Source: Macrostomum lignano
Lineage: Eukaryota
NCBI GenBank assembly: GCA_002269645.1
Contig: NIVC01000659.1
Coordinates: 248,001-312,000 of the forward strand
Length of the DNA: 64,000 bases
Direction: 5' to 3'
Shown: piece after piece, positions 1 to 64,000 of the stretch
Position numbering within the stretch: the first letter of the stretch is position 1
How the letters are laid out: each line of letters begins with the position of its first letter
The notes under the pieces: generated by a model
What the model was told of the DNA's origin: nothing
What the model saw: the letters and a program-made list of their open reading frames with translations, nothing else
The model's database searches: none
Program-made: the position numbers and the translations under genes

Positions 1-59
1 TGGGGGTTGGCCCTCATGGCTGCTCTTCTGCCTGAGAAGCCAACTGATGCATTTCTCAC

Positions 60-609
60 CTTTCAGAAATCGAGCGCCGATCTGCCACTCAACGGTGGGC
101 GTGAAGACCGGCAGCACGGTGGTGACAATGTCCACGCAGCCGCAGACCAGCAGGATGGTGCGCCGGCCGATCCGGTCGCCCAGAGTGGCAAACAACATGC
201 CGCAGGCGTCGCCAAAAAAGTACACGCTCATGAGGATGGTCGGGTAGATGTCCCTGGCGCAGACCAACTGGAAGTCCTTCACCATCGTCAGCCGGATGAA
301 GTCGTTCTCGAACTCGAACTCGGTGCACGCCTCTTCAGTCATGTTGCCGGCTGAGTACAGGGACGGATCTGCTGATGAAGCGTTGCCAGCCTCCGACGAC
401 CTGCTTATCGTGCAGTGACTGTCAAAGCCCTGAGGCTCGTAGCCGCTCGAGTTCTGCTGGGCGCACCTGAACGGCGACACGTGCAGCATGAGGGCCAGCA
501 GCTGCAGGTCCAGCACCGCCTTCACTGACGTCATCGACAGGGAGAGAAAAACCATCAGCTGGGCGCGACCGAAGCCGCCAATCTGCGTGAGAATTTTCTC
601 GTACTCCAT
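60..609 (-). CDS. SLC22/organic cation transporter-like MFS protein, first coding exon (gene continues beyond the left edge)
   Basis: Manual translation from ATG at 609: MEYEKILTQIGGFGRAQLMVFLSL...CTEFEFENDFIRLTMVKDFQLVCARDIYPTILMSVYFFGDACGMLFATLGDRIGRRTILL...GARFLK, then donor G|GTGAG at 60/59. It shows the SLC22 N-terminal pattern (IGGFGRxQ, FxLVC) and MFS motif A (GDRIGRR). It is absent from the ORF track because the frame has no stop inside the window. Confidence 0.85.
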
Positions 610-1029
610 CTGTGCACGAACTTTGGAGTCTTCTTTAATTCTCACCTGAGCATTGCTACCTGGCGAAAAATGGGTCTGTCGTTTCTCCACGAGCTAATCG
701 AGACTTTACACAAAAATTGAAACAATTTTTTAAACAGATATCTTAGGCTTTTCTGGTTTTATCTTAAAAATAAAGTGCACACTTTCTCTTGGCAAAGTAA
801 GTTGCTGGCTTCCACGCAGGTAAGCCATGCCTCAATCAGAAATGACCAGACTCGGTATCAGGGCTCAGTTGAGAACGGCGGAGCTCTCGGTTATAGTGAG
901 TTCAAAGCTCAAATCTGATTTATACTGTTTGGTCTGAAATGAAAACACTGGAATAACCTGCACTAAAATAAGGCATTGGGTAACGGTTGCTTTTGAATAC
1001 ACTGTGCAGTCCGCAGTTTCAAAAAAGTC

Positions 1030-1285
1030 ATCTAAAGAACCCGAGAAGAGTTGTGGCGCCCTCTGAAGGACCCGAGAGAAATTGTGGCGCCCTCTGAAGT
1101 ACCCGAAAGGAATTTTGACGCCCTCTGAAGGACCCGAGAGAAATTGTGGCGCCCCTCTGAAGGACCCGAGAGAAATTGTGGCGCCCTCTGAAGGACCCGA
1201 GATAAATTGTGGCGCCCTCTGAAGGACCCGAGAGAAATTGTGGCGCCCTCTGAAGGACCCGAGAGGAATTGTGGCGCCATCTGAA
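1030..1285. repeat. Minisatellite, ~31-bp unit (CTGAAGGACCCGAGAGAAATTGTGGCGCCCT), ~8 copies
   Basis: Direct inspection. Confidence 0.9.
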
Positions 1286-2417
1286 GGACTTACTACAGTG
1301 TCTAGTAGACGACAAATCCTTACTCTAAATAATTAGGTTAATGAGGCTAATCAGCTTTTATTGCCTTTTATGCAGCTCCAGAGACAGTTTTATCACGTCG
1401 TTACTTTGTCAGTAGTGTGGCGTGAACCCGAGTTTGTTATACAAATCAAGAGGAATTTTATTCCTATCGGACTCGAAAACAAATCAATTGGATCAATTCA
1501 AAGCAAACTTTCTCATATTACTCCAATTCTCTTTTACTATTTAAACTCCCAGCTTCCGACTCCATCCAGAGCCATCTGGAGGTCTATAAAACTCTCCCTG
1601 AAGGATCAAAATCATCATTCAAAGGAGGCTTGACAAATAAAAAACACTGGACCCATCTCTGCACGCTTTGATGTTTTCGAATTTCAAAATGTCAGTCAAA
1701 AATCCATAACTTTGCGCTGAGTTGACAAGAAGGCCTTCGGAGCTCCGGTTGGCGCTCCTGGACCGACAGTGCAGCTTCCGTCTTGCAGATTCCTCATCTC
1801 TTCGTGGCCATGCATGCACGGGATTTCCGCGACTGCAGAACAATGGGAGCGCTATGAGGTAAGTAGACCCTGAGCAAACTGATTTGCCTAGCATTAAGCT
1901 TCAGCTTAAACGGGGAGCCTGTTACTCGAGACAGCTCAGGATGTGTGCTCTGGCTTCGGGGTCGGCAACAACTGTGGAAGCTGCCTGGGCTTCAGTTTGT
2001 CTATCTTTGCCCCCCCCCCTCCCAACCCCCGAATTTTTCAATCAAATTCAGAGCTAACAGGCGGCTGTTGTTGGCCGTGCCGGATGCCACCTCATTGCCA
2101 GCCCTGATTGCCAGCCGTGCAGACTCAATCAGCAATTATCAGCCATGCGAGGCAAAGCGTTAACAGTCGGGCAAACATTGCGGGCCAGATTTTTTCCCTG
2201 TCTCCCATTAAGTATCTTGTGCAGGCCGGGTTTCCCGCCAGTTTTGGGATTAACGATTGAAAAACACGAGCAGGCGGAAGCATTCTTTGGCTGGCACAAC
2301 ACGCTTCTCATGGGGCCGGTTCAGGAAATTCACTGCCTGTGCAAAGCCAAGAAGGTTTTGAATCAAAATTTGAAGTAAGAGCTGTTGCCTCCGAAGCCCT
2401 TCTTTACGAGAGGCGGT

Positions 2418-3405
2418 TTTCAATCCACAGACTTTACAACTTTTCAATCCACAAACTTCACAATCCACAAACTTCACAATCCACAAACTTCACAATCTAC
2501 AAACTGTACAATCCACAAACTGTAAAATCCACAAACTGTACAATCCACAAACTTCACAATCCACAAACTTCACAATCTACAAACTGTACAATCCACAAAC
2601 TGTAAAATCCACAAACTGTACAATCCACAAACTTCACAATCCACAAACTTCACAATCTACAAACTGTACAATCCACAAACTTTAAAATCCACAAACTGTA
2701 CAATCCACAAACTTCACAATCCACAAACTTCACAATCTACAAACTGTACAATCCCCAAACTGTAAAATCCACAAACTGTACAATCCACAAACTTCACAAT
2801 CCACAAACTTCACAATCTACAAACTGTACAATTCACAAACTTCACAAACCACAAACTACAATCCACAAACTGTACAATTCACAAACTTCACAATTCACAA
2901 ACTTCACAATTCACAAACTTCACAATTCACAAACTTCACAATCTACAAACTGTACAATCCACAAACTTCACAATCCACAAACTTCACAATCTACAAACTG
3001 TACAATTCACAAACTTCACAAACCACAAACTACAATCCACAAACTGTACAATTCACAAACTTCACAATTCACAAACTTCACAATTCACAAACTTCACAAT
3101 CTACAAACTGTACAATTCACAAACTTCACAATCTACAAACTGTACAATTCACAAACTTCACAATCTACAAACTGTACAATTCACAAACTTCACAAACCAC
3201 AAACTACAATCCATAAACTGTACAATCCACAAACTTCACAATTCACAAACTGTACAATCCACAAACGTACATTCCACAAACTGTACAATTCACAAAATTC
3301 ACAATCCACAAACTTCACAATCCACAAACTGTACAATTCACAAACTTCACAATTCACAAACTTCACAATCCACAAACTTCACAATCCACAAACTGTACAA
3401 TCCAA
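2418..3405. repeat. Minisatellite, ~16-bp unit (CACAAACTTCACAATC / CACAAACTGTACAATC variants)
   Basis: Direct inspection. Confidence 0.9.
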
Positions 3406-4371
3406 ATACTTAAAAATTCACAACCTCCACAGATCGCAAATGCCATGATTTTCAACTGTCGAGATGCTGCGAATTCATTCGGCATCATTATGAGACCAGA
3501 AGTTGCGTCACCAGCTTTGCCTGCGGGGGTGGCGATTCTGAGCAGTTCAGTAGGGGAAGCCATAATAACACAGCCAGCATTCCACTGACAGCAGCTGTCA
3601 ACTTTCGGCAATGACGAGTAGGACTCAACAAAACTTCCTGCATTCTATTTCGTTGTCGACTTTTTTATCGAAGAAGAGTGCGGGGGATTTCTCGAGGAAT
3701 AGTTTCTTGAACAAGAAATTTTAACCCCCTTAGCAACTATAGTCTCCCTCTGTCTCCTAGATCCATATTCCTGTTCAGTTGTCTGTTTGAGTTTGACAGG
3801 TTCATTTTGGAGGAAGAAAGAGAATAAAAAAACGTTTATGATGAACAAGGATCCACACGAGTTCTCTGCGACACTGAGGGCGACAGAACCTAGAGAGCAA
3901 TTCGTGTGATGATTGTGTTGAAATCACTCCACTTGTCCTCACTGGCTGATTGATTGATTTTCGCACTCGTAACACTCGGGGCGACAAAGAGCTTTGGGAT
4001 ATTATATACTTATAGTTATCGGAAGTACCCTGTATTTATCGTTCAAAGCTTGCTCGGCTCGCGCAATTGGAATTGGAATTGAGTGAGGGTCCACTTGGGT
4101 TGCACGCTTCGCTGCAGACCATAATTAACTTGTTTCAAAGTTTCCGCCAGTCAGGGGGCTCACAACTGGACAATGACATCACAGACGGACATCCGGGTGA
4201 GCATAGAGTTCGTCAGCGCTAGACTGACTGGCTGACTGGGCGAGCAATTGAGCGGAAAAGTGGCTGAGCAAAAAAGACAAACTAACTTTTAAATTAGAAT
4301 TTGAACGTTTCTCTTTGCTCAGAGGTAACGGCCCTGAAAATCCGGATGAAGAGGCTGACGTTCAGGTTGGG

Positions 4372-5155
4372 GAAAAGTCGCTCACCTCTGTAGGAACTTG
4401 GGAAAGAGGTGCTCATCACCCCTAAAGGAGACTTGGGGAAGAGGCGCTCACCCCTGAAGGAACTTAGGAAAGAGGCGCTCACCCCTGAAGGAACTTGGGG
4501 AAGCGGCACTCACCCCTGAAGGAACTTGGGGAAGAGGCGCTCACCCCTGAAGGAACTTGGGGAAGAGGCGTTCACCCCTGAAGGAACTTTTGGAAGAGGC
4601 GCTCACCCCTGAAGGAACTTGGGGAAGCGGCACTCACCCCTGAAGGAACTTTTGGAAGAGGCGCTCACCCCTGAAGGAACTTGGGGAAGCGGCACTCACC
4701 CCTGAAGGAACTTGGGGAAGAGGCACTCACCCCTGAAGAAACTTTTGGAAGAGGCACTCACCCCTGAAGGAACTTGGGGAAGAGGCACTCACCCCTGAAG
4801 GAACTTAGGAAAGCGGCACTCATCCCTGAAGGAACTTGGGGAAGAGGCACTCACCCCTGAAGGAACTTTTGGAAGAGGCGCTCACCCCTGAAGGAACTTG
4901 GGGAAGAGGCGTTCACCTCTGAAGGAACTTGGGGAAGAGGCGCTCATCCCTGAAGGAACTTGGGGAAGAGGCACTCACCCCTGAAGGAACTTTTGGAAGA
5001 GGCGCTCACCCCTGAAGGAACTTGGGGAAGAGGCGCTCACCTCTGAAGGAACTTGGGGAAGAGGCGCTCACCCCTGAAGGAACTTGGGGAAGAGGCGCTC
5101 ACCCCTGAAGGAACTTGGGGAAGCGGCACTCATCCCTGAAGGAACTTAGGGAAGG
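4372..5155. repeat. Minisatellite, ~31-bp unit (CACCCCTGAAGGAACTTGGGGAAGAGGCGCT)
   Basis: Direct inspection. Confidence 0.9.
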
Positions 5156-5952
5156 AGGAATGCTTGCATCACATGCCCCGAGCTTGATAACTAACAATCG
5201 TCGTTGGGCAAAAACCAAACTGTATACTAAGAAAGACAGACAACTTAATAAGTTAAGGCGTGGGCACAATGCGAAATTATAGAAGAACAAACTGGGTTAA
5301 TAACTGGCTTGGCCAACAGGCCAAGTCTCATTCATGGTTTGTGTTTGTCACAAATTGGTAAAGAAAGTGAGGAGCGATAGGGCTCAGTCTCTCTCTTTTG
5401 TTCAGCTCAACCAGCCCCATGGTCCGCTTCCAGCCGATTGTCAGTTTGCTGATCGTGACAAAATGGACAGTTTCTCTTGAATGAAATGAGACGGCGGTCC
5501 CAGCTATTTGTCTTATCTATCTAAATACCTTTAATGAATTCCACACAGTAGTGGAGCGAGTTTATGGCGGCCGGGTGTGTCATTAACTGCACGCCCCAAG
5601 TCCGCGGCTGCACCGCGAAATGAATCAAAAGGTGCTAATTAGTCATCCACCCCAACCCCACACCACTCTAGACTTAAATTGCTCAAACTCATTTCACACC
5701 TATGCACTCGTGGCTGGGTTGGGACCGGAACGCGCCGTCTGTTGTTTAAGGTTGGGCCGCCCCGAGCGCACAAACACCATTAATAATTGTTGGATGTTTG
5801 CACAATCAGTGGGGGCAAACAGACAGAGACCTGTATAGCTCTGAGACTAATGAATTCCGTGGATGGCTCGTAGAGAGAAGCGGCTGTTGTGTTTTAGAAT
5901 TCAGAAAATAAAGAATACAGCCGACTAAACTGAGTTGAATTGAATTGGATTG

Positions 5953-6207
<255 letters not shown>

Positions 6208-6534
6208 CAAGTTGAGACTGACAGGCTGACAGCAATGGTGACTGTGTGTGTCGTCTTTTCTCTCTTTTTTTCACAATCGATTCTGTCAGTTTTTCGGCTC
6301 TTTATGAGTTTTAGATTAGCGCAAAAGTTGAGTTGTTTACCTAAGCTTAATGAGGTAGGTAGGCTAGTAGGTAAATGCTATACCAGGTGATAGGTGGGTG
6401 GGTGGAGTGCGGCAGCCTAAATAACAACAATGAGGCTCTGATGAGCAGCGATTAACCACCCCTCCTTCGCTGTGCGGTCGGTTCGGGAGCTTCTTAAATA
6501 AACAAGAAAAATAGGCTATAGAACCCAATCAAAT

Positions 6535-6885
6535 TGGCTTACAGACCTCACACTCTATGCTTACAGACCTCACATTCTATGCTTACAGACCTCACACTCT
6601 ATGCTTACAGACCTCACATTCTATGCTTACAGACCTCACACTCTATGCTTACAGACCTCACATTCTATGCTTACAGACCTCACACTCTATGCTTACAGAC
6701 CTCACATTCTATGCTTACAGACCCCACACTCCGATGCTTACAGACCCCACACTCCGATGCTTACAGACCTTACACTCCGATGCTTACAGACCCCACACTC
6801 CGATGCTTACAGACCCCACACTCCGATGCTTACAAACCCCACACTCCGATGCTTACAGACCCCACACTCCGATGCTTACAGACTT
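6535..6885. repeat. Minisatellite, ~23-bp unit (ATGCTTACAGACCTCACACTCT shifting to ATGCTTACAGACCCCACACTCCG)
   Basis: Direct inspection. Confidence 0.9.
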
Positions 6886-7714
6886 TTGAACTTAATGCTT
6901 GGAGTGGCCAGGCAGTGAAGGGTCATGCGCCTTTATGCATGGAAACCAAAAAGGAATATTAATGATACTTGATAGTTTAAACAGCTTAAGTGTTGAACTC
7001 AAATAGCTGAGCTCAACTCAAATAAACGTTATAAATTTTTATAGACAGATAATTTTACAAACGGGCTACGCTACCTTTCGTAATGAATGACAGGAAAATC
7101 ATCGTCGGATCGGGAAAAAGCTAAAGCCTCATCACCATCATCGTAATTGCTCAGACCCCTGCCAATTATCCCCATTGCAGCTTAATGGGTCTGCTCATTA
7201 TCAATATCTCACAAGCCGCTATACAAAAATGAGCAGAGAGGAGAACTCAAATTGCTAATAAAATTTGCTTGTCATTTTCCCTGAATGAAAACACGCCGTT
7301 TGGGGCTGCACAGCGGAGACAAGAGGAGTGTGGAATTGGGATGGTAAGGCTGCGGGCCCCGCACGATTAACTCACCTGCACGGGCCCAGTTAGTCAAGTC
7401 AGTCGTGTAATGAGCCCTGTCTCAACTACCCTGCTGCTGGTTGCATAATGTGTATGAGGCTAATAACCTGGCTAAAGCGCCTGCACACCAGCCCAAACCC
7501 TGGTCTTGCACCGCAATGCTGCCATGAATGTCTACTTGATGAATTGCAGCCGAAACAGGGGGGGGGGGTGATGGAGGTAGCGGGCCATGGAGCACTGGAG
7601 TCTCGCGTCTGGTCGGGAATAGACACTCAAGAAGTTCTTTTAAAAGAATGATTGAGAAAATTGGAAAATTTTAAAAAATTGTTTCCATGCACAAGTATTG
7701 TAGGCACATCTTGC

Positions 7715-8278
7715 AACTCTATCTAGCACTCCTGACACCTCTATATCTAGCACTCCTGACACCTCTATATCTAGCACTCCTGGCACCTCTATATCTAGCA
7801 CTCCTGACACCTCTATATCTAGCACTCCTGACACCTCTATATCTAGCACTCCTGACACCTCTATATCTAGCACTCCTGACACCTCTATATCTAGCACTCC
7901 TGACACCTCTATATCTAGCACTCCTGGCACCTCTATATCTAGCACTCCTGACACCTCTATATCTAGCAATCCTGACACCTCTATATCTAGCACTCCTGAC
8001 ACCTCTATATCTAGCACTCCTGACACCTCTATATCTAGCACTCCTGACACCTCTATATCTAGCACTCCTGGCACCTCTATATCTAGCACTCCTGACACCT
8101 CTATATCTAGCACTCCTGACACCTCTATATCTAGCACTCCTGACACCTCTATATCTAGCACTCCTGACACCTCTATATCTAGCAATCCTGACACCTCTAT
8201 ATCTAGCACTCCTGACACCTCTATATCTAGCACTCCTGACACCTCTATATCTAGCACTCCTGACACCTCTATATCTAT
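7715..8278. repeat. Minisatellite, 24-bp unit (CTCTATATCTAGCACTCCTGACAC), ~23 copies
   Basis: Direct inspection; the 8-aa periodic ORFs on both strands are artefacts. Confidence 0.95.
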
Positions 8279-8933
8279 AGAAAATCTAAGCCTATAGAGT
8301 ACAGGTGTTTATACTGAGCAGTCCATGGGCCTATTACAGCATCCTGTCAGGGCTGACCTCCAGCCTGAGGGTGAGTGTGGTGGAGATAAACGATGGCTTA
8401 TAGGCCAGTCTGGTAGTATAGGGAATAAATTGACTGTTTAGCACCCTCATTTATCCCTATATGGGTAACTCCCCCGGTGCTTATGCCCATGCTAATCAAT
8501 TTCCACTTGTGGATCTGGTGGGGTGGCAGCACACAATGAGCCTAATTTTCCCCTTGTTTCACCCCTCAATTCACCTGCAGATCTGGGAGGCCATTTTGCT
8601 GAATTTTTGGCTTTAATACGAGTCGCCCCAATCGCACCAATGTGGGTGGCCGCTGGTCCTGCTGTTTCGAGAAGCAGGCAGAACCCTTGTTGTTTGAGGC
8701 AACTTGCAACTTTCTTTAACTTCCAGCGGCTCTCCCCTCACTCCCTCACTCTACTCATTCACTTGACTACTTTCCTTTTGTTGCAGCAAAATTGTGTTTT
8801 GCTAAGAAATTTTCTAGCAGCAAAAGCGGCCTTCAGACCGGTGGGTGTTAGGGGTAATTTTGCAACCGTTTTGGAGAAAGTTGCTTTTATTTGCAACAAA
8901 TTTTGGCTGCAATTTTTTTTCTGGGAACACCTA

Positions 8934-9670
8934 GGACCGATTTCATGAGCAACTGGTAACTTAGCAGTTAGCAACAGCTAAAATACGAGTAACCGCGGGT
9001 ATTCAGCAGTCTGTTAAAAACCGGTTTCATGAAGCAAGCAACTAGTCAATCTCTGCTTCTAAATATCAGTACTGCTTTTGACAGCCAAGTTGATAATTAA
9101 GCTAACCAAGTTGAAAATCTGCCGTGCGCTGTCAGCGAGTGTTCCCAACCCTTCTGTTGATTTAGCATCGACACTCTTGGCCATAGACATAAAAAAGACT
9201 AACCAAGTTGATAAAAAGCCAACTGTCTATGGCCTAGACTTATTATGTCTATGGCCTAGAGTGTCGATGCTAAATCAAGGGAAGGGTTGAGAACACTCGC
9301 TGACTGCGCAAGGCGGATTCTTAACTTGGTTGGCTTAATTATCAACTTGGCTGTCAAAAGCAATACTGCTACTCACCCTAGCAATGAATTCGTGCCATAG
9401 ACATGAGTTTTAACCGTAAAAATGCTGGTATTTTAGCCGCACTGCTATGCTCATGAAACCAAACATTACCAGCCCCTGAGAACACTCTATACTATGAGCC
9501 ATAGACAGTCGTTTTCAATTTCTAGAGGCAGTCTCAATTTTAACAGTAAGTTCGTGAAACCACAACTAACCAGACCGCTAAAAGTTAGCAGCTGCTAAGG
9601 TTCGTCATGAAACCAAACTTCATATAGCTGCGTCTATTTACCAGTTACCAGTTGCTCATGAAATCGGTCC
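8934..9670. mobile_element. MITE with ~25-bp TIRs (GGACCGATTTCATGAGCAACTGGTAA ... TTACCAGTTGCTCATGAAATCGGTCC), possibly PIF/Harbinger-type
   Basis: Essentially perfect terminal inverted repeat; internal CATGAAAC subterminal motifs; flanks CTA/CTG form an imperfect 3-bp TSD. Confidence 0.75.
9067..9368. mobile_element. Foldback element nested in the MITE (~125-bp imperfect inverted arms, ~50-bp spacer)
   Basis: Left arm CAGTACTGCTTTTGACAGCCAAGTTGATAATTAAGC...GGCCATAGACATAA pairs with right arm TTATGTCTATGGCC...GCTTAATTATCAACTTGGCTGTCAAAAGCAATACTG. Confidence 0.8.
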
Positions 9671-9824
9671 CTGTGGATTGCTTTCCTTGTTGTATTAGGA
9701 AGCCAATGCTTTCTGAGATGGCTTTTATTGTAGAAGGTTTTTATTAGGTAGCCAAGCCCTTACACCTGAATGATGAAGAGTATATATACCTGTCGCAGTA
9801 GTTGGTATGTAGTGAGAGATTTAA

Positions 9825-11430
9825 GATGTGTCAGTTGCTATAAGATGTGTCAGTTGCTATAAGATGTGTCAGTTGCTATAAGATGTGTCAGTTGCTATAA
9901 GATGTGTCAGTTGCTATAAGATGTGTCAGTTGCTATAAGATGTGTCAGTTGCTATAAGATGTGTCAGTTGCTATAAGATGTGTCAGTTGCTATACGATGT
10001 GTCAGTTGCTACAAGATGTGTCAGTTGCTACAAGATGTGTCAGTAGATGTCAGATGTGTCAGTAGGTGTCAGATATGTCAGTGGGTGTCAGATATGTCAG
10101 TAGATTTCAAATGTGTCAGTAGATGTCAGATGTGTCAGTAGATGTCAGATGTGTCAGTCGATGTCAGATGTGTCAGTAGATGTCAGATGTGTCAGTCGAT
10201 GTCAGATGTGTCAGTAGATGTCAGATGTGTCAGTAGATGTCAGATGTGCCAGTAGATTTCAAATGTGTCAGTAGATGTCAGATGTGTCAGTAGATGTCAG
10301 ATGTGTCAGTCGATGTCAGATGTGTCAGTAGATGTCAGATGTGTCAGTAGGTGTCAGATATGTCAGTGGGTGTCAGATATGTCAGTAGATGTCAAATGTG
10401 TCAGTAGATGTCAGATGTGTCAGTAGATGTCAGATGTGTCAGTCGATGTCAGATGTGTCAGTAGATGTCAGATGTGTCAGTAGGTGTCAGATATGTCAGT
10501 AGATGTCAGATATGTCAGTAGATTTCAAATGTGTCAGTAGATGTCAGATGTGTCAGTAGATGTCAGATGTGTCAGTCGATGTCAGATGTGTCAGTCGATG
10601 TCAGATGTGTCAGTAGGTGTCAGATATGTCAGTAGATGTCAGATATGTCAGTAGATTTCAAATGTGTCAGTAGATGTCAGATGTGTCAGTAGATGTCAGA
10701 TGTGTCAGTCGATGTCAGATGTGTCAGTAGATGTCAGATGTGTCAGTAGGTGTCAGATATGTCAGTAGATGTCAGATATGTCAGTAGATTTCAAATGTGT
10801 CAGTAGATGTCAGATGTGTCAGTAGATGTCAGATGTGTCAGTCGATGTCAGATGTGTCAGTCGATGTCAGATGTGTCAGTAGGTGTCAGATATGTCAGTA
10901 GATGTCAGATATGTCAGTAGATTTCAAATGTGTCAGTAGATGTCAGATGTGTCAGTAGATGTCAGATGTGTCAGTAGATGTCAGATGTGTCAGTAGATGT
11001 CAGATGTGTCAGTAGATGTCAGATGTGTCAGTAGATGTCAGATGTGTCAGTCGATGTCAGATGTGTCAGTCGATGTCAGATGTGTCAGTAGGTGTCAGAT
11101 ATGTCAGTGGGTGTCAGATATGTCAGTAGATTTCAAATGTGTCAGTAGATGTCAGATGTGTCAGTAGATGTCAGATGTGTCAGTAGATGTCAGATGTGTC
11201 AGTAGATGTCAGATGTGTCAGTAGATGTCAGATGTGTCAGTAGATGTCAGATGTGTCAGTAGATGTCAGATGTGTCAGTAGATGTCAGATGTGTCAGTAG
11301 ATGTCAGATGTGTCAGTAGATGTCAGATGTGTCAGTAGATGTCAGATGTGTCAGTAGATGTCAGATGTGTCAGTAGATGTCAGATGTGTCAGTAGATGTC
11401 AGATGTGTCAGTAGATGTCAGATGTATCAG
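9825..11430. repeat. Composite 19-bp minisatellite (AGATGTGTCAGTTGCTATA switching to AGATGTGTCAGTAGATGTC)
   Basis: Direct inspection. Confidence 0.95.
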
Positions 11431-11965
11431 TAGTACATACAGATGCTGCAGTATCCACAGACAGGAATCAATAAAGGTATATATATGCTCGCAAGTGAAG
11501 GAAATTCACTTCCATCTGACCAGTTCGAACTGTGCATGAGGACTGACTGCTCTAACAACAAAACGGACATGTAGCCAGTTACAGTTTTTTGCCAATGCGA
11601 GAGAAATCTGCTTTTATTTATTTTTACAAAGACATCAGACTAAAGAACAATAAGCTACTACATAGAGTATACATTGTAGATAATAGATAGTTGAAGTTGC
11701 GAATGACTAGTGTGCTATTGTCAAATCTCTTCTCATATTAGAGTAGCCACACAGGACAACTGTATCAAATTCCAGACATATAAATTTCAAATTAAGCAAT
11801 ATGGAAAATGTTTTGTCAAAAAAACAATAATAACGAAATGTGTGGCAGTGGTCAATATAGAGTTTCATGACGAAGAAGCAAATTAAGTCTTTATTTATTC
11901 CCCTCGTGGCGGTCAAAGGTAGAAATTATTTGTTTAAACTTTAAACTGTTTTGAAAGTCTAGATA

Positions 11966-12532
11966 CAGAGGTTGGCAAACTTTCTTTTACCTCGAGGGCC
12001 AGTTAAAGAATCCAGCTCATGGCTGCGGGCCAGATAGTGGAAAAGAGAGGGAATATAAGATGAGAGCTGAGAGAAGAGATAGAAGAGCAGAGAAGAGGAG
12101 GAGACATTGGGGAAAGAAGAGAGAGAGGGTAGAGAAGGGAGAGGGGAGAAAGGGGAGAGAAGAGAAAGGAGAGAGGGGGAAGAGAAATAAGAGGGAAGAT
12201 AAGAGAGGAGAGAAGAAGAGAGAGAGAAGAGGGGAGAGAGGAGAGAAGAGAGAGAGGAAAAAGGAGAGAGGGGAGAGAAAGAAGTGGGGAGAGAAGAGAG
12301 GAGAGAAGGGGGAGAGAGAGGAGAGGGGAGAGAGGAGAGAGGGGAGAGAGGGGAGAGGGGAGAGAGAAGACAGGAGGGAGAGAGGAGAGAGGAGAGAAGA
12401 GAGAGAGAGCTGAGAAGAGACTAACATTGAGCGGGCCGGATCGCTATTGTAAAGCTTCAAAGGACCCACGGGCCTGATGGAGAGGCTTCGAAGGCCGCAT
12501 GTGGCCCGCCAGCCGGAGTTTGCCAACCCCTG
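11966..12532. mobile_element. Non-autonomous hAT (Charlie-like) MITE with an internal degenerate GA-rich simple repeat
   Basis: Termini CAGAGGTTGGCAAACT ... AGTTTGCCAACCCCTG; subterminal GGCCGCATGTGGCCCG motif typical of hAT MITEs; no TSD recognisable. Confidence 0.75.
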
Positions 12533-12632
12533 AATGGTCCAGAAGAAAGTGGAGGCTGCTTTAACAAGGACCCAAGGACCCGATTTGTCCGACAAGTGAG
12601 TGAAGAAGTCGCGGCTTAAACACAGAGGCTGC

Positions 12633-15600
12633 TCAAAAGTCAGAGCAGTCCGCGCCCACTCCGTTGTCGAACTTCAACGCCGCATCTCCTCGAATCGCCG
12701 CCGAACTGTAGTTGAATCCATTCAATAGCAGCTCCTCTTCGGTGTCCTCCTCGTCAGCGTTCTCGATGACGTCATCGTCTTCAACAGCCGACAAGTTCAT
12801 GGGTGACTCTGGCTGACGCTGCTGCTGCTGCTGCTGGTCCGACTGGGCCTCGTCTTCAGTGCGCACTCGCTTGTACTTGGTGCGCCGGTTCTGAAACCAC
12901 ACCTTCACCTGGAGTGGGGTTGGTGATTAATAAGCAGGTAGATTGTAGTAGTTATTCAGGTGTACAAGTTGGAAAGAATTTGTACAGCATGGGGATATTC
13001 TAATGTACAGAATGGGGATATTCTAATGTACAGAATGGTGATATTCTAATGTAAAGAATGGGATATTCTAATGTACAGAATGGGGATATTCTAATGTAAA
13101 GAATGGGATATTCTAATGTACAGAATGGGGATATTCTAATGTAAAGAATGGGATATTCTAATGTACAGAATGGGGATATTCTAATGTAAAGAATGGGATA
13201 GTCTAATGTACAGAATGGGATTTTCTAATGTACAGAATGGGATTTTCTAATGTACAGAATGGAATTTTCTAATGTACAGAATGGTGATATTCTAATGTAC
13301 AGAATGGTGATATTCTAATGTACAGAATGGTGATATTCTAATGTACAGAATGGGGATATTCTAATGTACAGAATGGGGATATTCTAATGTAAAGAATGGG
13401 ATATTCTAATGTACAGAATGGGATATTCTAATGTACAGAATGGTGATATTCTAATGTACAGAATGGTGATATTCTAATGTAAAGAATGGGATATTCTAAT
13501 GTACAGAATGGTGATATTCTAATGTAAAGAATGGGATATTCTAATGTACAGAATGGGGATATTCTAATGTGAAGAATGGGATATTCTAATGTACAGAATG
13601 GGGATATTCTAATGTAAAGAATGGGATATTCTAATGTACAGAATGGGGATATTCTAATGTAAAGAATGGGATATTCTAATGTACAGAATGGGATTTTCTA
13701 ATGTACAGAATGGGATTTTCTAATGTACAGAATGGAATTTTCTAATGTACAGAATGGTGATATTCTAATGTACAGAATGGTGATATTCTAATGTACAGAA
13801 TGGTGATATTCTAATGTACAGAATGGGGATATTCTAATGTACAGAATGGGGATATTCTAATGTAAAGAATGGGATATTCTAATGTACAGAATGGGATATT
13901 CTAATGTACAGAATGGTGATATTCTAATGTACAGAATGGTGATATTCTAATGTAAAGAATGGGATATTCTAATGTACAGAATGGTGATATTCTAATGTAC
14001 AGAATGGTGATATTCTAATGTACAGAATGGGGATTTTCTAATGTACAGAATGGGATATTCTAATGTACAGAATGGTGATATTCTAATGTACAGAATTAGT
14101 GACATTTAAACTGAGCATTTACACAGCCTCAAATTCCTGGCCCAAAAAAAAATCTCACCATATAATTACTAGCGGCGATTAGCAGATCAGAAAATCCCTA
14201 TAATTGTTTTAAGGTAAATCTCCAATTCCCATAGCATTTCCTAATCCGTTCAATTCCAATATTCTGCCTAGAAAGAGATTATCTCCTAAATGATTTTCCT
14301 CGCGTAGATTTTATATGCCAAAATCAGCGCGAACAATTAATTGACAGTTGGAAATTGCAGCATTGGAGCGGGACTCAGAGATCTGCGAGGATTATAAGAT
14401 AAAAACTGACCGACTCAATCCTTTCTGGCCCCTATTGTGCTCTTGTGTATCCAACCCTTGTTAATCCGACTGATTTTGCCAGATCACAATGCGAGACCTG
14501 GCTGGCAGGGCAGGACAGATAGGCAGACAGACAAAGATTAACTCTTAAACCTTCGCAGCAATCGAGAAATTGTGAGCAGCCATTATGCGCCAAATTAGAC
14601 GCACAGTGCTGTTTGAATGAATGAAAACTACGAGGGCTCATGGGGCTTAGCGACTATTTCCTTTGAGCACCAGGGGCTTTAGCACCAGGGGCTTTAGCCC
14701 CTCGTAGTTTTCTGTACATATTCTAATGTACTAATATGCTAAAGCCCCTTTAGCACCAGGGGCTTTAGCACCAGGGGCTTTAGCACCAGGGGCGCCAGCA
14801 CCAGGGGCGCCAGCACCAGAGGCGCCAGCACCAGGGGCGCCAGCACCAGGGGCGCCAGCACCAGAGGCGCCAGCACCAGGGGCGCCAGCACCAGGGGCGC
14901 CAGCAACAGGGGCGCCAGCACCAGGGGCGCCAGCACCAGGGGCGCCAGCACCAGGGGCGCCAGCACCAGGGGCGCCAGCACCAGGGCGCCAGCACCAGGG
15001 GCGCCAGCACCAGGGGCGCCAGCACCAGGGGCGCCAGCACCAGGGGCGCCAGCACCAGAGGCGCCAGCACCAGGGGCGCCAGCACCAGGGGCGCCAGCAC
15101 CAGGGGCGCCAGCACCAGGGGCGCCAGCACCAGGGGCGCCAGCACCAGGGACACCAGCGCCATACACTTCAGCTAGCTCTTGCCTTTTGCTACTGCTGCT
15201 CCCGTGAGCACACAGGAGTCCTGTTGAGCGCAGGCTTAATCGAACAATCCCTCCCCCCGAACCCAAACCTGATCGCTGGTTTGGCACGCGCAGGAGGCAA
15301 CTGAGTTTTATTAATTAGAATTAGATAGGGCTTATTATTATTCAGCCGAGAGGAAATGAGACGGCTCAGGCCAACCCCCCATTTCCCTATAAATAAGAGT
15401 TGAAAGTGAAAACTGCTTTGGGTTTTGCCGGGCCGGCCCACCGGGATCTGCCGCAGCCTTCCGGCAGCCGGGCAGGCATAAATGGCAGATTAGCACGCGA
15501 GAATGCCTGCGGACCTGCTGCTACTCAGCTCATGTCAGCCCTCATTTCCTTTCCACGCTGCCCGATCTGCAGTCTTTAATCTGAGCACCGGCTCGGGGAA

Positions 15601-18600
15601 TGAACGGCATGGCATGACAAGCCGGGGGGCGATTTATGAGCTTCATATCCTAAAGTTGTCAAGCTGAGTTCAACTTCCCGAGTAGCTAAAAATCCCCGCT
15701 TAACCCCTCTTGAGTCCGATATTAGCTTTATATACGGTTTGCCCAACGCAAATCTTCGGCACTTGAGCCAGCGCTCACGGATCTTCCCCTTTCCTTTCCC
15801 TGATTTCTCTTTTATGCGCCGCTTCCTGCCACCTTTCGCTGCAGAGGAATTCCAGCGCGACCTAACGAGCGCCTGACACGCAGAGTCGGCTGGAAGTCTC
15901 AAACTAACCCGGAAACTGCCGACTGTCAATGATGATCAGCGAGTAAGGGATTACGGATGATCTAAACAGGGACATGATGAAATTGATGATCAATTTGGCT
16001 GACAAATTAGTGGAATTCAAACTATCATCCATCAGGTGGGTTGTGAATTGAAATTTGAATCGCAGCATTAATTGACCTTGATAATATTATTCCATATAGA
16101 TATCAGGAGCCGTAGCCCACTGGTCCAGTGCGGCGCTTTGATGTGCCAGCGGCCCAGGCTCGATTCCCAAATGCAGTCACATTAATTTGGGGCTAAATTG
16201 GAATCTCGGCTTTATGGGTCTGGCCGTGCAATTAACGCCTTTGAGGGCCAACCCCCAAGGCGCAGTGAAGTGTACATGCCTAACGATAAATAAAGTTAGG
16301 GCCGCTGTACACTCCTGTGTGAGTGTGTGCCTGTGCGTATGCCTGCGTACGTATCCGCGCGCTAAATGTGTGCCTGCTCAGGGGAGTCTGCGGAATGGGC
16401 AGCAATGCCTCTCGCCGGTTGTGCGACAATGTCGCTTAAAGTGCACCAGGGTGCACACAGCCCCATGCCACTAATGAAAATCAGTAGATATCAGTAGATA
16501 CCAGTAGATATCAGTAGATACCAGTAGATATCATTAGATACCAGTAGATATCCGCAGATACCAGTAGATACCAGTAGATATCAGTAGATACCAGTAGATA
16601 TCCGTAGATACCAGTAGATATCAGTAGATATCAGTAGATATCAGTAGATACCAGTAGAATCAGTAGATATCAGTAGATATCAGTAGATACCAGTAGATAT
16701 CATTAGATACCAGTAGATATCAGTAGATACCAGTAGATACCAGTAGATATCAGTAGATACCAGTAGATACCAGTAGATACCAGTAGATACCAGTAGATAT
16801 CATTAGATACCAGTAGATATCAGTAGATATCAGTAGATACCAGTAGAATCAGTAGATACCAGTAGATACCAGTAGATACCAGTAGATATCAGTAGATACC
16901 AGTAGAATCAGTAGATATCAGTAGATATCAGTAGATATCAGTAGATACCAGTAGAATTCAGTAGAATTCAGTAGAATTGGGTAGATATTTGCCATGGGTA
17001 GAGATTGTTAGGCAGCGCTCTTATACAACATGATTCAGCAGTTACTCACCTGAGTCTCTGACAGGTTCAGTCCGGCCGCCAGCTCCTTCCTCTCCTGTCC
17101 AACAACGTAGTGATTCTTTTCGAACGCCTGCTCCAGCTGCAGCAGTTGGCCGGGAGAAAATGCCGTCCGAATTCGTTTCGGCTTTCGGTAGCTTTGGAAC
17201 AGGAAGGCTTCGGGACCTGTTGGGATGCGGGAGGGAATTCAGATTCATGAGTTACCGGTCATTATATATAGGTTGCCAAGGTAACGCTGTCAGCTGCGGC
17301 TTCGAATCAGCAACAGATCGAATTAAGAAAGCGTACGATGTCGCAAAATGGGGGGGGCGTTGACAGGCGCCAGTTTAGGGGCGCCAACTTAGGGTGCCAA
17401 CTTAGGGGCGCCAACTTAGAGGGCGCCAATTTAGAGGGCGCCGACTTAGTAGCGCCAACTTACCTGGAGAGGCGCCAACTAAGGATGTCAACTTAGGGGC
17501 GCCAGTTTAAGGGCGCCAACTTAGGGACGCCAGTTTAAGGGCGCCAGTTTAGGGGCGCCAATTTAGGGGCGCCAGTTTAAGGGTACCAACTTAGGGGCGC
17601 AGGTTTTTGGGGCGCTAGTGGAGAGGCGCTAACTTAGCAGCGCCATCTTAGGGGTGCCAGTTTAGGGGCGCCAGTTTAGGGGCGCCAACTTAGCTGCGCC
17701 AACTTGGCTGCGCCAACTTAGGGGCTTATCCACGCCCCCACGGATGCGTGCAGGATTGATTCAATGAAATCAAAAAACATTCAATTAGATTTTAGCTTTC
17801 AAGAGCTTGAGGAATACTTCTTGGATTTTAAAACCTACTCTCCGCTCTGACGCAGTTGGCAAATGGATTGCGTAGTCAAGGTGGATAGGTGTATCAATAT
17901 ACCTGACACTATAATCTGCATTTCCATCTGCATTCAAATAAAAATTATTGAGCAAACAAAGCCCAAGCATTTGTATTTTTCTCCACTAATTGAAGCCTAA
18001 AAGCGATGCAATATCGAGGCAATTTATAGAACCGTCCCATTGTTGCAAGCATTAGCTAAAACCCCCTCATTGTGCAGCAGCAGTTGCAGTCGAGGAGTGA
18101 GCACAAACCACCGTGTATAAGTGAGTAGCTGAATCGAGAGAGCTGATTAAATAAGAGGTGTTTTAAGCCGAAAGTGCTCAGTGATGAATCCATAAAAATC
18201 TTTCAAATAGATGCCTGCTTGTCAAGCCCCATGCAGTGCCTCTCTGCGTGCTGTCACGTAGTGCTGTCACCTCCGACTGCTGCTAATGAAGCAATTTAAA
18301 CTGCTGCTAGAGCGATGAAAAGGTTGAAAATAATTCCATTTTATCTGATTGTTGAAAGCACTCTGCAGGGCTGCACTGTTTTGTGTAAACAGTCAGGTTG
18401 GTCATGCTGTGCGCATTGTTAATTATCTCTGCACCTCCATTCAGGCTTGTTGCTGTTTACCTGTCAGTCAGCTGGGGGCTCGTGCGCTTCTCACGAATTC
18501 GAGCTACAGTGGCAATGCGTCCCCGGGTTCGATTCCCCAAGGCCTGCTGTCAGGCGCAGAGGCTCACCTGGGATGCGCACAGATCCCGGATGTCCGAACT

Positions 18601-18970
18601 GATGAGCTCCCGGCTGAGGCTGGAAGCGGGCGTGCAGCGCCTGCAGCCACATCCTTTGATCCGGTGTCTGCTGCAGCTGCTGTGGAAGCCGCGCACCTGG
18701 AAACTGGCTCCAAAGTCTTAGAGGGGTCGGCACTGGGAACCCGGCCGCAGCCGCCGCAGCCGCAGCCGCAGCCGCCGCCGCCGCAACTGCAGCCGCCGTA
18801 CTAGTTGGTGCTGAAGTAGTCGCAGGCGCGGTTCCTCTTTCGCCGTCGGTAGCATTGGCGTTGCAGTCCTCAGCCGCCGCTGCTTGAGCAGACCGCTGCT
18901 CTCCGGCCTCCAAAGCGTCTTGATCTCCTTCGCACTTGCCGATCAGCTCAGCAATGGTGAAGCCGGTCAT
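12633..18970 (-). CDS. Emx: Emx/empty spiracles homeobox protein, 3 exons, 281 aa
   Basis: Exons 18970-18568, 17216-17050 and 12908-12633, all GT-AG with compatible phases (1, 0). N-terminal eh1-like GFTIAELIG; homeodomain [46 protein letters not shown]|[14 protein letters not shown], diagnostic of Emx. Confidence 0.96.
12990..14097. repeat. Minisatellite, ~22-23-bp unit (GGGATATTCTAATGTACAGAAT) in Emx intron 2
   Basis: Direct inspection. Confidence 0.95.
14631..14704. mobile_element. 74-bp Tc1/mariner-type micro-MITE
   Basis: TA|CGAGGGCT ... AGCCCCTCG|TA; removing the element restores the perfect palindromic target GAAAACTAGTTTTC. Confidence 0.7.
14748..15150. repeat. Minisatellite, 15-bp unit (CCAGCACCAGGGGCG)
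   Basis: Direct inspection; the GAPGA/APLVL ORFs are artefacts. Confidence 0.95.
16107..16480 (+). mobile_element. tRNA-derived SINE, copy 1
   Basis: A-box-like TAGCCCACTGG and B-box GGCTCGATTCC; body shared with the copies at 34777 and 49328; TAATGAAAA tail; TAGATATCAG duplicated on both flanks. Confidence 0.85.
16481..16980. repeat. 10-bp minisatellite (YCAGTAGATA), ~50 copies, abutting the SINE 3' end
   Basis: Direct inspection; the unit is a permutation of the SINE TSD. Confidence 0.95.
17365..17727. repeat. Degenerate ~17-18-bp minisatellite (GGGGCGCCAACTTAG core) in Emx intron 1
   Basis: Direct inspection. Confidence 0.85.
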
Positions 18971-19169
18971 TTAGGGGGAGTTGAACTGCTTGTTTCTTTT
19001 TAAACAAAGACTGCAGCCTAGAGAGCCCGAGCCAGACTGTTTTCAGAGCGAGCTTTGATTTGATTTTCTTTTATTAGCTATAAAGAATATCTTGCCGCTA
19101 TGGTGAGCAGGGCCGGGACTCATTTGAGCAGAGCATTAGTGGTTCACAGCCAGCCCCAATCCCCCCTCA

Positions 19170-19300
19170 CCGTTCTCTCATTGGCTGCAGTAAGCGCGGC
19201 CTCTAACCAACCCCGCCCCATCTCTTCTAGTGCCGCGCCGCGCCGCGCTAAGCACACCTCCTCAACTCGGTCCTCATCATAGCGCACATCCGGTCCCCGC
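19170..19300 (-). promoter_or_regulatory. Putative Emx proximal promoter (CCAAT box, GC box)
   Basis: ATTGG at ~19179, CCCCGCCCC at ~19210 and a CpG-rich patch 200-300 bp upstream of the Emx ATG. Confidence 0.35.
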
Positions 19301-19326
19301 GCGTGGCAACTGCAGATAATAATTTG

Positions 19327-19750
<424 letters not shown>

Positions 19751-21528
19751 TGTTATAACATAGCTATGTGCTTGTACATGTTGTCATATATTTAAGTAGT
19801 TTTTAGATGCGCACTTAGCCTTGTGTGAGCCAATTCTAACACGCAAAAATGGCACATTATAGATACATTTACAATTATGGCATTGTTGGGCCGAGATTTA
19901 CATATATAACTGTATATATGTATTCGCTATTTCAGCTGTGCTCGGGAAGTTCAGCTCTGATCTGCTCCTTTGGCTTCAGATCATTTCAATAGTAGTAAAA
20001 TAATTGTATTAATTTCGTTTGGTCCCTTTCAATATTTTTTTGGATCTTCCAGCAAAAACTTCGAAGGGCGAGCGGCCAATTCGCATCACATAGCACTCTG
20101 TTAAATAATTTTTTAAGTTCAAATACAGCACAAGTAGTACGTGCAGCTAGTTGTACTTTTACAGTGCAACATAATTTGTGCGGTTTTATGTACAGGTAAT
20201 TTATATATGCCAGTAATCAATGGTGCGAAAAACTCAGACGTAGTATTGGCTATATTTAAACATCTATGTATTTGGTACGCATCTCTAAAGGAAGAGTTAG
20301 TCCAACTAAATTATTAGTTTGAACAATGCTTTATTCATACCTGAATGTTGTACCGTTGTACAAGTCCCAATTTACAAATCGTACAAGTCCCTAACGAAGC
20401 ACGGTACACGTAGATGTATGGCTAAATTTTGCTCATAATTTCAAATATAGAAATTTTTATAGCATTAGACATAACTGAAATACAATTCTTATTCTTCTTA
20501 AAATATTTCTACATAAATTTTTGACGAGAGTTTAGCAGCTCAGTATTTCGTTTTTGTTGCTGTCCCAAAAAGCGTGCTGAAGAAAGAATTAATTACTTCT
20601 TCCGGCTTTTTTGGGATAAAACAAAATTAGTAAGTTATACCGACAAATTATGCATAGATTGTATTCTTTGAAACATATTTTATCTATTAACGTAACAAAA
20701 TAGATAAAATATCCTTTAAAAATAATGCTTATAAAGCATTCTTTTGACTCTACAGACAATATTCATAATTTGTCGTAGAAATTGTCAGGGAATTTTCACC
20801 TATTGTTTTAGACTCATCAAGTACATAATTCAGTAAGCTCAGCTGTACAGTACTGACGCTGAAAACGACTTTAACTTTGTCTTTTCTGTAAGCCTGAAGA
20901 TAAAATCTATATAGAAAATCATTTTACAGTTAATTTAAAGCTAGCTCTTGTTATTGATGGCTTTTAATTATTGTAGTTTTGATAGGAAGTCTTCATATAT
21001 TTACGATCTGAATATTTTCATCATTTTTAACTTGTTTACTGTTCCACGACACACACAAAGTAGAAGATGAAGAATCCTTAGATATTTTTATGAGTGTTAG
21101 GCTATTACAGAAATTAAAAAATCCAGTTATTAGAAAGTGGAATATAATTACATAATCTATATAATCTACTAGTGTAATTCTTTTTTTACACTCTTGTACA
21201 TCATACTATAGTATGAAATCAGTTCAACTTTAAAAATTATCATATTTTGAAATGTACAAAAATAAATACAACACAAATGAGAAGTAAAATATGCACAAAC
21301 AAAAATCCATACTAGTTTTTTAAAATTAACAGTTTTTCGTTTTTAGTTTTCAGTTCCATTTTTATTGATTCTAAAAAAATTTCGAAGAATCAGTTTGCTC
21401 AACAATAATATAAAAGCAAAAATAGTAAGTAAATAAAATTAGCAAATAAAAAACTGTTGGTAAATAGCAAATTTGATATTAAGATCAATATTAAGAATAA
21501 TAAGACTGACTCTCTTTTACTTCTTCAG

Positions 21529-23114
21529 ATGTCGTTAAGGCTCACTAAAAAAGCAGACGTCGACGCGGAATCCGAACCCGACAGCCGGCAGCCAGATGAC
21601 GAAGCGACGTCCGCGACGGAAGATGACGAGGAGGACCAGGGCGAAGAAGACGATGTCGACGACGACGACAACCTTGACGACGACGACGACGACAACGACG
21701 ACGACGACGACGAAGAGGTGAGCGCAGCCGGGGAGCTGACTCTGGAAGACGATCTGACGGCCAGCGTGCTGATCAACGCAGCGCCAGTTGTCGGTGAAGA
21801 CGACGACGAAGTTACCGGCGAAGGCGACGATGAAGAGGAGGAAGACGACGACGAGGAGACGGCATCGCCAGCCCCAGCTGATCAGTCGCTGCCGAAGTCA
21901 AGCAACATCGTTAAGCCGACGCCGCCGCCGCTGCCGATTGTGCCGACGCCGAAGGCTGCGAAGCCGTCCACGGTGGTGAAACTGGCGCCAACCGAGGAGA
22001 CGGACAGGTCGACGAAGCCTGAGACGCCGGCGCGTCCGGTGCCGACAGGCAGCGCTAAGAAGAAGAAAAAGAAAAAGTAAGATTAGATTGGGTGAATGCG
22101 CTTACTGAAGGAGTTAGCGGCGCTTACTGAAGGTGCTAGGCGTATCTGGGCGAACCCGAAATGAATTCAAGAATTTTTGCAGACTCCTAAACATTTCAGT
22201 GAAAAATGTTTGAAGAAATATTTTATTATTAGTACAATTTAATAACAATATTTTTCAGGGTTTACACAATTTGCTTAACCAGCTGCAAGTACGATGTCGG
22301 TGAGTGCAGTGCCCCCCTTGAAATATCTACATATTGTTGGCCCCAATAGTTTAAGTTCTACCAAATAAAACTGTATTTACCATCTTGCAGTCCGTCGATC
22401 TGCCCGTCGGGTCGGTTTTCGCGAAGTCGAAGAGGATGACGACTGGAACGTGTATTGGACAGACACATACGTGACCATAGACAAAGTCTGCGCTATGAAG
22501 AAGTACCAGGTAACTGCTGGCACAGATTCGTATCCGAGGCCCCGAAAAGCCTACAGGGGTTTGGGCCATAGACATCCAGCTGCTGCTGCTAATGCTTGAG
22601 AGCAGCATAAGCTACTGTCTATGGTCTGAACCCCCGGCTGGAGTGGCCCATATCTAGGGGCAGATAGAATTCGTGGCTGCAGCTGAAGACCATAGAAGCT
22701 TCCTGGGCATATTTTACCCAGGTTTTTTTTACCATAGACAGTAGTCTAGAGAATATTTATTATTATCATTATTTCACAGAGAATTATTATTGGGAATTCT
22801 CTACTAAAACAACTTCTCATATCGTACTTTTGTACTTTTGCTTTGTTTTTAATTTGCATCTTTGACTTTCAAAAAATATTTTATCTTGAAATTATCGCCC
22901 TATGGAAAAACCAACACAGAAAATTAATCATTTTCCGGGAATGAGCGAGATCTGCAGGAAAGATAATCTTAGCCGGAATTTGGCCCGAATGCAGAAGCTC
23001 TTTCCTAAGGAGTTCGCCAATATAGCGCCCAAGACTTGGATACTGCCTGCCGAGTGAGTCTGTGCTGAAGGATATGATCGATAGATAGGGTGAACAGGTA
23101 GAATAGATGGCTAT

Positions 23115-23198
<84 letters not shown>

Positions 23199-26100
23199 CT
23201 AAGACACTAAGACACTAAGACACTAAGACACTAAGACACTAAGACACTAAGACAGACAGACAGACACTAAGACAAGATAGATAGACAGTGTCTAAGACAG
23301 ACAGACACTAAGAAACTAAGACAAGATAGATAGACAGTGTCTAAGACAGACAGACACTTTATATTTCCCGAACCCATCCCCTGCCAGCTGGGGAGAGTTG
23401 CAGGCGTTCGCCCGCAGCAAGAAGCACAAGACTTACATCCTGAAGCCGGAGGCCAGCTGCCAGGGCAAGGGCATCTGGTGCACTAAAAACGCCAAGGACA
23501 TCAAACCGGGCGAGCATCAGATCTGCCAGTTGTACCTCACCAAGGTGAGATCGGCTGTAGTCTCTGCTTAATCAAGCAGCTCGTTGTTATCTATGGGTTT
23601 ATCTATTCTTATCCATATTGACTAGATTAGCAATCCATATTGACTAGATTAGCAATCCATATTGACTAGATTAGCAATCCATATTGACTAGATTAGCAAT
23701 ACATATTGGCTCAACCTCAACTTCTTTCATCCGCCGCAGCCGTTTCTCATAGACGGCTACAAATTCGATCTGAGGGTCTACGTGCTGGTGACCAGCTGCG
23801 ACCCGTTGCGCATTTTTGTCTTCAAAGAAGGTCTCGCCCGGTTTACCACAGTGAAGTACAGGGACCCCACTAATGGCAATCTGGTAAGCTTTATCGGTTT
23901 ATTAGTTAAAAATTTACAAAATTTTAAGAACCGGAGGTAAATAGAAACAAAATGTTTTTTTTCGGGTGCTTGTGTAACTTTTATATTCGTGGTTTGTTTG
24001 TTAAAATTGCAGGAAAATATCTACATGCACCTGACTAACTATGCTGTGCAGAAGGGCCGGAAGGACTACGTTCGCAATGATGAAGAGGGCGGAACAAAAA
24101 GGTTTGTGTGGGGAAATGGGATCGGTGTGGGTGGGGAAATGGGATCGGTGTGGGTGGGGAAATGGGATCGGTGTGGGTGGGGAAATGGGATTGGTGTGTG
24201 TGTGTGGGGAAATGGGATTGGTGTGTGTGGGGGAATGGGATCGATGTGTGTGGGGAAATGGGATCGGTGTGTGTGTGGGGGAAATGGGATTGGTGTGTGT
24301 GGGGAAATGGGATCGATGTGTGTGGGGAAATGGGATCGGTGTGTGTGGGGAAATGGGATCGATGTGTGTGGGGAAATGGGATCGGTGTGTGTGGGGAAAT
24401 GGGATCGGTGTGTGTGGGAAAATGGGATCGATGTGTGTGGGGAAATGGGATCGGTGTGTGTGGGGAAATGGGATCGATGTGTGTGGGGAAATGGGATCGG
24501 TGTGGGTGGGGAAATGGGATCTGTGTGTGTGGGGAAATGGGATTGGTGTGTGTGGGAAAATGGGATCGATGTGTGTGGGGAAATGGGATCGGTGTGGGTG
24601 GGGAAATGGGATCGGTGTGTGTGGGGAAATGGGATCGATGTGTGTGGGGAAATGGGATCGGTGTGGGTGGGGAAATGGGATCTGTGTGTGTGGGGAAATG
24701 GGATTGGTGAGTGTGGGAAAATGGGATCGATGTGTGTGGGGAAATGGGATCGGTGTGGGTGGGGAAATGGGATCGGTGTGTGTGGGGAAATGGGATCGGT
24801 GTGTGTGGGAAAATGGGATCGATGTGTGTGGGGAAATGGGATCGGTGTGGGTGGGGAAATGGGATCGGTGTGTGTGGGGAAATGGGATCGGTGTGTGTGG
24901 GGGGAATGGGATTGGTGTGTGTGGGGGGAATGGGATTGGTGTGTGTGGGAGGAATGGGATTGGTGTGTGTGGGGGGAATGGGATTGGTGTGTGTGGGGAA
25001 ATGGGATTGGTGTGTGGGGGGGGAATGGGATTGGTGTGTGTTGGGAAATGGGATTGGTGTGTGTGGGGGGAATGGGATCGGTGTGTGTGGGGGGAATGGG
25101 ATTAGTGTGTGGGGAAATGGGATTGGTGTGTGTGGGGGGAATGAGATTGGTGTGTGTGGGGGAAATGGGATTGGTGTGTGTGGGGGGAATGGGATTGGTG
25201 TGTGTGGGGGAATGGGATTGGTGTGTGTGGGGAAATGGGATTGGTGTGTGGGGGGGGAATGGGATTGGTGTGTGTTGGGAAATGGGATTGGTGTGTGTGG
25301 GGGGAATGGGATCGGTGTGTGTGGGGGGAATGGGATTAGTGTGTGGGGAAATGGGATTGGTGTGTGTGGGGGGAATGAGATTGGTGTGTGTGGGGGAAAT
25401 GGGATTGGTGTGTGTGGGGGGAATGGGATTGGTGTGTGTGGGGAAAATGGGATCGGTGTGGGTGGGGAAATGGGATCGGTGTGTGTGGGGAAATGGGATC
25501 GGTGTGGGTGGGGAAATGGGATCGGTGTGTGTGGGGAAATGGGATTGGTGTGTGTGGGGGGAAATGGGATCGGTGTGGGTGGGGAAATGGGATCGGTGTG
25601 GGTGGGGAAATGGGATCGGTGTGTGTGGGGAAATGGGATCGGTGTGGGTGGGGAAATGGGATCGGTGTGTGTGGGGAAATGGGATCGGTGTGTGTGGGGA
25701 AATGGGATCGGTGTGGGTGGGGAAATGGGATCGGTGTGTGTGGGGAAATGGGATTGGTGTGTGTGGGGGGAAATGGGATTGGTGTGTCAAGTTGGGACAA
25801 TGGTGGGAAATAAGAATGCGATGCGAGTTGAGGCCACCCAGCGCTGGTAACCCCACCGCAGACGCATATCGACCATCAACCGCTGGCTGGAGAACAACAA
25901 CCACGACGTCGCCAAACTGTGGGTAGACATTGACGACATCATCATCAAGACGGTGATGTCTGCCCACTACGTAGTGAAGCACAATTATCGCACCTGCTTC
26001 CCTAATCACGTGAGAGGTTCCGCTTGTTTCGAAATTCTCGGTTTCGACATCATCTTAGACCGGAAGCTGCGGCCACAGGTGCTCGAGGTCAACCATAGTC

Positions 26101-29100
26101 CATCGTTCAGCACAGACTCTCGACTAGACCGGGAAATCAAGGAGGCCCTGATCACGGACACGCTCAATCTCATCAATGTTGGCGCGGTTGACCGCAAGAA
26201 AGTAATTGAGGAGGAACGCCGAAAGATTCAGGACCGACTTTTCCAGCGGAACAGCAGGAAGGAGACCAAGTGAGTTGCCCCGGCTGAGGCCAGTCTCCCT
26301 TCTGGCAGTCGAATTTGATGATGAAGCTTAGCAAATGGAGAATCCCCATTCGCTGCGGCAGGAACCACTGCTACAGAGCTGCTCTCGGCCATAGACAATA
26401 AAAAATTCGCAATTCCCAGCTGCACCCGGCCATAGACAATAAAAACTCGCAATTCCCAGCTGCACCCGGCCATAGACAATAAAAACTCGCAATTCCCAGC
26501 TGCACCCGGCCATAGACAATAAAACCCGCAATTCCCAGCTGCACCGGCCTTAGACCATAAAAACTCGCAATTCCCAGCTGCACCCGGCCATAGACAATAA
26601 AACTCGCAATTCCCAGCTGCACCCGGCCATAGACAATAAAACCCGCAATTCCCAGCTGCACCCGGCCATAGACAATAAAAACTCGCAATTCCCAGCTGCA
26701 CCCGGCCATAGACAATAAAAACTCGCAATTCCCAGCTGCACCCGGCCATAGACAATAAAAACTCGCAATTCCCAGCTGCACCCGGCCATAGACAATAAAA
26801 ACTCGCACTTCCCAGCTGCACCCGGCCATAGACCATAAAAACTCGCAATTCCCAGCTGCACCCGGCCATAGACAATAAAAACCCGCAATTCCCAGCTGCA
26901 CCCGGCCATAGACCATAAAAAGTCGCAATTCCCAGCTGCACCCGGCCATAGACAATAACAACTCGCACTTCCCAGCTGCACCCGGCCATAGACAATAAAG
27001 TAAAACTCCCCCACAGACTGCAAGCAAAGCAAGCGGCTTAAGGCTGTTCTCTCTGGTTTAAAGTTAAAGTTCTCTTGAATCGAAGAATTTCAAAGCACGA
27101 AAGTTGAATTCTGTCTTCACTTGGGGCAGATTGTGCCGCAGCAAATGAGCATTCTCAACTTACCTGCTAACCTGCTAATTTGGGGCTTGTTTTTACAATA
27201 GTAACAACATGTTTCTCCCAATTTTAAGGAGCGAAATTTACCAACGGGAAAGGTATCATTTTCGATTCAGTTCTTTCGTACAAAGTGTACTTTTATTTTA
27301 TTGCGCTACTTAAACGAGTTTATATCTCTCTACATTGGTATAGAGTATACTGTGAAGCTCATTGTACCATACATTTCACAACATCAATACCCGTGTGATA
27401 TTAACCAAATAAAAATATTAATCTTCAGTTTTAGAGTGGCCTATTATATTTATTGTGCGCTATTGTCTTGCCGCTTATCTTTGTGAAACTGTCATTCAGT
27501 GTGCAATCCAGTGTTTATCTTACCGACTATTGTTGTAATATTGTATTTGTTGCTTTTGTTTAGCAAAATAATTAATTTGAAAAAGTGAGACCCGATCCCA
27601 TGGAACAGTGACAATTTACCAATACAATTAGTGAAAATTTACCGATACAATCGGTGACAAGTTACCAGCCAAATCAGTGACAGTTAAGCAACCAAATCAG
27701 TGACAATTTAACAACCAAGTCAGTGCAAATTCAGACACTGAGAGTTTACCAATTCAGACACTGAGAGTTTATCAATTCAGACACTGAGAGTTTCTCAATT
27801 CAGACACTGAGAGTTTATCAATTCAGACACTGAGAGTTTATCAATTCAGACACTGAGAGTTTACCAATTCAGACACTGAGAGTTTATCAATTCAGACACT
27901 GAGAGTTTACCAATTCAGACAATGAGAGTTTACCAATTCAGACACTGAGAGTTTATCAATTCAGACACTGAGAGTTTACCAATTCAGACACTGAGAGTTT
28001 ATCAATTCAGACACTGAGAGTTTATCAATTCAGACACTGAGAGTTTACCAATTCAGACACTGAGAGTTTACCAATTCAGACACTGAGAGTTTACCAATTC
28101 AGACACTGAGACGTCACTTCGCCAACCCGCACAGGGAGGACCTGGAGAAGGAGGCCGCCAAGTACGCTGAGATTCAAGAGGCCTACGAGCTGCAGCACAT
28201 GGGGAATTTCAGGCGCATCTACCCGGAGCCCACCGATCAGTCGGCACAGAGCGGTCGCTACGCCCGTTTCCTGGCGCAGGGCGGCTTCCTCTACCAGGAG
28301 ACCGCGGCCACGAGAGCTCGGGCGGACTGCGCCAGACAGCAGCGGGAGGAGCTGAGCAGGAAGGCCGCCGGCAGCCAGCTGGGGCCGACAGGTCGACAGC
28401 GCCGAGTCGGTGGCACCGGCGCCGGCGCAGCGGCTCGATCTGAGAGTCCCGACAGACCGACGCTGCGCCGGCCGCAGCAAACCCGATCGAGAGTCCGCCA
28501 ACAGCAGCAGCAGCAGCAGGGAGCAGCTGGCTGTGTCAGAGAGGTTAGTGAGTCGGAGACGACAGTCAGGCCCCGCCTGATGTCGGCACAGAGCGACGAC
28601 CGTCGGCCAGTGAGGGGGGCCGGCAGGCTGACCAGCGCCAGGCCGAGGACCTGCGGCGGCGGCAGCGGCGGCATCGCTTGGCCAGATGAGGTGTCCCATA
28701 TATTCGTCATTTGTGGGGCGACACTCCTGGGAGGCTGGAGTCGAATTCGAATTTGGAATAACCAACTCATTTTTTGCCCTACTAACTGCTCAAGCTGTCT
28801 GAATTGAATCTCACCCATAGATTTGAGAGGCCAACCCTAAATCTCACCCTTAGGTTTGAAAGATCAACCCTAAATCTCACCCTTAGGTTTGAAAGATCAA
28901 CACTAAATCTCATCCTTAGATTTGAAGGATCAACCCTAAATCTCATCCTTAGATTTTAAGGATCAACCCTAAATCTCATCCTTAGATTTTAAGGATCAAC
29001 CCTAAATCTCACCCTTAGGTTTGAAAGATCAACCCTAAATCTCACCCTTAGGTTTGAGAGGCCAACCCTAAATCTCACCCTTAGGTTTGAAAGATCAACC

Positions 29101-32100
29101 CTAAATCTCACCCTTAGGTTTGAAGGATCAACCCTAAATCCCACCCTTAGGTTTGAAAGATCAACCCTAAATCTCACCCTTAGGTTTAAAAGATCAACCC
29201 TAAATCTCATCCTTAGATTTGAAGGATCAACCCTAAATCTCACCCTTAGGTTTAAAAGATCAACCCTAAATCTCACCCTTAGGTTTAAAAGATCAGCCCT
29301 AAATCTCATCCTTAGATTTGAAGGATCAACCCTAAATCTCACCCTTAGGTTTAAAAGATCAACCCTAAATCTCACCCTTAGGTTTAAAAGATCAGCCCTA
29401 AATCTCATCCTTAGATTTGAAGGATCAACCCTAAATCTCACCCTTAGGTTTAAAAGATCAACCCTAAATCTCACCCTTAGGTTTAAAAGATCAACCCTAA
29501 ATCTCACCCTTAGGTTTAAAAGATCAACCCTAAATCTCACCCTTAGGTTTAAAAGATCAACCCTAAATCTCATCCTTAGATTTAAAAGATCAACCCTAAA
29601 TCTCATCCTTAGATTTGAAGGATCAACCCTAAATCTCACCCTTAGATTTGAAGGATCAACCCTAAATCTCACCCTTAGGTTTAAAAGATCAACCCTAAAT
29701 CTCACCCTTAGGTTTAAAAGATCAACCCTAAATCTCACCCTTAGGTTTAAAAGATCAGCCCTAAATCTCATCCTTAGATTTGAAGGATCAACCCTAAATC
29801 TCACCCTTAGGTTTAAAAGATCAACCCTAAATCTCACCCTTAGGTTTAAAAGATCAGCCCTAAATCTCATCCTTAGATTTGAAGGATCAACCCTAAATCT
29901 CACCCTTAGGTTTAAAAGATCAACCCTAAATCTCACCCTTAGGTTTAAAAGATCAACCCTAAATCTCATCCTTAGATTTAAAAGATCAACCCTAAATCTC
30001 ATCCTTAGATTTGAAGGATCAACCCTAAATCTCACCCTTAGATTTGAAGGATCAACCCTAAATCTCACCCTTAGGTTTAAAAGATCAACCCTAAATCTCA
30101 CCCTTAGGTTTAAAAGATCAACCCTAAATCTCACCCTTAGGTTTAAAAGATCAGCCCTAAATCTCATCCTTAGATTTGAAGGATCAACCCTAAATCTCAC
30201 CCTTAGGTTTAAAAGATCAACCCTAAATCTCACCCTTAGGTTTAAAAGATCAGCCCTAAATCTCATCCTTAGATTTGAAGGATCAACCCTAAATCTCACC
30301 CTTACGTTTAAAAGATCAACCCTAAATCTCACCCTTAGGTTTAAAAGATCAACCCTAAATCTCACCCTTAGGTTTAAAAGATCAACCCTAAATCTCATCC
30401 TTAGGTTTAAAAGATCAACCCTAAATCTCACCCTTAGGTTTGAGAGGCCAACCCTAAATCTCACCCTTAGGTTTGAAAGATCAACCCTAAATCTCACCCT
30501 TAGGTTTATAAGATCAACCCTAAATCTCATCCTTTGATTTAAAAGATCAACCCTAAATCTCATCCTTTGATTTAAAAGATCAACCCTAAATCTCATCCTT
30601 AGATTTGAAGGATCAACCCTAAATCTCACCCTTAGATTTGAAGGATCAACCCTAAATCTCACCTTTAGGTTTAAAAGATCAACCCTAAATCTCACCCTTA
30701 GGTTTAAAAGATCAACCCTAAATCTCACCCTTAGGTTTAAAAGATCAGCCCTAAATCTCATCCTTAGATTTGAAGGATCAACCCTAAATCTCACCCTTAG
30801 GTTTAAAAGATCAACCCTAAATCTCACCCTTAGGTTTAAAAGATCAGCCCTAAATCTCATCCTTAGATTTGAAGGATCAACCCTAAATCTCACCCTTACG
30901 TTTAAAAGATCAACCCTAAATCTCACCCTTAGGTTTGAAAGATCAACCCTAAATCTCACCCTTAGGTTTGAGAGGCCAACCCTAAATCTCACCCTTAGGT
31001 TTGAAAGATCAACCCTAAATCTCACCCTTAGGTTTGAAGGATCAACCCTAAATCCCACCCTTAGGTTTGAAAGATCAACCCTAAATCTCACCCTTAGGTT
31101 TAAAAGATCAACCCTAAATCTCATCCTTAGATTTGAAGGATCAACCCTAAATCTCACCCTTAGGTTTAAAAGATCAACCCTAAATCTCATCCTTAGATTT
31201 GAAGGATCAACCCTAAATCTCATTTATAGATTTGAAAGATCAACCCAAAATCTTACTTTTAGATTTGAGAGAACAACCCAAAAATCCCACTAATAGATTT
31301 GAAAGATCAACCCTAAATCTCACTTATAGATTTGAAAAATCAGCCCTAATCTCACCCTTAGATTTGACAGATCAATCCTAAATCTCATCCTTAGATTTGA
31401 AAGAGCAGCCCTAAATCTCATCCTTAGATTTGAAAGAGCAGCCCTAAATCTCATCCTTAGAATTCCAAGGATAAAAGTACAGTTTAAGACCCTGATTAAC
31501 TCCTCAATATTTGCAACCGTTGAAAAGTTGAACTAACCGCCTTTTTCAAACGTTAAAAATCGTCGTTTTTTGCTACTAACAGTAGCGTTATTCCGCTGAA
31601 ATACCGCTTACTGCTGCTGCCGCTGCCGCTGCCGCCGTGCCTACCATGCTTTGCCGATTGTCCTTATTAACAACACAATTGCTCGGCTGCGCTGTTGACT
31701 GCTTTTTTGCTGCTTTTGCTGCCAATAATCTTTTCGTGTTGCCGTGCGATAACAAGAAGCAGGATGTCCAGGACCGGACAGAGTATTTGAGATTGGGTAT
31801 TAGAGATAAATCTCAGGTATTAGAGAGGGGAAACTCGGGTATTATAGACGGGTAATCTTGGGTATTAGAGCCAGGATAATCTTGGGTATTAGAGACGGAG
31901 AATCTTGGGTATTAGAGACGGAGAGTCTTGGGTATTAGAGACGGAGAATCTTGGGTATTAGAGACGGAGAATCTTGGGTATTAGAGACGGAGAATCTTGG
32001 GTATTAGAGCCAGGATAATCTTGGGTATTAGAGACGGAGAATCTTGGGTATTAGAGACGGAGAGTCTTGGGTATTAGAGACGGAGAATCTTGGGTATTAG

Positions 32101-34603
32101 AGACGGAGAATCTTGGGTATTAGAGCCAGGATAATCTTGGGTATTAGAGACGGAGAATCTTGGGTATTAGAGACGGAGAGTCTTGGGTATTAGAGCCAGG
32201 ATAATCTTGGGTATTAGAGACGGAGAATCTTGGGTATTAGAGCCAGGATAATCTTGGGTATTAGAGACGGAGAATCTTGGGTATTAGAGCCAGGATAATC
32301 TTGGGTATTAGAGACGGAGAATCTTGGGTATTAGAGACGGAGAGTCTTGGGTATTAGAGCCAGGATAATCCTGGGTATTAGAGACGGGGTATCTTGGGTG
32401 TTAGAGACGGAGAGTCTTGGGTATTAACAACGGAGAATCTTGGGTATTAGAGACGGGGTATCTTGTTCATTTGAGACGGGGAATCTTGGGTATTAGAGAT
32501 GGGAAATCTTGGGTATTAGAGATGGGAAATCTTGGGTATTAGAGATGGGAAATCTTGGGTATTCGAGATTGGATATTAGAGACTGGGGAATCTAAGGCAT
32601 TAGAGACGGGAAATCTCGGGTATTAGAGGCCGGGGAATCTTTGGTATTATTGAAGTATGGACGGGAAATCTTGGGTTTTATTGGTTAAGATGCTCAATTT
32701 AAACTACTAATAGTAGACTAGCCGTTACAAAATATTTTATAAAGGAAAATATCAAACTAAAATCTCTCCCAGGCTTCGACGCCAATTGTTGACATGCTGA
32801 CGCCGCAGCCAATCATAGACGAGGAGGAGATCGACAGGCTGTCGGGTCTGATGCAGCGGGACAATTTGGTTCGCGGTCTGGGCATTGTGGAGCAGGTGTA
32901 CCGGCTGCTCCACTGTACACCTGGCACCGTGGCCTCAATGCCGGTAGATCCACAGCAGCAGCAGCAGCAACAGAAACAGCAGCAGCAGCAGCAGCCATAC
33001 CAGTCAAGCCTATTAGCGGCAAATAGTCGCTACCTGGACGAGCTGTCGAATCGTTTAGGCGTTGCCATGCTAACCGGAAGTTATGCGGCCGCGGCTGCGG
33101 CAGCCGCTGCAGCGACCAGTGCCGCGGCACCGTCAGGAGCTCTGCAGCAGCAGCAGCAGCAGCAGCGGACTGCAGCCGCCCAGCCGCCAGCTCGGCAGTG
33201 GATGCGACCAGGGAGCCGCCATCATCGACTGGCCTTTGGTCAGCGGGTTGGCAGCGACTACGGCTCGGCTGGCAAGGCCCGCAGCTACGGTGGGGAGGGG
33301 CTGTTGATGGCCTTGGAGAGACTGGGGAATCTTGGGTATTAGAGACTGGGGAATCCTAGGTATTAGAGACTGGGGAATCTTGGGTATTAGAGACTGGGGA
33401 ATCCTGGGTATTAGAGACGGGGAATCTTGGGTATTAGAGACTGGGGAATCTTGCGTATTAGAGACTGGGGAATCTTGCGTATTAGAGACAGGGGAATCTT
33501 AGGTATTAGGGACGGGAGAATCTTGGGTATTAAAAACGGGGAATTTTGGGTATCAGGAACGGGAAGTCTTGAGTATAAGAGACGTGGAATCTTGGGTACT
33601 AGAAACGGGGAATCTTGGGTATTAGGGACTGGGGAATCTTGGGAATCAGGGACGGGGAATCTTGGGTATTAGAGACGTGGAATCTTGGGTACTAGAAACG
33701 GGGAATCTTGGGTATTAGAGACTAGGGAATCTTGGGTATTAGAGACAGGGGAATCTTGGGTGTTAGAGACAGAGGAATCTCGGGTATTAGAGACTGGGGA
33801 ATCTTGGGTATTAGAGACGGGGAATCTTGGGTATTAGAGACTGGGTAATCTTGCGTATTAGAGACTGGGGAATCTTGCGTATTAGAGACTGGGGAATCTT
33901 GGGTATTAGAGACAGGGGAATCTTAGGTATTAGGGACGGGAGAATCTTGGGTACTAGAAAGGGGAATCTTGGGTGTTAAAGACTGGGGAATCTTGGGTAT
34001 TAGAGACTGGGGAATCTTGGGTATTAGAGACTGGGGAATCCTGGGTGTTAGGGGCGGGGAATCCTGGGTAGTAGAGACGGGAAATATTGGGTATTAGGGA
34101 CGGGGAATCCTGGGTATTGAGGACGGGGAATCCTGGGTATTAGAGACGGGAAATCTTGGGTATTAGGGGTGGGGAATCCTGGGTAGTAGAGACGGGAAAT
34201 ATTGGGTATTAGGGACGAGGAATCCTGGGTCGGAGTCGTGTAAGCAGGTATCTCAGTCAGTGGCAATCTGACTAACCCAGCTCGGCAATCTCAAACCCCG
34301 ACAGGACCGGCGAAGCTTGGTCAGTATGGAGTCAGACAGCAGCAGCAGCAACAGCAGCAGTTCGTCTTGGGTAGCGGCCTATCAGCAGCGAGTCTGTCCG
34401 TGATGTCAGCCCCAATGGCTGGCCGTCCAGTTGAAGACAACGCTGCACATCAGCAGCTGGGCGGTGGCGGCGGCATGCAGACTGGCAAGCGGCTGCCGAA
34501 GCAGCTGCCGGCCAAGGTGGCACCTGCTGGACGGCGAGTTGGCAGCGGCGGCGACGGAGGGAACGGTCCGACTGTTGGCAGTTCGGCGATCCTGCTGCGA
34601 TGA
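21529..34603 (+). CDS. TTLL6: Tubulin polyglutamylase TTLL6/TTLL13-like, 11 coding exons
   Basis: Exons 21529-22076, 22259-22299, 22391-22509, 22920-23053, 23388-23544, 23740-23883, 24013-24101, 25862-26269, 28135-28690, 32773-33289 and 34281-34603, all GT-AG with matching phases. TTL motifs: [86 protein letters not shown]. The last three exon boundaries are less certain, and TTLL6 versus TTLL13 cannot be resolved by eye. Confidence 0.92.
22566..22624. mobile_element. 59-bp micro-MITE-like hairpin, CCATAGACA...TGTCTATGG
   Basis: 9-bp inverted termini; the same termini occur at 9179-9236. Confidence 0.5.
23113..23357. repeat. (GACA)n plus (ACTAAGAC)n compound microsatellite in a TTLL intron
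   Basis: Direct inspection. Confidence 0.9.
23632..23710. repeat. 22-bp tandem repeat (ATCCATATTGACTAGATTAGCA), ~4 copies
   Basis: Direct inspection. Confidence 0.85.
24102..25790. repeat. G-rich ~21-25-bp minisatellite (GGGGAAATGGGATCGGTGTGTGT) filling a TTLL intron
   Basis: Direct inspection; it starts at the splice donor. Confidence 0.95.
26387..27000. repeat. ~40-bp minisatellite (GGCCATAGACAATAAAAACTCGCAATTCCCAGCTGCACCC), ~15 copies
   Basis: Direct inspection. Confidence 0.95.
27735..28110. repeat. 23-bp minisatellite (CAATTCAGACACTGAGAGTTTAY)
   Basis: Direct inspection. Confidence 0.95.
28810..31460. repeat. 33-bp minisatellite (CCCTAAATCTCACCCTTAGGTTTAAAAGATCAA), ~80 copies, with higher-order structure
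   Basis: Direct inspection; the 11-aa periodic antisense ORF is an artefact. Confidence 0.97.
31790..32620. repeat. 23-bp minisatellite (CTTGGGTATTAGAGACGGAGAAT)
   Basis: Direct inspection. Confidence 0.93.
33320..34230. repeat. 23-24-bp minisatellite (CTTGGGTATTAGAGACTGGGGAAT), same family as 31790-32620
   Basis: Direct inspection. Confidence 0.93.
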
Positions 34604-34694
34604 CCTTCGATAGAGCAAAGGTTTTGACTGCGTAATCAGGTTGAAATACTCTAAAAATCGATTTTTCGCTATACAAACTCAAGCAACAGATCTG

Positions 34695-35450
34695 TGTCAG
34701 GTGAGTGCTGACTTATAGTGTCAGGCGAGTGCTGACTTATAGTGTCAGGCGAGTGCTGACTTATAGTGTCAGGTGAAAAGGGGGGCCGTAGCCCAGCGGT
34801 AGCGCAGCTGCTCTGGTGTGCCAGCGACCCAGGCTCGATTCCAAGTGCAGTCACATTAATTTGGGGCTGAATTGGAATCTTGGCTTGGCTCTGATCGTGC
34901 AATTAACGGCCTTGAGAGCCAACCCCCCAAGGCGCAGTGAAGTGTACATACCTAACGATAAAATAAAGTTAGGGCCGCTGTGCACTCCTGTGTGAGTGTG
35001 TGCCTGCGTACGTATCCGCGCGCTTGTATGCCTGCTCAGGGGAGTCGGCGGAATGGGCAGTAATGCCTCTCGCCGGTTGTGTGCCAATGTCGCTTAAAGT
35101 GCGCCAGGGTGCACACAAACCTTCTGCCTCTAATAAATAGTGTCAGGTGAGTGCTGATTAAAGTGTGTCATGTGGGTGCTGATTTAGTGTGTCAGGTGAG
35201 TGCTGATTTATAGTGTCAGGTGAGTGCTGATTTAGTGTGTCAGGTGAGTGCTGACTTATGGTGTCAGGCGAGTGCTGATTTAGTGTGTCAGGTGAGTGCT
35301 GACTTATGGTGTCAGGCGAGTGCTGATTTAGAGTGTTAGGTGAGTGCTGATTTAGAGTGTCAGGTGAGTGCTGATTTATAGTGTCAGGCGAGTACCGATT
35401 TAGAGTGTCAGGTGGGTGCTGATTTAGAGTGTCAGGTGGGTGCTGATTTC
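34695..35450. repeat. 22-24-bp minisatellite (AGTGTCAGGTGAGTGCTGAYTT) interrupted by a SINE
   Basis: Units lie on both sides of the SINE. Confidence 0.9.
34777..35136 (+). mobile_element. tRNA-derived SINE, copy 2 (most intact)
   Basis: A-box TAGCCCAGCGG, B-box GGCTCGATTCC, TAATAA tail; 14-bp flanking duplication ATAGTGTCAGGTGA (34763-34776 and 35137-35150). Confidence 0.88.
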
Positions 35451-36137
35451 AATTATAAGGATATAAGCATTGTGTAGCAATTCAACTAGATAGCAAGGCA
35501 ATTTCCTGTGTTATTTAGTCGACTATTATGCATGCAGCTACTTGTAAAATGTACTTTTTTATTAATCAGTTCGAGTCTGTTGACATGCAGATTGTTTCTT
35601 TCTAATTTGAGTGTCACTTTTTGTTATTTGCAACGCAGATAAGAGTTGAAAAGATGACAATAATTTTTTCGTTTGGCTAAACTGGCACGAGTTTAAATCA
35701 TAGATTTCTACGAAATGCGCCAACTTGGCTATAATGATGTATTTTCCTATGTCAGTCAGAGTGAACTCAAGCTGTGCCACTTTAAATTTCTTTCTTTCAA
35801 GTCTTTGACAAACACGAAAACTGCACAGGAAATATATAAATATTGTCATTGCCAGAGCTGCACCAGTTTATATGATTGCTGTAGTTTTTATTTTGCATTC
35901 TGCTAATAACCAGTTGAAAACTTTTGGACTCCGTTTTGTTTGTAAACTTAAACTGAGTATAGAAAACAATCAGCATTGTAGCTTTGAGCTTTAAGGCCCC
36001 TCTAAATGTACTATACCCAGGCACGCACTCATACACACGCTCGCACAGGATGTACAGCGGTCTGACCGGACTTTCTAACTGCCAAGAATGTAGCTCGTAC
36101 ACTCTCTGTCTTGTGGGTTGGAATCCCGAATGATCCG

Positions 36138-37545
36138 GATCCAGACACAATGCAGAGCCAGTTACCAGATCCAGACACAATGCAGAGTCAGCTACCAGAT
36201 CCAGACACAATGAAGAGTCAGCTACCAGATCCAGACACAATGAAGACTCGTTACCAGATCCAGACACAATGAAGTCAGTTACCAGATCCAGACACAATGA
36301 AGAGTCAGCTAACAGATCCAGACAATGAAGAGTCAGCTACCAGATCCAGACACAATGAAGAGTCAGCTAACAGATCCAGACACAATGAAGAGTCAGCTAC
36401 CAGATCCAGACACAATGAAGAGTCAGCTACCAGATCCAGACACAATGCAGAGTCAGCTACCAGATCCAGACACAATGAAGAGTCAGTTACCAGATCCAGA
36501 CACAATGAAGAGTCAGCTACCAGATCCAGACACAATGCAGAGTCAGCTACCAGATCCAGATACAATGAAATCAGTTACCAGATCCAGACACAATGCAGAG
36601 TCAGCTACCAGATCCAGACACAATGAAGAGTCAGCTACCAGATCCAGACACAATGCAGAGTCAGCTACCAGATCCAGATACAATGAAGAGTCAGCTACCA
36701 GATCCAGACACAATGAAGAGTCAGCTACCAGATCCAGACACAATGAAGGGTCAGCTACCAGATCCAGACACAATGAAGAGTCAGCTACCAGATCCAGACA
36801 CAATGAAGAGTCAGCTACCAGATCCAGACACAATGCAGAGTCAGCTACCAGATCCAGACACAATGAAGAGTCAGCTACCAGATCCAGACACAATGAAGAG
36901 TCAGCTACCAGATCCAGACACAATGAAGGGTCAGCTACCAGATCCAGACACAATGAAGGGTCAGCTACCAGATCCAGACACAATGCAGAGTCAGCTACCA
37001 GATCCAGACACAATGAAGAGTCAGCTACCAGATCCAGACACAATGAAGACTCGTTACCAGATCCAGACACAATGAAGACTCGTTACCAGATCCAGACACA
37101 ATGAAGAGCCAGTTACCAGATCAAGACACAATGAAGACTCGTTACCAGATCCAGACACAATGAAGACTCGTTACCAGATCCAGACACAATGAAGAGCCAG
37201 TTACCAGATCCAGACACAATGAAGACTCGTTACCAGATCCAGACACAATGAAGAGCCAGTTACCAGATCCAGACACAATGAATACTCGTTACCAGATCCA
37301 GACACAATGAAGACTCGTTACCAGATCCAGACACAATGAAGACTCGTTACCAGATCCAGACACAATGAAGAGCCAGTTACCAGATCCAGACACAATGAAT
37401 ACTCGTTACCAGATCCAGACACAATGAAGACTCGTTACCAGATCCAGACACAATGAAGAGCCAGTTACCAGAACCAGACACAATGAAGAGCCAGTTACCA
37501 GATGCAGACACAATGAAGAGCCAGTTACCAGACACAGACACACAA
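36138..37545. repeat. 30-bp minisatellite (CAGATCCAGACACAATGAAGAGTCAGCTAC) between the convergent TTLL and SEC13 3' ends
   Basis: Direct inspection. Confidence 0.96.
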
Positions 37546-38135
37546 ACACTGAATTATATTGATTACCAGTTAACCAGTTACAAACTAATTCAGACAGTAA
37601 ACTCCAGTGAGGTTAAGCATTACGGCAATGATTCTGCCATTGCCGAATACAGAATTAATCATACAGGCAACAGTTTGAATATAATTCATATATATGGACT
37701 TTTGCGCGCCGGTTCACTTAGCTATAATATTTTTTCAAAGACAATAAGGACGAGCTATCAGTCAGTAAGTCAGTTTCCACTTGACAGAAGTAAACAATGG
37801 TTTAACAGCAACAGGCACATAACAACCGAAACCAGTGAAACAGAGAGATAAGAAATTGACAAGTTACAGCGATAATAGAGCAAGTGGCCTGACCTCATGA
37901 CTAATTATTAATTAAAGATATTTTCAAATTTATTATACTACTAACAATCAGATGCTCATTAAGTAGTATTAATAGCTTTACGATTAATACGATACAAATA
38001 ATGCAACATTCGAGTCTAACATCTTATATTCTAAGCATTGCATTAGTAAATTAATTAAAACTTCGTCGGGTGTTGATAATATAATAAGCAAACAAATAAT
38101 TAGCCTTAGCCTGTGGCAGTTCTGAAGCTCGGCAA

Positions 38136-41100
38136 TCACTGCTCCTCAGAGTTGGCCGGAGCGTTCAGGCAGATCCACTGGCCGTCCAGGCTCTCCTTCC
38201 ACAGGCTGACTTTGTTGTCGCCGCTGCTCACCGCCAGCAGGTTGCCGGTGACGCTCCAGCTGACGTGCCAGAGGACGTCTTGGAATGGCGGCAGGGTGAC
38301 GGAGCTCCAGGAGGTGTCCTCGTCGCGACGGGTCCAGATAATAACCCGGCAGTCCTAAGGATTCAGATTGGGAATAGCGAATGGGCTACAAATAGAAGGG
38401 CCCAGCAACTGGGGATCTGGGAGGCTGGCCCAGCAACTGGGGATCTGGGAGGCTGGCCCAGCAACTGGGGATCTGGGAGGCTGGTGGCCCAGCAACTGAG
38501 GATCTGGGAGGCTGGTGACCCAGCAACTGAGGATCTGGGAGGCTGGCCGAGCAACTGAGGATCTGAGGGGTGGCCCAGCAACTGAGGATCTGGGAGGCTG
38601 GCCGAGCAACTGAGGATCTGGGAGGCTGGCCCAGCAACTGAGGATCTGGGAGGCTGGTGGCCCAGCAACTGAGGATCTGGGAGGCTGGTGGCCCAGCAAC
38701 TGGGGATCTGGGAGGCTGGCCCAGCAACTGGGGATCTAGGAGGCTGGCCCATCGACTGAGGATCTGGGAGGCTGGCCCAGCAACTGAGGATCTGGGAGGC
38801 TGGCCCAGCAACTGAGGATCTGGGAGGCTGGCCCAGCAACTGAGGATCTGGGAGGCTGGTGACCCAGCAACTGAGGATCTGGGAGGCTGGTGACCCAGCA
38901 ACTGAGGAGCTGGGAGGCTGGTGACCCAGCAACTGAGGATCTGGGAGGCTGGCCCAGCAACTGGGGATCTGGGAAGCTGGTGGCCCAGCAACTGAGGATC
39001 TGGGAGGCTGGTGACCCAGCAACTGAGGATCTGGGAGGCTGGCCGAGCAACTGAGGATCTGGGAGGCTGGTGGCCCAGCAACTGGGGATCTGGGAGGCTG
39101 GCCGAGCAACTGAGGATCTGGGAGGCTGGCCCAGCAACTGAGGATCTGGGAGGCTGGTGGCCCAGCAACTGGGGATCTGGGAGGCTGGCCCAGCAACTGA
39201 GGATCTGGGAGGCTGGCCCAGCAACTGAGGATCTGGGAGGCTGGCCCAGCAACTGAGGATCTGGGAGGCTGGTGACCCAGCAACTGAGGATCTGGGAGGC
39301 TGGTGACCCAGCAACTGAGGAGCTGGGAGGCTGGTGACCCAGCAACTGAGGATCTGGGAGGCTGGCCCAGCAACTGAGGATCTGGGAGGCTGGCCCAGCA
39401 ACTGAGGATCTAGGAGGCTGGCCCATCGACTGGGGATCTGGGAGGCTGGCCCAGCAACTGAGGATCTGGGAGGCTGGTGACCCAGCAACCGAGGATCTGG
39501 GAGGCTGGTGACCCAGCAACTGAGGATCTGGGAGGCTGGCCCAGCAACTGAGGATCTGGGAGGCTGGCCCAGCAACTGGGGATCTAGGAGGCTGGCCCAT
39601 CGACTGGGGATCTGGGAGGCTGGCCCAGCAACTGAGGATCTGGGAGGCTGGCCCAGCAACTGGGCATCTGGGAGGCTCGCCCAGCAACTGAGGAGCTGGG
39701 AGGCTGGTGACCCAGCAACTGAGGATCTGGGAGGCTGGCCCAGCAATTGGGGATCTGGGAGGCTGGCCCAGCAACTGAGGATCTGGGAGGCTGGCCCAGC
39801 AATTGGGGATCTGGGAGGCTGGCCCAGCAACTGAGGATCTGGGAGGCTGGCCTAGCAACTGGGGATCTGGGAGGCTGGCCCAGCAACTGAGGATCTGGGA
39901 GGCTGGCCCAGCAACTGAGGATCTGTGTAGAATGGGGATCGCATCGCACCTGGCCGCAGCTGGCAATCATGTCTCTGGACAGTCCGAGATTGGGCGCCCA
40001 GGCGACGTCGCGCACCCAGTCCGAGTGGCCCTCCAGAGTGCTCTCGCGGGACCACTGAGCGCCGTCGGGTTCCAGACGCCAGACGCGCACCTGTCAGCGG
40101 CCGGGAATAGCAACAAGGATTAACATGTGTATAATTTAGAAGTAACATATCAAGGTCATCCGTCATCCCCGTCACCTGTCCATCGCAGCCGCCGGATACC
40201 AGGCGCCGAGCGGTCGGTGCCGAGCCGCGACCACCGGCGGCGTCATCGGCGGCTGAGGAGGCCACGGGCGGGCAGAGCAGCGAGCTGGGCTGAGTGGCCG
40301 GGGCCCAGCTGACCGCGTTGACACCGATGGTGTGCGCGTTGGGGATTTTTGAGGTCTCCCAGTTGCCATCCTGAATAAACGCAGGTATGTTCTATTTTTT
40401 TGGATACATATCGGCTGAGTGAACCTATTTTCGATACATATCGGCTGGGTGAACCTATTTTCGATACATATCGGCTGACTAAACCTATTTTCTATACATA
40501 TCGGTTGACTAAACCTATTTTCTATACATCGGTTGACTAAACCTATTTTCGATACATATCGGTTGACTAAACCTATTTTCGATACATATCGGTTGACTAA
40601 ACCTATTTTCTATACATCGGTTGACTAAACCTATTTTCGATACATATCGGTTGACTAAACCTATTTTCTATACATCGGTTGACTAAACCTATTTTCTATA
40701 CATATCGGATTATTGAACCTATTTTCGATACATATCGGCTGTGGCATACATTCAAATTTTAATTGAGTAAGCTAGAACAGCTAACCTGGCCGCAGGTGAC
40801 CACAGAGATGCTGCCATCAGAGGAGGCGCAGGCAAACATTAATCCGTACTCGTGCGGTGCCCAAGCCACAGAATTAACGCTGCTCTCGTGCTGCGCGTGT
40901 TCATAAACAACCTCCCATTGCTGGTGCTGCTGTTGACGCTGCTGGTGCTGTTGCGGCGCTGCGGCGGACTCTCGCCAGACCAGCACTCGCCGATCGTAGC
41001 TGCAGGAGGCCAGCAGGGAGCCGTGAACAGGATGCGACCAGGCCACCTGCCACACAGGCCCCTCGTGTCTGGCCAGAGTGCACAGCAGCGATTGGCCGCG

Positions 41101-41232
41101 ATTTCGGACATCGAATACTCGGATGGTCTTGTCCGACGAGCAGGTGGCCAGCCGGGTGCCGTAGTAATCTAGCTGGGCATCGTGGATCATGTCATCGTGT
41201 GCAGTGTCCACTGTTTGCATTACAGACACCAT
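38136..41232 (-). CDS. SEC13: SEC13 WD40 protein (COPII / nuclear pore / GATOR2), 4 exons, 333 aa
   Basis: Exons 41232-40786, 40370-40176, 40090-39950 and 38354-38136, all phase 0 GT-AG. Motifs: [104 protein letters not shown]. Confidence 0.97.
38400..39925. repeat. 28/31-bp minisatellite (CAGCAACTGAGGATCTGGGAGGCTGGCC) filling SEC13 intron 3
   Basis: Direct inspection. Confidence 0.96.
40395..40740. repeat. ~28-30-bp minisatellite (TACATATCGGTTGACTAAACCTATTTTCGA) filling SEC13 intron 1
   Basis: Direct inspection. Confidence 0.92.
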
Positions 41233-41289
41233 AGTTGGCTTGGTAAATAGCGATCAATACTAAGCATGAATGGCATGCATTTACAATTG

Positions 41290-42255
41290 CAGTGGGGGCG
41301 ATTCTTGGGGTGGGTGACTGAATGAGGGGCGATTCTTGGGGTGGGTGACTGGATGAGGGGCGATTCTTGGGGTGGGTGAGGGGCGATTCTTGGGGTGGGT
41401 GACCGGGTGAGGGTCGATTCTTGGGGTGGGTGACTGGGTGAGGAGCGATTCTTGGGTGGGTGACTGAATGAGGGGCGATTCTTGGGGTGGGTGACTGAAT
41501 GAGGGGCGATTCTTGGGGTGGGTGACTGGGTGAGGAGCGATTCTTGGGTGGGTGACTGAATGAGGGGCGATTCTTGGGGTGGGTGACTGAATGAGGGGCG
41601 ATTCTTGGGGTGGGTGACTGGGTGAGGAGCGATTCTTGGGTGGGTGACTGAATGAGGGGCGATTCTTGGGGTGGGTGACTGAATGAGGGGCGATTCTTGG
41701 GGTGGGTGACTGGGTGAGGAGCGATTCTTGGGTGGGTGACTGAATGAGGGGCGATTCTTGGGGTGGGTGACTGAATGAGGGGCGATTCTTGGGGTGGGTG
41801 ACTGGGTGAGGGGCGATTCTTGGGGTGGGTGACTGGGTGAGGAGCGATTCTTGGGGTGGGTGACTGGGTGAGGAGCGATTCTTGGGGTGGGTGAGGGGCG
41901 ATTCTTGGGGTGGGTGACTGGGTGAGGGGCGATTCTTGGGGTGGGTGACCGGGTGAGGGGCGATTCTTGGGGTGGGTAACTGAATGAGCGGCGATTCTTG
42001 GGGTGGGTGACTGAATGAGGGGCGATTCTTGGGGTGGGTGAGGGGCGATTCTTGGGGTGGGTGACTGGGTGAGGAGCGATTCTTGGGGTGGGTGACTGAA
42101 TGAGGGGCGATTCTTGGGGTGGGTGAGGGGCGATTCTTAGGAATGGGTGAGGGGCGATTCTTGGGAATGGGTGAGGGGCGATTCTTGGGGTGGGTGAGGG
42201 GCGATTCTTGGGGTGGGTGAGGGGTGATTCTTAGGGTGGGTGAAGGGCGATTCCT
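41290..42255. repeat. G-rich ~23-31-bp minisatellite (GAGGGGCGATTCTTGGGGTGGGTGACTGAAT) ~60 bp upstream of the SEC13 ATG
   Basis: Direct inspection. Confidence 0.94.
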
Positions 42256-43409
42256 GGGTTGGCTGTGACAATTCAGGTGCCAGGTGAACAAAAGTGGCTA
42301 TTAGGAGTGAGGCAGTCGACTGGGAAAAATATTTTAAAGACAAAAGAGAAGATATACTATAGCAGCCGAAGTCGCATTTTGCAACAACTGGATAGCTATA
42401 ATGTATATTAATGATAACTCAATGTTAGTACGAAGTTAGTTTAGTAATTAATAGCTGTGTCAACTGAATACATAGATTTGAGTATTGTATTGACGACAGA
42501 GTCTTTCACTGACAACAGACTTTAACTCTACATACACTTACTAATCAGCTAATCTCTTAAAACATCTTATTAGAAGATCAGCACAGCAACGCTTATTTAA
42601 AAATTTATAGACCAAAGCCAGCCAATCAAAATACAAAAACCGGCTGGGGCCAATAAAATACAGAAGAGAAAGAGAGAGAATTTAAAAGAAGAAGCAAACA
42701 GCAAAGCACCGCTAGTCAGAGAAACGAAGAGGAAAAAGTTGATTAATATTTCAAATATTGATTTAATTTTTTAAAGCGCAGTAAAAGACCATATGATAGC
42801 CAAGAGAAAAGTGAAATGTTTGTTTTCAAATTGAATTATTTGATAAAAGGAAGCGAATAAAACCACATTAAGCAGATAAAATTAATACTATTATTACACA
42901 ATTATTGATAATTTTCGACGCAAAATAATAAATTGTAGTTCTGACAATAAAGGACTGTGTTTACTGATCAAAACTAATTCAAAAGCAAAGCGCATTTGCG
43001 TCACTTTATGCATTTCGCATTTATAACAACTCTATTTAGACTACTTGAGTCAGTAGCAAGTTAAGCGCTAACACAAACGACTCTTGGACGACTTTAGTCA
43101 TTTTAGTAATAAGTTGAGCTCATTTTTGACACTCCTGTCGATCACAGCAAACACAGTCTGGAAACTTTTGCAACACACCTCGTATAAGCCGCAAAATTAG
43201 AGATAAAAAAGAAGACAACATGACAGTCAAGACACAGGAGCATACACTCATATTGTGGCAATATAATAATTCTTAGATTATTCAGTAGGAAGTAGCAGGC
43301 TGAGGCCTTGATTAGTTTTAATCGTCGTGCCCTGGCGACATCGGATGCTGCAATGGGAAATATGTAAGGGAATTGATTGACAACGTAAATTAATTTTTGA
43401 CTAACAAAA

Positions 43410-44050
43410 TAGGCGCCAATTTAGCGCCTTAGTCTACATTTCAGGCGCCAATTTAGCGCCGCAGTCTACATTTTAGGCGCCAATTTAGCGCCGCAGTCTA
43501 TATTTTAGGCGTCAATTTAGCGCCGCAGTCTACATTTCAGGCGCCAATTTAGCGCCGCAGTCTACATTTTAGGCGTCAATTTAGCGCCGTAGTCTACATT
43601 TCAGGCGCCAATTTAGCGCCGCAGTCTACATTTTAGGCGTCAATTTAGCACCGCAGTCTACATTTCAGGCGCCAATTTAGCACCGCAGTCTACATTTCAG
43701 GCGCCAATTTAGTGCCGCAGTCTACATTTCAGGCGCCAATTTAGCGCCGTAGTCTACATTTCAGGCGCCAATTTAGCGCCGCAGTCTACATTTTAGGCGT
43801 CAATTTAGCGCCGCAGTCTACATTTCAGGCGCCAATTTAGCGCCGCAGTCTACATTTTAGGCGCCAATTTAGCGCCGTAGTCTACATTTCAGGCGCCAAT
43901 TTAGCGCCGCAGTCTACATTTTAGGCGCCAATTTAGCGCCGCAGTCTACATTTTAGGCGCCAATTTAGCGCCGCATCTACAACTCTACATTTAGGCGTCA
44001 ATTTAGCGCCGCAGTTTACAACTCTACATTTTAGGCGCCAATTTAGCGCC
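43410..44050. repeat. 32-bp minisatellite (AGGCGCCAATTTAGCGCCGCAGTCTACATTTT), ~19 copies
   Basis: Direct inspection. Confidence 0.94.
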
Positions 44051-44385
44051 GAGAGCCAACATAAAAAGATTATAATTGGATGGCATGGCAACATACTACT
44101 TATATTAGTAACGCATCTAGTAAAACAAATCACTGTTACAAAATTGTCATACGAGAAAAAAACAACCCAAAATATTCATTTAGCGGCCAAAAAGGAAAGC
44201 AAGGAAACAAAGGATGCCGAGAGGAAAGGCTCTAATTTTTTCTTTTGACTGCTTACTGTTTGCTTCTAGTAGACTGTAGATTATTTCGAGTATCTGTATT
44301 GTAACACCGACCACCGTTTGTTCGCTCGCAGTTGTTTACGCTGTGCATGTGCTTATAATAATGCAATAAAGTACTTCTATCTGCG

Positions 44386-47300
44386 TCACTTGTGGCCTGG
44401 ATTCGGGTGCTGCGTTTGAGCTTCATGATGTTCAGGTGTCTTATCATGATGTTCAGGTGTCTTGTCATCATGATGTTCAGGTGTCTTATCATGATGTTCA
44501 GGTGTCTTATCATGACGTTCAGGTGTCTTATCATGATGTTCAGGTGTCTTATCATGATGTTCAGGTGTCTTGTCGTCATGATGTTCAGGTGTCTTATCAT
44601 GATGTTCAGGTGTCTTATCATGATGTTCAGGTGTCTTATCATGATGTTCAGGTGTCTTATCATGATGTTCAGGTGTCTTATCATGATGTTCAGGTGTCTT
44701 GTCATCATGATGTTCAGGTGTCTTATCATGATGTTCAGGTGTCTTATCATGATGTTCAGGTGTCTTGTCATGATGTTCAGGTGTCTTATCATGTTCAGGC
44801 TTCTTATCATCATGATGTTCAGGTGTCTTGTCATCATGATGCTCATCATCCTTATCATGTCGTCCACTGTCTCGGTGGTCGTCGTGCTCCCGACTGTCCC
44901 GGTCATCCCGGTCGCGGCGATCCCGTCTGTCTCGATCGCGCCCACCGAGCAGCTGCAAAATTTCGTACTTCTACTACTGACATGAAGCTGACATGCTACT
45001 GACATGAAGCTGACATGCTACTGACAGACAAGGAGGCCCTCTTTATTCAATATCCAGCAAAAGCATGGAACTATCTCTATAAAAAAGTTGCAGACAGCTC
45101 AATAGCATTTTGATTGACAGGCCCCACACCCAGACGCTTACGTCCTCATCGTCGTCCGGGTGCTCGCGATCGTAATCGTCCTCGAACTGCTTGAATTCGT
45201 CGTCCTTGTAGGGCGGCGCGTCGTCCTCTTCGGAGGTCTGGGTGAGCGCGAGGGAAGGAGGTATATATAGGTTTGGGTGGCTCTTGAGTAGGCTGAAGAC
45301 AAGAGTAAAAAAGGCCAAGAGGCCAAACGGACAAGAGGCCAAAGAAACAAGAGGCCAAAGGGACAAGAGGCCAAAAGGGACAAGAGGCCAAAGGGACAAG
45401 AGGCCAAAGGGCTAAGAGGCCAAAGGGACAAGAGGCCAAAGGGACAAGAGGCCAAAGGGACAAGAAGCCAAAGGGCTAAGAGGCCAAAGGGCTAATAGGC
45501 CAAAGGGCCAGGAGGCCAAAGGGCTAATAGGCCAAAGGGCCAGGAGGCCAAAGGGCTAATAGGCCAAAGGGCCAGGAGGCCAAAGGGCTAATAGGCCAAA
45601 GGGCCAGGAGGCCAAAGGGCCAAAAGGGCAAAGGGCCTAGAGGGAAGATTGAGCCAAGAGCCAAGAGACCAAAGGGACAAGAGGTCAAAGGAAAAGAGGC
45701 CAAAGGGCCAAGAGGCCAATATAAACCCCAAACCCACCTTCCAATCATCGTCCTTCTTGAAGTCGGGATTCTTAGTCCACCGCTCGAACTCATCCCAGCT
45801 GATCATCATGTCCTTGTTGGTGTCGACCTTGTCCAGCACCTCCTGCCGCATCCGCTCCATCTCGTGCTGCTTCTCTAACGCATTTACCGTAGTATCGTTA
45901 GTGCGATTGTAGGCCTTCTCCAGCTGTTGGCGGGGGGTCAGTTTGATATGAAAAACTTGTATTATGGGGTCATTTAAGGTCAAGCAATGATTTTCATAAT
46001 CAACACACTACTGACACCTTTTTATGCATTTCTTCTAAATTCTAAAACTAAAAAATAAAATCTTTGCTTTTTCATACCGCAGCACCTGCTAAAATATCAA
46101 AGCAAGTCTACAAATAGAAAGCAAGCTAAACTACCTTTAGTTGCCTTTAAAAAATTATCTAAATTGATTTTCTGCTACTATTAGTAATGACTCACTTCAA
46201 TTGAAGATGCACAATGAGACGAAAATTTATTGGAAGCAAAAATGGAAGATAGTTTAATTTATGGATTCTACATACATACTACTTAACAAATCTAATAAGT
46301 AGTAAGTAGCACACGAACCTCTTTCAGGAATAGCGCTTCAATCTCGTTAACGTCCAAATGCCCGTCGCCATTGACGTCTAGAAATTGACAACAGAATCGA
46401 GATGCGTTTAACTGATTCTTGATTGTACTATTGTCTACTAACAGTAGTCAAAAAACAGCTTGCAGAATCCAATGCTAACAAAGAAAAAACAAAGACTCAG
46501 CCGTTACCATGCAGTAGGAAAAATGTTTTCGGATTGAAAGAATCCTTGTCCATGTGGTCCTCATCAGCCCAGGCGTCCCGCAGCTGCTCACTGCTGCCCT
46601 GTTAGGGATATATTTGGCATTTTGAAGACAAAATCGGGCCAAAAGGAAAAAAACAAAGGACTTTTGTTCAGTAGGAAAAAATAGCCTTTTGAAAAACACC
46701 TGCAAATTAAATTTGACATAGTAACAGCAGACACCGAAGTAATGCCTACATTTTAGGTTTATTAATTGTAACTTTCTGATATTTCTACTGTTAGTAAAGC
46801 GGAATGGAATGTTTATTTATTTTTTGTCAGAATGTCGTGTTTTTTGATTGATCTCAGACTAAATCAGAAAGATATAGTAACTACAAAACCGAAAAGAATA
46901 AACAAAAGTAACAAGAAAAGTCGATCGAGATCAAACTAATCTCCCGAATTCCTGAAAGACTCAGTCGTTACCGTGCAAATTAAAAAATGTTTTCGCGTCG
47001 AATTCTTGACTAAGTCCGTCCTGATTGGTCCACAGGTCCATCAGCTGGGCCAGACTGCCCTGGACGCGTTATTTTATAACTTTGCACTTTTGTAAAGTTT
47101 CAGAACTTGGGAGATTTCGAGAAACTGGGCCATGAGAGATGAAGTGCGACTATGGGTCAGCTGGGGTCATGAGGGGTGACTGTGGGTCAGCTGGGGTCAT
47201 GAGGGTGACTGTGGGTCAGCTGGGGTCATGAGGGGTGACTGCGGGTTAGCTGGGGTCATGAGGGATAACTGTGGGTCAGCTGGGGTCATGAGGGTGACTG

Positions 47301-50300
47301 TGGGTCAGCTGGGGTCATGAGGGTGACTGTGGGTCAGCTGGGGTCATGAGGGATAACTGTGGGTCAGCTAGGGTCATGAGGGATAACTGTGGGTCAGCTG
47401 GGGTCATGAAGGGATAACTGTGGGTCAGCTGGGGTCATGAGGGTGACTATGGGTCAGCTGGGGTCATGAGGGGTGACTGCGGGTTAGCTAGGGTCATGAG
47501 GGATAACTGTGGGTGTTTCAGAAATTGAAACACCCCCCCCCCAAGTTCCTAGTAACTGTTTCAAAGAGCAAGCTAAAAATGCGCAACAACGCACCGGATG
47601 GTGAATCTTTTCATGTTGCTTGTGCTTCTTTTTCTCTTCTTGGTATTCCTTCTCGGCCACTTCTCTGGCTTTGGTGTCGTTAATCTTGTGCAGCTTGCGC
47701 AGTCTCAGATGCTCCTTCATCATCTCGTACTGCTTGTATTGCTCCTAAATTGAAGAAAGGATAAGTAAGTTGTAGAAAACTACTGACTAGTGTCTATGGC
47801 CTACTGAGCGCTTCTTAACGAACTATCCCTCCTTGGTTACAGCATCTTGTTATCTTCCTCAGCATCTTGTTATCTTCCTCAGCATCTTGTTATCTTCCTC
47901 AGCATCTTGTTATCTTCCTCAACATCTTGTTATCTTCCTCGGCATCTTGTTATCTTCCTCAGCATCTTGTTATCTTCCTCAGCATCTTGTTATCTTCCTC
48001 AACATCTTGTTATCTTCCTCAGCATCTTGTTATCTTCCTCAGCATCTTGTTATCTTCCTCAGCATCTTGTTATCTTCCTCAGCATCTTGTTATCTTCCTC
48101 AGCATCTTGTTATCTTCCTCAGCATCTTGTTATCTTCCTCAGCATCTTGTTATCTTCCTATCTCTTGTTCATTCTTCATTCTCTTCTTCATTCTTCATTC
48201 TCTTCTTCATTCTTCTCTTCCTCATCCTCCCATCTCTTCCTCATCCCGCCATCTCTTCCTCATCCTCCCATCTCTTCCTTATCCTCCCATCTCTTCCTCA
48301 TCCTCATATCTCTTCCTCATCCTCCTATCTCTTCCTTATCCTCCCATCTCTTCCTTATCCTCCCATCTCTTCCTTATCCTCCTATCTCTTCCTCATCCTC
48401 CTATCTCTTCCTTATCCTCCCATCTCTTCCTCATCCTCCCATCTCTTCCTCATCCTCCCATCTCTTCCTCATCCTCCTATCTCTTCCTCATCCTCCCATC
48501 TCTTCCTCATCCTCCCATCTCTTCCTCATCCCGCCATCTCTTCCTCATCCTCCCATCTCTTCCTTATCCTCCCATCTCTTCCTCATCCCGCCATCTCTTC
48601 CTCATCCTCCCATCTCTTCCTCATCCTCCCATCTCTTCCTCATCCTCCTATCTCTTCCTTATCCTCCCATCTCTTCCTCATCCTCCTATCTCTTCCTCAT
48701 CCTCCCATCTCTTCCTCATCCTCCCATCTCTTCCTCATCCTCACATCTCTTCCTCATCCTCCTTTCTCTTCCTCATCCTCCCATCTCTTCCTCATCCTCC
48801 CATCTCTTCCTCATCCTCCCATCTCTTCCTCATCCTACCATCTTTTCCCCATCCTCCCATCTATTCATCATCCTCACATCTCTTCCACAGACTCCCATCG
48901 ATGCCTCCGATACCACAGCGCTCCCCAGCTCACCTGCTTGGCCTCGTCCACCCTGTGCATATCGGAGACCACTTGGCGAATCAATTTTTCCAAATCGGAC
49001 GACTCAAACGAATGGGGATTCTCGTGATCCAAATGAGCCTTCTTAATGGTCTCCTGGTCCATGTTGAACACATCCGGATGGATTGGAACTTCCGCTTCGC
49101 GCATCGGATTTCCGGCGGCAGCTTTTTTAGCTTCTAACATTTTCTCCAACGCGTTGAGCCGGTCAACCTCTTTGCGCTTGATCTCGTCTAGGCGAGTGCG
49201 CACAGAGTGGTCAACGAACTCCAGCTGGCTAGCCAAATCTCCCGCCTGCACAGTGGGGAAAATTTGTAGGAACAAATAAGAAGCAAAAACCCTACTGACA
49301 CCATTATCTGCTTGTCCATGCTTGTCTACCGCGGCGCTCTGATGTGCCAGGGGTCCCAAGGCTCGTTTCTAATCCAAGTGCAGTCACATTAATTTGGGGA
49401 TAAATTGGAATCTCCGCTTGCCTCTGCTTGTGCAATTAACGCCATTGAGGGCCAAACCCCAAGGCACAGTGAAGTGTACATGCCTAACGATAGATAAAGT
49501 TAGGGCCGCTGTACACTCCTGTGTGAGTGTGTGCCTGTGCGTATGACTGCGTACGTATTCTTGTGCTAATTGTGTGCCTGCTCAGGGGAGTCTGTGGAAT
49601 GGGGAAGCCTCTCTTGCTTCTAAATTTATATTATACACTATTCAAGCTGTGTCTGTGTCAGAATGTGCCGGGTAAGCTTCCTAGAGTTGAGTGGTAACTT
49701 CATTAAATTAATAAACAATAACTGCAATTTCTATATAATAACCTATAACTATATCAGGGGCTTGACAGCCAGATGAAAGAGGCCGACCGGCCGACGCCAC
49801 AGATACTAGAATAACTGGACGGGCCACTCAGCACATTTGCGTGCAAGCTACTTTCAGTTCAGTAGTAAGTTAAACTGAAGCATTTTAATGTATTTTTAAA
49901 GCCAAGGCTCATTTATTGGCTTTTGATTCCCAGCTTGAACCCTCCAACCGCGCCTTTCCACACTAACCCCGCCCCGCCCCAATTTTTATTGCCTTTCTCG
50001 GAAATCCAGCCTAAAGCTGCCATGTACATTTCAGTGGACTGGCCAATGTACATTATGGCTGAGCCAATTAGCAAGTTGTTTAAACCTGAAAGCTTGGGCT
50101 TCTAAACTTATTGAAGTTATTTCAGCCGCCTTTATTTTATAAAATAGTTTATGTATTCTTCTTTGCTACTGAACTGAAAGTAGAAAGCTGTTTTACTTAC
50201 TACATATGCCTGAGTGGCCCATCTGGTTATTTTAGTAGTATCTATGGCCGACCCCTAGTCTATATAGTCACTCCTAAATATATAAAAAACCAACCATCAC

Positions 50301-51583
50301 CACAAAAAAACGAATGGGTTATTAAAATAAACAAATCACTAAATAGTGCATTCAATAAGTTATTAACTAAAACAAGCGTATTAAGTAATTAAGCAATTAA
50401 GCTTCAAATCACGTTACTACAAGTAGTGTGAAACATGTAGTATATGCAAATAAATCTGGCTACGCTATAGGTGCACCACAACAGCACAAACGGGCAACGT
50501 GGAATCAAGCGCACAGTAAGAACATGCATTTTCAAAAATTGTCACCTCAGAAAGATTTTGAACTCGTTTAGCAAATTCCTTGTTTGATTCCAGAATCTGT
50601 GACACCTCTCTCACATAGTTTGCATAGGGCAAATGGGACTGAAAGTGTGATAGTTATGAATTAAGCTTGTTAAAACTAATAATCAGGTGCAATTAGGTTA
50701 TAAGCGGATAAGATAAATGCTTTATTTGTGCTGTTATTGTGTGTGAAAAAACTAATCCTGAAAATTAAAGAAAATGACAAAAACCTATCATTAGGAAAAA
50801 CAGCACCACAAATGCTAGAAAAAATTAAATAAATTAGATGAGAAATTCTTACAGGTAAGATCGCCAATTCTAACTAAAGTTTTTTTATTTTAGACAAAAA
50901 ACACATACACTCATCTTGTGAGTAGAATTCTTGAACTTTTCCCATTCGGACTTGAAATGCTTGTCCATGTGCAGGTGCGCCATGACCTCTTCGACATATT
51001 TTTTATAATCGTCAGGACTGTAGGCCTTCTGAAAACCAGCAATTTTTGGCCCGCAATTTTTGCAAGCTTTTAGAATTACAAACTGCCAAATGGCATCCTG
51101 CTGATTCTGGGTTAAAGTTGATGTGCGTAACACACAGACAACCTAATAAGAATGACAAACTTTCTTAAAGAATGTTACTATATATAATTCATACATGTAG
51201 TTTATGTTAGACACAATTTATTTGAAGCTCTGAAATATAAAAAAGAGAAATATCTTCTAATAGAAGATACACTCGTAACTTATTTAATGTTTGAATTTTA
51301 AACAATATAAACTATGATTTATGAAGGCAATTCATGTTTGCAATGACTCTAGCAATTCTTGTCACGGTATCATTTTTCAAATGGGGAGTGTATAGAATCA
51401 ATAAGCAGATCAATCAGTGTGGATTTAATAAAAAACACAGAATCTTACCAGCAAGTCATCAGCTGGTCCTGGCTTCTTTGCCACAACAGTGGGCGCAGGT
51501 TTTTTTACAACTGGGGGCGCAAAACAGCCAGTCAGACAGCAAAATAGAATAGCAGCCAATGCAGCTCGATGACAGTGCATCAT
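44386..51583 (-). CDS. NUCB2: Nucleobindin (NUCB1/NUCB2-like) secreted/Golgi EF-hand Ca2+-binding protein with alternative exons
   Basis: Exons 51583-51449 (signal peptide MMHCHRAALAAILFCCLTGCFA-PPV), 51028-50909 and/or 50638-50546, 49245-48934 (AGDLASQLEFVDHSVRTRLDEIKRKEV...LDHENPHSFESSDLEKLI), 47744-47595 (YEMMKEH...HEKIHHP), 47059-46972 or 46598-46508, 46377-46319 (EF1 DVNGDGHLDVNE), 45923-45738 (EMERMRQEV; EF2 DTNKDMMISWDE), 45237-45142 and 44952-44386. NUCB1 versus NUCB2 is not resolvable for an invertebrate gene. Confidence 0.92.
45310..45712. repeat. 16-18-bp minisatellite (AGGCCAAAGGGACAAG variants) in a nucleobindin intron
   Basis: Direct inspection. Confidence 0.9.
46508..46598 (-). 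CDS. Nucleobindin alternative exon B (GSSEQLRDAWADEDHMDKDSFNPKTFFLLH), 91 nt
   Basis: CTAACAG acceptor, G|GTAACGGCTGAGTCTTT donor, phase 0 to 1. Confidence 0.85.
46972..47059 (-). CDS. Nucleobindin alternative exon A (GSLAQLMDLWTNQDGLSQEFDAKTFFNLH), 88 nt
   Basis: CAG acceptor, G|GTAACGACTGAGTCTTT donor, phase 0 to 1. Confidence 0.8.
47150..47515. repeat. ~29-30-bp minisatellite (GGTCAGCTGGGGTCATGAGGGTGACTGTG) in a nucleobindin intron
   Basis: Direct inspection. Confidence 0.92.
47838..48895. repeat. Two adjacent pyrimidine-rich arrays: 20-bp CAGCATCTTGTTATCTTCCT, then 19-bp CATCTCTTCCTCATCCTCC
   Basis: Direct inspection. Confidence 0.93.
49328..49612 (+). mobile_element. tRNA-derived SINE, copy 3 (diverged, truncated), antisense in a nucleobindin intron
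   Basis: Shares GTGCAGTCACATTAATTTGGGG...AAATTGGAATCT...AAAGTTAGGGCCGCTGTACACTCCTGTGTGAGTGTGTGCCTG...CTCAGGGGAGTC with copies 1 and 2. Confidence 0.85.
49755..50257. mobile_element. Probable hAT MITE with ~70-bp subterminal inverted repeats
   Basis: 49800-49870 is the reverse complement of 50165-50245 (CTACTGAACTGAAAGTAG...GAGTGGCCC...GTTATT); termini CAGGGG / CCCCTA; flanks AACTATAT vs GTCTATAT (6/8 match). Confidence 0.55.
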
Positions 51584-51619
51584 TGCAATATTTGCATGCA
51601 ATAAATTAATTTGCAAATA

Positions 51620-52461
51620 AGAAGCCTTGTTTGAACGTAGATTTGAAAAACCAAACTACATAGAATGTGTGTTGTGAAACGAGGGTGAAAAGCTTATGCT
51701 TGGCGCAGATCAGCCTGGAGAGGGGCTCTGCCGTTAGATATTGTAGGGGCCATAAGGTGCAAAGACTGATCCACCCAAGCCACCCACCAATGACAAAACC
51801 TGGGTATGCATGCAAAAAGATTGGAATAATAATTTTTTTGAAAATTTTGGAAAGCATATCTGAGAGCAGGAAACCCGAGTCTATAGAAGAGGGCTTTCAT
51901 ATTGGAGCAAGTCTGGGCAGCTTATTTACCAGGGGCAAGTCTCCTATTAGGTAGGCAAAGCACGAACCTATAGGGGTACAAGCCACTACCCAGCTCTAAT
52001 AAGCCCAAGCCAAGGGGTTGGAGAGGAGCACCAAAGAGCAAAGGGATACCGCACTTAGCCAGTATTTCCCGATTTGGGACAAACTCTTCCCCAGGACACA
52101 AATGTGTGTTAAAGGCATCCAGCTTCTTTTGCATATATAATACATCTCTAGCCAGGTTAACAATGAAAGAATAATTACTTTTTGTTTTTATTTGGTAAGT
52201 CATAAAACTAAGTTGCATAGCCTTGCATAATTTTGGACAGGCTAATATATAGGACATATAATTATTTTTTAAGAAATCAAAGTGGATTTTATTAAAGGCA
52301 TATGCACTAAATACTATATTCCCCTTGTTGCACTTGAAATGACATTGACAACCAGTGAGATGCACTATTGTCAGTTGCCTTGCTTTTAATAAATGGAAAT
52401 GCAAGTGCACAAGTATGTACATAGTCATTGCAATATAAAGGCACACATGAGTATATCTCAT
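51620..52461 (-). pseudogene. Decayed ORF of unknown, probably TE-borne, family
   Basis: One reading frame of ~270 codons broken by two single TAA stops (51922-51924 and 51694-51696), then a frameshift; Cys/His/aromatic-rich motifs GCQCHFKC, LARDVLYMQKKLDAFNTHLCP, NLFACIPRFCHWW, FHPRFTTH. Confidence 0.4.
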
Positions 52462-55400
52462 TGCTAAAAAGTGCTCTTTTTATCTACCTGCTTATTTCTT
52501 TTACCTCTTTTTTTCTTTCTTTTATTCTCTTATTTAGCTCATAGGAATAAGCTAAATGATTACTACCTAGCTCTAGAGATATCAAGGTTTGTTAGCCTCT
52601 ATACTTTAAGGAAGTTGGTATACCATGCACTAGAAAAAATTTTTAGCACAATCAGTGTGGGACTTTTATTTCATTTATGCATTTTTTCTATGCCAAAACT
52701 TGTAAAACCTAAAATTAAAATTGTAAATTAAAAATGCAAATTAGATTAGCTAATAATTTTTTACTTTAAAACAAATCTCTTTAAAAATGATATACCAAGG
52801 AACTTAATATCATGGTTATATAATAAGCGCATTAGAGACCTTTTGTAATGCAAATTAATTAAAAATAAAACATTTTTTTGAAAATATAATTTTTTATTCT
52901 TCAAATATAGTAGAGCATATGCATAAAAACTTCTAAATTAATATTAAATGGACTACTTAATCTTACAAGCTATTTGACTCAACTTTAAATACTTTAGTAT
53001 TAAAAAATATGATAGAAATTTTTTGATTTTGAGTAATATAAAAGGGTCAACAATTTGACTTAAAAGTATTAAGTTGAGAACTTATAGGTAGGCCTATTAT
53101 ATTACAAGAAGTTACAGATAACATGTTGTAAAGTTGTGTGGTAGGGCTGCTTGTTCTCATTGTAACTATCCCACTGCTACAACCAAAAGCTGTCCCAGGG
53201 CTCTCTATTTCCTTTATTGTTTAATCTTAATTGCTGCCACCAAAGTTGTCCTAAGGTTATTTTTTATTACTGATCTTATTGGTTTAGTTAGGTGCCGCAC
53301 TAGTCAGCTGTTGCCCTCGCCCTCGCCTCAGGCTTCTATCTGCCGCTGGGCAGTTGCCTGTCCCTCCCGCCTGTCCTCTGGCCTGTCCTTTGCCCGTTGC
53401 CTGTCTGTCTGTTTGTCCTCGTTTGCCCCTTTTGCTTTGTTTTCCCTTTTGCAATGCTGAGACATCTTGGTCTGGCCTGCCTCTGTTTCGTTCACTGTCA
53501 GGCATCTCCAAATTTGGAGTGCCCTCCTGTTTTCCTGTCCCACAGTCACAAGTGCCTTCACTTGTGGGCCTTTTCCCCTTGTCATGTGAGCTAGTCACAT
53601 GACAAGGCCTTCTTCTTTCTTTAGTCCAAAGTGCAATGATTTCATCATTGTACGCTGGGCTCGTGTTTATGGGGCGATTGGGGCGATCACGTGCGCCCGG
53701 ACCCCCTTGCCTCCTCTGAGGCAGGACCTGCTTGTTTGTTGCTAAAAATAGTAACAGTCACTCATGACTCTCAGCGGGGTCTTTCGTGCTATGGTGCAAT
53801 TGATCCTCTCTATAAATGCAGCCCCTCTCATGGCTTGGCTCAGACAAGCCTTTCCAGAACCCCTTCTTTCTAGCTGCGTTTTCAAACCACGTTTTCACCC
53901 GTTCCTGTTTTTGAGCCCGAGATTCTCTCAGTTCAAACTCTAAGTTTGTGCCGAGTTTGCGCTGAAATCAAACTCCAAGACTCCCGACTTTGCGTGTGCC
54001 TGCTTCCGTGCTCCTGCTATCAATTAGCAGGCCAGCTCAGATAGCCCGAAGCTAGCACTTTTGCTCTCACCCCACACTAGCCCGGCAAGGACTGCTGATG
54101 GTGGGCACCGCTGCGCGAGAACTGCAAAATCCGCACGGAGTGCGAGTCTCTCTCTCTATCATCTTAGTTATTTGCTTCTATGAGCTCAGCACCTTACTGA
54201 AGGCTGCGACTCTGTGAAGCTGGTGGCAGCACTACCAACGCTACTAGATCAACCCGGAGACTTCCCAGAAGAGCTCGCAAGGTAGGCAGCTCACGTGATT
54301 GATTGGGAAGTAGCGACAGGAAACAACCAAGTACTTCAGTTATTACTTGTCTATTTATTGGTTGCTTATGTACTTTTTCTAGTAGCATATATACTTCTAT
54401 TGGTAGTATATGTACTTCTAATATACTTTCTGGCCTGAGCAGTCTAATGGCACTATATCTCTAATTCTATATGTTCCCTAGTTTACTCCTCTAGGAGGGT
54501 TTCTCTCAGTCTGGGCATTATTGGGATCAGAGGGTCACAGCTTATTTGCTGGGTATTCTGTCCTAAGGCGGGTTTCTGAGACTCTGAGTCTGGATTCCTC
54601 TACCCTATGGTAGGATTTCTGCCTTCTAAAGGTGATTCTAAATCTGGGTATCTCATTCTCTGAGAACAGGCTGAATTCCCCCAATCTTGGTTTATCCCTG
54701 AGCTAATATCTACTACTTATAAATGAGTAACACTAAAACAATTCTTGAGCTTGACTGATTTCTTTTCAATAGTTGAAGGAGTTCAATGAACAGACAAGCT
54801 TAAAAGTGAGAAAACAAAACAAGGTTTATTTTCCTTGGCTTCCAGTGGGCTCCCTTTTATAGTAATGTTTTTTGATAAAGTTTATAACAAATGATAATAT
54901 TCAAAATATACAAAATATATTGCTTATAAAAATATTTATAATATTCGTACAATATAACAATAGTAGGGCCTAGTATTTTTCGAAAAACAAAATTTCTTCG
55001 AAACTAATGGCATAAAAACAAGGCCTATTACAGTTGGATATAGAAAATTTTATAATATTTAACTTTGGTAGAAAAACTTCATAGGTCTAGTCATACATGC
55101 GCAACCTCCTAAATTTGGTCGGCCGTGCGACTTAGTTTTAACAAAAATGCGACATAGTTTTCGGCCAAAAATGCGACTTACATGAAAAAAACCTGAAAGC
55201 AAAATTAACGCAACTTTGGGTAAACGGCAGGAGTAACTATGACTGTCTTTATTAAGGCAAAATGCTTCGTCAGCTACTTAATACTACTTTGGTATTTATT
55301 TGGGTGGGCATTTTTGCAACTTACCTTGGTTGGCCGCCAAATCAGTCATCCATATTGGCCAACTATTGTGCATATGGTTTTGACTCTTGTCATTCCTAAT

Positions 55401-55500
55401 CGTATTTGTACCCCATGTGGCACTAGAACAGTACACTTGACACGGAGTGTTTTAGGCATGATTGTACAGTGTAAGGTTGCAAAAGTGGGGAGTGGCAAAG

Positions 55501-57027
55501 ATACATATGGGCATTTCCGCCAAATAGGGACACAAATTGTGTCCGAGTGTGCAAAGAAGAAGAAAAATGTTGAAAACAGGAAATCTAACTAGAATTTGTT
55601 ATTAAATTTCTTTTTTTATCTTGTAGAAGCACAAGAAATTTTCTGGTAACAATAAAAGTTGCCGATAAAAGTTATACTGATCTAAGAAGACGATTAATAC
55701 CGTAGGAGCATAAAATTTTATATTGAGGCGTAATTGCTTGCTTATAATTAACTTTCTTTTAGTCAATAATTTTTTAATTGTTTCTTAATGCTTTTAATCA
55801 ACTTTTTAATTCAGATTTTGTTATTTTTGCGTATAAGTTCATACGATATTTTTTAACTTTGTCAAAATGTTTTTTTCTGCGCGATATACCAAACGTAAAT
55901 CTCTAATTTTACTTTTCAGTAACTAGCCGATCACCGTAATTATTCAGAAGTTCCAGTGCAACTTTGCAAGCAGCAAGAAATGCATATGCTTCCACAATCT
56001 AGAGAAAGTTTTTCTGAAGCAATATTACAAGTAAATGTGGGGAAAATTGATTTAGTACTATGTAAATTAATATCTACATACTATAGTGCAAAATGTAAAT
56101 TACATTTTTATTGATAAATAAACAAGAAATTAATGTGAAACTGTTTTATTTTCCAGCTTTTATACTTAATGATAGTCTTGTAAGACTGATTTTGAGAAAA
56201 AAAACTAGCGAAAAATAAAATAAAGGGTACAACATGAAAATACATCTCGTGTAAGTAGTGTGCTTACTACATTTAAATGTTAATATTTAAGGTATTTTGA
56301 CAGATTAAGGTTCAGCAGACCACTTTTTGTGAAGCTCTGTATGTCGGCAATCCATAAATATATCGTTTTCAGCTAATGAAAAGCACTAAAAAAAATTATT
56401 GGGTACAACATGAGTACAATCTTGTGGTTAAGATGTCACATCGAAAAAAAATTAATGTCTTAGAAAAATGTATTAAGCAAATTCTATTGCTAAAAAATAT
56501 ACTGATACATCATCGCAAAGATGTTTTCCTTCATTTAAGCTAAAAAACGTGTAGATTGAAAGCCTTATGAGTAAATGAGAGGGTACAACATGAGTACAAA
56601 CGATACAAAAACTTACCATTTATAATTTTTGGTATAGCAAGAAAACTGACAAAAATCAATGACTTCTTGCAGGTGTTGTGACGAAAAGGAATGATTTTAA
56701 CAAAGTTTAATGTGTTTTTTTCATGAAACAAAGAGAATTACTATCAAGAATGTTTTTTTCGCTCTTTTATTCAATGTTGAAGTTAAAAATTGTGTGTTTG
56801 GACATCCAAAAAAGTGGCGTCTACATAAGTTTAAAATGGTTTATTCAACATTAATTTTGCGATTAACAATCTTTAAATAGCTTTAAATTGAGCAAAAGTG
56901 GTTGTATTTTTCAGTTTAAGTCCTTGTTTGACTTCAATTAGCTGGCTTAAGCTACAATTCATCATTTTCTGTTTGTTGAAGTGTAATTTTCCGATAGTGC
57001 CTAATTGGCGGAAATGCCCATATGTAT
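55501..57027. mobile_element. Nested ~1.5-kb AT-rich non-autonomous element with ~30-bp TIRs (ATACATATGGGCATTTCCGCCAA)
   Basis: 55501-55530 is the reverse complement of ~56997-57027; three internal GGGTACAACATGA motifs; no 8-bp TSD seen. Confidence 0.6.
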
Positions 57028-57335
57028 ATATAGCTGTATGAGTATGATGGCATAAGCTAAGGCTAAGTCAATGCATGCAGCGATAAAAGCAGTCTGTAAA
57101 GCCAAATAGTGAAAGTTGACCTTAACTTATAGCACCTTGGCAGCCTATGCTGTCTGCCTGCATCTGATACGAGCATATAACTAAACTACCAAGGCAATTG
57201 GTTGTATTTACACTTACTTTCTGTACATGAATTGGTAAAGGTAAGGGCTTTTAAATGTTTTATTTATATAGTAATACTCATAAATCAATTTTATTTTATC
57301 ACCAAAATCATATACTCGACTTAATCTTTCACAGA

Positions 57336-60300
57336 ATGATGTACAGCCTTAGTTGTCTTTGCCTACTGATTCTAAGTGGCATCCTAGCTATCAATGGTAT
57401 TCTAGCTGAGAGTGAGTGCTCAATTGTTATAAATGAGTTAAATACTGATGAGCCTAATATTGGATCTCAAGAATTTTCAGAGTTCATTGAGCTGAAGAAA
57501 GTTTGTTCCACAACTGCAATGCTATTAGGATCAGTGCCAGTGAGACTCCGTGATTTTCTTCTGATTGGAGTTCAAGAATATAGCGGCGATTTTAGACGAC
57601 CTGTGGTTTCATTTTCTGCTGACTTCTATCGGTCCTCGGGCTTCAAAACGGACAGCAGTTTCTTTGTTATTGCATCAAAAGAGAAGCAGGAAGCAGCAGA
57701 TATGTTTTTTACCGATACATCTATTGGGTATCAGGGAAAAACTAGACATGGGCTGCCAAGTTCCGCTCCTAGCGGATCATCGCAGTCATCCATAATTGAT
57801 TTTTTCAAGTCTGCTAGTAAGACAATTCCAACAGAACCAAATGCATTAAAGAATGGGAATGGTAAAAGTGCTATGGCCATTATTCTCTTGTATCAATGAG
57901 ACTTTTCTAGATCAGAATCGGACAGTTCAAGTTCCACAACTGCCAGTAGCATTGGAAAACTGCGACTAGCTAAAATGCATGCAACACAAAGAAGACCTGT
58001 TTATGAAGATAAAATTATCATTGATAACTCATTAGCTGAAATTATTAGGAACAATGTGCATGACATGATCATCTATGCACGAAGTACACAAAATAACAGG
58101 TGCACATTTTTTGAGTCCATTTATCGTAGGCTAAGAGACAAGCCCAACTACATCTTAAAGCCAGCAAGAGAATGGGATGAACTTGGTCATGAGGACTATT
58201 CAATAAACCGGTGCCCTGAATCCAGCAGTGAGTTACGAAAGCCTTTGCTTTTTACAAGGTGGAAACTTGGACAGTTGACTCCAGGTAGAGAAAATGACTG
58301 CTCAGGTGCTCATTGGATTTTAGAGGACAATATTGAAGCCATCATAAATACACCTTCAAGAGAAGCAGGTACATTGGCAGACTCAGCATTAGCATCTGCT
58401 TTATCAGCAACAGAAAGAATCGAAATGCGACTAGCTCCTGCTCCAGCTCCATGTTCTGAAAGCTCACACCGTAGTGAATTGGCCAGGTCCTATGAATTTT
58501 CAGAGCAAATAGCAGCTAATCGAGATCATGCTGTTCAAACTGCTGCTGCAGAAACTTCTAATTTTTGCTCTGCTGCAAATGTACAGGAAAGAAGAGAGTT
58601 GTTGGAGAATGACCAGCAAACAAGCAAACTACAAGTGGAAATTATTAGGCAAGTAAATATTCAAAGACAATCAACGAAACGATCACTTTGCCAAAGTCCT
58701 ATTGTTGATTTAGATTCGAGCGACTCAAGGGGTTCAGGTGATGTTGAAATAGTACAAGTAAATACTGCAGAAGCAGGGCCATCGCAAAGAAAAATACCAT
58801 GCATAAGCACATCTGCAGACGCATGTCTAGCCACTTCAGCATCAAAGCCCTCATCTTCCTCTATGATGGGCGAAAATATTGAAGTTTTCCCTAAAAAGGA
58901 CTGGGAGGATACATCTGGTTTTCGAGAGGAGTGGTTACATTCTTTGGAGATGCACCAGTCACAGTAAGTAAATGGAAACTGACGAACTGTAAATTAATGT
59001 ATAGTGTATTGTGTATTGCACTTATTAGCATATTGCTTTTAGATACTAACAAATAGTCCAAATCCCAAAATATTCTCTAATTTGACCATTGCAGATCATT
59101 TTCAAGAAAATTTGTGTCACAAGAAATGAAGACATGGTTTCAATATGTTCAAAACACCGAAGATCTATCAAGATCTGGAATACAATGTTGGATCTGCAGA
59201 AAATTTTTGAATGCACATAAGAAAAAGGAGACAAATCTAGAGAGCCAACATAAGTTAACTTTTGCAACAGAACAAGGCTACATTCCCAAAGGTCATGCAA
59301 AAGATAGCGTACGAAGAAAACTACAGGAACATTCATCAAATACACTTCACAGTGACGCCATAAAGTGGATGAAGGAAAAACATACTTCAGTTCTTGCAAA
59401 GCAACTCAAACAGATGAATGAGGCCGCTAGACTAGCTAAAACTAAACGAGATGAAATAACAGCCCGAGTTTTGACAACAGTTTTATGCCGAAGTCAAATC
59501 TAATATTCCATTCAGTGCTCATCCAAATATGATTGATTTACAAGTAAAAAATGGGTTGGATATGGGGAGCCATCATAAGCATCGCAAAAGTGCTGCAGCA
59601 ATGGTGGAATCAATCAGTAATACAATGCATCGGACATTTGTGAATTACATTAAAAGTGCTGACAATCTTCCGATTTCTATTGTACTAGATACAACGTCTG
59701 ATATTCATTCAAACAGCTACGTCATGATATACTTCAGAGTTCTTGAAAACAGCCAACCTTTGATGTTTTTTTATCGGTTTAAACGTCTGACTGAAGTAGA
59801 GACTGGACGAAGCATTTATGAACTTCTCATCCATTTATTTTCGGATGACAAGCTAGAAGATGAAATCAAACGAAGGCTATGAGGGGTGACAACTGATGGT
59901 GCATCCGTAATGACAGGAAGTCGAGTGGGATTAATAAGTCAACTGAGGCCTTGGGCTAGCAAACAATTTTTTCAGCACCATTGTGCAGCGCATAAGTTAG
60001 AACTTTCAATCTATCATGCCTTTGAAATCTTCCCATTTATGCAACATCTCGATAAGAATATAAATTCTCTACACAAATTTTATATGAGCCACGCTGTTAA
60101 ACGTAAGGCATCTTTGGCACAAACTTCGGAAGCACTCAACTTGGTTTTCTATGAATTAAAAAGAATATATCGCATCAGGTGGGTTGCATCGGAAGTGTCT
60201 GCTCTTGATGTGATTCGAAAGTCGTACTACTTGCTTCTGACAAATTTAGAAAATATCAAATCACCTTCCTCAGGCTTTGATGACGAAAGTAAAGCAACTG

Positions 60301-61481
60301 CCTCTGGATTATTGAAAACATTGCAAAATGTCCGGTATTATTCATTACATCTATTTCTCATGGACATTCTAAAATTACTGGAATTTGAGTCCTTGCAGTT
60401 TCAAAGAGCCAAGGGTACATTTATTGGCTTGCAAGAATGCCACACTAACCTTATCCATTCACTAGAAACCTTAAAAACGAACAATGGTCCTCGCATTGTG
60501 GACTTTTTGGCTTCCTGCAAGTGTCGTCGAGTTTTGGGAACTGCAGATGGATATCCGCAGCTGGAATACCATTCAGGATGTCACACAAGAGACCTATCTT
60601 ATTCTAACTTTGCTTTTCCTTCCGGCCCTGGAAGCAGCGATCCAACAGAGAGGTTTGAGTTGAAGCAACCAGGTTCTGCTGCAGACAGATCTCTAAGAAA
60701 TAGATTATTTGATGCTAGTGGACGTGGCAGTGTTGTTGACATGGGAGCTTATCCAGCACTGGATGAGATTCGCAGTCGAATCATTGATAGCATAATTGAT
60801 CAGCTGCGTAATTATTTTCCTGAGGATGACTACTCAATATTTAATGTGCTCAACCCAGTGTTATTGCCTAATGCTGAAACATTACATACTGTCTTTACAT
60901 ACAGTTCGAGAATCATACCTCTTGCTAGACGGTTTGGAATGGAAGATGACAGCTCTGAATCTGAAACAGAGGACCATCTTTCTGATTCAGACTCTAGAGA
61001 TGCAGATGCTTCAGAACGCGCTACAGAAAGGACAATCTCTGGTCAGTTTGGTCTACTCCTAAAAAGTTTGATCACTTCGCATAGTGTTGACTTCTGTGCC
61101 TACAAAGGCAAAGGTCCGGTGAAATTTTGGAGTCACTTTCTAGAGACAAGAACTGTTGAATGGCTGCCCAGAATAAAGAATCTAATTATGGTTGTGTTAA
61201 CTTTGCCAATATCATCAGCTGAGGCTGAAAGAGGGTTTTCTATCTATAAGCACATTGCATATGACAGGAGAACACGCTTGGCACCAAAAACATTGGAGCA
61301 TCTACTACGGATTCGAATAAATGGGCCTCCGCTGATGAAATTTAAGCCGGATATTTATGTCAATGATTGGCTAAAAAAACACTGGCGTTCTGATGCTCCT
61401 GGAGGTCAACGGCAAAAAGAATCCAACGTAGACGAGGAAAATAAAGATTCTGATTCTGATTTGCTAAGTGGACTATTTTGA
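57336..61481 (+). pseudogene. Disabled hAT (ZNF862/KIAA1586-like) transposase with N-terminal signal peptide and LTD-like domain; 2 coding exons (57336-58963, 59095-61481)
   Basis: DDE/hAT motifs: SIVLDTTSD, TTDGASVMTG, HCAAHKLEL, RW, LPISSAEAERGFS, RRTRLAPKTLEHLLRIRING; zinc-finger-like WFQY...CWIC...H...H. Intron CA|GTAAGT...TTGCAG|A is phase-compatible. Lesions: TGA 57897-57899, extra T at 59481-59484, TGA 59880-59882. A 5'UTR intron lies at 57241-57334. Confidence 0.88.
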
Positions 61482-61829
61482 AAGTTTTTTATCAGTTTTA
61501 ATCTGCTACAATTTTAATCAATTATTACAATGGTACATGCATAATCATTAAGACTACAGTTCTTCTAAGTTCATATATAAGACCGTTAGAATCTTGCAGT
61601 TTTAATTTGCTAATTAAATATTATTAAAAGTATGATTTGCAATTGTAATAGGGCTGAAAAATTACTGCTTATAAGTTATTCTATCCCTATTTCTATTCCT
61701 TAGCCATTTCTGGCTTCGTAATTCTTAATTTTTCAAATTGATGCGTTAATGCACACGTAGCCTACACCCTAGTAAGTGATACATTAAATTCATCCTAAAC
61801 TAATCCTATCCTAATAATCCTAAAGATGC

Positions 61830-62800
61830 TCTGCGACTTAACTCAGTCCTGCTGCGACTTACCTCGGCCCTGCTGCGACTTAGCTCGCCCTCAGTGCGAC
61901 TTAGCTCTCGCTCGGTGCGACTTAGCTCGCCCTCGGTGCGACTTAGCTCGGTCCTGCTGCGACTTAGTGCGACTTAGCTCTCGCTCGGTGCGACTTAGTT
62001 CGCCCTCGGTGCGACTTAGCTCGGTCCTGCTGCGACTTAGCTCGCCCTCGGTGCGACTTAGCTTGGTCCTGCTGCGACTTAGTGCGACTTAGCTCTCGCT
62101 CGGTGCGACTTAGTTCGCCCTCGGTGCGACTTAGCTCGCCCTTAGTGCGACTTAGCTCGGTCCTGCTGCGACATAGCTCGCCCTCAGTGCGACTTAGCTC
62201 TCGCTCGGTGCGAGTTAGTTCGCCCTCGGTGCGACTTAGCTCGGTCCTGCTGCAACTTAGCTCGCCCTCGGTGCGACTTAGCTTGGTCCTGCTGCGACTT
62301 AGTGCGACTTAGCTCTCGCTCGGTGTGACTTAGTTCGCCCTCGGTGCAACTTAGCTCGGTCCTGCTGCGACTTAGCTCGCCCTCAGTGCGACTTAGCTCT
62401 CGCTCGGTGCAACTTAGTTCGCCCTCGGTGCGACTTAGCTCGGTCCTGCTGCAACTTAGCTCGCCCTCGGTGCGACTTAGCTTGGTCCTGCTGCGACTTA
62501 GTGCGACTTAGCTCTCGCTCGGTGCGACTTAGCTCGGTCCTGCTGCGACTTAGTGCGACTTAGCTCTCGCTCGGTGCGACTTAGCTCGGTCCTGCTGCGA
62601 CTTAGTGCGACTTAGCTCTCACTCGGTGCGACTTATTTTGCCCTCGGTGCAACTTAGCTCGCCCTTAGTGCGACTTAGCTCTCGCTCGGTGCAACTTAGT
62701 TCGCCCTCTATGCAACTTAGCTCGGTCCTGCTGCGACTTAGCTTGCCATCGGGTGCGACTTAGCTCGCCCTCGGTGCGACTTACCTTGTCTTCAGTGCTG
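61830..62800. repeat. Subterminal array built on a GCGACTTAG core (units ~12-26 bp) just inside the right TIR of the hAT element
   Basis: Direct inspection; the same motif occurs in the left end (55126-55180) and in the MITE (63525-63532). Confidence 0.93.
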
Positions 62801-63309
62801 CAACTTACAGCACTTACAACTCTTTTTGTGTTTTTTTCTTTCTCTTTGCTCCCTTTTTCTCGTTTTTTCCTTTTCCTTTCCCCTTTTTTGTCTTTTGTTT
62901 TTTCGTTTCTTTTGGCGGTTAATCAATTTTGTGACTTACTTGGTTGGCCGCCAAATTGGTGGGCCAGATCGGCCGACTCGTCCGACTGTTGCACATGTAT
63001 GGGTCTAGTTTTATCATTTATAAATACACTATGCACCATATAAGCTAAATTAAATAAAAGTAGTACAATTTTTTTACAACAATCTTTTTAATATTTTAAA
63101 GCAGTTTTTATTTCTTTGGTAGAAAAATAGCAAAAATTTTAGTTATTTGTCTAGTTATTAGATAGATAGCTATTTCATTATTCATTTAAAGAAATGTCCA
63201 TAGTCAGAAAGGTGTCTTATATGCCAGAATTTTCTAGTATGCATTAGCCTTTTATAGTTTATTGGCTTTCATATTTGGCATGCTTGAATCCTAAAAAGTT
63301 GTATTTTTA

Positions 63310-63567
63310 CATACATGTGCAACTGCTGGCCGATCTGACCACTGTAAATTATGATGGACCAGGGGTAAGGTGCAAAAATGCCTACCACAAAGAATACAGA
63401 TGTAGTACTAATTAGATGACGAGGCATTTAGCCCTTATAAGACAGTCATAGTTACTTCTACAAAGTTGTGTTAATGTCGCTTTAGGGTTTCTTTCACAGT
63501 TAAGTTGAATTTTTGGTCAAAAAGTAAGTCGCATGGCCATTGTAAATCAGGGGGGTTCGCATGTATA
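63310..63567 (-). mobile_element. 258-bp MITE of the same hAT family, inverted relative to the large element
   Basis: Starts CATACATGTGCAAC and ends GGTTCGCATGTATA; perfect 8-bp TSD TATTTTTA (63302-63309 and 63568-63575); its reverse complement aligns along its length with 55092-55380. Confidence 0.9.
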
Positions 63568-64000
63568 TATTTTTATATATAAAGAGTGATATAAAAAGCC
63601 ATTTAATAGGGAACCAGTTAATTTAGTGAGGTTGACTTGGTGATAAGCAATTTAGCAACAGTCAGTTTGGTAAGGGGGTGGTTAAAATAGAACAGTAATT
63701 TGTTATCTATTGCATTGAGTTTGCATATTTACTCTGATTTCAAAAAAGCCAAAATGTAATTCCACATACTAGTGTTCTACTATAAAGAGGGTCCATGTAC
63801 CATAACTATAGCTGTAAGCAAAACTATGGGATATTCTAATTCTCCATATTCCATAGCCATAGGGACCCCAATATTACTATATTCCCATAGTTCCTGTAGC
63901 CATATCTATAGTTTTAGCAAAGTCTAGAAAACAAAATATTTTAAATAAAGAGAACCTAGTGCTTAAACAATTGCAAATTAAGTTAGAAAATAAAATAAAC

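Follow-up and report, generated by a model that had tools for sequence, protein, structure and literature searches.

A tandem-duplicated exon pair before the first EF-hand loop of a Macrostomum lignano nucleobindin gene

Tandem-duplicated alternative exons are common in invertebrates. Exclusivity enforced by the reading frame is exemplified by FGFR2: neither exon IIIb nor exon IIIc has a length divisible by three, and an mRNA with both or with neither is out of frame and would be expected to undergo nonsense-mediated decay (NMD). Tissue-specific regulators and intronic elements are well mapped for FGFR2. Other clusters, including those of Dscam exon 6 and 14-3-3 zeta, operate by pairing between docking-site and selector RNAs. 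Among exon pairs that affect EF-hands, the isoforms of alpha-actinin are experimentally established, and exons 37a and 37b of the P/Q channel CaV2.1 are known from electrophysiology to tune Ca2+-dependent behaviour. A passage of PMC9177970 cites Waites et al. (1992) for the mutually exclusive EF-hand exons of alpha-actinin, which distinguish non-muscle from smooth-muscle forms, and Bourinet (1999) and Chaudhuri (2004) for CaV2.1 exons 37a and 37b, which belong to an EF-hand-like region.

A closely similar arrangement exists within the nucleobindin family itself. One Mytilus galloprovincialis locus carries two tandem 91-nt exons (13191-13281 and 14020-14110) at the same position as the exon pair described below, and RefSeq nucleobindin isoform pairs differ by exactly that exon in three species, M. 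galloprovincialis, M. edulis and M. californianus. The M. galloprovincialis pair, annotated as nucleobindin-2-like, comprises XP_076116084.1 (X1) and XP_076116085.1 (X2). We found no published description of the Mytilus exon pair in the literature, and it is known from database annotation alone. Because these exons are annotated as isoforms in Mytilus RefSeq, the arrangement is not new to nucleobindins. An earlier note on the flatworm DNA knew of no such arrangement in vertebrate nucleobindins, which agrees with the single segment type that we saw in each vertebrate protein.

Here we describe an exon pair in the nucleobindin gene Mlig009833.g1 of Macrostomum lignano, a transgenic, regenerating flatworm model. 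The gene is on the minus strand of contig NIVC01000659.1 (assembly Mlig_3_7), and all coordinates refer to the window, the whole 64,000-nucleotide stretch of this contig that was analysed. We consider it fairly probable that tandem duplication of one internal exon of this gene has produced a two-member cluster of mutually exclusive exons. The exon duplication is genuine but fairly ordinary.

Gene structure and reading frame

Assignment of Mlig009833.g1 to the nucleobindins is based on more than 200 matched homologues and on PDB 1SNL, the Ca2+-binding domain of human nucleobindin 1, which aligns to the stretch formed by exons 5B and 6 (E = 8e-13). Whether exon 2a or exon 2b is used, the product matches the Pfam domain NUCB1_N (PF25434; cut-off 27 bits) at 92.7 bits. 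This domain and an EF-hand pair are detected in the predicted isoforms with 5A and with 5B alike, both of which pass the threshold of PF13499. By eye, the product begins with a hydrophobic N-terminus, AALAAILFCCLTGCFA, a putative signal peptide.

Exon 1 (51449-51583; this and all following features are on the minus strand) contains the start codon and the signal-peptide-like sequence (MMHCHRAALAAILFCCLTGCFA...). Exons 2a (50909-51028; 120 nt, phase 0-0, KAYSPDDYKKYVEEVMAHLHMDKHFKSEWEKFKNSTHKMS) and 2b (50546-50638; 93 nt, phase 0-0, SHLPYANYVREVSQILESNKEFAKRVQNLSE) are a second paralogous pair within this gene. Database models differ in the choice between them, with 2a present in the UniProt models P0001 and P0123 and 2b in the transcript-derived GenBank models P0121 and P0122, and they also differ in the 3' exon. 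Exon 3 (48934-49245) supplies the rest of the NUCB1_N domain. Exon 4 (47595-47744; EQYKQYEMMKEH...HEKIHHP) is constitutive, ends in phase 0, is present in P0121 and serves as the 5' partner of both 5A and 5B. Exon 6 (46319-46377) is likewise constitutive, starts in phase 1 and encodes the Ca2+ loop and exiting helix of EF-hand 1, (D)VNGDGHLDVNEIEALFLKE. EF-hand 2 (DTNKDMMISWDEF) resides in exon 7 (45738-45923), which is followed by exon 8 (45142-45237; TSEEDDAPPYKDDEFKQFEDDYDREHPDDDED), whose acceptor at 45237 is given by P0121. In the GenBank model, the terminal coding exon (43318-43347) encodes HPMSPGHDD and a stop codon; an exon with TPEHHDK repeats was considered as the terminal exon and is ruled out by P0121.

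Exons 5A and 5B are located between the exon ending in ...EKIHHP and the exon coding for the EF-hand 1 loop, DVNGDGHLDVNE. The upstream copy, 5A (46972-47059; 88 nt, phase 0 to 1, GSLAQLMDLWTNQDGLSQEFDAKTFFNLH plus 1 nt), is divergent and is absent from database protein models. The downstream copy, 5B (46508-46598; 91 nt, phase 0 to 1, GSSEQLRDAWADEDHMDKDSFNPKTFFLLH plus 1 nt), is typical of the family, and an intron of 373 nt (46599-46971) separates the two. Acceptors read ..gtccag before 5A and ..ctaacag before 5B, and both exons are followed by a GT donor. An EcoRI site (GAATTC) occurs in 5A but is absent from 5B, exon 4 and exon 6. The acceptor tract of 5A is pyrimidine-poor (..aaaataacgcgtccag), and its donor is weak (GTAACG). 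What the earlier note had reported of the sequences of these two paralogous exons proved correct base for base.

Because neither 88 nor 91 is divisible by three, the reading frame is kept only when exactly one of the exons is included. Splices joining exons 4, 5A and 6 or exons 4, 5B and 6 each stay open. Inclusion of both exons yields ...FFNLHGQQ and a stop three codons into 5B, and joining exon 4 directly to exon 6 shifts the frame to give ...IHHPTSMATGIWTLTRLKRYS, with a stop 20 codons past exon 4. These splice translations bear out the previous statement that only one exon can be used, in that the frame permits exactly one of the two per productive mRNA.

Homology, coding constraint and use of exon 5A

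The two exons can be recognized as relatives of each other and of the wider family. A tblastn comparison of 5A with 5B gives 47% identity (E = 2.6e-5). We also derived a profile of the nucleobindins from about 110 non-Macrostomum proteins and ran it over all fragments free of stop codons on either strand of the window. Exon 5A matched profile positions 230-261 with 31.5 bits (E = 2.9e-8), and the match of 5B covered positions 230-259 with 44.4 bits (E = 3.7e-12). Judged by sequence, the likeness of 5A and 5B is far above chance, and the profile and tblastn results uphold the original proposal that they are tandem paralogues of the nucleobindin exon preceding the EF-hand 1 loop.

Another copy of the gene in the genome (L003, contig NIVC01000025.1) also contains the pair, and both exons there have intact AG and GT splice sites, as in the window copy, and intact frames. 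Since the pair occurs on two separate contigs, an assembly artefact was rejected as its source. Relative to the window copy, L003 has one change in 5A, which is synonymous, and none in 5B, while aligned non-exon sequence differs by about 2.7% locally and 5.3% gene-wide. A selection test between the two gene copies, which are very similar and offer few differences, found 1 change in 5A against approximately 2.4 expected.

Patterns of divergence within the pair indicate that the duplication is old and that 5A has been kept under coding constraint. The exons are identical at 53 of 88 nucleotides, with synonymous sites near saturation (pS 0.73) and a pN of 0.32, and their flanking introns do not align beyond the 17 nt that follow each donor. 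Nevertheless, 5A contains no stop codon, and its sole gap relative to 5B is an in-frame deletion or insertion of 3 nt. Moreover, 5A matches 5B at 12 of 15 family-conserved columns versus 2 of 15 variable columns (Fisher p = 7e-4). Its peculiarities, namely a length of 29 residues and the motifs FD[AV]KTFFNLH and DG[LI], recur in the natural nucleobindins P0152 and P0155. The Pfam EF-hand_7 model scores 40.6 bits with 5A versus 36.7 bits with 5B, and both pass. Single-sequence AlphaFold predictions, which are of low confidence (pLDDT 56 and 53), place the helices in the same order in both isoforms. Taken as sequence evidence, these features support the view that 5A bears the marks of a translated exon.

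A competing explanation holds that 5A is a pseudo-exon, a duplicated relic in intron 4 whose splicing has ceased or never took place, such that only the 5B form is made. This would fit the database record, in which all four proteins of the gene (P0001, P0121, P0122 and P0123) carry 5B, and the 90% cluster containing these proteins has only these four members, all with 5B. It would also fit the weak acceptor tract of 5A and its divergence: mean identity to the nucleobindin family is 0.47 for 5A versus 0.55 for 5B, making 5A the most divergent version seen, and the near-universal proline of FNPKTFF has been lost. The element after the 5A donor is degraded in L003, and comparison of the two gene copies is too weak to exclude neutrality. 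However, the duplicated introns have decayed and synonymous sites are nearly saturated, yet 5A has remained stop-free, with an in-frame gap and exact AG and GT sites. Conserved residues have been kept in preference to variable ones, the profile match is strong (E of about 3e-8), and a valid Pfam EF-hand is formed with 5A. A long-dead relic would not resemble 5A, and the data would suit only a very recent death. We therefore regard the pseudo-exon explanation as rather unlikely.

GenBank annotation of M. lignano drops minor isoforms, having used TACO with --isoform-frac 0.75 and subsequently a 'coregenes' filter (PMC5730564), and for this reason the absence of 5A from the GenBank models is weak evidence. 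A 193-aa protein query containing 5A retrieved distant homologues only, and a 99-aa query formed by exons 4, 5A and 6 had no match. Both results are uninformative, as the 193-aa query also failed to recover the known 5B proteins of the gene. We infer that 5A is used in mRNA. Under the mutually exclusive arrangement that we favour, 5B would be the default exon, because its sequence is typical of the family, its pyrimidine tract is better and it is present in every model. Exon 5A, retained as coding sequence, would be an alternative used at a low level or only under certain conditions.

Exclusivity and consequences for the protein

The only sequence that the two exons share on their intronic sides is a 17-nt element immediately after the donor. 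This element occupies 46955-46971 after 5A (GTAACGACTGAGTCTTT) and 46491-46507 after 5B (GTAACGGCTGAGTCTTT, then a T-rich run), and apart from it the 5A-5B intron and the intron after 5B show no similarity. The near-identity of the donor sequences noted previously is true of the window copy, in which 16 of the 17 nt agree, but not of L003, in which the element after 5A (GTAACTACTAAGTCCTG) matches the 5B element at only 12 of 17 positions, with 4 changes falling within 12 nt. These changes could represent decay in L003 or a short gene conversion in the window copy.

Several mechanisms that might enforce exclusive use were considered and rejected. Pairing of the shared 17-mer as a docking or selector RNA was set aside, as its best duplexes with introns 3 to 6 did not surpass those formed by shuffled selectors; no reverse-complement copy of CTGAGTCTTT was found within the gene. 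The 5A-5B intron, at 373 nt, is too long for steric hindrance, and the donors of 5A and 5B are of one GT type, which excludes U2/U12 incompatibility. A frame-based barrier to joint inclusion or joint skipping is present, with a premature stop either way. The resulting mRNAs would presumably be removed by NMD or would yield truncated protein. Because such non-productive products would be lost, exclusivity would be set by the reading frame and not by the spliceosome.

The same premature stop raises the alternative that 5A is a regulatory 'poison' exon, whose joining to 5B would lower nucleobindin output and create no variant protein. A weak exon beside a strong one is the usual poison-exon layout, and 5A beside 5B fits this rule. 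Conservation of 5A nevertheless tracks codons and amino acids: invariant residues are kept, synonymous sites are free to change and the sole difference between gene copies is synonymous. This conservation at the amino acid level leads us to expect a translated exon rather than an RNA-level switch, and we judge a poison exon to be improbable.

If 5A and 5B are instead exchanged as mutually exclusive coding exons, the Ca2+-ligand loop in constant exon 6 would be unchanged, and a flank of about 21 residues plus the entering helix of EF-hand 1 would be replaced. The earlier note had described the segment as the entering helix; the helix (KTFFxLH) is indeed included, but the approximately 21 preceding residues are encoded as well. 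Hydrophobic core positions are common to both versions (L6, W10, L/M16, F, TFF and LH), and the number of charged residues is 10 in 5B versus 5 in 5A. From these sequences, the most plausible effect of the swap is on the protein surface or on the capping of the helix, not on the ligation of Ca2+ as such, and the suggestion of 'retuned Ca2+ binding' made previously is speculation.

Comparison with Mytilus and other exon pairs

The M. lignano pair shares with that of Mytilus its exon boundaries (G-S... to ...H|D) and its phase (0 to 1), and 5B also has the 91-nt length of the Mytilus exons. Both genes have two tandem copies, about 740 nt apart in Mytilus, and in both double inclusion leads to a premature stop. 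The Mytilus isoforms differ only within the 30-residue segment. The systems differ in that annotation has both copies in use in Mytilus but 5B alone in M. lignano. Furthermore, identity between the copies is 67% in Mytilus, where each is typical of the family, and 47% in M. lignano, where 5A is atypical. The Mytilus donors are followed by no common intronic element, in contrast to the shared 17-mer of M. lignano.

Common descent of the two pairs from an ancient spiralian feature would explain why both phyla have this exon with matching boundaries, the same phase and a length of 91 nt, and 5B is closer to Mytilus version 1 (60%) than to version 2 (50%). However, the M. lignano paralogue, Lottia and a rotifer each have a single exon 5, with no relic resembling 5A, and scallop isoforms both carry the same segment. 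The two Mytilus versions resemble each other (67% identity) more than they resemble 5A or 5B, and the 'typical' copy is upstream in Mytilus and downstream in M. lignano; a segment of 30 residues does not suffice for a tree. Flatworm relatives were also sought in metagenomes, but the three loci recovered came from an unrelated animal, had their introns arranged differently and lacked a second copy of the exon. We consider common descent very unlikely. The duplications in M. lignano and Mytilus were probably independent, because the Lottia, rotifer and M. lignano paralogue sequences are single-copy.

That Mytilus has a parallel pair suggests that diversification of this exon is tolerated, or advantageous. 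A broader and more tentative proposal is that nucleobindin contains a hot spot for isoform diversification, in which the 91-nt exon for the flank and entering helix of EF-hand 1 was duplicated independently in flatworm and mussels and kept mutually exclusive both times. Together with exons 2a and 2b, up to four M. lignano forms might then be made, with 5A supplying a low-charge EF-hand 1 flank that lacks proline and engages a different partner or responds differently to Ca2+, perhaps in a tissue-specific manner. Use of 5A would give M. lignano two nucleobindins distinguished solely by the surface beside EF-hand 1, providing a natural experiment on a conserved segment (GSxxQLxxVW...) whose role in NUCB1/2 is poorly defined. 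Existing M. lignano models omit 5A and conflict on exons 2a/2b and on the 3' exon, and isoform-aware re-annotation is therefore warranted. Beyond re-annotation, the pair is one more tandem-duplicated alternative exon.

Among better-characterized genes, Dscam exon 6 and 14-3-3 zeta resemble the 5A/5B cluster in having a similar short intronic sequence beside each variable exon; unlike them, Mlig009833.g1 has no complementary docking sequence in introns 3 to 6. CaV2.1 also uses tandem duplicated exons to provide alternative versions of an EF-hand-like helix region. It belongs to a different protein family, its EF-hand is non-canonical and its function has been measured, whereas the M. lignano pair is known from sequence alone. 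In alpha-actinin, as predicted for the flatworm gene, one gene gives isoforms through a pair of duplicated exons that provide alternative versions of a portion of the first EF-hand in a Ca2+-binding domain. In alpha-actinin, the exchange bears on the capacity of the EF-hand itself to bind Ca2+, whereas the 12-residue ligand loop of nucleobindin lies in constant exon 6; the alpha-actinin isoforms have been shown by experiment, whereas the 5A isoform is predicted. Elements that govern FGFR2 splicing have been mapped, whereas the shared 17-mer is the only candidate element in the M. lignano gene, and the frame arithmetic of 5A and 5B is the same as that of exons IIIb and IIIc.

Gene structure and paralogous exons

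A full-length query from the nucleobindin gene on the minus strand of the window matched more than 200 nucleobindins, with M. lignano proteins best by far. A NUCB1_N domain and an EF-hand pair were detected with Pfam, and the stretch from exon 5B to exon 6 aligns to PDB entry 1SNL (E 8e-13), the Ca2+ domain of human NUCB1. The transcript-derived GenBank model comprises exons 1 (51583-51449), 2b (50638-50546), 3 (49245-48934), 4 (47744-47595), 5B (46598-46508), 6 (46377-46319), 7 (45923-45738), 8 (45237-45142) and a small last exon of 30 nt (43347-43318), all on the minus strand. The GenBank proteins PAA78953.1 (P0121, Mlig009833.g1) and PAA93516.1 (P0122, Mlig004318.g1) correspond to two loci. 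All 28,272 bases of the first (L002) equal the reverse complement of the window sequence, which places the window on contig NIVC01000659.1 of assembly Mlig_3_7, and the other (L003, contig NIVC01000025.1) carries the gene a second time in the genome. Large duplicated blocks are known in the DV1 line (PMC5730564).

An earlier note had described two paralogous exons preceding EF-hand 1, only one of which could be used. Scripted splicing of the stretch 46200-47800 bore out all of its sequence statements: 5A (47059-46972, minus strand, 88 nt), which lies between exons 4 and 5B and outside the GenBank model, encodes GSLAQLMDLWTNQDGLSQEFDAKTFFNLH, and 5B (91 nt) encodes GSSEQLRDAWADEDHMDKDSFNPKTFFLLH. 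Both are preceded by AG, followed by GT and run from phase 0 to 1, matching exon 4, which ends ...HEKIHHP in phase 0, and exon 6, which starts in phase 1 and carries the EF-hand 1 loop (D)VNGDGHLDVNEIEALFLKE. With either exon alone between them, exons 4 and 6 are read in one open frame; inclusion of both ends at ...FFNLHGQQ* and skipping of both at ...IHHPTSMATGIWTLTRLKRYS*. The frame is kept only by an mRNA with exactly one of the two exons. When an HMM built from ~110 nucleobindins, none from Macrostomum, was scanned over every stop-free fragment of the window on both strands, it matched 5A (E 2.9e-8) and 5B (E 3.7e-12) at the same profile positions, 230-260.

A second pair of phase 0-0 exons lies in the NUCB1_N domain on the same strand: 2a (51028-50909, 120 nt, E 0.01), reading ..DDYKKYVEEVMAHLHMDKHFKSEWEKF.., and 2b (93 nt, E 3.9e-5), reading ..PYANYVREVSQILESNKEFAKRVQNL.., both at profile positions ~58-92. 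Exon 2b is used in the GenBank models and 2a in the UniProt models. Joint inclusion or skipping would keep the frame, which does not enforce exclusive use here; the M. lignano paralogue has one exon of this type. The UniProt models P0001 and P0123 fuse ...NSTHK to AGDL..., where the window (50920-50903, minus) and L003 have CACAAG followed by ATGAGTgtatgt, with no GT donor. The sole in-frame GT lies 6 nt further and adds Met-Ser. The junction reflects either a mistake in the models or a sequence that differs in the older ML2 assembly.

Near the 3′ end of the gene, a good acceptor precedes an open, exon-like stretch (44952-44386, minus) that encodes ~20 tandem TPEHHDK heptads and coincides with a 21-nt repeat of 19 copies. 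Its start is used by P0001, while the GenBank model skips it for 43347-43318. Every indel relative to L003 is a multiple of 3, and the stretch may be an alternative His-rich C-terminus. Directly downstream of the nucleobindin gene is a SEC13-like WD40 gene (41253-38136, minus), one intron of which holds a 28-nt minisatellite of ~53 copies (38399-39925); the 635-aa UniProt model P0123, named ‘Calmodulin’, is a chimaera in which nucleobindin is fused to SEC13. GenBank annotation places a tubulin-tyrosine-ligase-like gene (~1000 aa, about 33318-34603, plus) beyond SEC13 and a gene resembling hAT transposases (61481-59910, plus; 523 aa, with a weak match to Dimer_Tnp_hAT) upstream of nucleobindin. 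Minisatellite arrays with periods of 15-40 nt and tens of copies, mostly intronic, are very numerous across the window (e.g. 2445-3431, 9824-11433, 12981-14096, 24101-25787, 28807-31460, 36138-37542, 41295-42126, 43411-43981, 45309-45719, 47148-47514 and 47840-48899), and cause strong local swings in GC skew (e.g. 0.78 at 24001-26000). Repeat lengths are unequal between L002 and L003. This richness fits the 15% tandem-repeat content reported for the M. lignano genome (PMC5730564).

Evidence for coding constraint on exon 5A

Four lines of evidence speak for the maintenance of 5A as coding sequence. The duplication is old: 5A and 5B are identical at only 53/88 nucleotides, synonymous sites differ almost to saturation (pS 0.73; pN 0.32) and the duplicated intron sequence around them is no longer alignable. 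Nevertheless, 5A is free of stops, its splice sites are exact and its one gap, of 3 nt, is in frame. The residues kept in 5A are those kept family-wide: it equals 5B at 12 of the 15 columns whose conservation across animals is 85% or more, but at only 2 of the 15 that vary (Fisher p 7e-4). In L003 both 5A and 5B are intact; the lone 5A change and the two in exon 2a are all synonymous transitions, an outcome with a chance probability of ~0.035. Constitutive exon 3 differs at 9 positions between the two copies, several of them replacements. Finally, the 5A version passes Pfam EF-hand_7 (40.6 bits versus 36.7 with 5B), and low-confidence AlphaFold models give the same helix-loop-helix order for both versions. 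The peculiarities of 5A (a length of 29 residues, DGL, and FDAKTFFNLH lacking the usual Pro) recur in other natural nucleobindins, P0152 having FDVKTFFNLHDVNGD and P0155 a 29-residue version of the segment.

The 5A acceptor is pyrimidine-poor, and 5A is the most divergent version of the segment among those compared. It is absent from the four protein models of the 90% cluster (P0001, P0121, P0122 and P0123), all of which carry 5B. This absence is weak evidence against 5A use, because annotation filters remove minor isoforms and protein searches with 5A are unreliable. The GenBank set was made using TACO with --isoform-frac 0.75 and then a ‘coregenes’ reduction, which removed minor isoforms (PMC5730564). 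Word-seeded searches with 99-aa and 193-aa 5A queries missed P0001 and P0121 despite long identical stretches, making their negatives untrustworthy. The mutually exclusive reading is structurally sound and evolutionary comparison supports it, but use of 5A is putative.

Exon choice and its predicted effect

Exon 5B would be the default and 5A a minor or conditional choice. In products that include or lack both exons, an early stop lies upstream of several exon junctions, and such products would be lost to NMD. A steric block between 5A and 5B does not fit, because the intervening intron is 373 nt, and a U2/U12 clash does not fit, because both donors are of the same GT type. Docking/selector pairing does not fit either, as no docking sequence complementary to the 17-mer that follows the donors was found in introns 3 to 6.

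The similarity of the two donor flanks seen earlier holds at 16/17 positions, GTAACG[A/G]CTGAGTCTTT, with no similarity beyond these 17 nt or upstream of the two acceptors. As evidence of a regulatory element it is weaker than had been assumed. L002 and L003 differ at 10 positions in the 373-nt intron, five of which lie in the first 25 nt past the 5A donor (window 46971-46947; L003 14383-14407) and five of which are spread over the other 348 nt. The L003 17-mer after 5A is GTAACTACTAAGTCCTG, a 12/17 match to the 5B element. The cluster fits decay of the element in L003. It also fits gene conversion over a short tract in the window copy, with the 5B flank as source; this copy has the 5B-flank base at 4/5 sites, and similarity would then have been raised above the ancestral state. 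Under either reading, this divergence weakens the 17-mer as evidence for a conserved regulatory element.

Using 5A in place of 5B alters 16/30 positions across the flank and the entering helix. Because the ligand loop in exon 6 is untouched, hydrophobic core positions are kept, charged residues fall from 10 (5B) to 5 (5A) and a helix-capping Pro becomes Ala, the swap is more likely to alter a surface or the start of the helix than the Ca2+ ligands directly. Any effect of 5A on Ca2+ binding is speculative.

Exon 5 in other animals and related systems

The exon 5 segment is highly conserved among the ~110 animal nucleobindins, and each vertebrate protein among them has one segment type, in keeping with the earlier note. 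A single exon copy is present in Lottia, a rotifer and the M. lignano paralogue Mlig034413, and one segment type is common to both scallop isoforms. Mytilus has proteins that match throughout except in this 30-residue segment. The M. galloprovincialis locus (OZ263151.1) carries two tandem 91-nt exons (13191-13281 and 14020-14110) whose boundaries and phase match those of M. lignano exon 5, and inclusion of both gives a premature stop. RefSeq X1/X2 (and further) pairs alternate exactly this exon in M. galloprovincialis, M. edulis and M. californianus. Two small cassettes, ELPVLETDME and GMDVFHYISIHG, also distinguish Mytilus isoforms. Separate duplications of exon 5 in the mussel and Macrostomum lineages are the simplest reading. 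We found no published description of the exon 5 pair of either Mytilus or M. lignano.

The frame arithmetic of 5A and 5B is that of FGFR2 exons IIIb and IIIc. Mutually exclusive exons that swap parts of EF-hands are classical, as in alpha-actinin and exons 37a/b of CaV2.1 (PMC9177970). The closest relative of the M. lignano pair is the mussel pair, which is already in database annotation.

Follow-up and report, generated by a model that had tools for sequence, protein, structure and literature searches.

How a hydrophobic, secretory-type leader and a lamin-tail-domain (LTD)-like module come to precede a hAT transposase in one reading frame is the question raised by a locus of Macrostomum lignano. 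The locus lies in a stretch of 64,000 nucleotides, the whole of which is called the window here, with positions counted from its first letter. To our knowledge, the hAT transposases described so far begin with a DNA-binding domain of the zinc-finger kind, BED or another. Full-text literature on lamin tail domain, hAT transposase, signal peptide and PF27073 yielded no published description of a leader-LTD-transposase fusion, and a candidate paper (PMC9229212) proved irrelevant to such a fusion. None of the transposon-family sequences that were checked carries a functional name.

The element and its gene

The gene resides in a hAT transposon of 7.9 kb (55092-63001), which has terminal inverted repeats (TIRs) of 14 bp and is flanked by a target site duplication (TSD) of 8 bp, GGTCTAGT; short inverted ends flanked by an 8-bp duplication agree with the hAT superfamily. 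The CATACATG ends to which the initial annotation had pointed are real, and the duplication outside them is perfect. Matches to this end sequence occur four times in the window (three of them exact), against 0.63 expected by chance.

55084-55091, no strand: left TSD GGTCTAGT; the identical 8-mer stands at 63002-63009, just outside the inverted ends
55092-55105, + strand: left TIR CATACATGCGCAAC, matching the right end at 13 of 14 positions
55507-57021 (approximate), no strand: nested insertion of ~1.5 kb with 31-nt inverted ends (inverted repeat I5), in the 5′ part of the element
61831-62783, + strand: minisatellite of ~45 units of 21 nt with TGCGACTTA in each, in the 3′ part of the element (Tandem Repeats Finder)
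62988-63001, - strand: right TIR (CATACATGTGCAAC on the minus strand)
63002-63009, no strand: right TSD GGTCTAGT, a perfect copy of the left one
63310-63567, - strand: MITE-like non-autonomous derivative of the same family, 258 bp, tied to both ends of the large element by inverted repeats I1-I4, I9 and I11

The arms of the nested insertion (55501-55531 and 56997-57027) are 94 % identical, and the locus L003, a relative at 92 % identity, lacks the insertion, joining window position 55506 straight to 57022. Copies at 92 % identity are present in three sequencing runs. The MITE-like derivative, ~300 bp from the large element, is flanked by an 8-bp duplication of its own, TATTTTTA (63302-63309 and 63568-63575). 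The minisatellite holds 39 exact copies of TGCGACTTA, all on the plus strand, against 0.31 expected in the window, and two further copies follow the left TIR at 55126 and 55172. An array of symmetrical subterminal binding sites is not supported, because the copies at both ends all lie on the plus strand.

The initial annotation had assigned five open reading frames (ORFs) in this element to a single gene of about 1,337 amino acids. This assignment stands: once two in-frame TGAs, one surplus T and a phase-2 GT-AG intron are allowed for, 57336-61481 becomes one frame of 1,337 codons, with a repaired coding sequence of 4,014 nt (1,337 aa and a stop). The protein motifs that it quoted were likewise all found (MMYSLSCLCLLILSGILAINGILA-ESECS, IVINELNTDEP..EFIELK, NGNGKSAMAIILLY, HDMIIY, EDYSINRC and TPGRENDC).

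57241-57334 (approximate), + strand: putative 5′UTR intron with GTAAG donor and CAG acceptor
57255-57899: ORF 1 of the gene
57897-57899, + strand: in-frame TGA at codon 188, inactivating; R in P0001 (a 92 % relative) and in P0002
57975-58967: ORF 2 of the gene
58964-59094, + strand: phase-2 GT-AG intron (CA/gtaagt...tgcag/A); the frame changes and homology continues across it
59114-59503: ORF 3 of the gene
59481-59484, + strand: run of T with one surplus T (frameshift); one T less gives TTVYAEVKSNIPF, where relatives have RTVYFEIKSN or RTVYAEVRAN
59529-59882: ORF 4 of the gene
59880-59882, + strand: in-frame TGA at codon 805, inactivating
59886-61481: ORF 5 of the gene

The 5′UTR intron is plausible, its GTAAG and YAG being kept in L003 with indels between them. 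With two stops and one frameshift the window copy is dead; a TIR/TSD-bounded hAT element holds the gene, which makes this copy an element that lost its activity recently. The possibility of a domesticated host gene was rejected on the TIRs, the TSD, the MITE, the multiple copies and the inactivating mutations. The single gene of the element is predicted to consist of two coding exons specifying a 1,337-aa transposase. Its protein would run from the hydrophobic leader through a divergent LTD of ~300 aa and a low-complexity linker of ~200 aa to a CxxC-H-H zinc finger, a DDE/RNase-H-like core with CxxH and the hAT dimerisation region, the linker carrying a putative nuclear localisation signal (NLS)-like basic patch and a W-E-D-T..F..W motif.

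Transposase, linker and intron

58308-58963, + strand: low-complexity linker, aa 325-542
58782-58802, + strand: degenerate NLS-like patch SQRKIPC in the linker
58899-58934, + strand: conserved DWEDTSGFREEW motif in the linker
59186-59350, + strand: CxxC...H..H zinc-finger-like motif (C574, C577, H622, H628), invariant in 14 full-length relatives and the window copy
59679-60194, + strand: putative catalytic core, D741 (IVLDTTSD), D810 (VTTDGASV), C839xxH842 (HHCAAHKLE) and RW..SE909, in columns invariant among 14 full-length relatives
61164-61313, + strand: hAT C-terminal dimerisation region (ISSAEAERGFS...), Pfam PF05699, E 3.7e-7, 30.3 bits against a cut-off of 21.4

The C-terminal ~800 aa had been read as a hAT transposase, and the evidence bears this out. 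PF05699 is matched above its cut-off, the same region matches the transposase of Hermes, which is the sole PDB relative of the transposase part, and the D, D, CxxH and RW..SE of an RNase-H-like core are invariant. These residues (D741, D810, C839/H842 and RW..SE909) are assigned to the catalytic triad by analogy, not from a structural alignment to Hermes. Pfam zf-BED gave no match at E<=1 for the window protein, in which the invariant CxxC...H.....H motif is present. Precomputed matches of two relatives, P0014 and P0095, to PF27073 (FAM200-ZBED5_RNase-like) are weak, and the transposase is probably of the Buster/FAM200-ZBED5 type; the initial annotation had named the type ZNF862/KIAA1586. A homology search with the repaired full-length protein gave zero matches and one with the 14-sequence full-length alignment recovered P0014 itself only; these searches therefore left the transposase core without a named relative.

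Of 30 relatives, 23 have a cluster of basic residues in the linker, 11-40 aa ahead of the W-E-D/T-T motif (PKKKRV in P0002, QRKRP in P0001), and its conservation argues for nuclear use.

The initial annotation had described the two halves of the protein as fused through the intron at 58964-59094. The intron is not the fusion seam: a single uninterrupted ORF crosses this point in P0003, P0004, P0014 and 13 other full-length ORFs. It lies ~220 aa downstream of the LTD, within the linker and after both the conserved W-E-D-T..F..W motif and the NLS-like patch. L003 and L006 share its position and phase (the three represent lineages at 53 % protein identity), and the spliced junction HQSQ/SFSRKFVSQEM-KTW has the same spacing as the intronless P0014 (YQSRYVATTIFTTER-KLW). 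Among the sequences compared, the intron is specific to the window copy's sub-lineage, where it would be a later gain with no switching role.

Leader and lamin-tail-like module

57336-57407, + strand: hydrophobic leader MMYSLSCLCLLILSGILAINGILA, aa 1-24, signal-peptide-like, 24 uncharged residues
57408-58307, + strand: divergent LTD module, aa 25-324, from ECSIVINELN to TPGRENDCSG, identified by hhalign against amphioxus P0098, AlphaFold2 and dN/dS

The signal-peptide-like character that had been claimed for the N-terminus is supported by its hydropathy. The leader reaches a maximum 10-residue Kyte-Doolittle value (KD) of 2.93, ILA/ES fits the -3/-1 rule by inspection, and the flank behind the hydrophobic core is acidic or neutral. 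A comparable leader (KD > 2.0) is found in 44 of 62 relatives as against 3.9 % of control segments; it is missing in 4-5 of 15 full-length ORFs (P0020, P0059, P0097, P0095). Its sequence is divergent (dN about 0.97), and its hydrophobic character is kept. That it might be an artefact, through translation of T-rich DNA upstream or ORF calls extended too far, was considered and rejected, because in L002, L006 and L008 the leader opens with the first Met that follows in-frame stops, and its differences from L003 are four synonymous and one non-synonymous.

The LTD-like nature of the module was also upheld, through transitive profile and structure evidence in place of a direct match. Pfam LTD (PF00932) gave no match at E<=1 for the window protein, and PDB sequence searches with N-module profiles returned noise or nothing. 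The AlphaFold2 model of the module (pLDDT 85), compared with PDB and BFVD by Foldseek, had nothing significant (PDB E<=1e-3), the weak matches being Ig-like sandwiches only; for this reason the assignment is transitive. The bridge is P0098 (Branchiostoma LOC118427361), named LTD domain-containing protein in UniProt and matched eight times by Pfam LTD (E 7.5e-95). Aligned by hhalign to the eight LTD units of P0098, the 55-member family profile reached a probability of 99.7 % (E 1.8e-25) over 181 columns that cover a whole LTD unit. A control model of a P0098 unit found lamin B1 and lamin A/C tails as its top 14 PDB matches (probability about 1.0, E 3e-3 to 2e-2), and its strand order corresponds one-to-one with that of the module model. 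Within the family, LTD is the only Pfam family matched recurrently, in 6 of 55 members, each below threshold (best E 0.0026).

The amphioxus protein (Branchiostoma floridae LOC118427361, UniProt C3ZWX4) resembles the transposon protein in placing a signal peptide (in the transposon protein, a signal-peptide-like leader) directly before an LTD unit, in the pattern VINELN..EFIEL..FVIGS..NG..A..LY..D..VY..S.NRC..TPG..NDC and in two common cysteines (SRC / NDC). However, C3ZWX4 has 8-9 tandem LTD units, a transmembrane anchor and no transposase, whereas the transposon has one unit only, into which two large insertions (model aa ~92-157 and ~165-218) are set and which has three additional conserved cysteines. 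With the lamin tail Ig-fold (lamin A/C, lamin B1; PF00932) the module would have the beta-sandwich fold class in common, linked through the amphioxus units, but there is no direct sequence or structure match between the two; unlike the transposon protein, lamins are nuclear proteins without a leader and without the module's cysteine pairs. The leader and LTD have their homologue in the LTD-repeat proteins of animal cell surfaces, where it consists of the signal peptide and the first LTD unit, and the ancestor of the clade would have captured that 5′ exon once.

Judged by dN/dS (0.17 against L003, about 0.14 against L006), the module evolves under purifying selection. Its Cys6 and Cys35 co-vary (p=1.2e-5), C271 and C300 are invariant, and N-glycosylation sequons are few (0.75 per module).

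The N-module profile matches 266 cluster representatives (clusters at 50 % identity), 146 of them at E<=1e-10; nearly all relatives come from metagenome and Logan contigs, and a metagenome locus scan gave one short locus. Module and transposase share a single ORF in 14 cases or more (1,011-1,249 aa), and the distant locus L002 is colinear with the window gene. With distant loci and one TIR/TSD-bounded element in agreement, the leader and LTD belong to the transposase gene, as first proposed, and not to a neighbouring gene; a one-off capture, which the initial annotation had kept as the contrary outcome, is contradicted by the recurrence of the order across about 266 clusters. Matches of ~350-400 aa were considered as stand-alone LTD genes and rejected on two grounds: in longer members of the subgroup (P0043, P0045, P0054) the transposase follows, and the short ones break off either at the conserved W-E-T-T motif or where the contig stops. 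These comparisons show the leader-LTD-transposase order to be, at the level of sequence, a hallmark of the clade and an integral, selected part of its transposase.

Fate of the fusion and comparison with known systems

The reading that we favour, and hold to be likely, is that 55092-63001 is a recently inactivated autonomous Buster/FAM200-ZBED5-like hAT whose leader and LTD, integral to the transposase of the clade, were captured once and have been put to accessory use in the nucleus. There the LTD may now help the transposase to bind chromatin, a host factor or the ends of the transposon. As for the leader, it may have been kept as a signal by which some of the protein is diverted or limited, or it may be a hydrophobic stretch with another use. 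The secretory-type leader, C6/C35, the invariant C271/C300 and the extracellular-type ancestor do not sit comfortably with a purely nuclear role.

In a second reading the leader would be a working ER signal peptide throughout the clade and the LTD would fold with disulfides in the secretory pathway. Much or all of the protein would then be lumenal or secreted, and what reaches the nucleus would be a small share of it, a product of an alternative start or a pool returned by retro-translocation. No gap separates the leader from the LTD, which is also the arrangement of the amphioxus cell-surface protein; the leader diverges in sequence while staying hydrophobic, is followed by the acidic or neutral flank, and heads a module whose cysteines behave like those of extracellular LTD units. 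Against this, a DDE transposase must get to chromosomal DNA, the NLS-like patch is conserved, some full-length ORFs do without the leader and sequons are sparse; we regard such a fate as unlikely. The broader version, a widespread and undescribed hAT clade whose transposases start with a signal peptide that works at the ER and an LTD of extracellular type with disulfide bonds, so that the enzyme or a processed LTD product would transit the secretory pathway, as a brake on transposition or for action outside the producing cell, is just as unlikely. More doubtful still is the switch put forward in the initial annotation, in which retention of the intron would give a secreted stand-alone LTD and splicing the LTD-transposase fusion, with the signal peptide holding the fusion in the ER to limit transposition. 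Retention does produce CAG TAA at once, the leader resembles a signal peptide, the intron has been conserved in position and phase down to the identity noted above, and many database matches end near the end of exon 1. With a phase-2 intron and a GTAAGT donor, however, the TAA arises of necessity (L006 has the same, GT/GTAAGT) and is no evidence of a designed switch, and the short matches are prokaryote-style gene calls on short contigs, which give no evidence of short proteins. Most relatives are intronless there, with one uninterrupted ORF, so the family needs no switch, and it is not at the LTD boundary that the intron sits: linker, NLS-like patch and WEDT motif all come before it. Neither the switch nor a secreted fate of the fusion is supported, given a sub-lineage intron and a basic cluster kept in most linkers.

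It is very improbable that transposase and N-terminal part have nothing to do with each other, the latter being a host exon or neighbouring gene in frame by chance or a novel beta-sandwich without LTD ancestry. The module has no direct Pfam or Foldseek match and the window copy is degenerate, but the same order recurs in single ORFs and distant loci, the gene lies inside one TIR/TSD-bounded element, the hhalign alignment reaches bona fide LTD units, and the module is under purifying selection.

The favoured reading, a hAT transposase with a captured LTD in nuclear service, places the family close to the Buster-type hATs (FAM200A/B and ZBED5 being domesticated relatives, and the Hermes transposase a relative with a solved structure). 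Like these, the window element has an 8-bp TSD and short TIRs, and its protein a DDE core with CxxH and RW..SE and a C-terminal PF05699, its relatives matching PF27073 weakly. Unlike these, the family has its zinc finger preceded by a hydrophobic leader and an LTD of ~300 aa, and its proteins measure 1,100-1,340 aa compared with about 600 for Hermes. Host-transposase fusion genes formed by exon capture include SETMAR and the KRAB- or SCAN-transposase fusions, in which, as in the window gene, a cellular domain and a transposase share one frame. However, a SETMAR-type fusion is a single immobile host gene with a chromatin or DNA-binding domain, whereas the window fusion is a trait of a whole clade, sits inside a mobile multi-copy TIR/TSD element and has a captured part of secretory or extracellular type.

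Transposases are known to acquire DNA-binding and chromatin-binding domains. Should the LTD serve as an accessory module in the nucleus, transposases would gain a host-derived domain of a new kind, and there would be a handle on the choice of target or partner; should the leader truly act as a signal peptide, such a means of limiting or relocating a transposase would be new. The clade is large and has intact ORFs, so both ideas are directly testable.

The transposon and its gene

The gene belongs to a hAT transposon of 7,910 bp (55092-63001), which ends in CATACATGCGCAAC and GTTGCACATGTATG and carries a perfect 8-bp duplication, GGTCTAGT, on both flanks. The GC content of the host sequence lies far above that of the AT-rich element. 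Features in and around the transposon are as follows.

55507-57021: nested insertion of about 1.5 kb in the 5' part of the element, with inverted ends of 31 nt, 94 % (ATACATATGGGCATTTCCGCC...)
57255-57899, 57975-58967, 59114-59503, 59529-59882 and 59886-61481: five open reading frames (ORFs), from an ORF listing over 56500-62500
61831-62783: minisatellite of about 45 units of 21 nt in the 3' part of the element, the units containing TGCGACTTA
63310-63567, opposite orientation: MITE-like element of 258 bp, non-autonomous and derived from this hAT family, with its own 8-bp duplication, TATTTTTA
39584-41232, minus strand: GC-rich exons that encode a WD40 beta-propeller (Pfam WD40, E 2.7e-18), presumably SEC13-like; a proline-rich minisatellite interrupts the gene
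45588-45983 and 48874-49359, minus strand: nucleobindin-like exons, a sign that the genome is an animal's (matches to NUCB1_N, E 9.6e-20, and to an EF-hand pair, E 1e-4)
5800-6400, 7640-8280, 19300-19760, 24000-27030 and 28990-31220: satellite arrays
36325-37100, 38360-39970, 41280-42290, 44250-45000 and 47830-49140: further satellite arrays

Long micro- and minisatellite arrays are unusually abundant in the window and create long spurious ORFs on both strands. The nested insertion is missing from L003, a related locus with 92 % nucleotide identity. The MITE-like element consists of ~230 bp of the left end and ~25-50 bp of the right end, its final base being A, not G. The window has 42 occurrences of TGCGACTTA, where chance predicts 0.31; 39 copies form the minisatellite, on the plus strand throughout, and the others lie at 55126 and 55172, beside the left terminal inverted repeat, and at 63525, in the MITE-like element. 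One possibility is that the transposase once bound this motif and that it later expanded.

All five ORFs that the initial annotation had joined into one gene, by way of two TGAs, a frameshift and an intron, were recovered. The first and second are in one frame, with nothing but the TGA at 57897-57899 between them. Exon 1 ends in ...TCA CA|GTAAGT (58963/58964); at ...CATTGCAG|A (59094/59095) the frame is restored, and homology carries on beyond. The window residues HQSQ|SFSRKFVSQEM-KTW align without gaps to YQSRYVATTIFTTER-KLW of P0014, an intact intronless relative, a spacing that supports the splice. A T run at 59481-59484 shifts the frame by one base; removing one T yields TTVYAEVKSNIPF, matching RTVYFEIKSN and RTVYAEVRAN of relatives. 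Another in-frame TGA interrupts the gene at 59880-59882. Once repaired, the coding sequence spans 4,014 nt, which amounts to 1,337 aa and the terminal stop. The two TGAs and the frameshift leave the window copy unable to make full-length transposase; it retains all family-invariant residues except for one G-to-A change, which indicates that inactivation was recent.

Pfam finds the hAT dimerisation region above cut-off (E 3.7e-7), and the sole solved relative of the transposase part is the Hermes transposase. CxxC...H..H, D741, D810, C839xxH842 and RW..SE909 are invariant across an alignment of 14 full-length relatives, and all are kept in the window copy. Two relatives, P0014 and P0095, have weak precomputed matches to PF27073, 'FAM200-ZBED5_RNase-like', which would place the family near Buster-type hAT elements. 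The proposed hAT identity holds, and this placement, judged through matches in the two relatives, is broadly consistent with the proposed ZNF862/KIAA1586 type. The contig of the 1,147-aa P0014 bears a 43-nt, 98 % inverted repeat at both ends (1-43 and 4583-4625) and looks like an almost complete member of this clade that could still be active.

The N-terminal module

Pfam gave no match at E<=1 for the first 543 aa of the window protein, which include the N-terminal module (~300 aa). A word-indexed search returned four relatives, two of which, P0003 (38 % identity) and P0004 (32 % identity), continue into the transposase zinc-finger region. A profile built from the four, searched against 1.84 billion cluster representatives, matched 266 proteins at E<=1e-3 and 146 at E<=1e-10. 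In fourteen of the matches the module stands at the front of one ORF of 1,011-1,249 aa, and in three of the five scanned Pfam places the hAT dimerisation region at the C-terminus. These proteins bear out the suggested fusion of a lamin-tail domain (LTD) to a transposase. The database protein P0036, in which a PspA/IM30 domain of bacterial type follows residues 1-258 of P0035's LTD module, is probably a chimera created in assembly. P0073, a family member deposited as a hypothetical protein from a Bacteroidota MAG, probably comes from eukaryotic DNA that was placed in a bacterial bin.

A profile match of a different kind is P0098, Branchiostoma floridae LOC118427361, named 'LTD domain-containing protein' in UniProt. 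It comprises a signal peptide, eight or nine ~180-aa units that Pfam recognises as LTD (E 7.5e-95), and a transmembrane helix. An alignment of 55 module sequences matches an alignment of eight P0098 units with a probability of 99.7 % (E-value 1.8e-25) across the whole unit, from VINELN to TPGxxNDC. The module is therefore a homologue of the units found in LTD-repeat proteins of the animal cell surface. Its AlphaFold2 model is confident (pLDDT 85, pTM 0.86); Foldseek found no significant match for it in PDB or BFVD. For a control model of the amphioxus unit (pLDDT 86), every one of the top 14 PDB matches is a tail of lamin B1 or lamin A/C (probability about 1.0), and strand order corresponds one to one between the two models, apart from two large insertions in the module. 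Among Pfam families, too, LTD alone is matched recurrently by members (6 of 55, below threshold). From these profiles and predicted models we conclude that the module, as initially proposed, is probably a divergent LTD, the link being transitive rather than direct. No description of such an architecture was found in the searchable literature, and none of the transposon-family sequences looked up has a functional name.

Constraint, leader and intron

The LTD module has a dN/dS of 0.17 between the window and L003 and of about 0.14, with dS saturated, between L003 and the related locus L006; the low-complexity linker behind it is less constrained (0.3-0.4). The module has five conserved cysteines: C271 and C300, invariant and common to the amphioxus units; C234, found in 95 % of members; and C6 and C35, which co-occur or are both missing (Fisher p=1.2e-5). 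Disulfide pairs would give such a pattern; joint metal binding is a possible alternative. In 23 of 30 members the linker holds a basic cluster 11-40 residues upstream of a W-E-D/T-T motif, such as PKKKRV (P0002) or RRKRRLS (several others), degenerate in the window copy (QRKIP). We take this cluster to resemble a monopartite nuclear localisation signal (NLS).

The window protein begins with 24 uncharged residues whose maximum 10-residue Kyte-Doolittle hydropathy is 2.93. Of the 62 relatives in which 12 or more residues precede the module, 44 reach a value of 2.0, against only 3.9 % of control segments of the same proteins. This leader is the true N-terminus, since its Met comes shortly after in-frame stops in L002 (a distant locus), L006 and L008 (the P0014 contig), and it differs between the window and L003 by four synonymous changes and one non-synonymous change. 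Between subfamilies its sequence is not conserved (dN about 0.97) but its hydrophobic character is. About nine of 15 full-length ORFs have such a leader and four to five lack it. It directly adjoins the LTD, exactly like the signal peptide in P0098. Leader and LTD are an integral, selected, clade-wide part of the transposase.

L003 and, at 53 % protein identity, L006 carry the intron at an identical position and in the same phase; P0003, P0004, P0014 and the other full-length ORFs lack it. The intron falls ~220 aa past the LTD, and the linker, the NLS-like patch and the W-E-D-T motif all precede it. It therefore does not mark the join of captured part and transposase, contrary to the idea of a fusion through the intron. 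A splicing switch between a secreted LTD and the fusion, also proposed, finds no support in these sequences: a retained phase-2 intron with a GTAAGT donor always reads xxG TAA (GTG TAA in L006), and the immediate stop is uninformative.

Secretory and nuclear signs in one transposase

A single ancient capture of an exon encoding 'signal peptide + first LTD' probably gave rise to this architecture, and the LTD would now help a transposase in the nucleus as its accessory module for binding. A secretory route is suggested by the leader, by the arrangement of the cysteines and by the ancestry of the module; a nuclear site of action, by contrast, is suggested by the chemistry of the enzyme and by the NLS-like patch. 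The main interest lies in this opposition of secretory-pathway and nuclear signs within one transposase.
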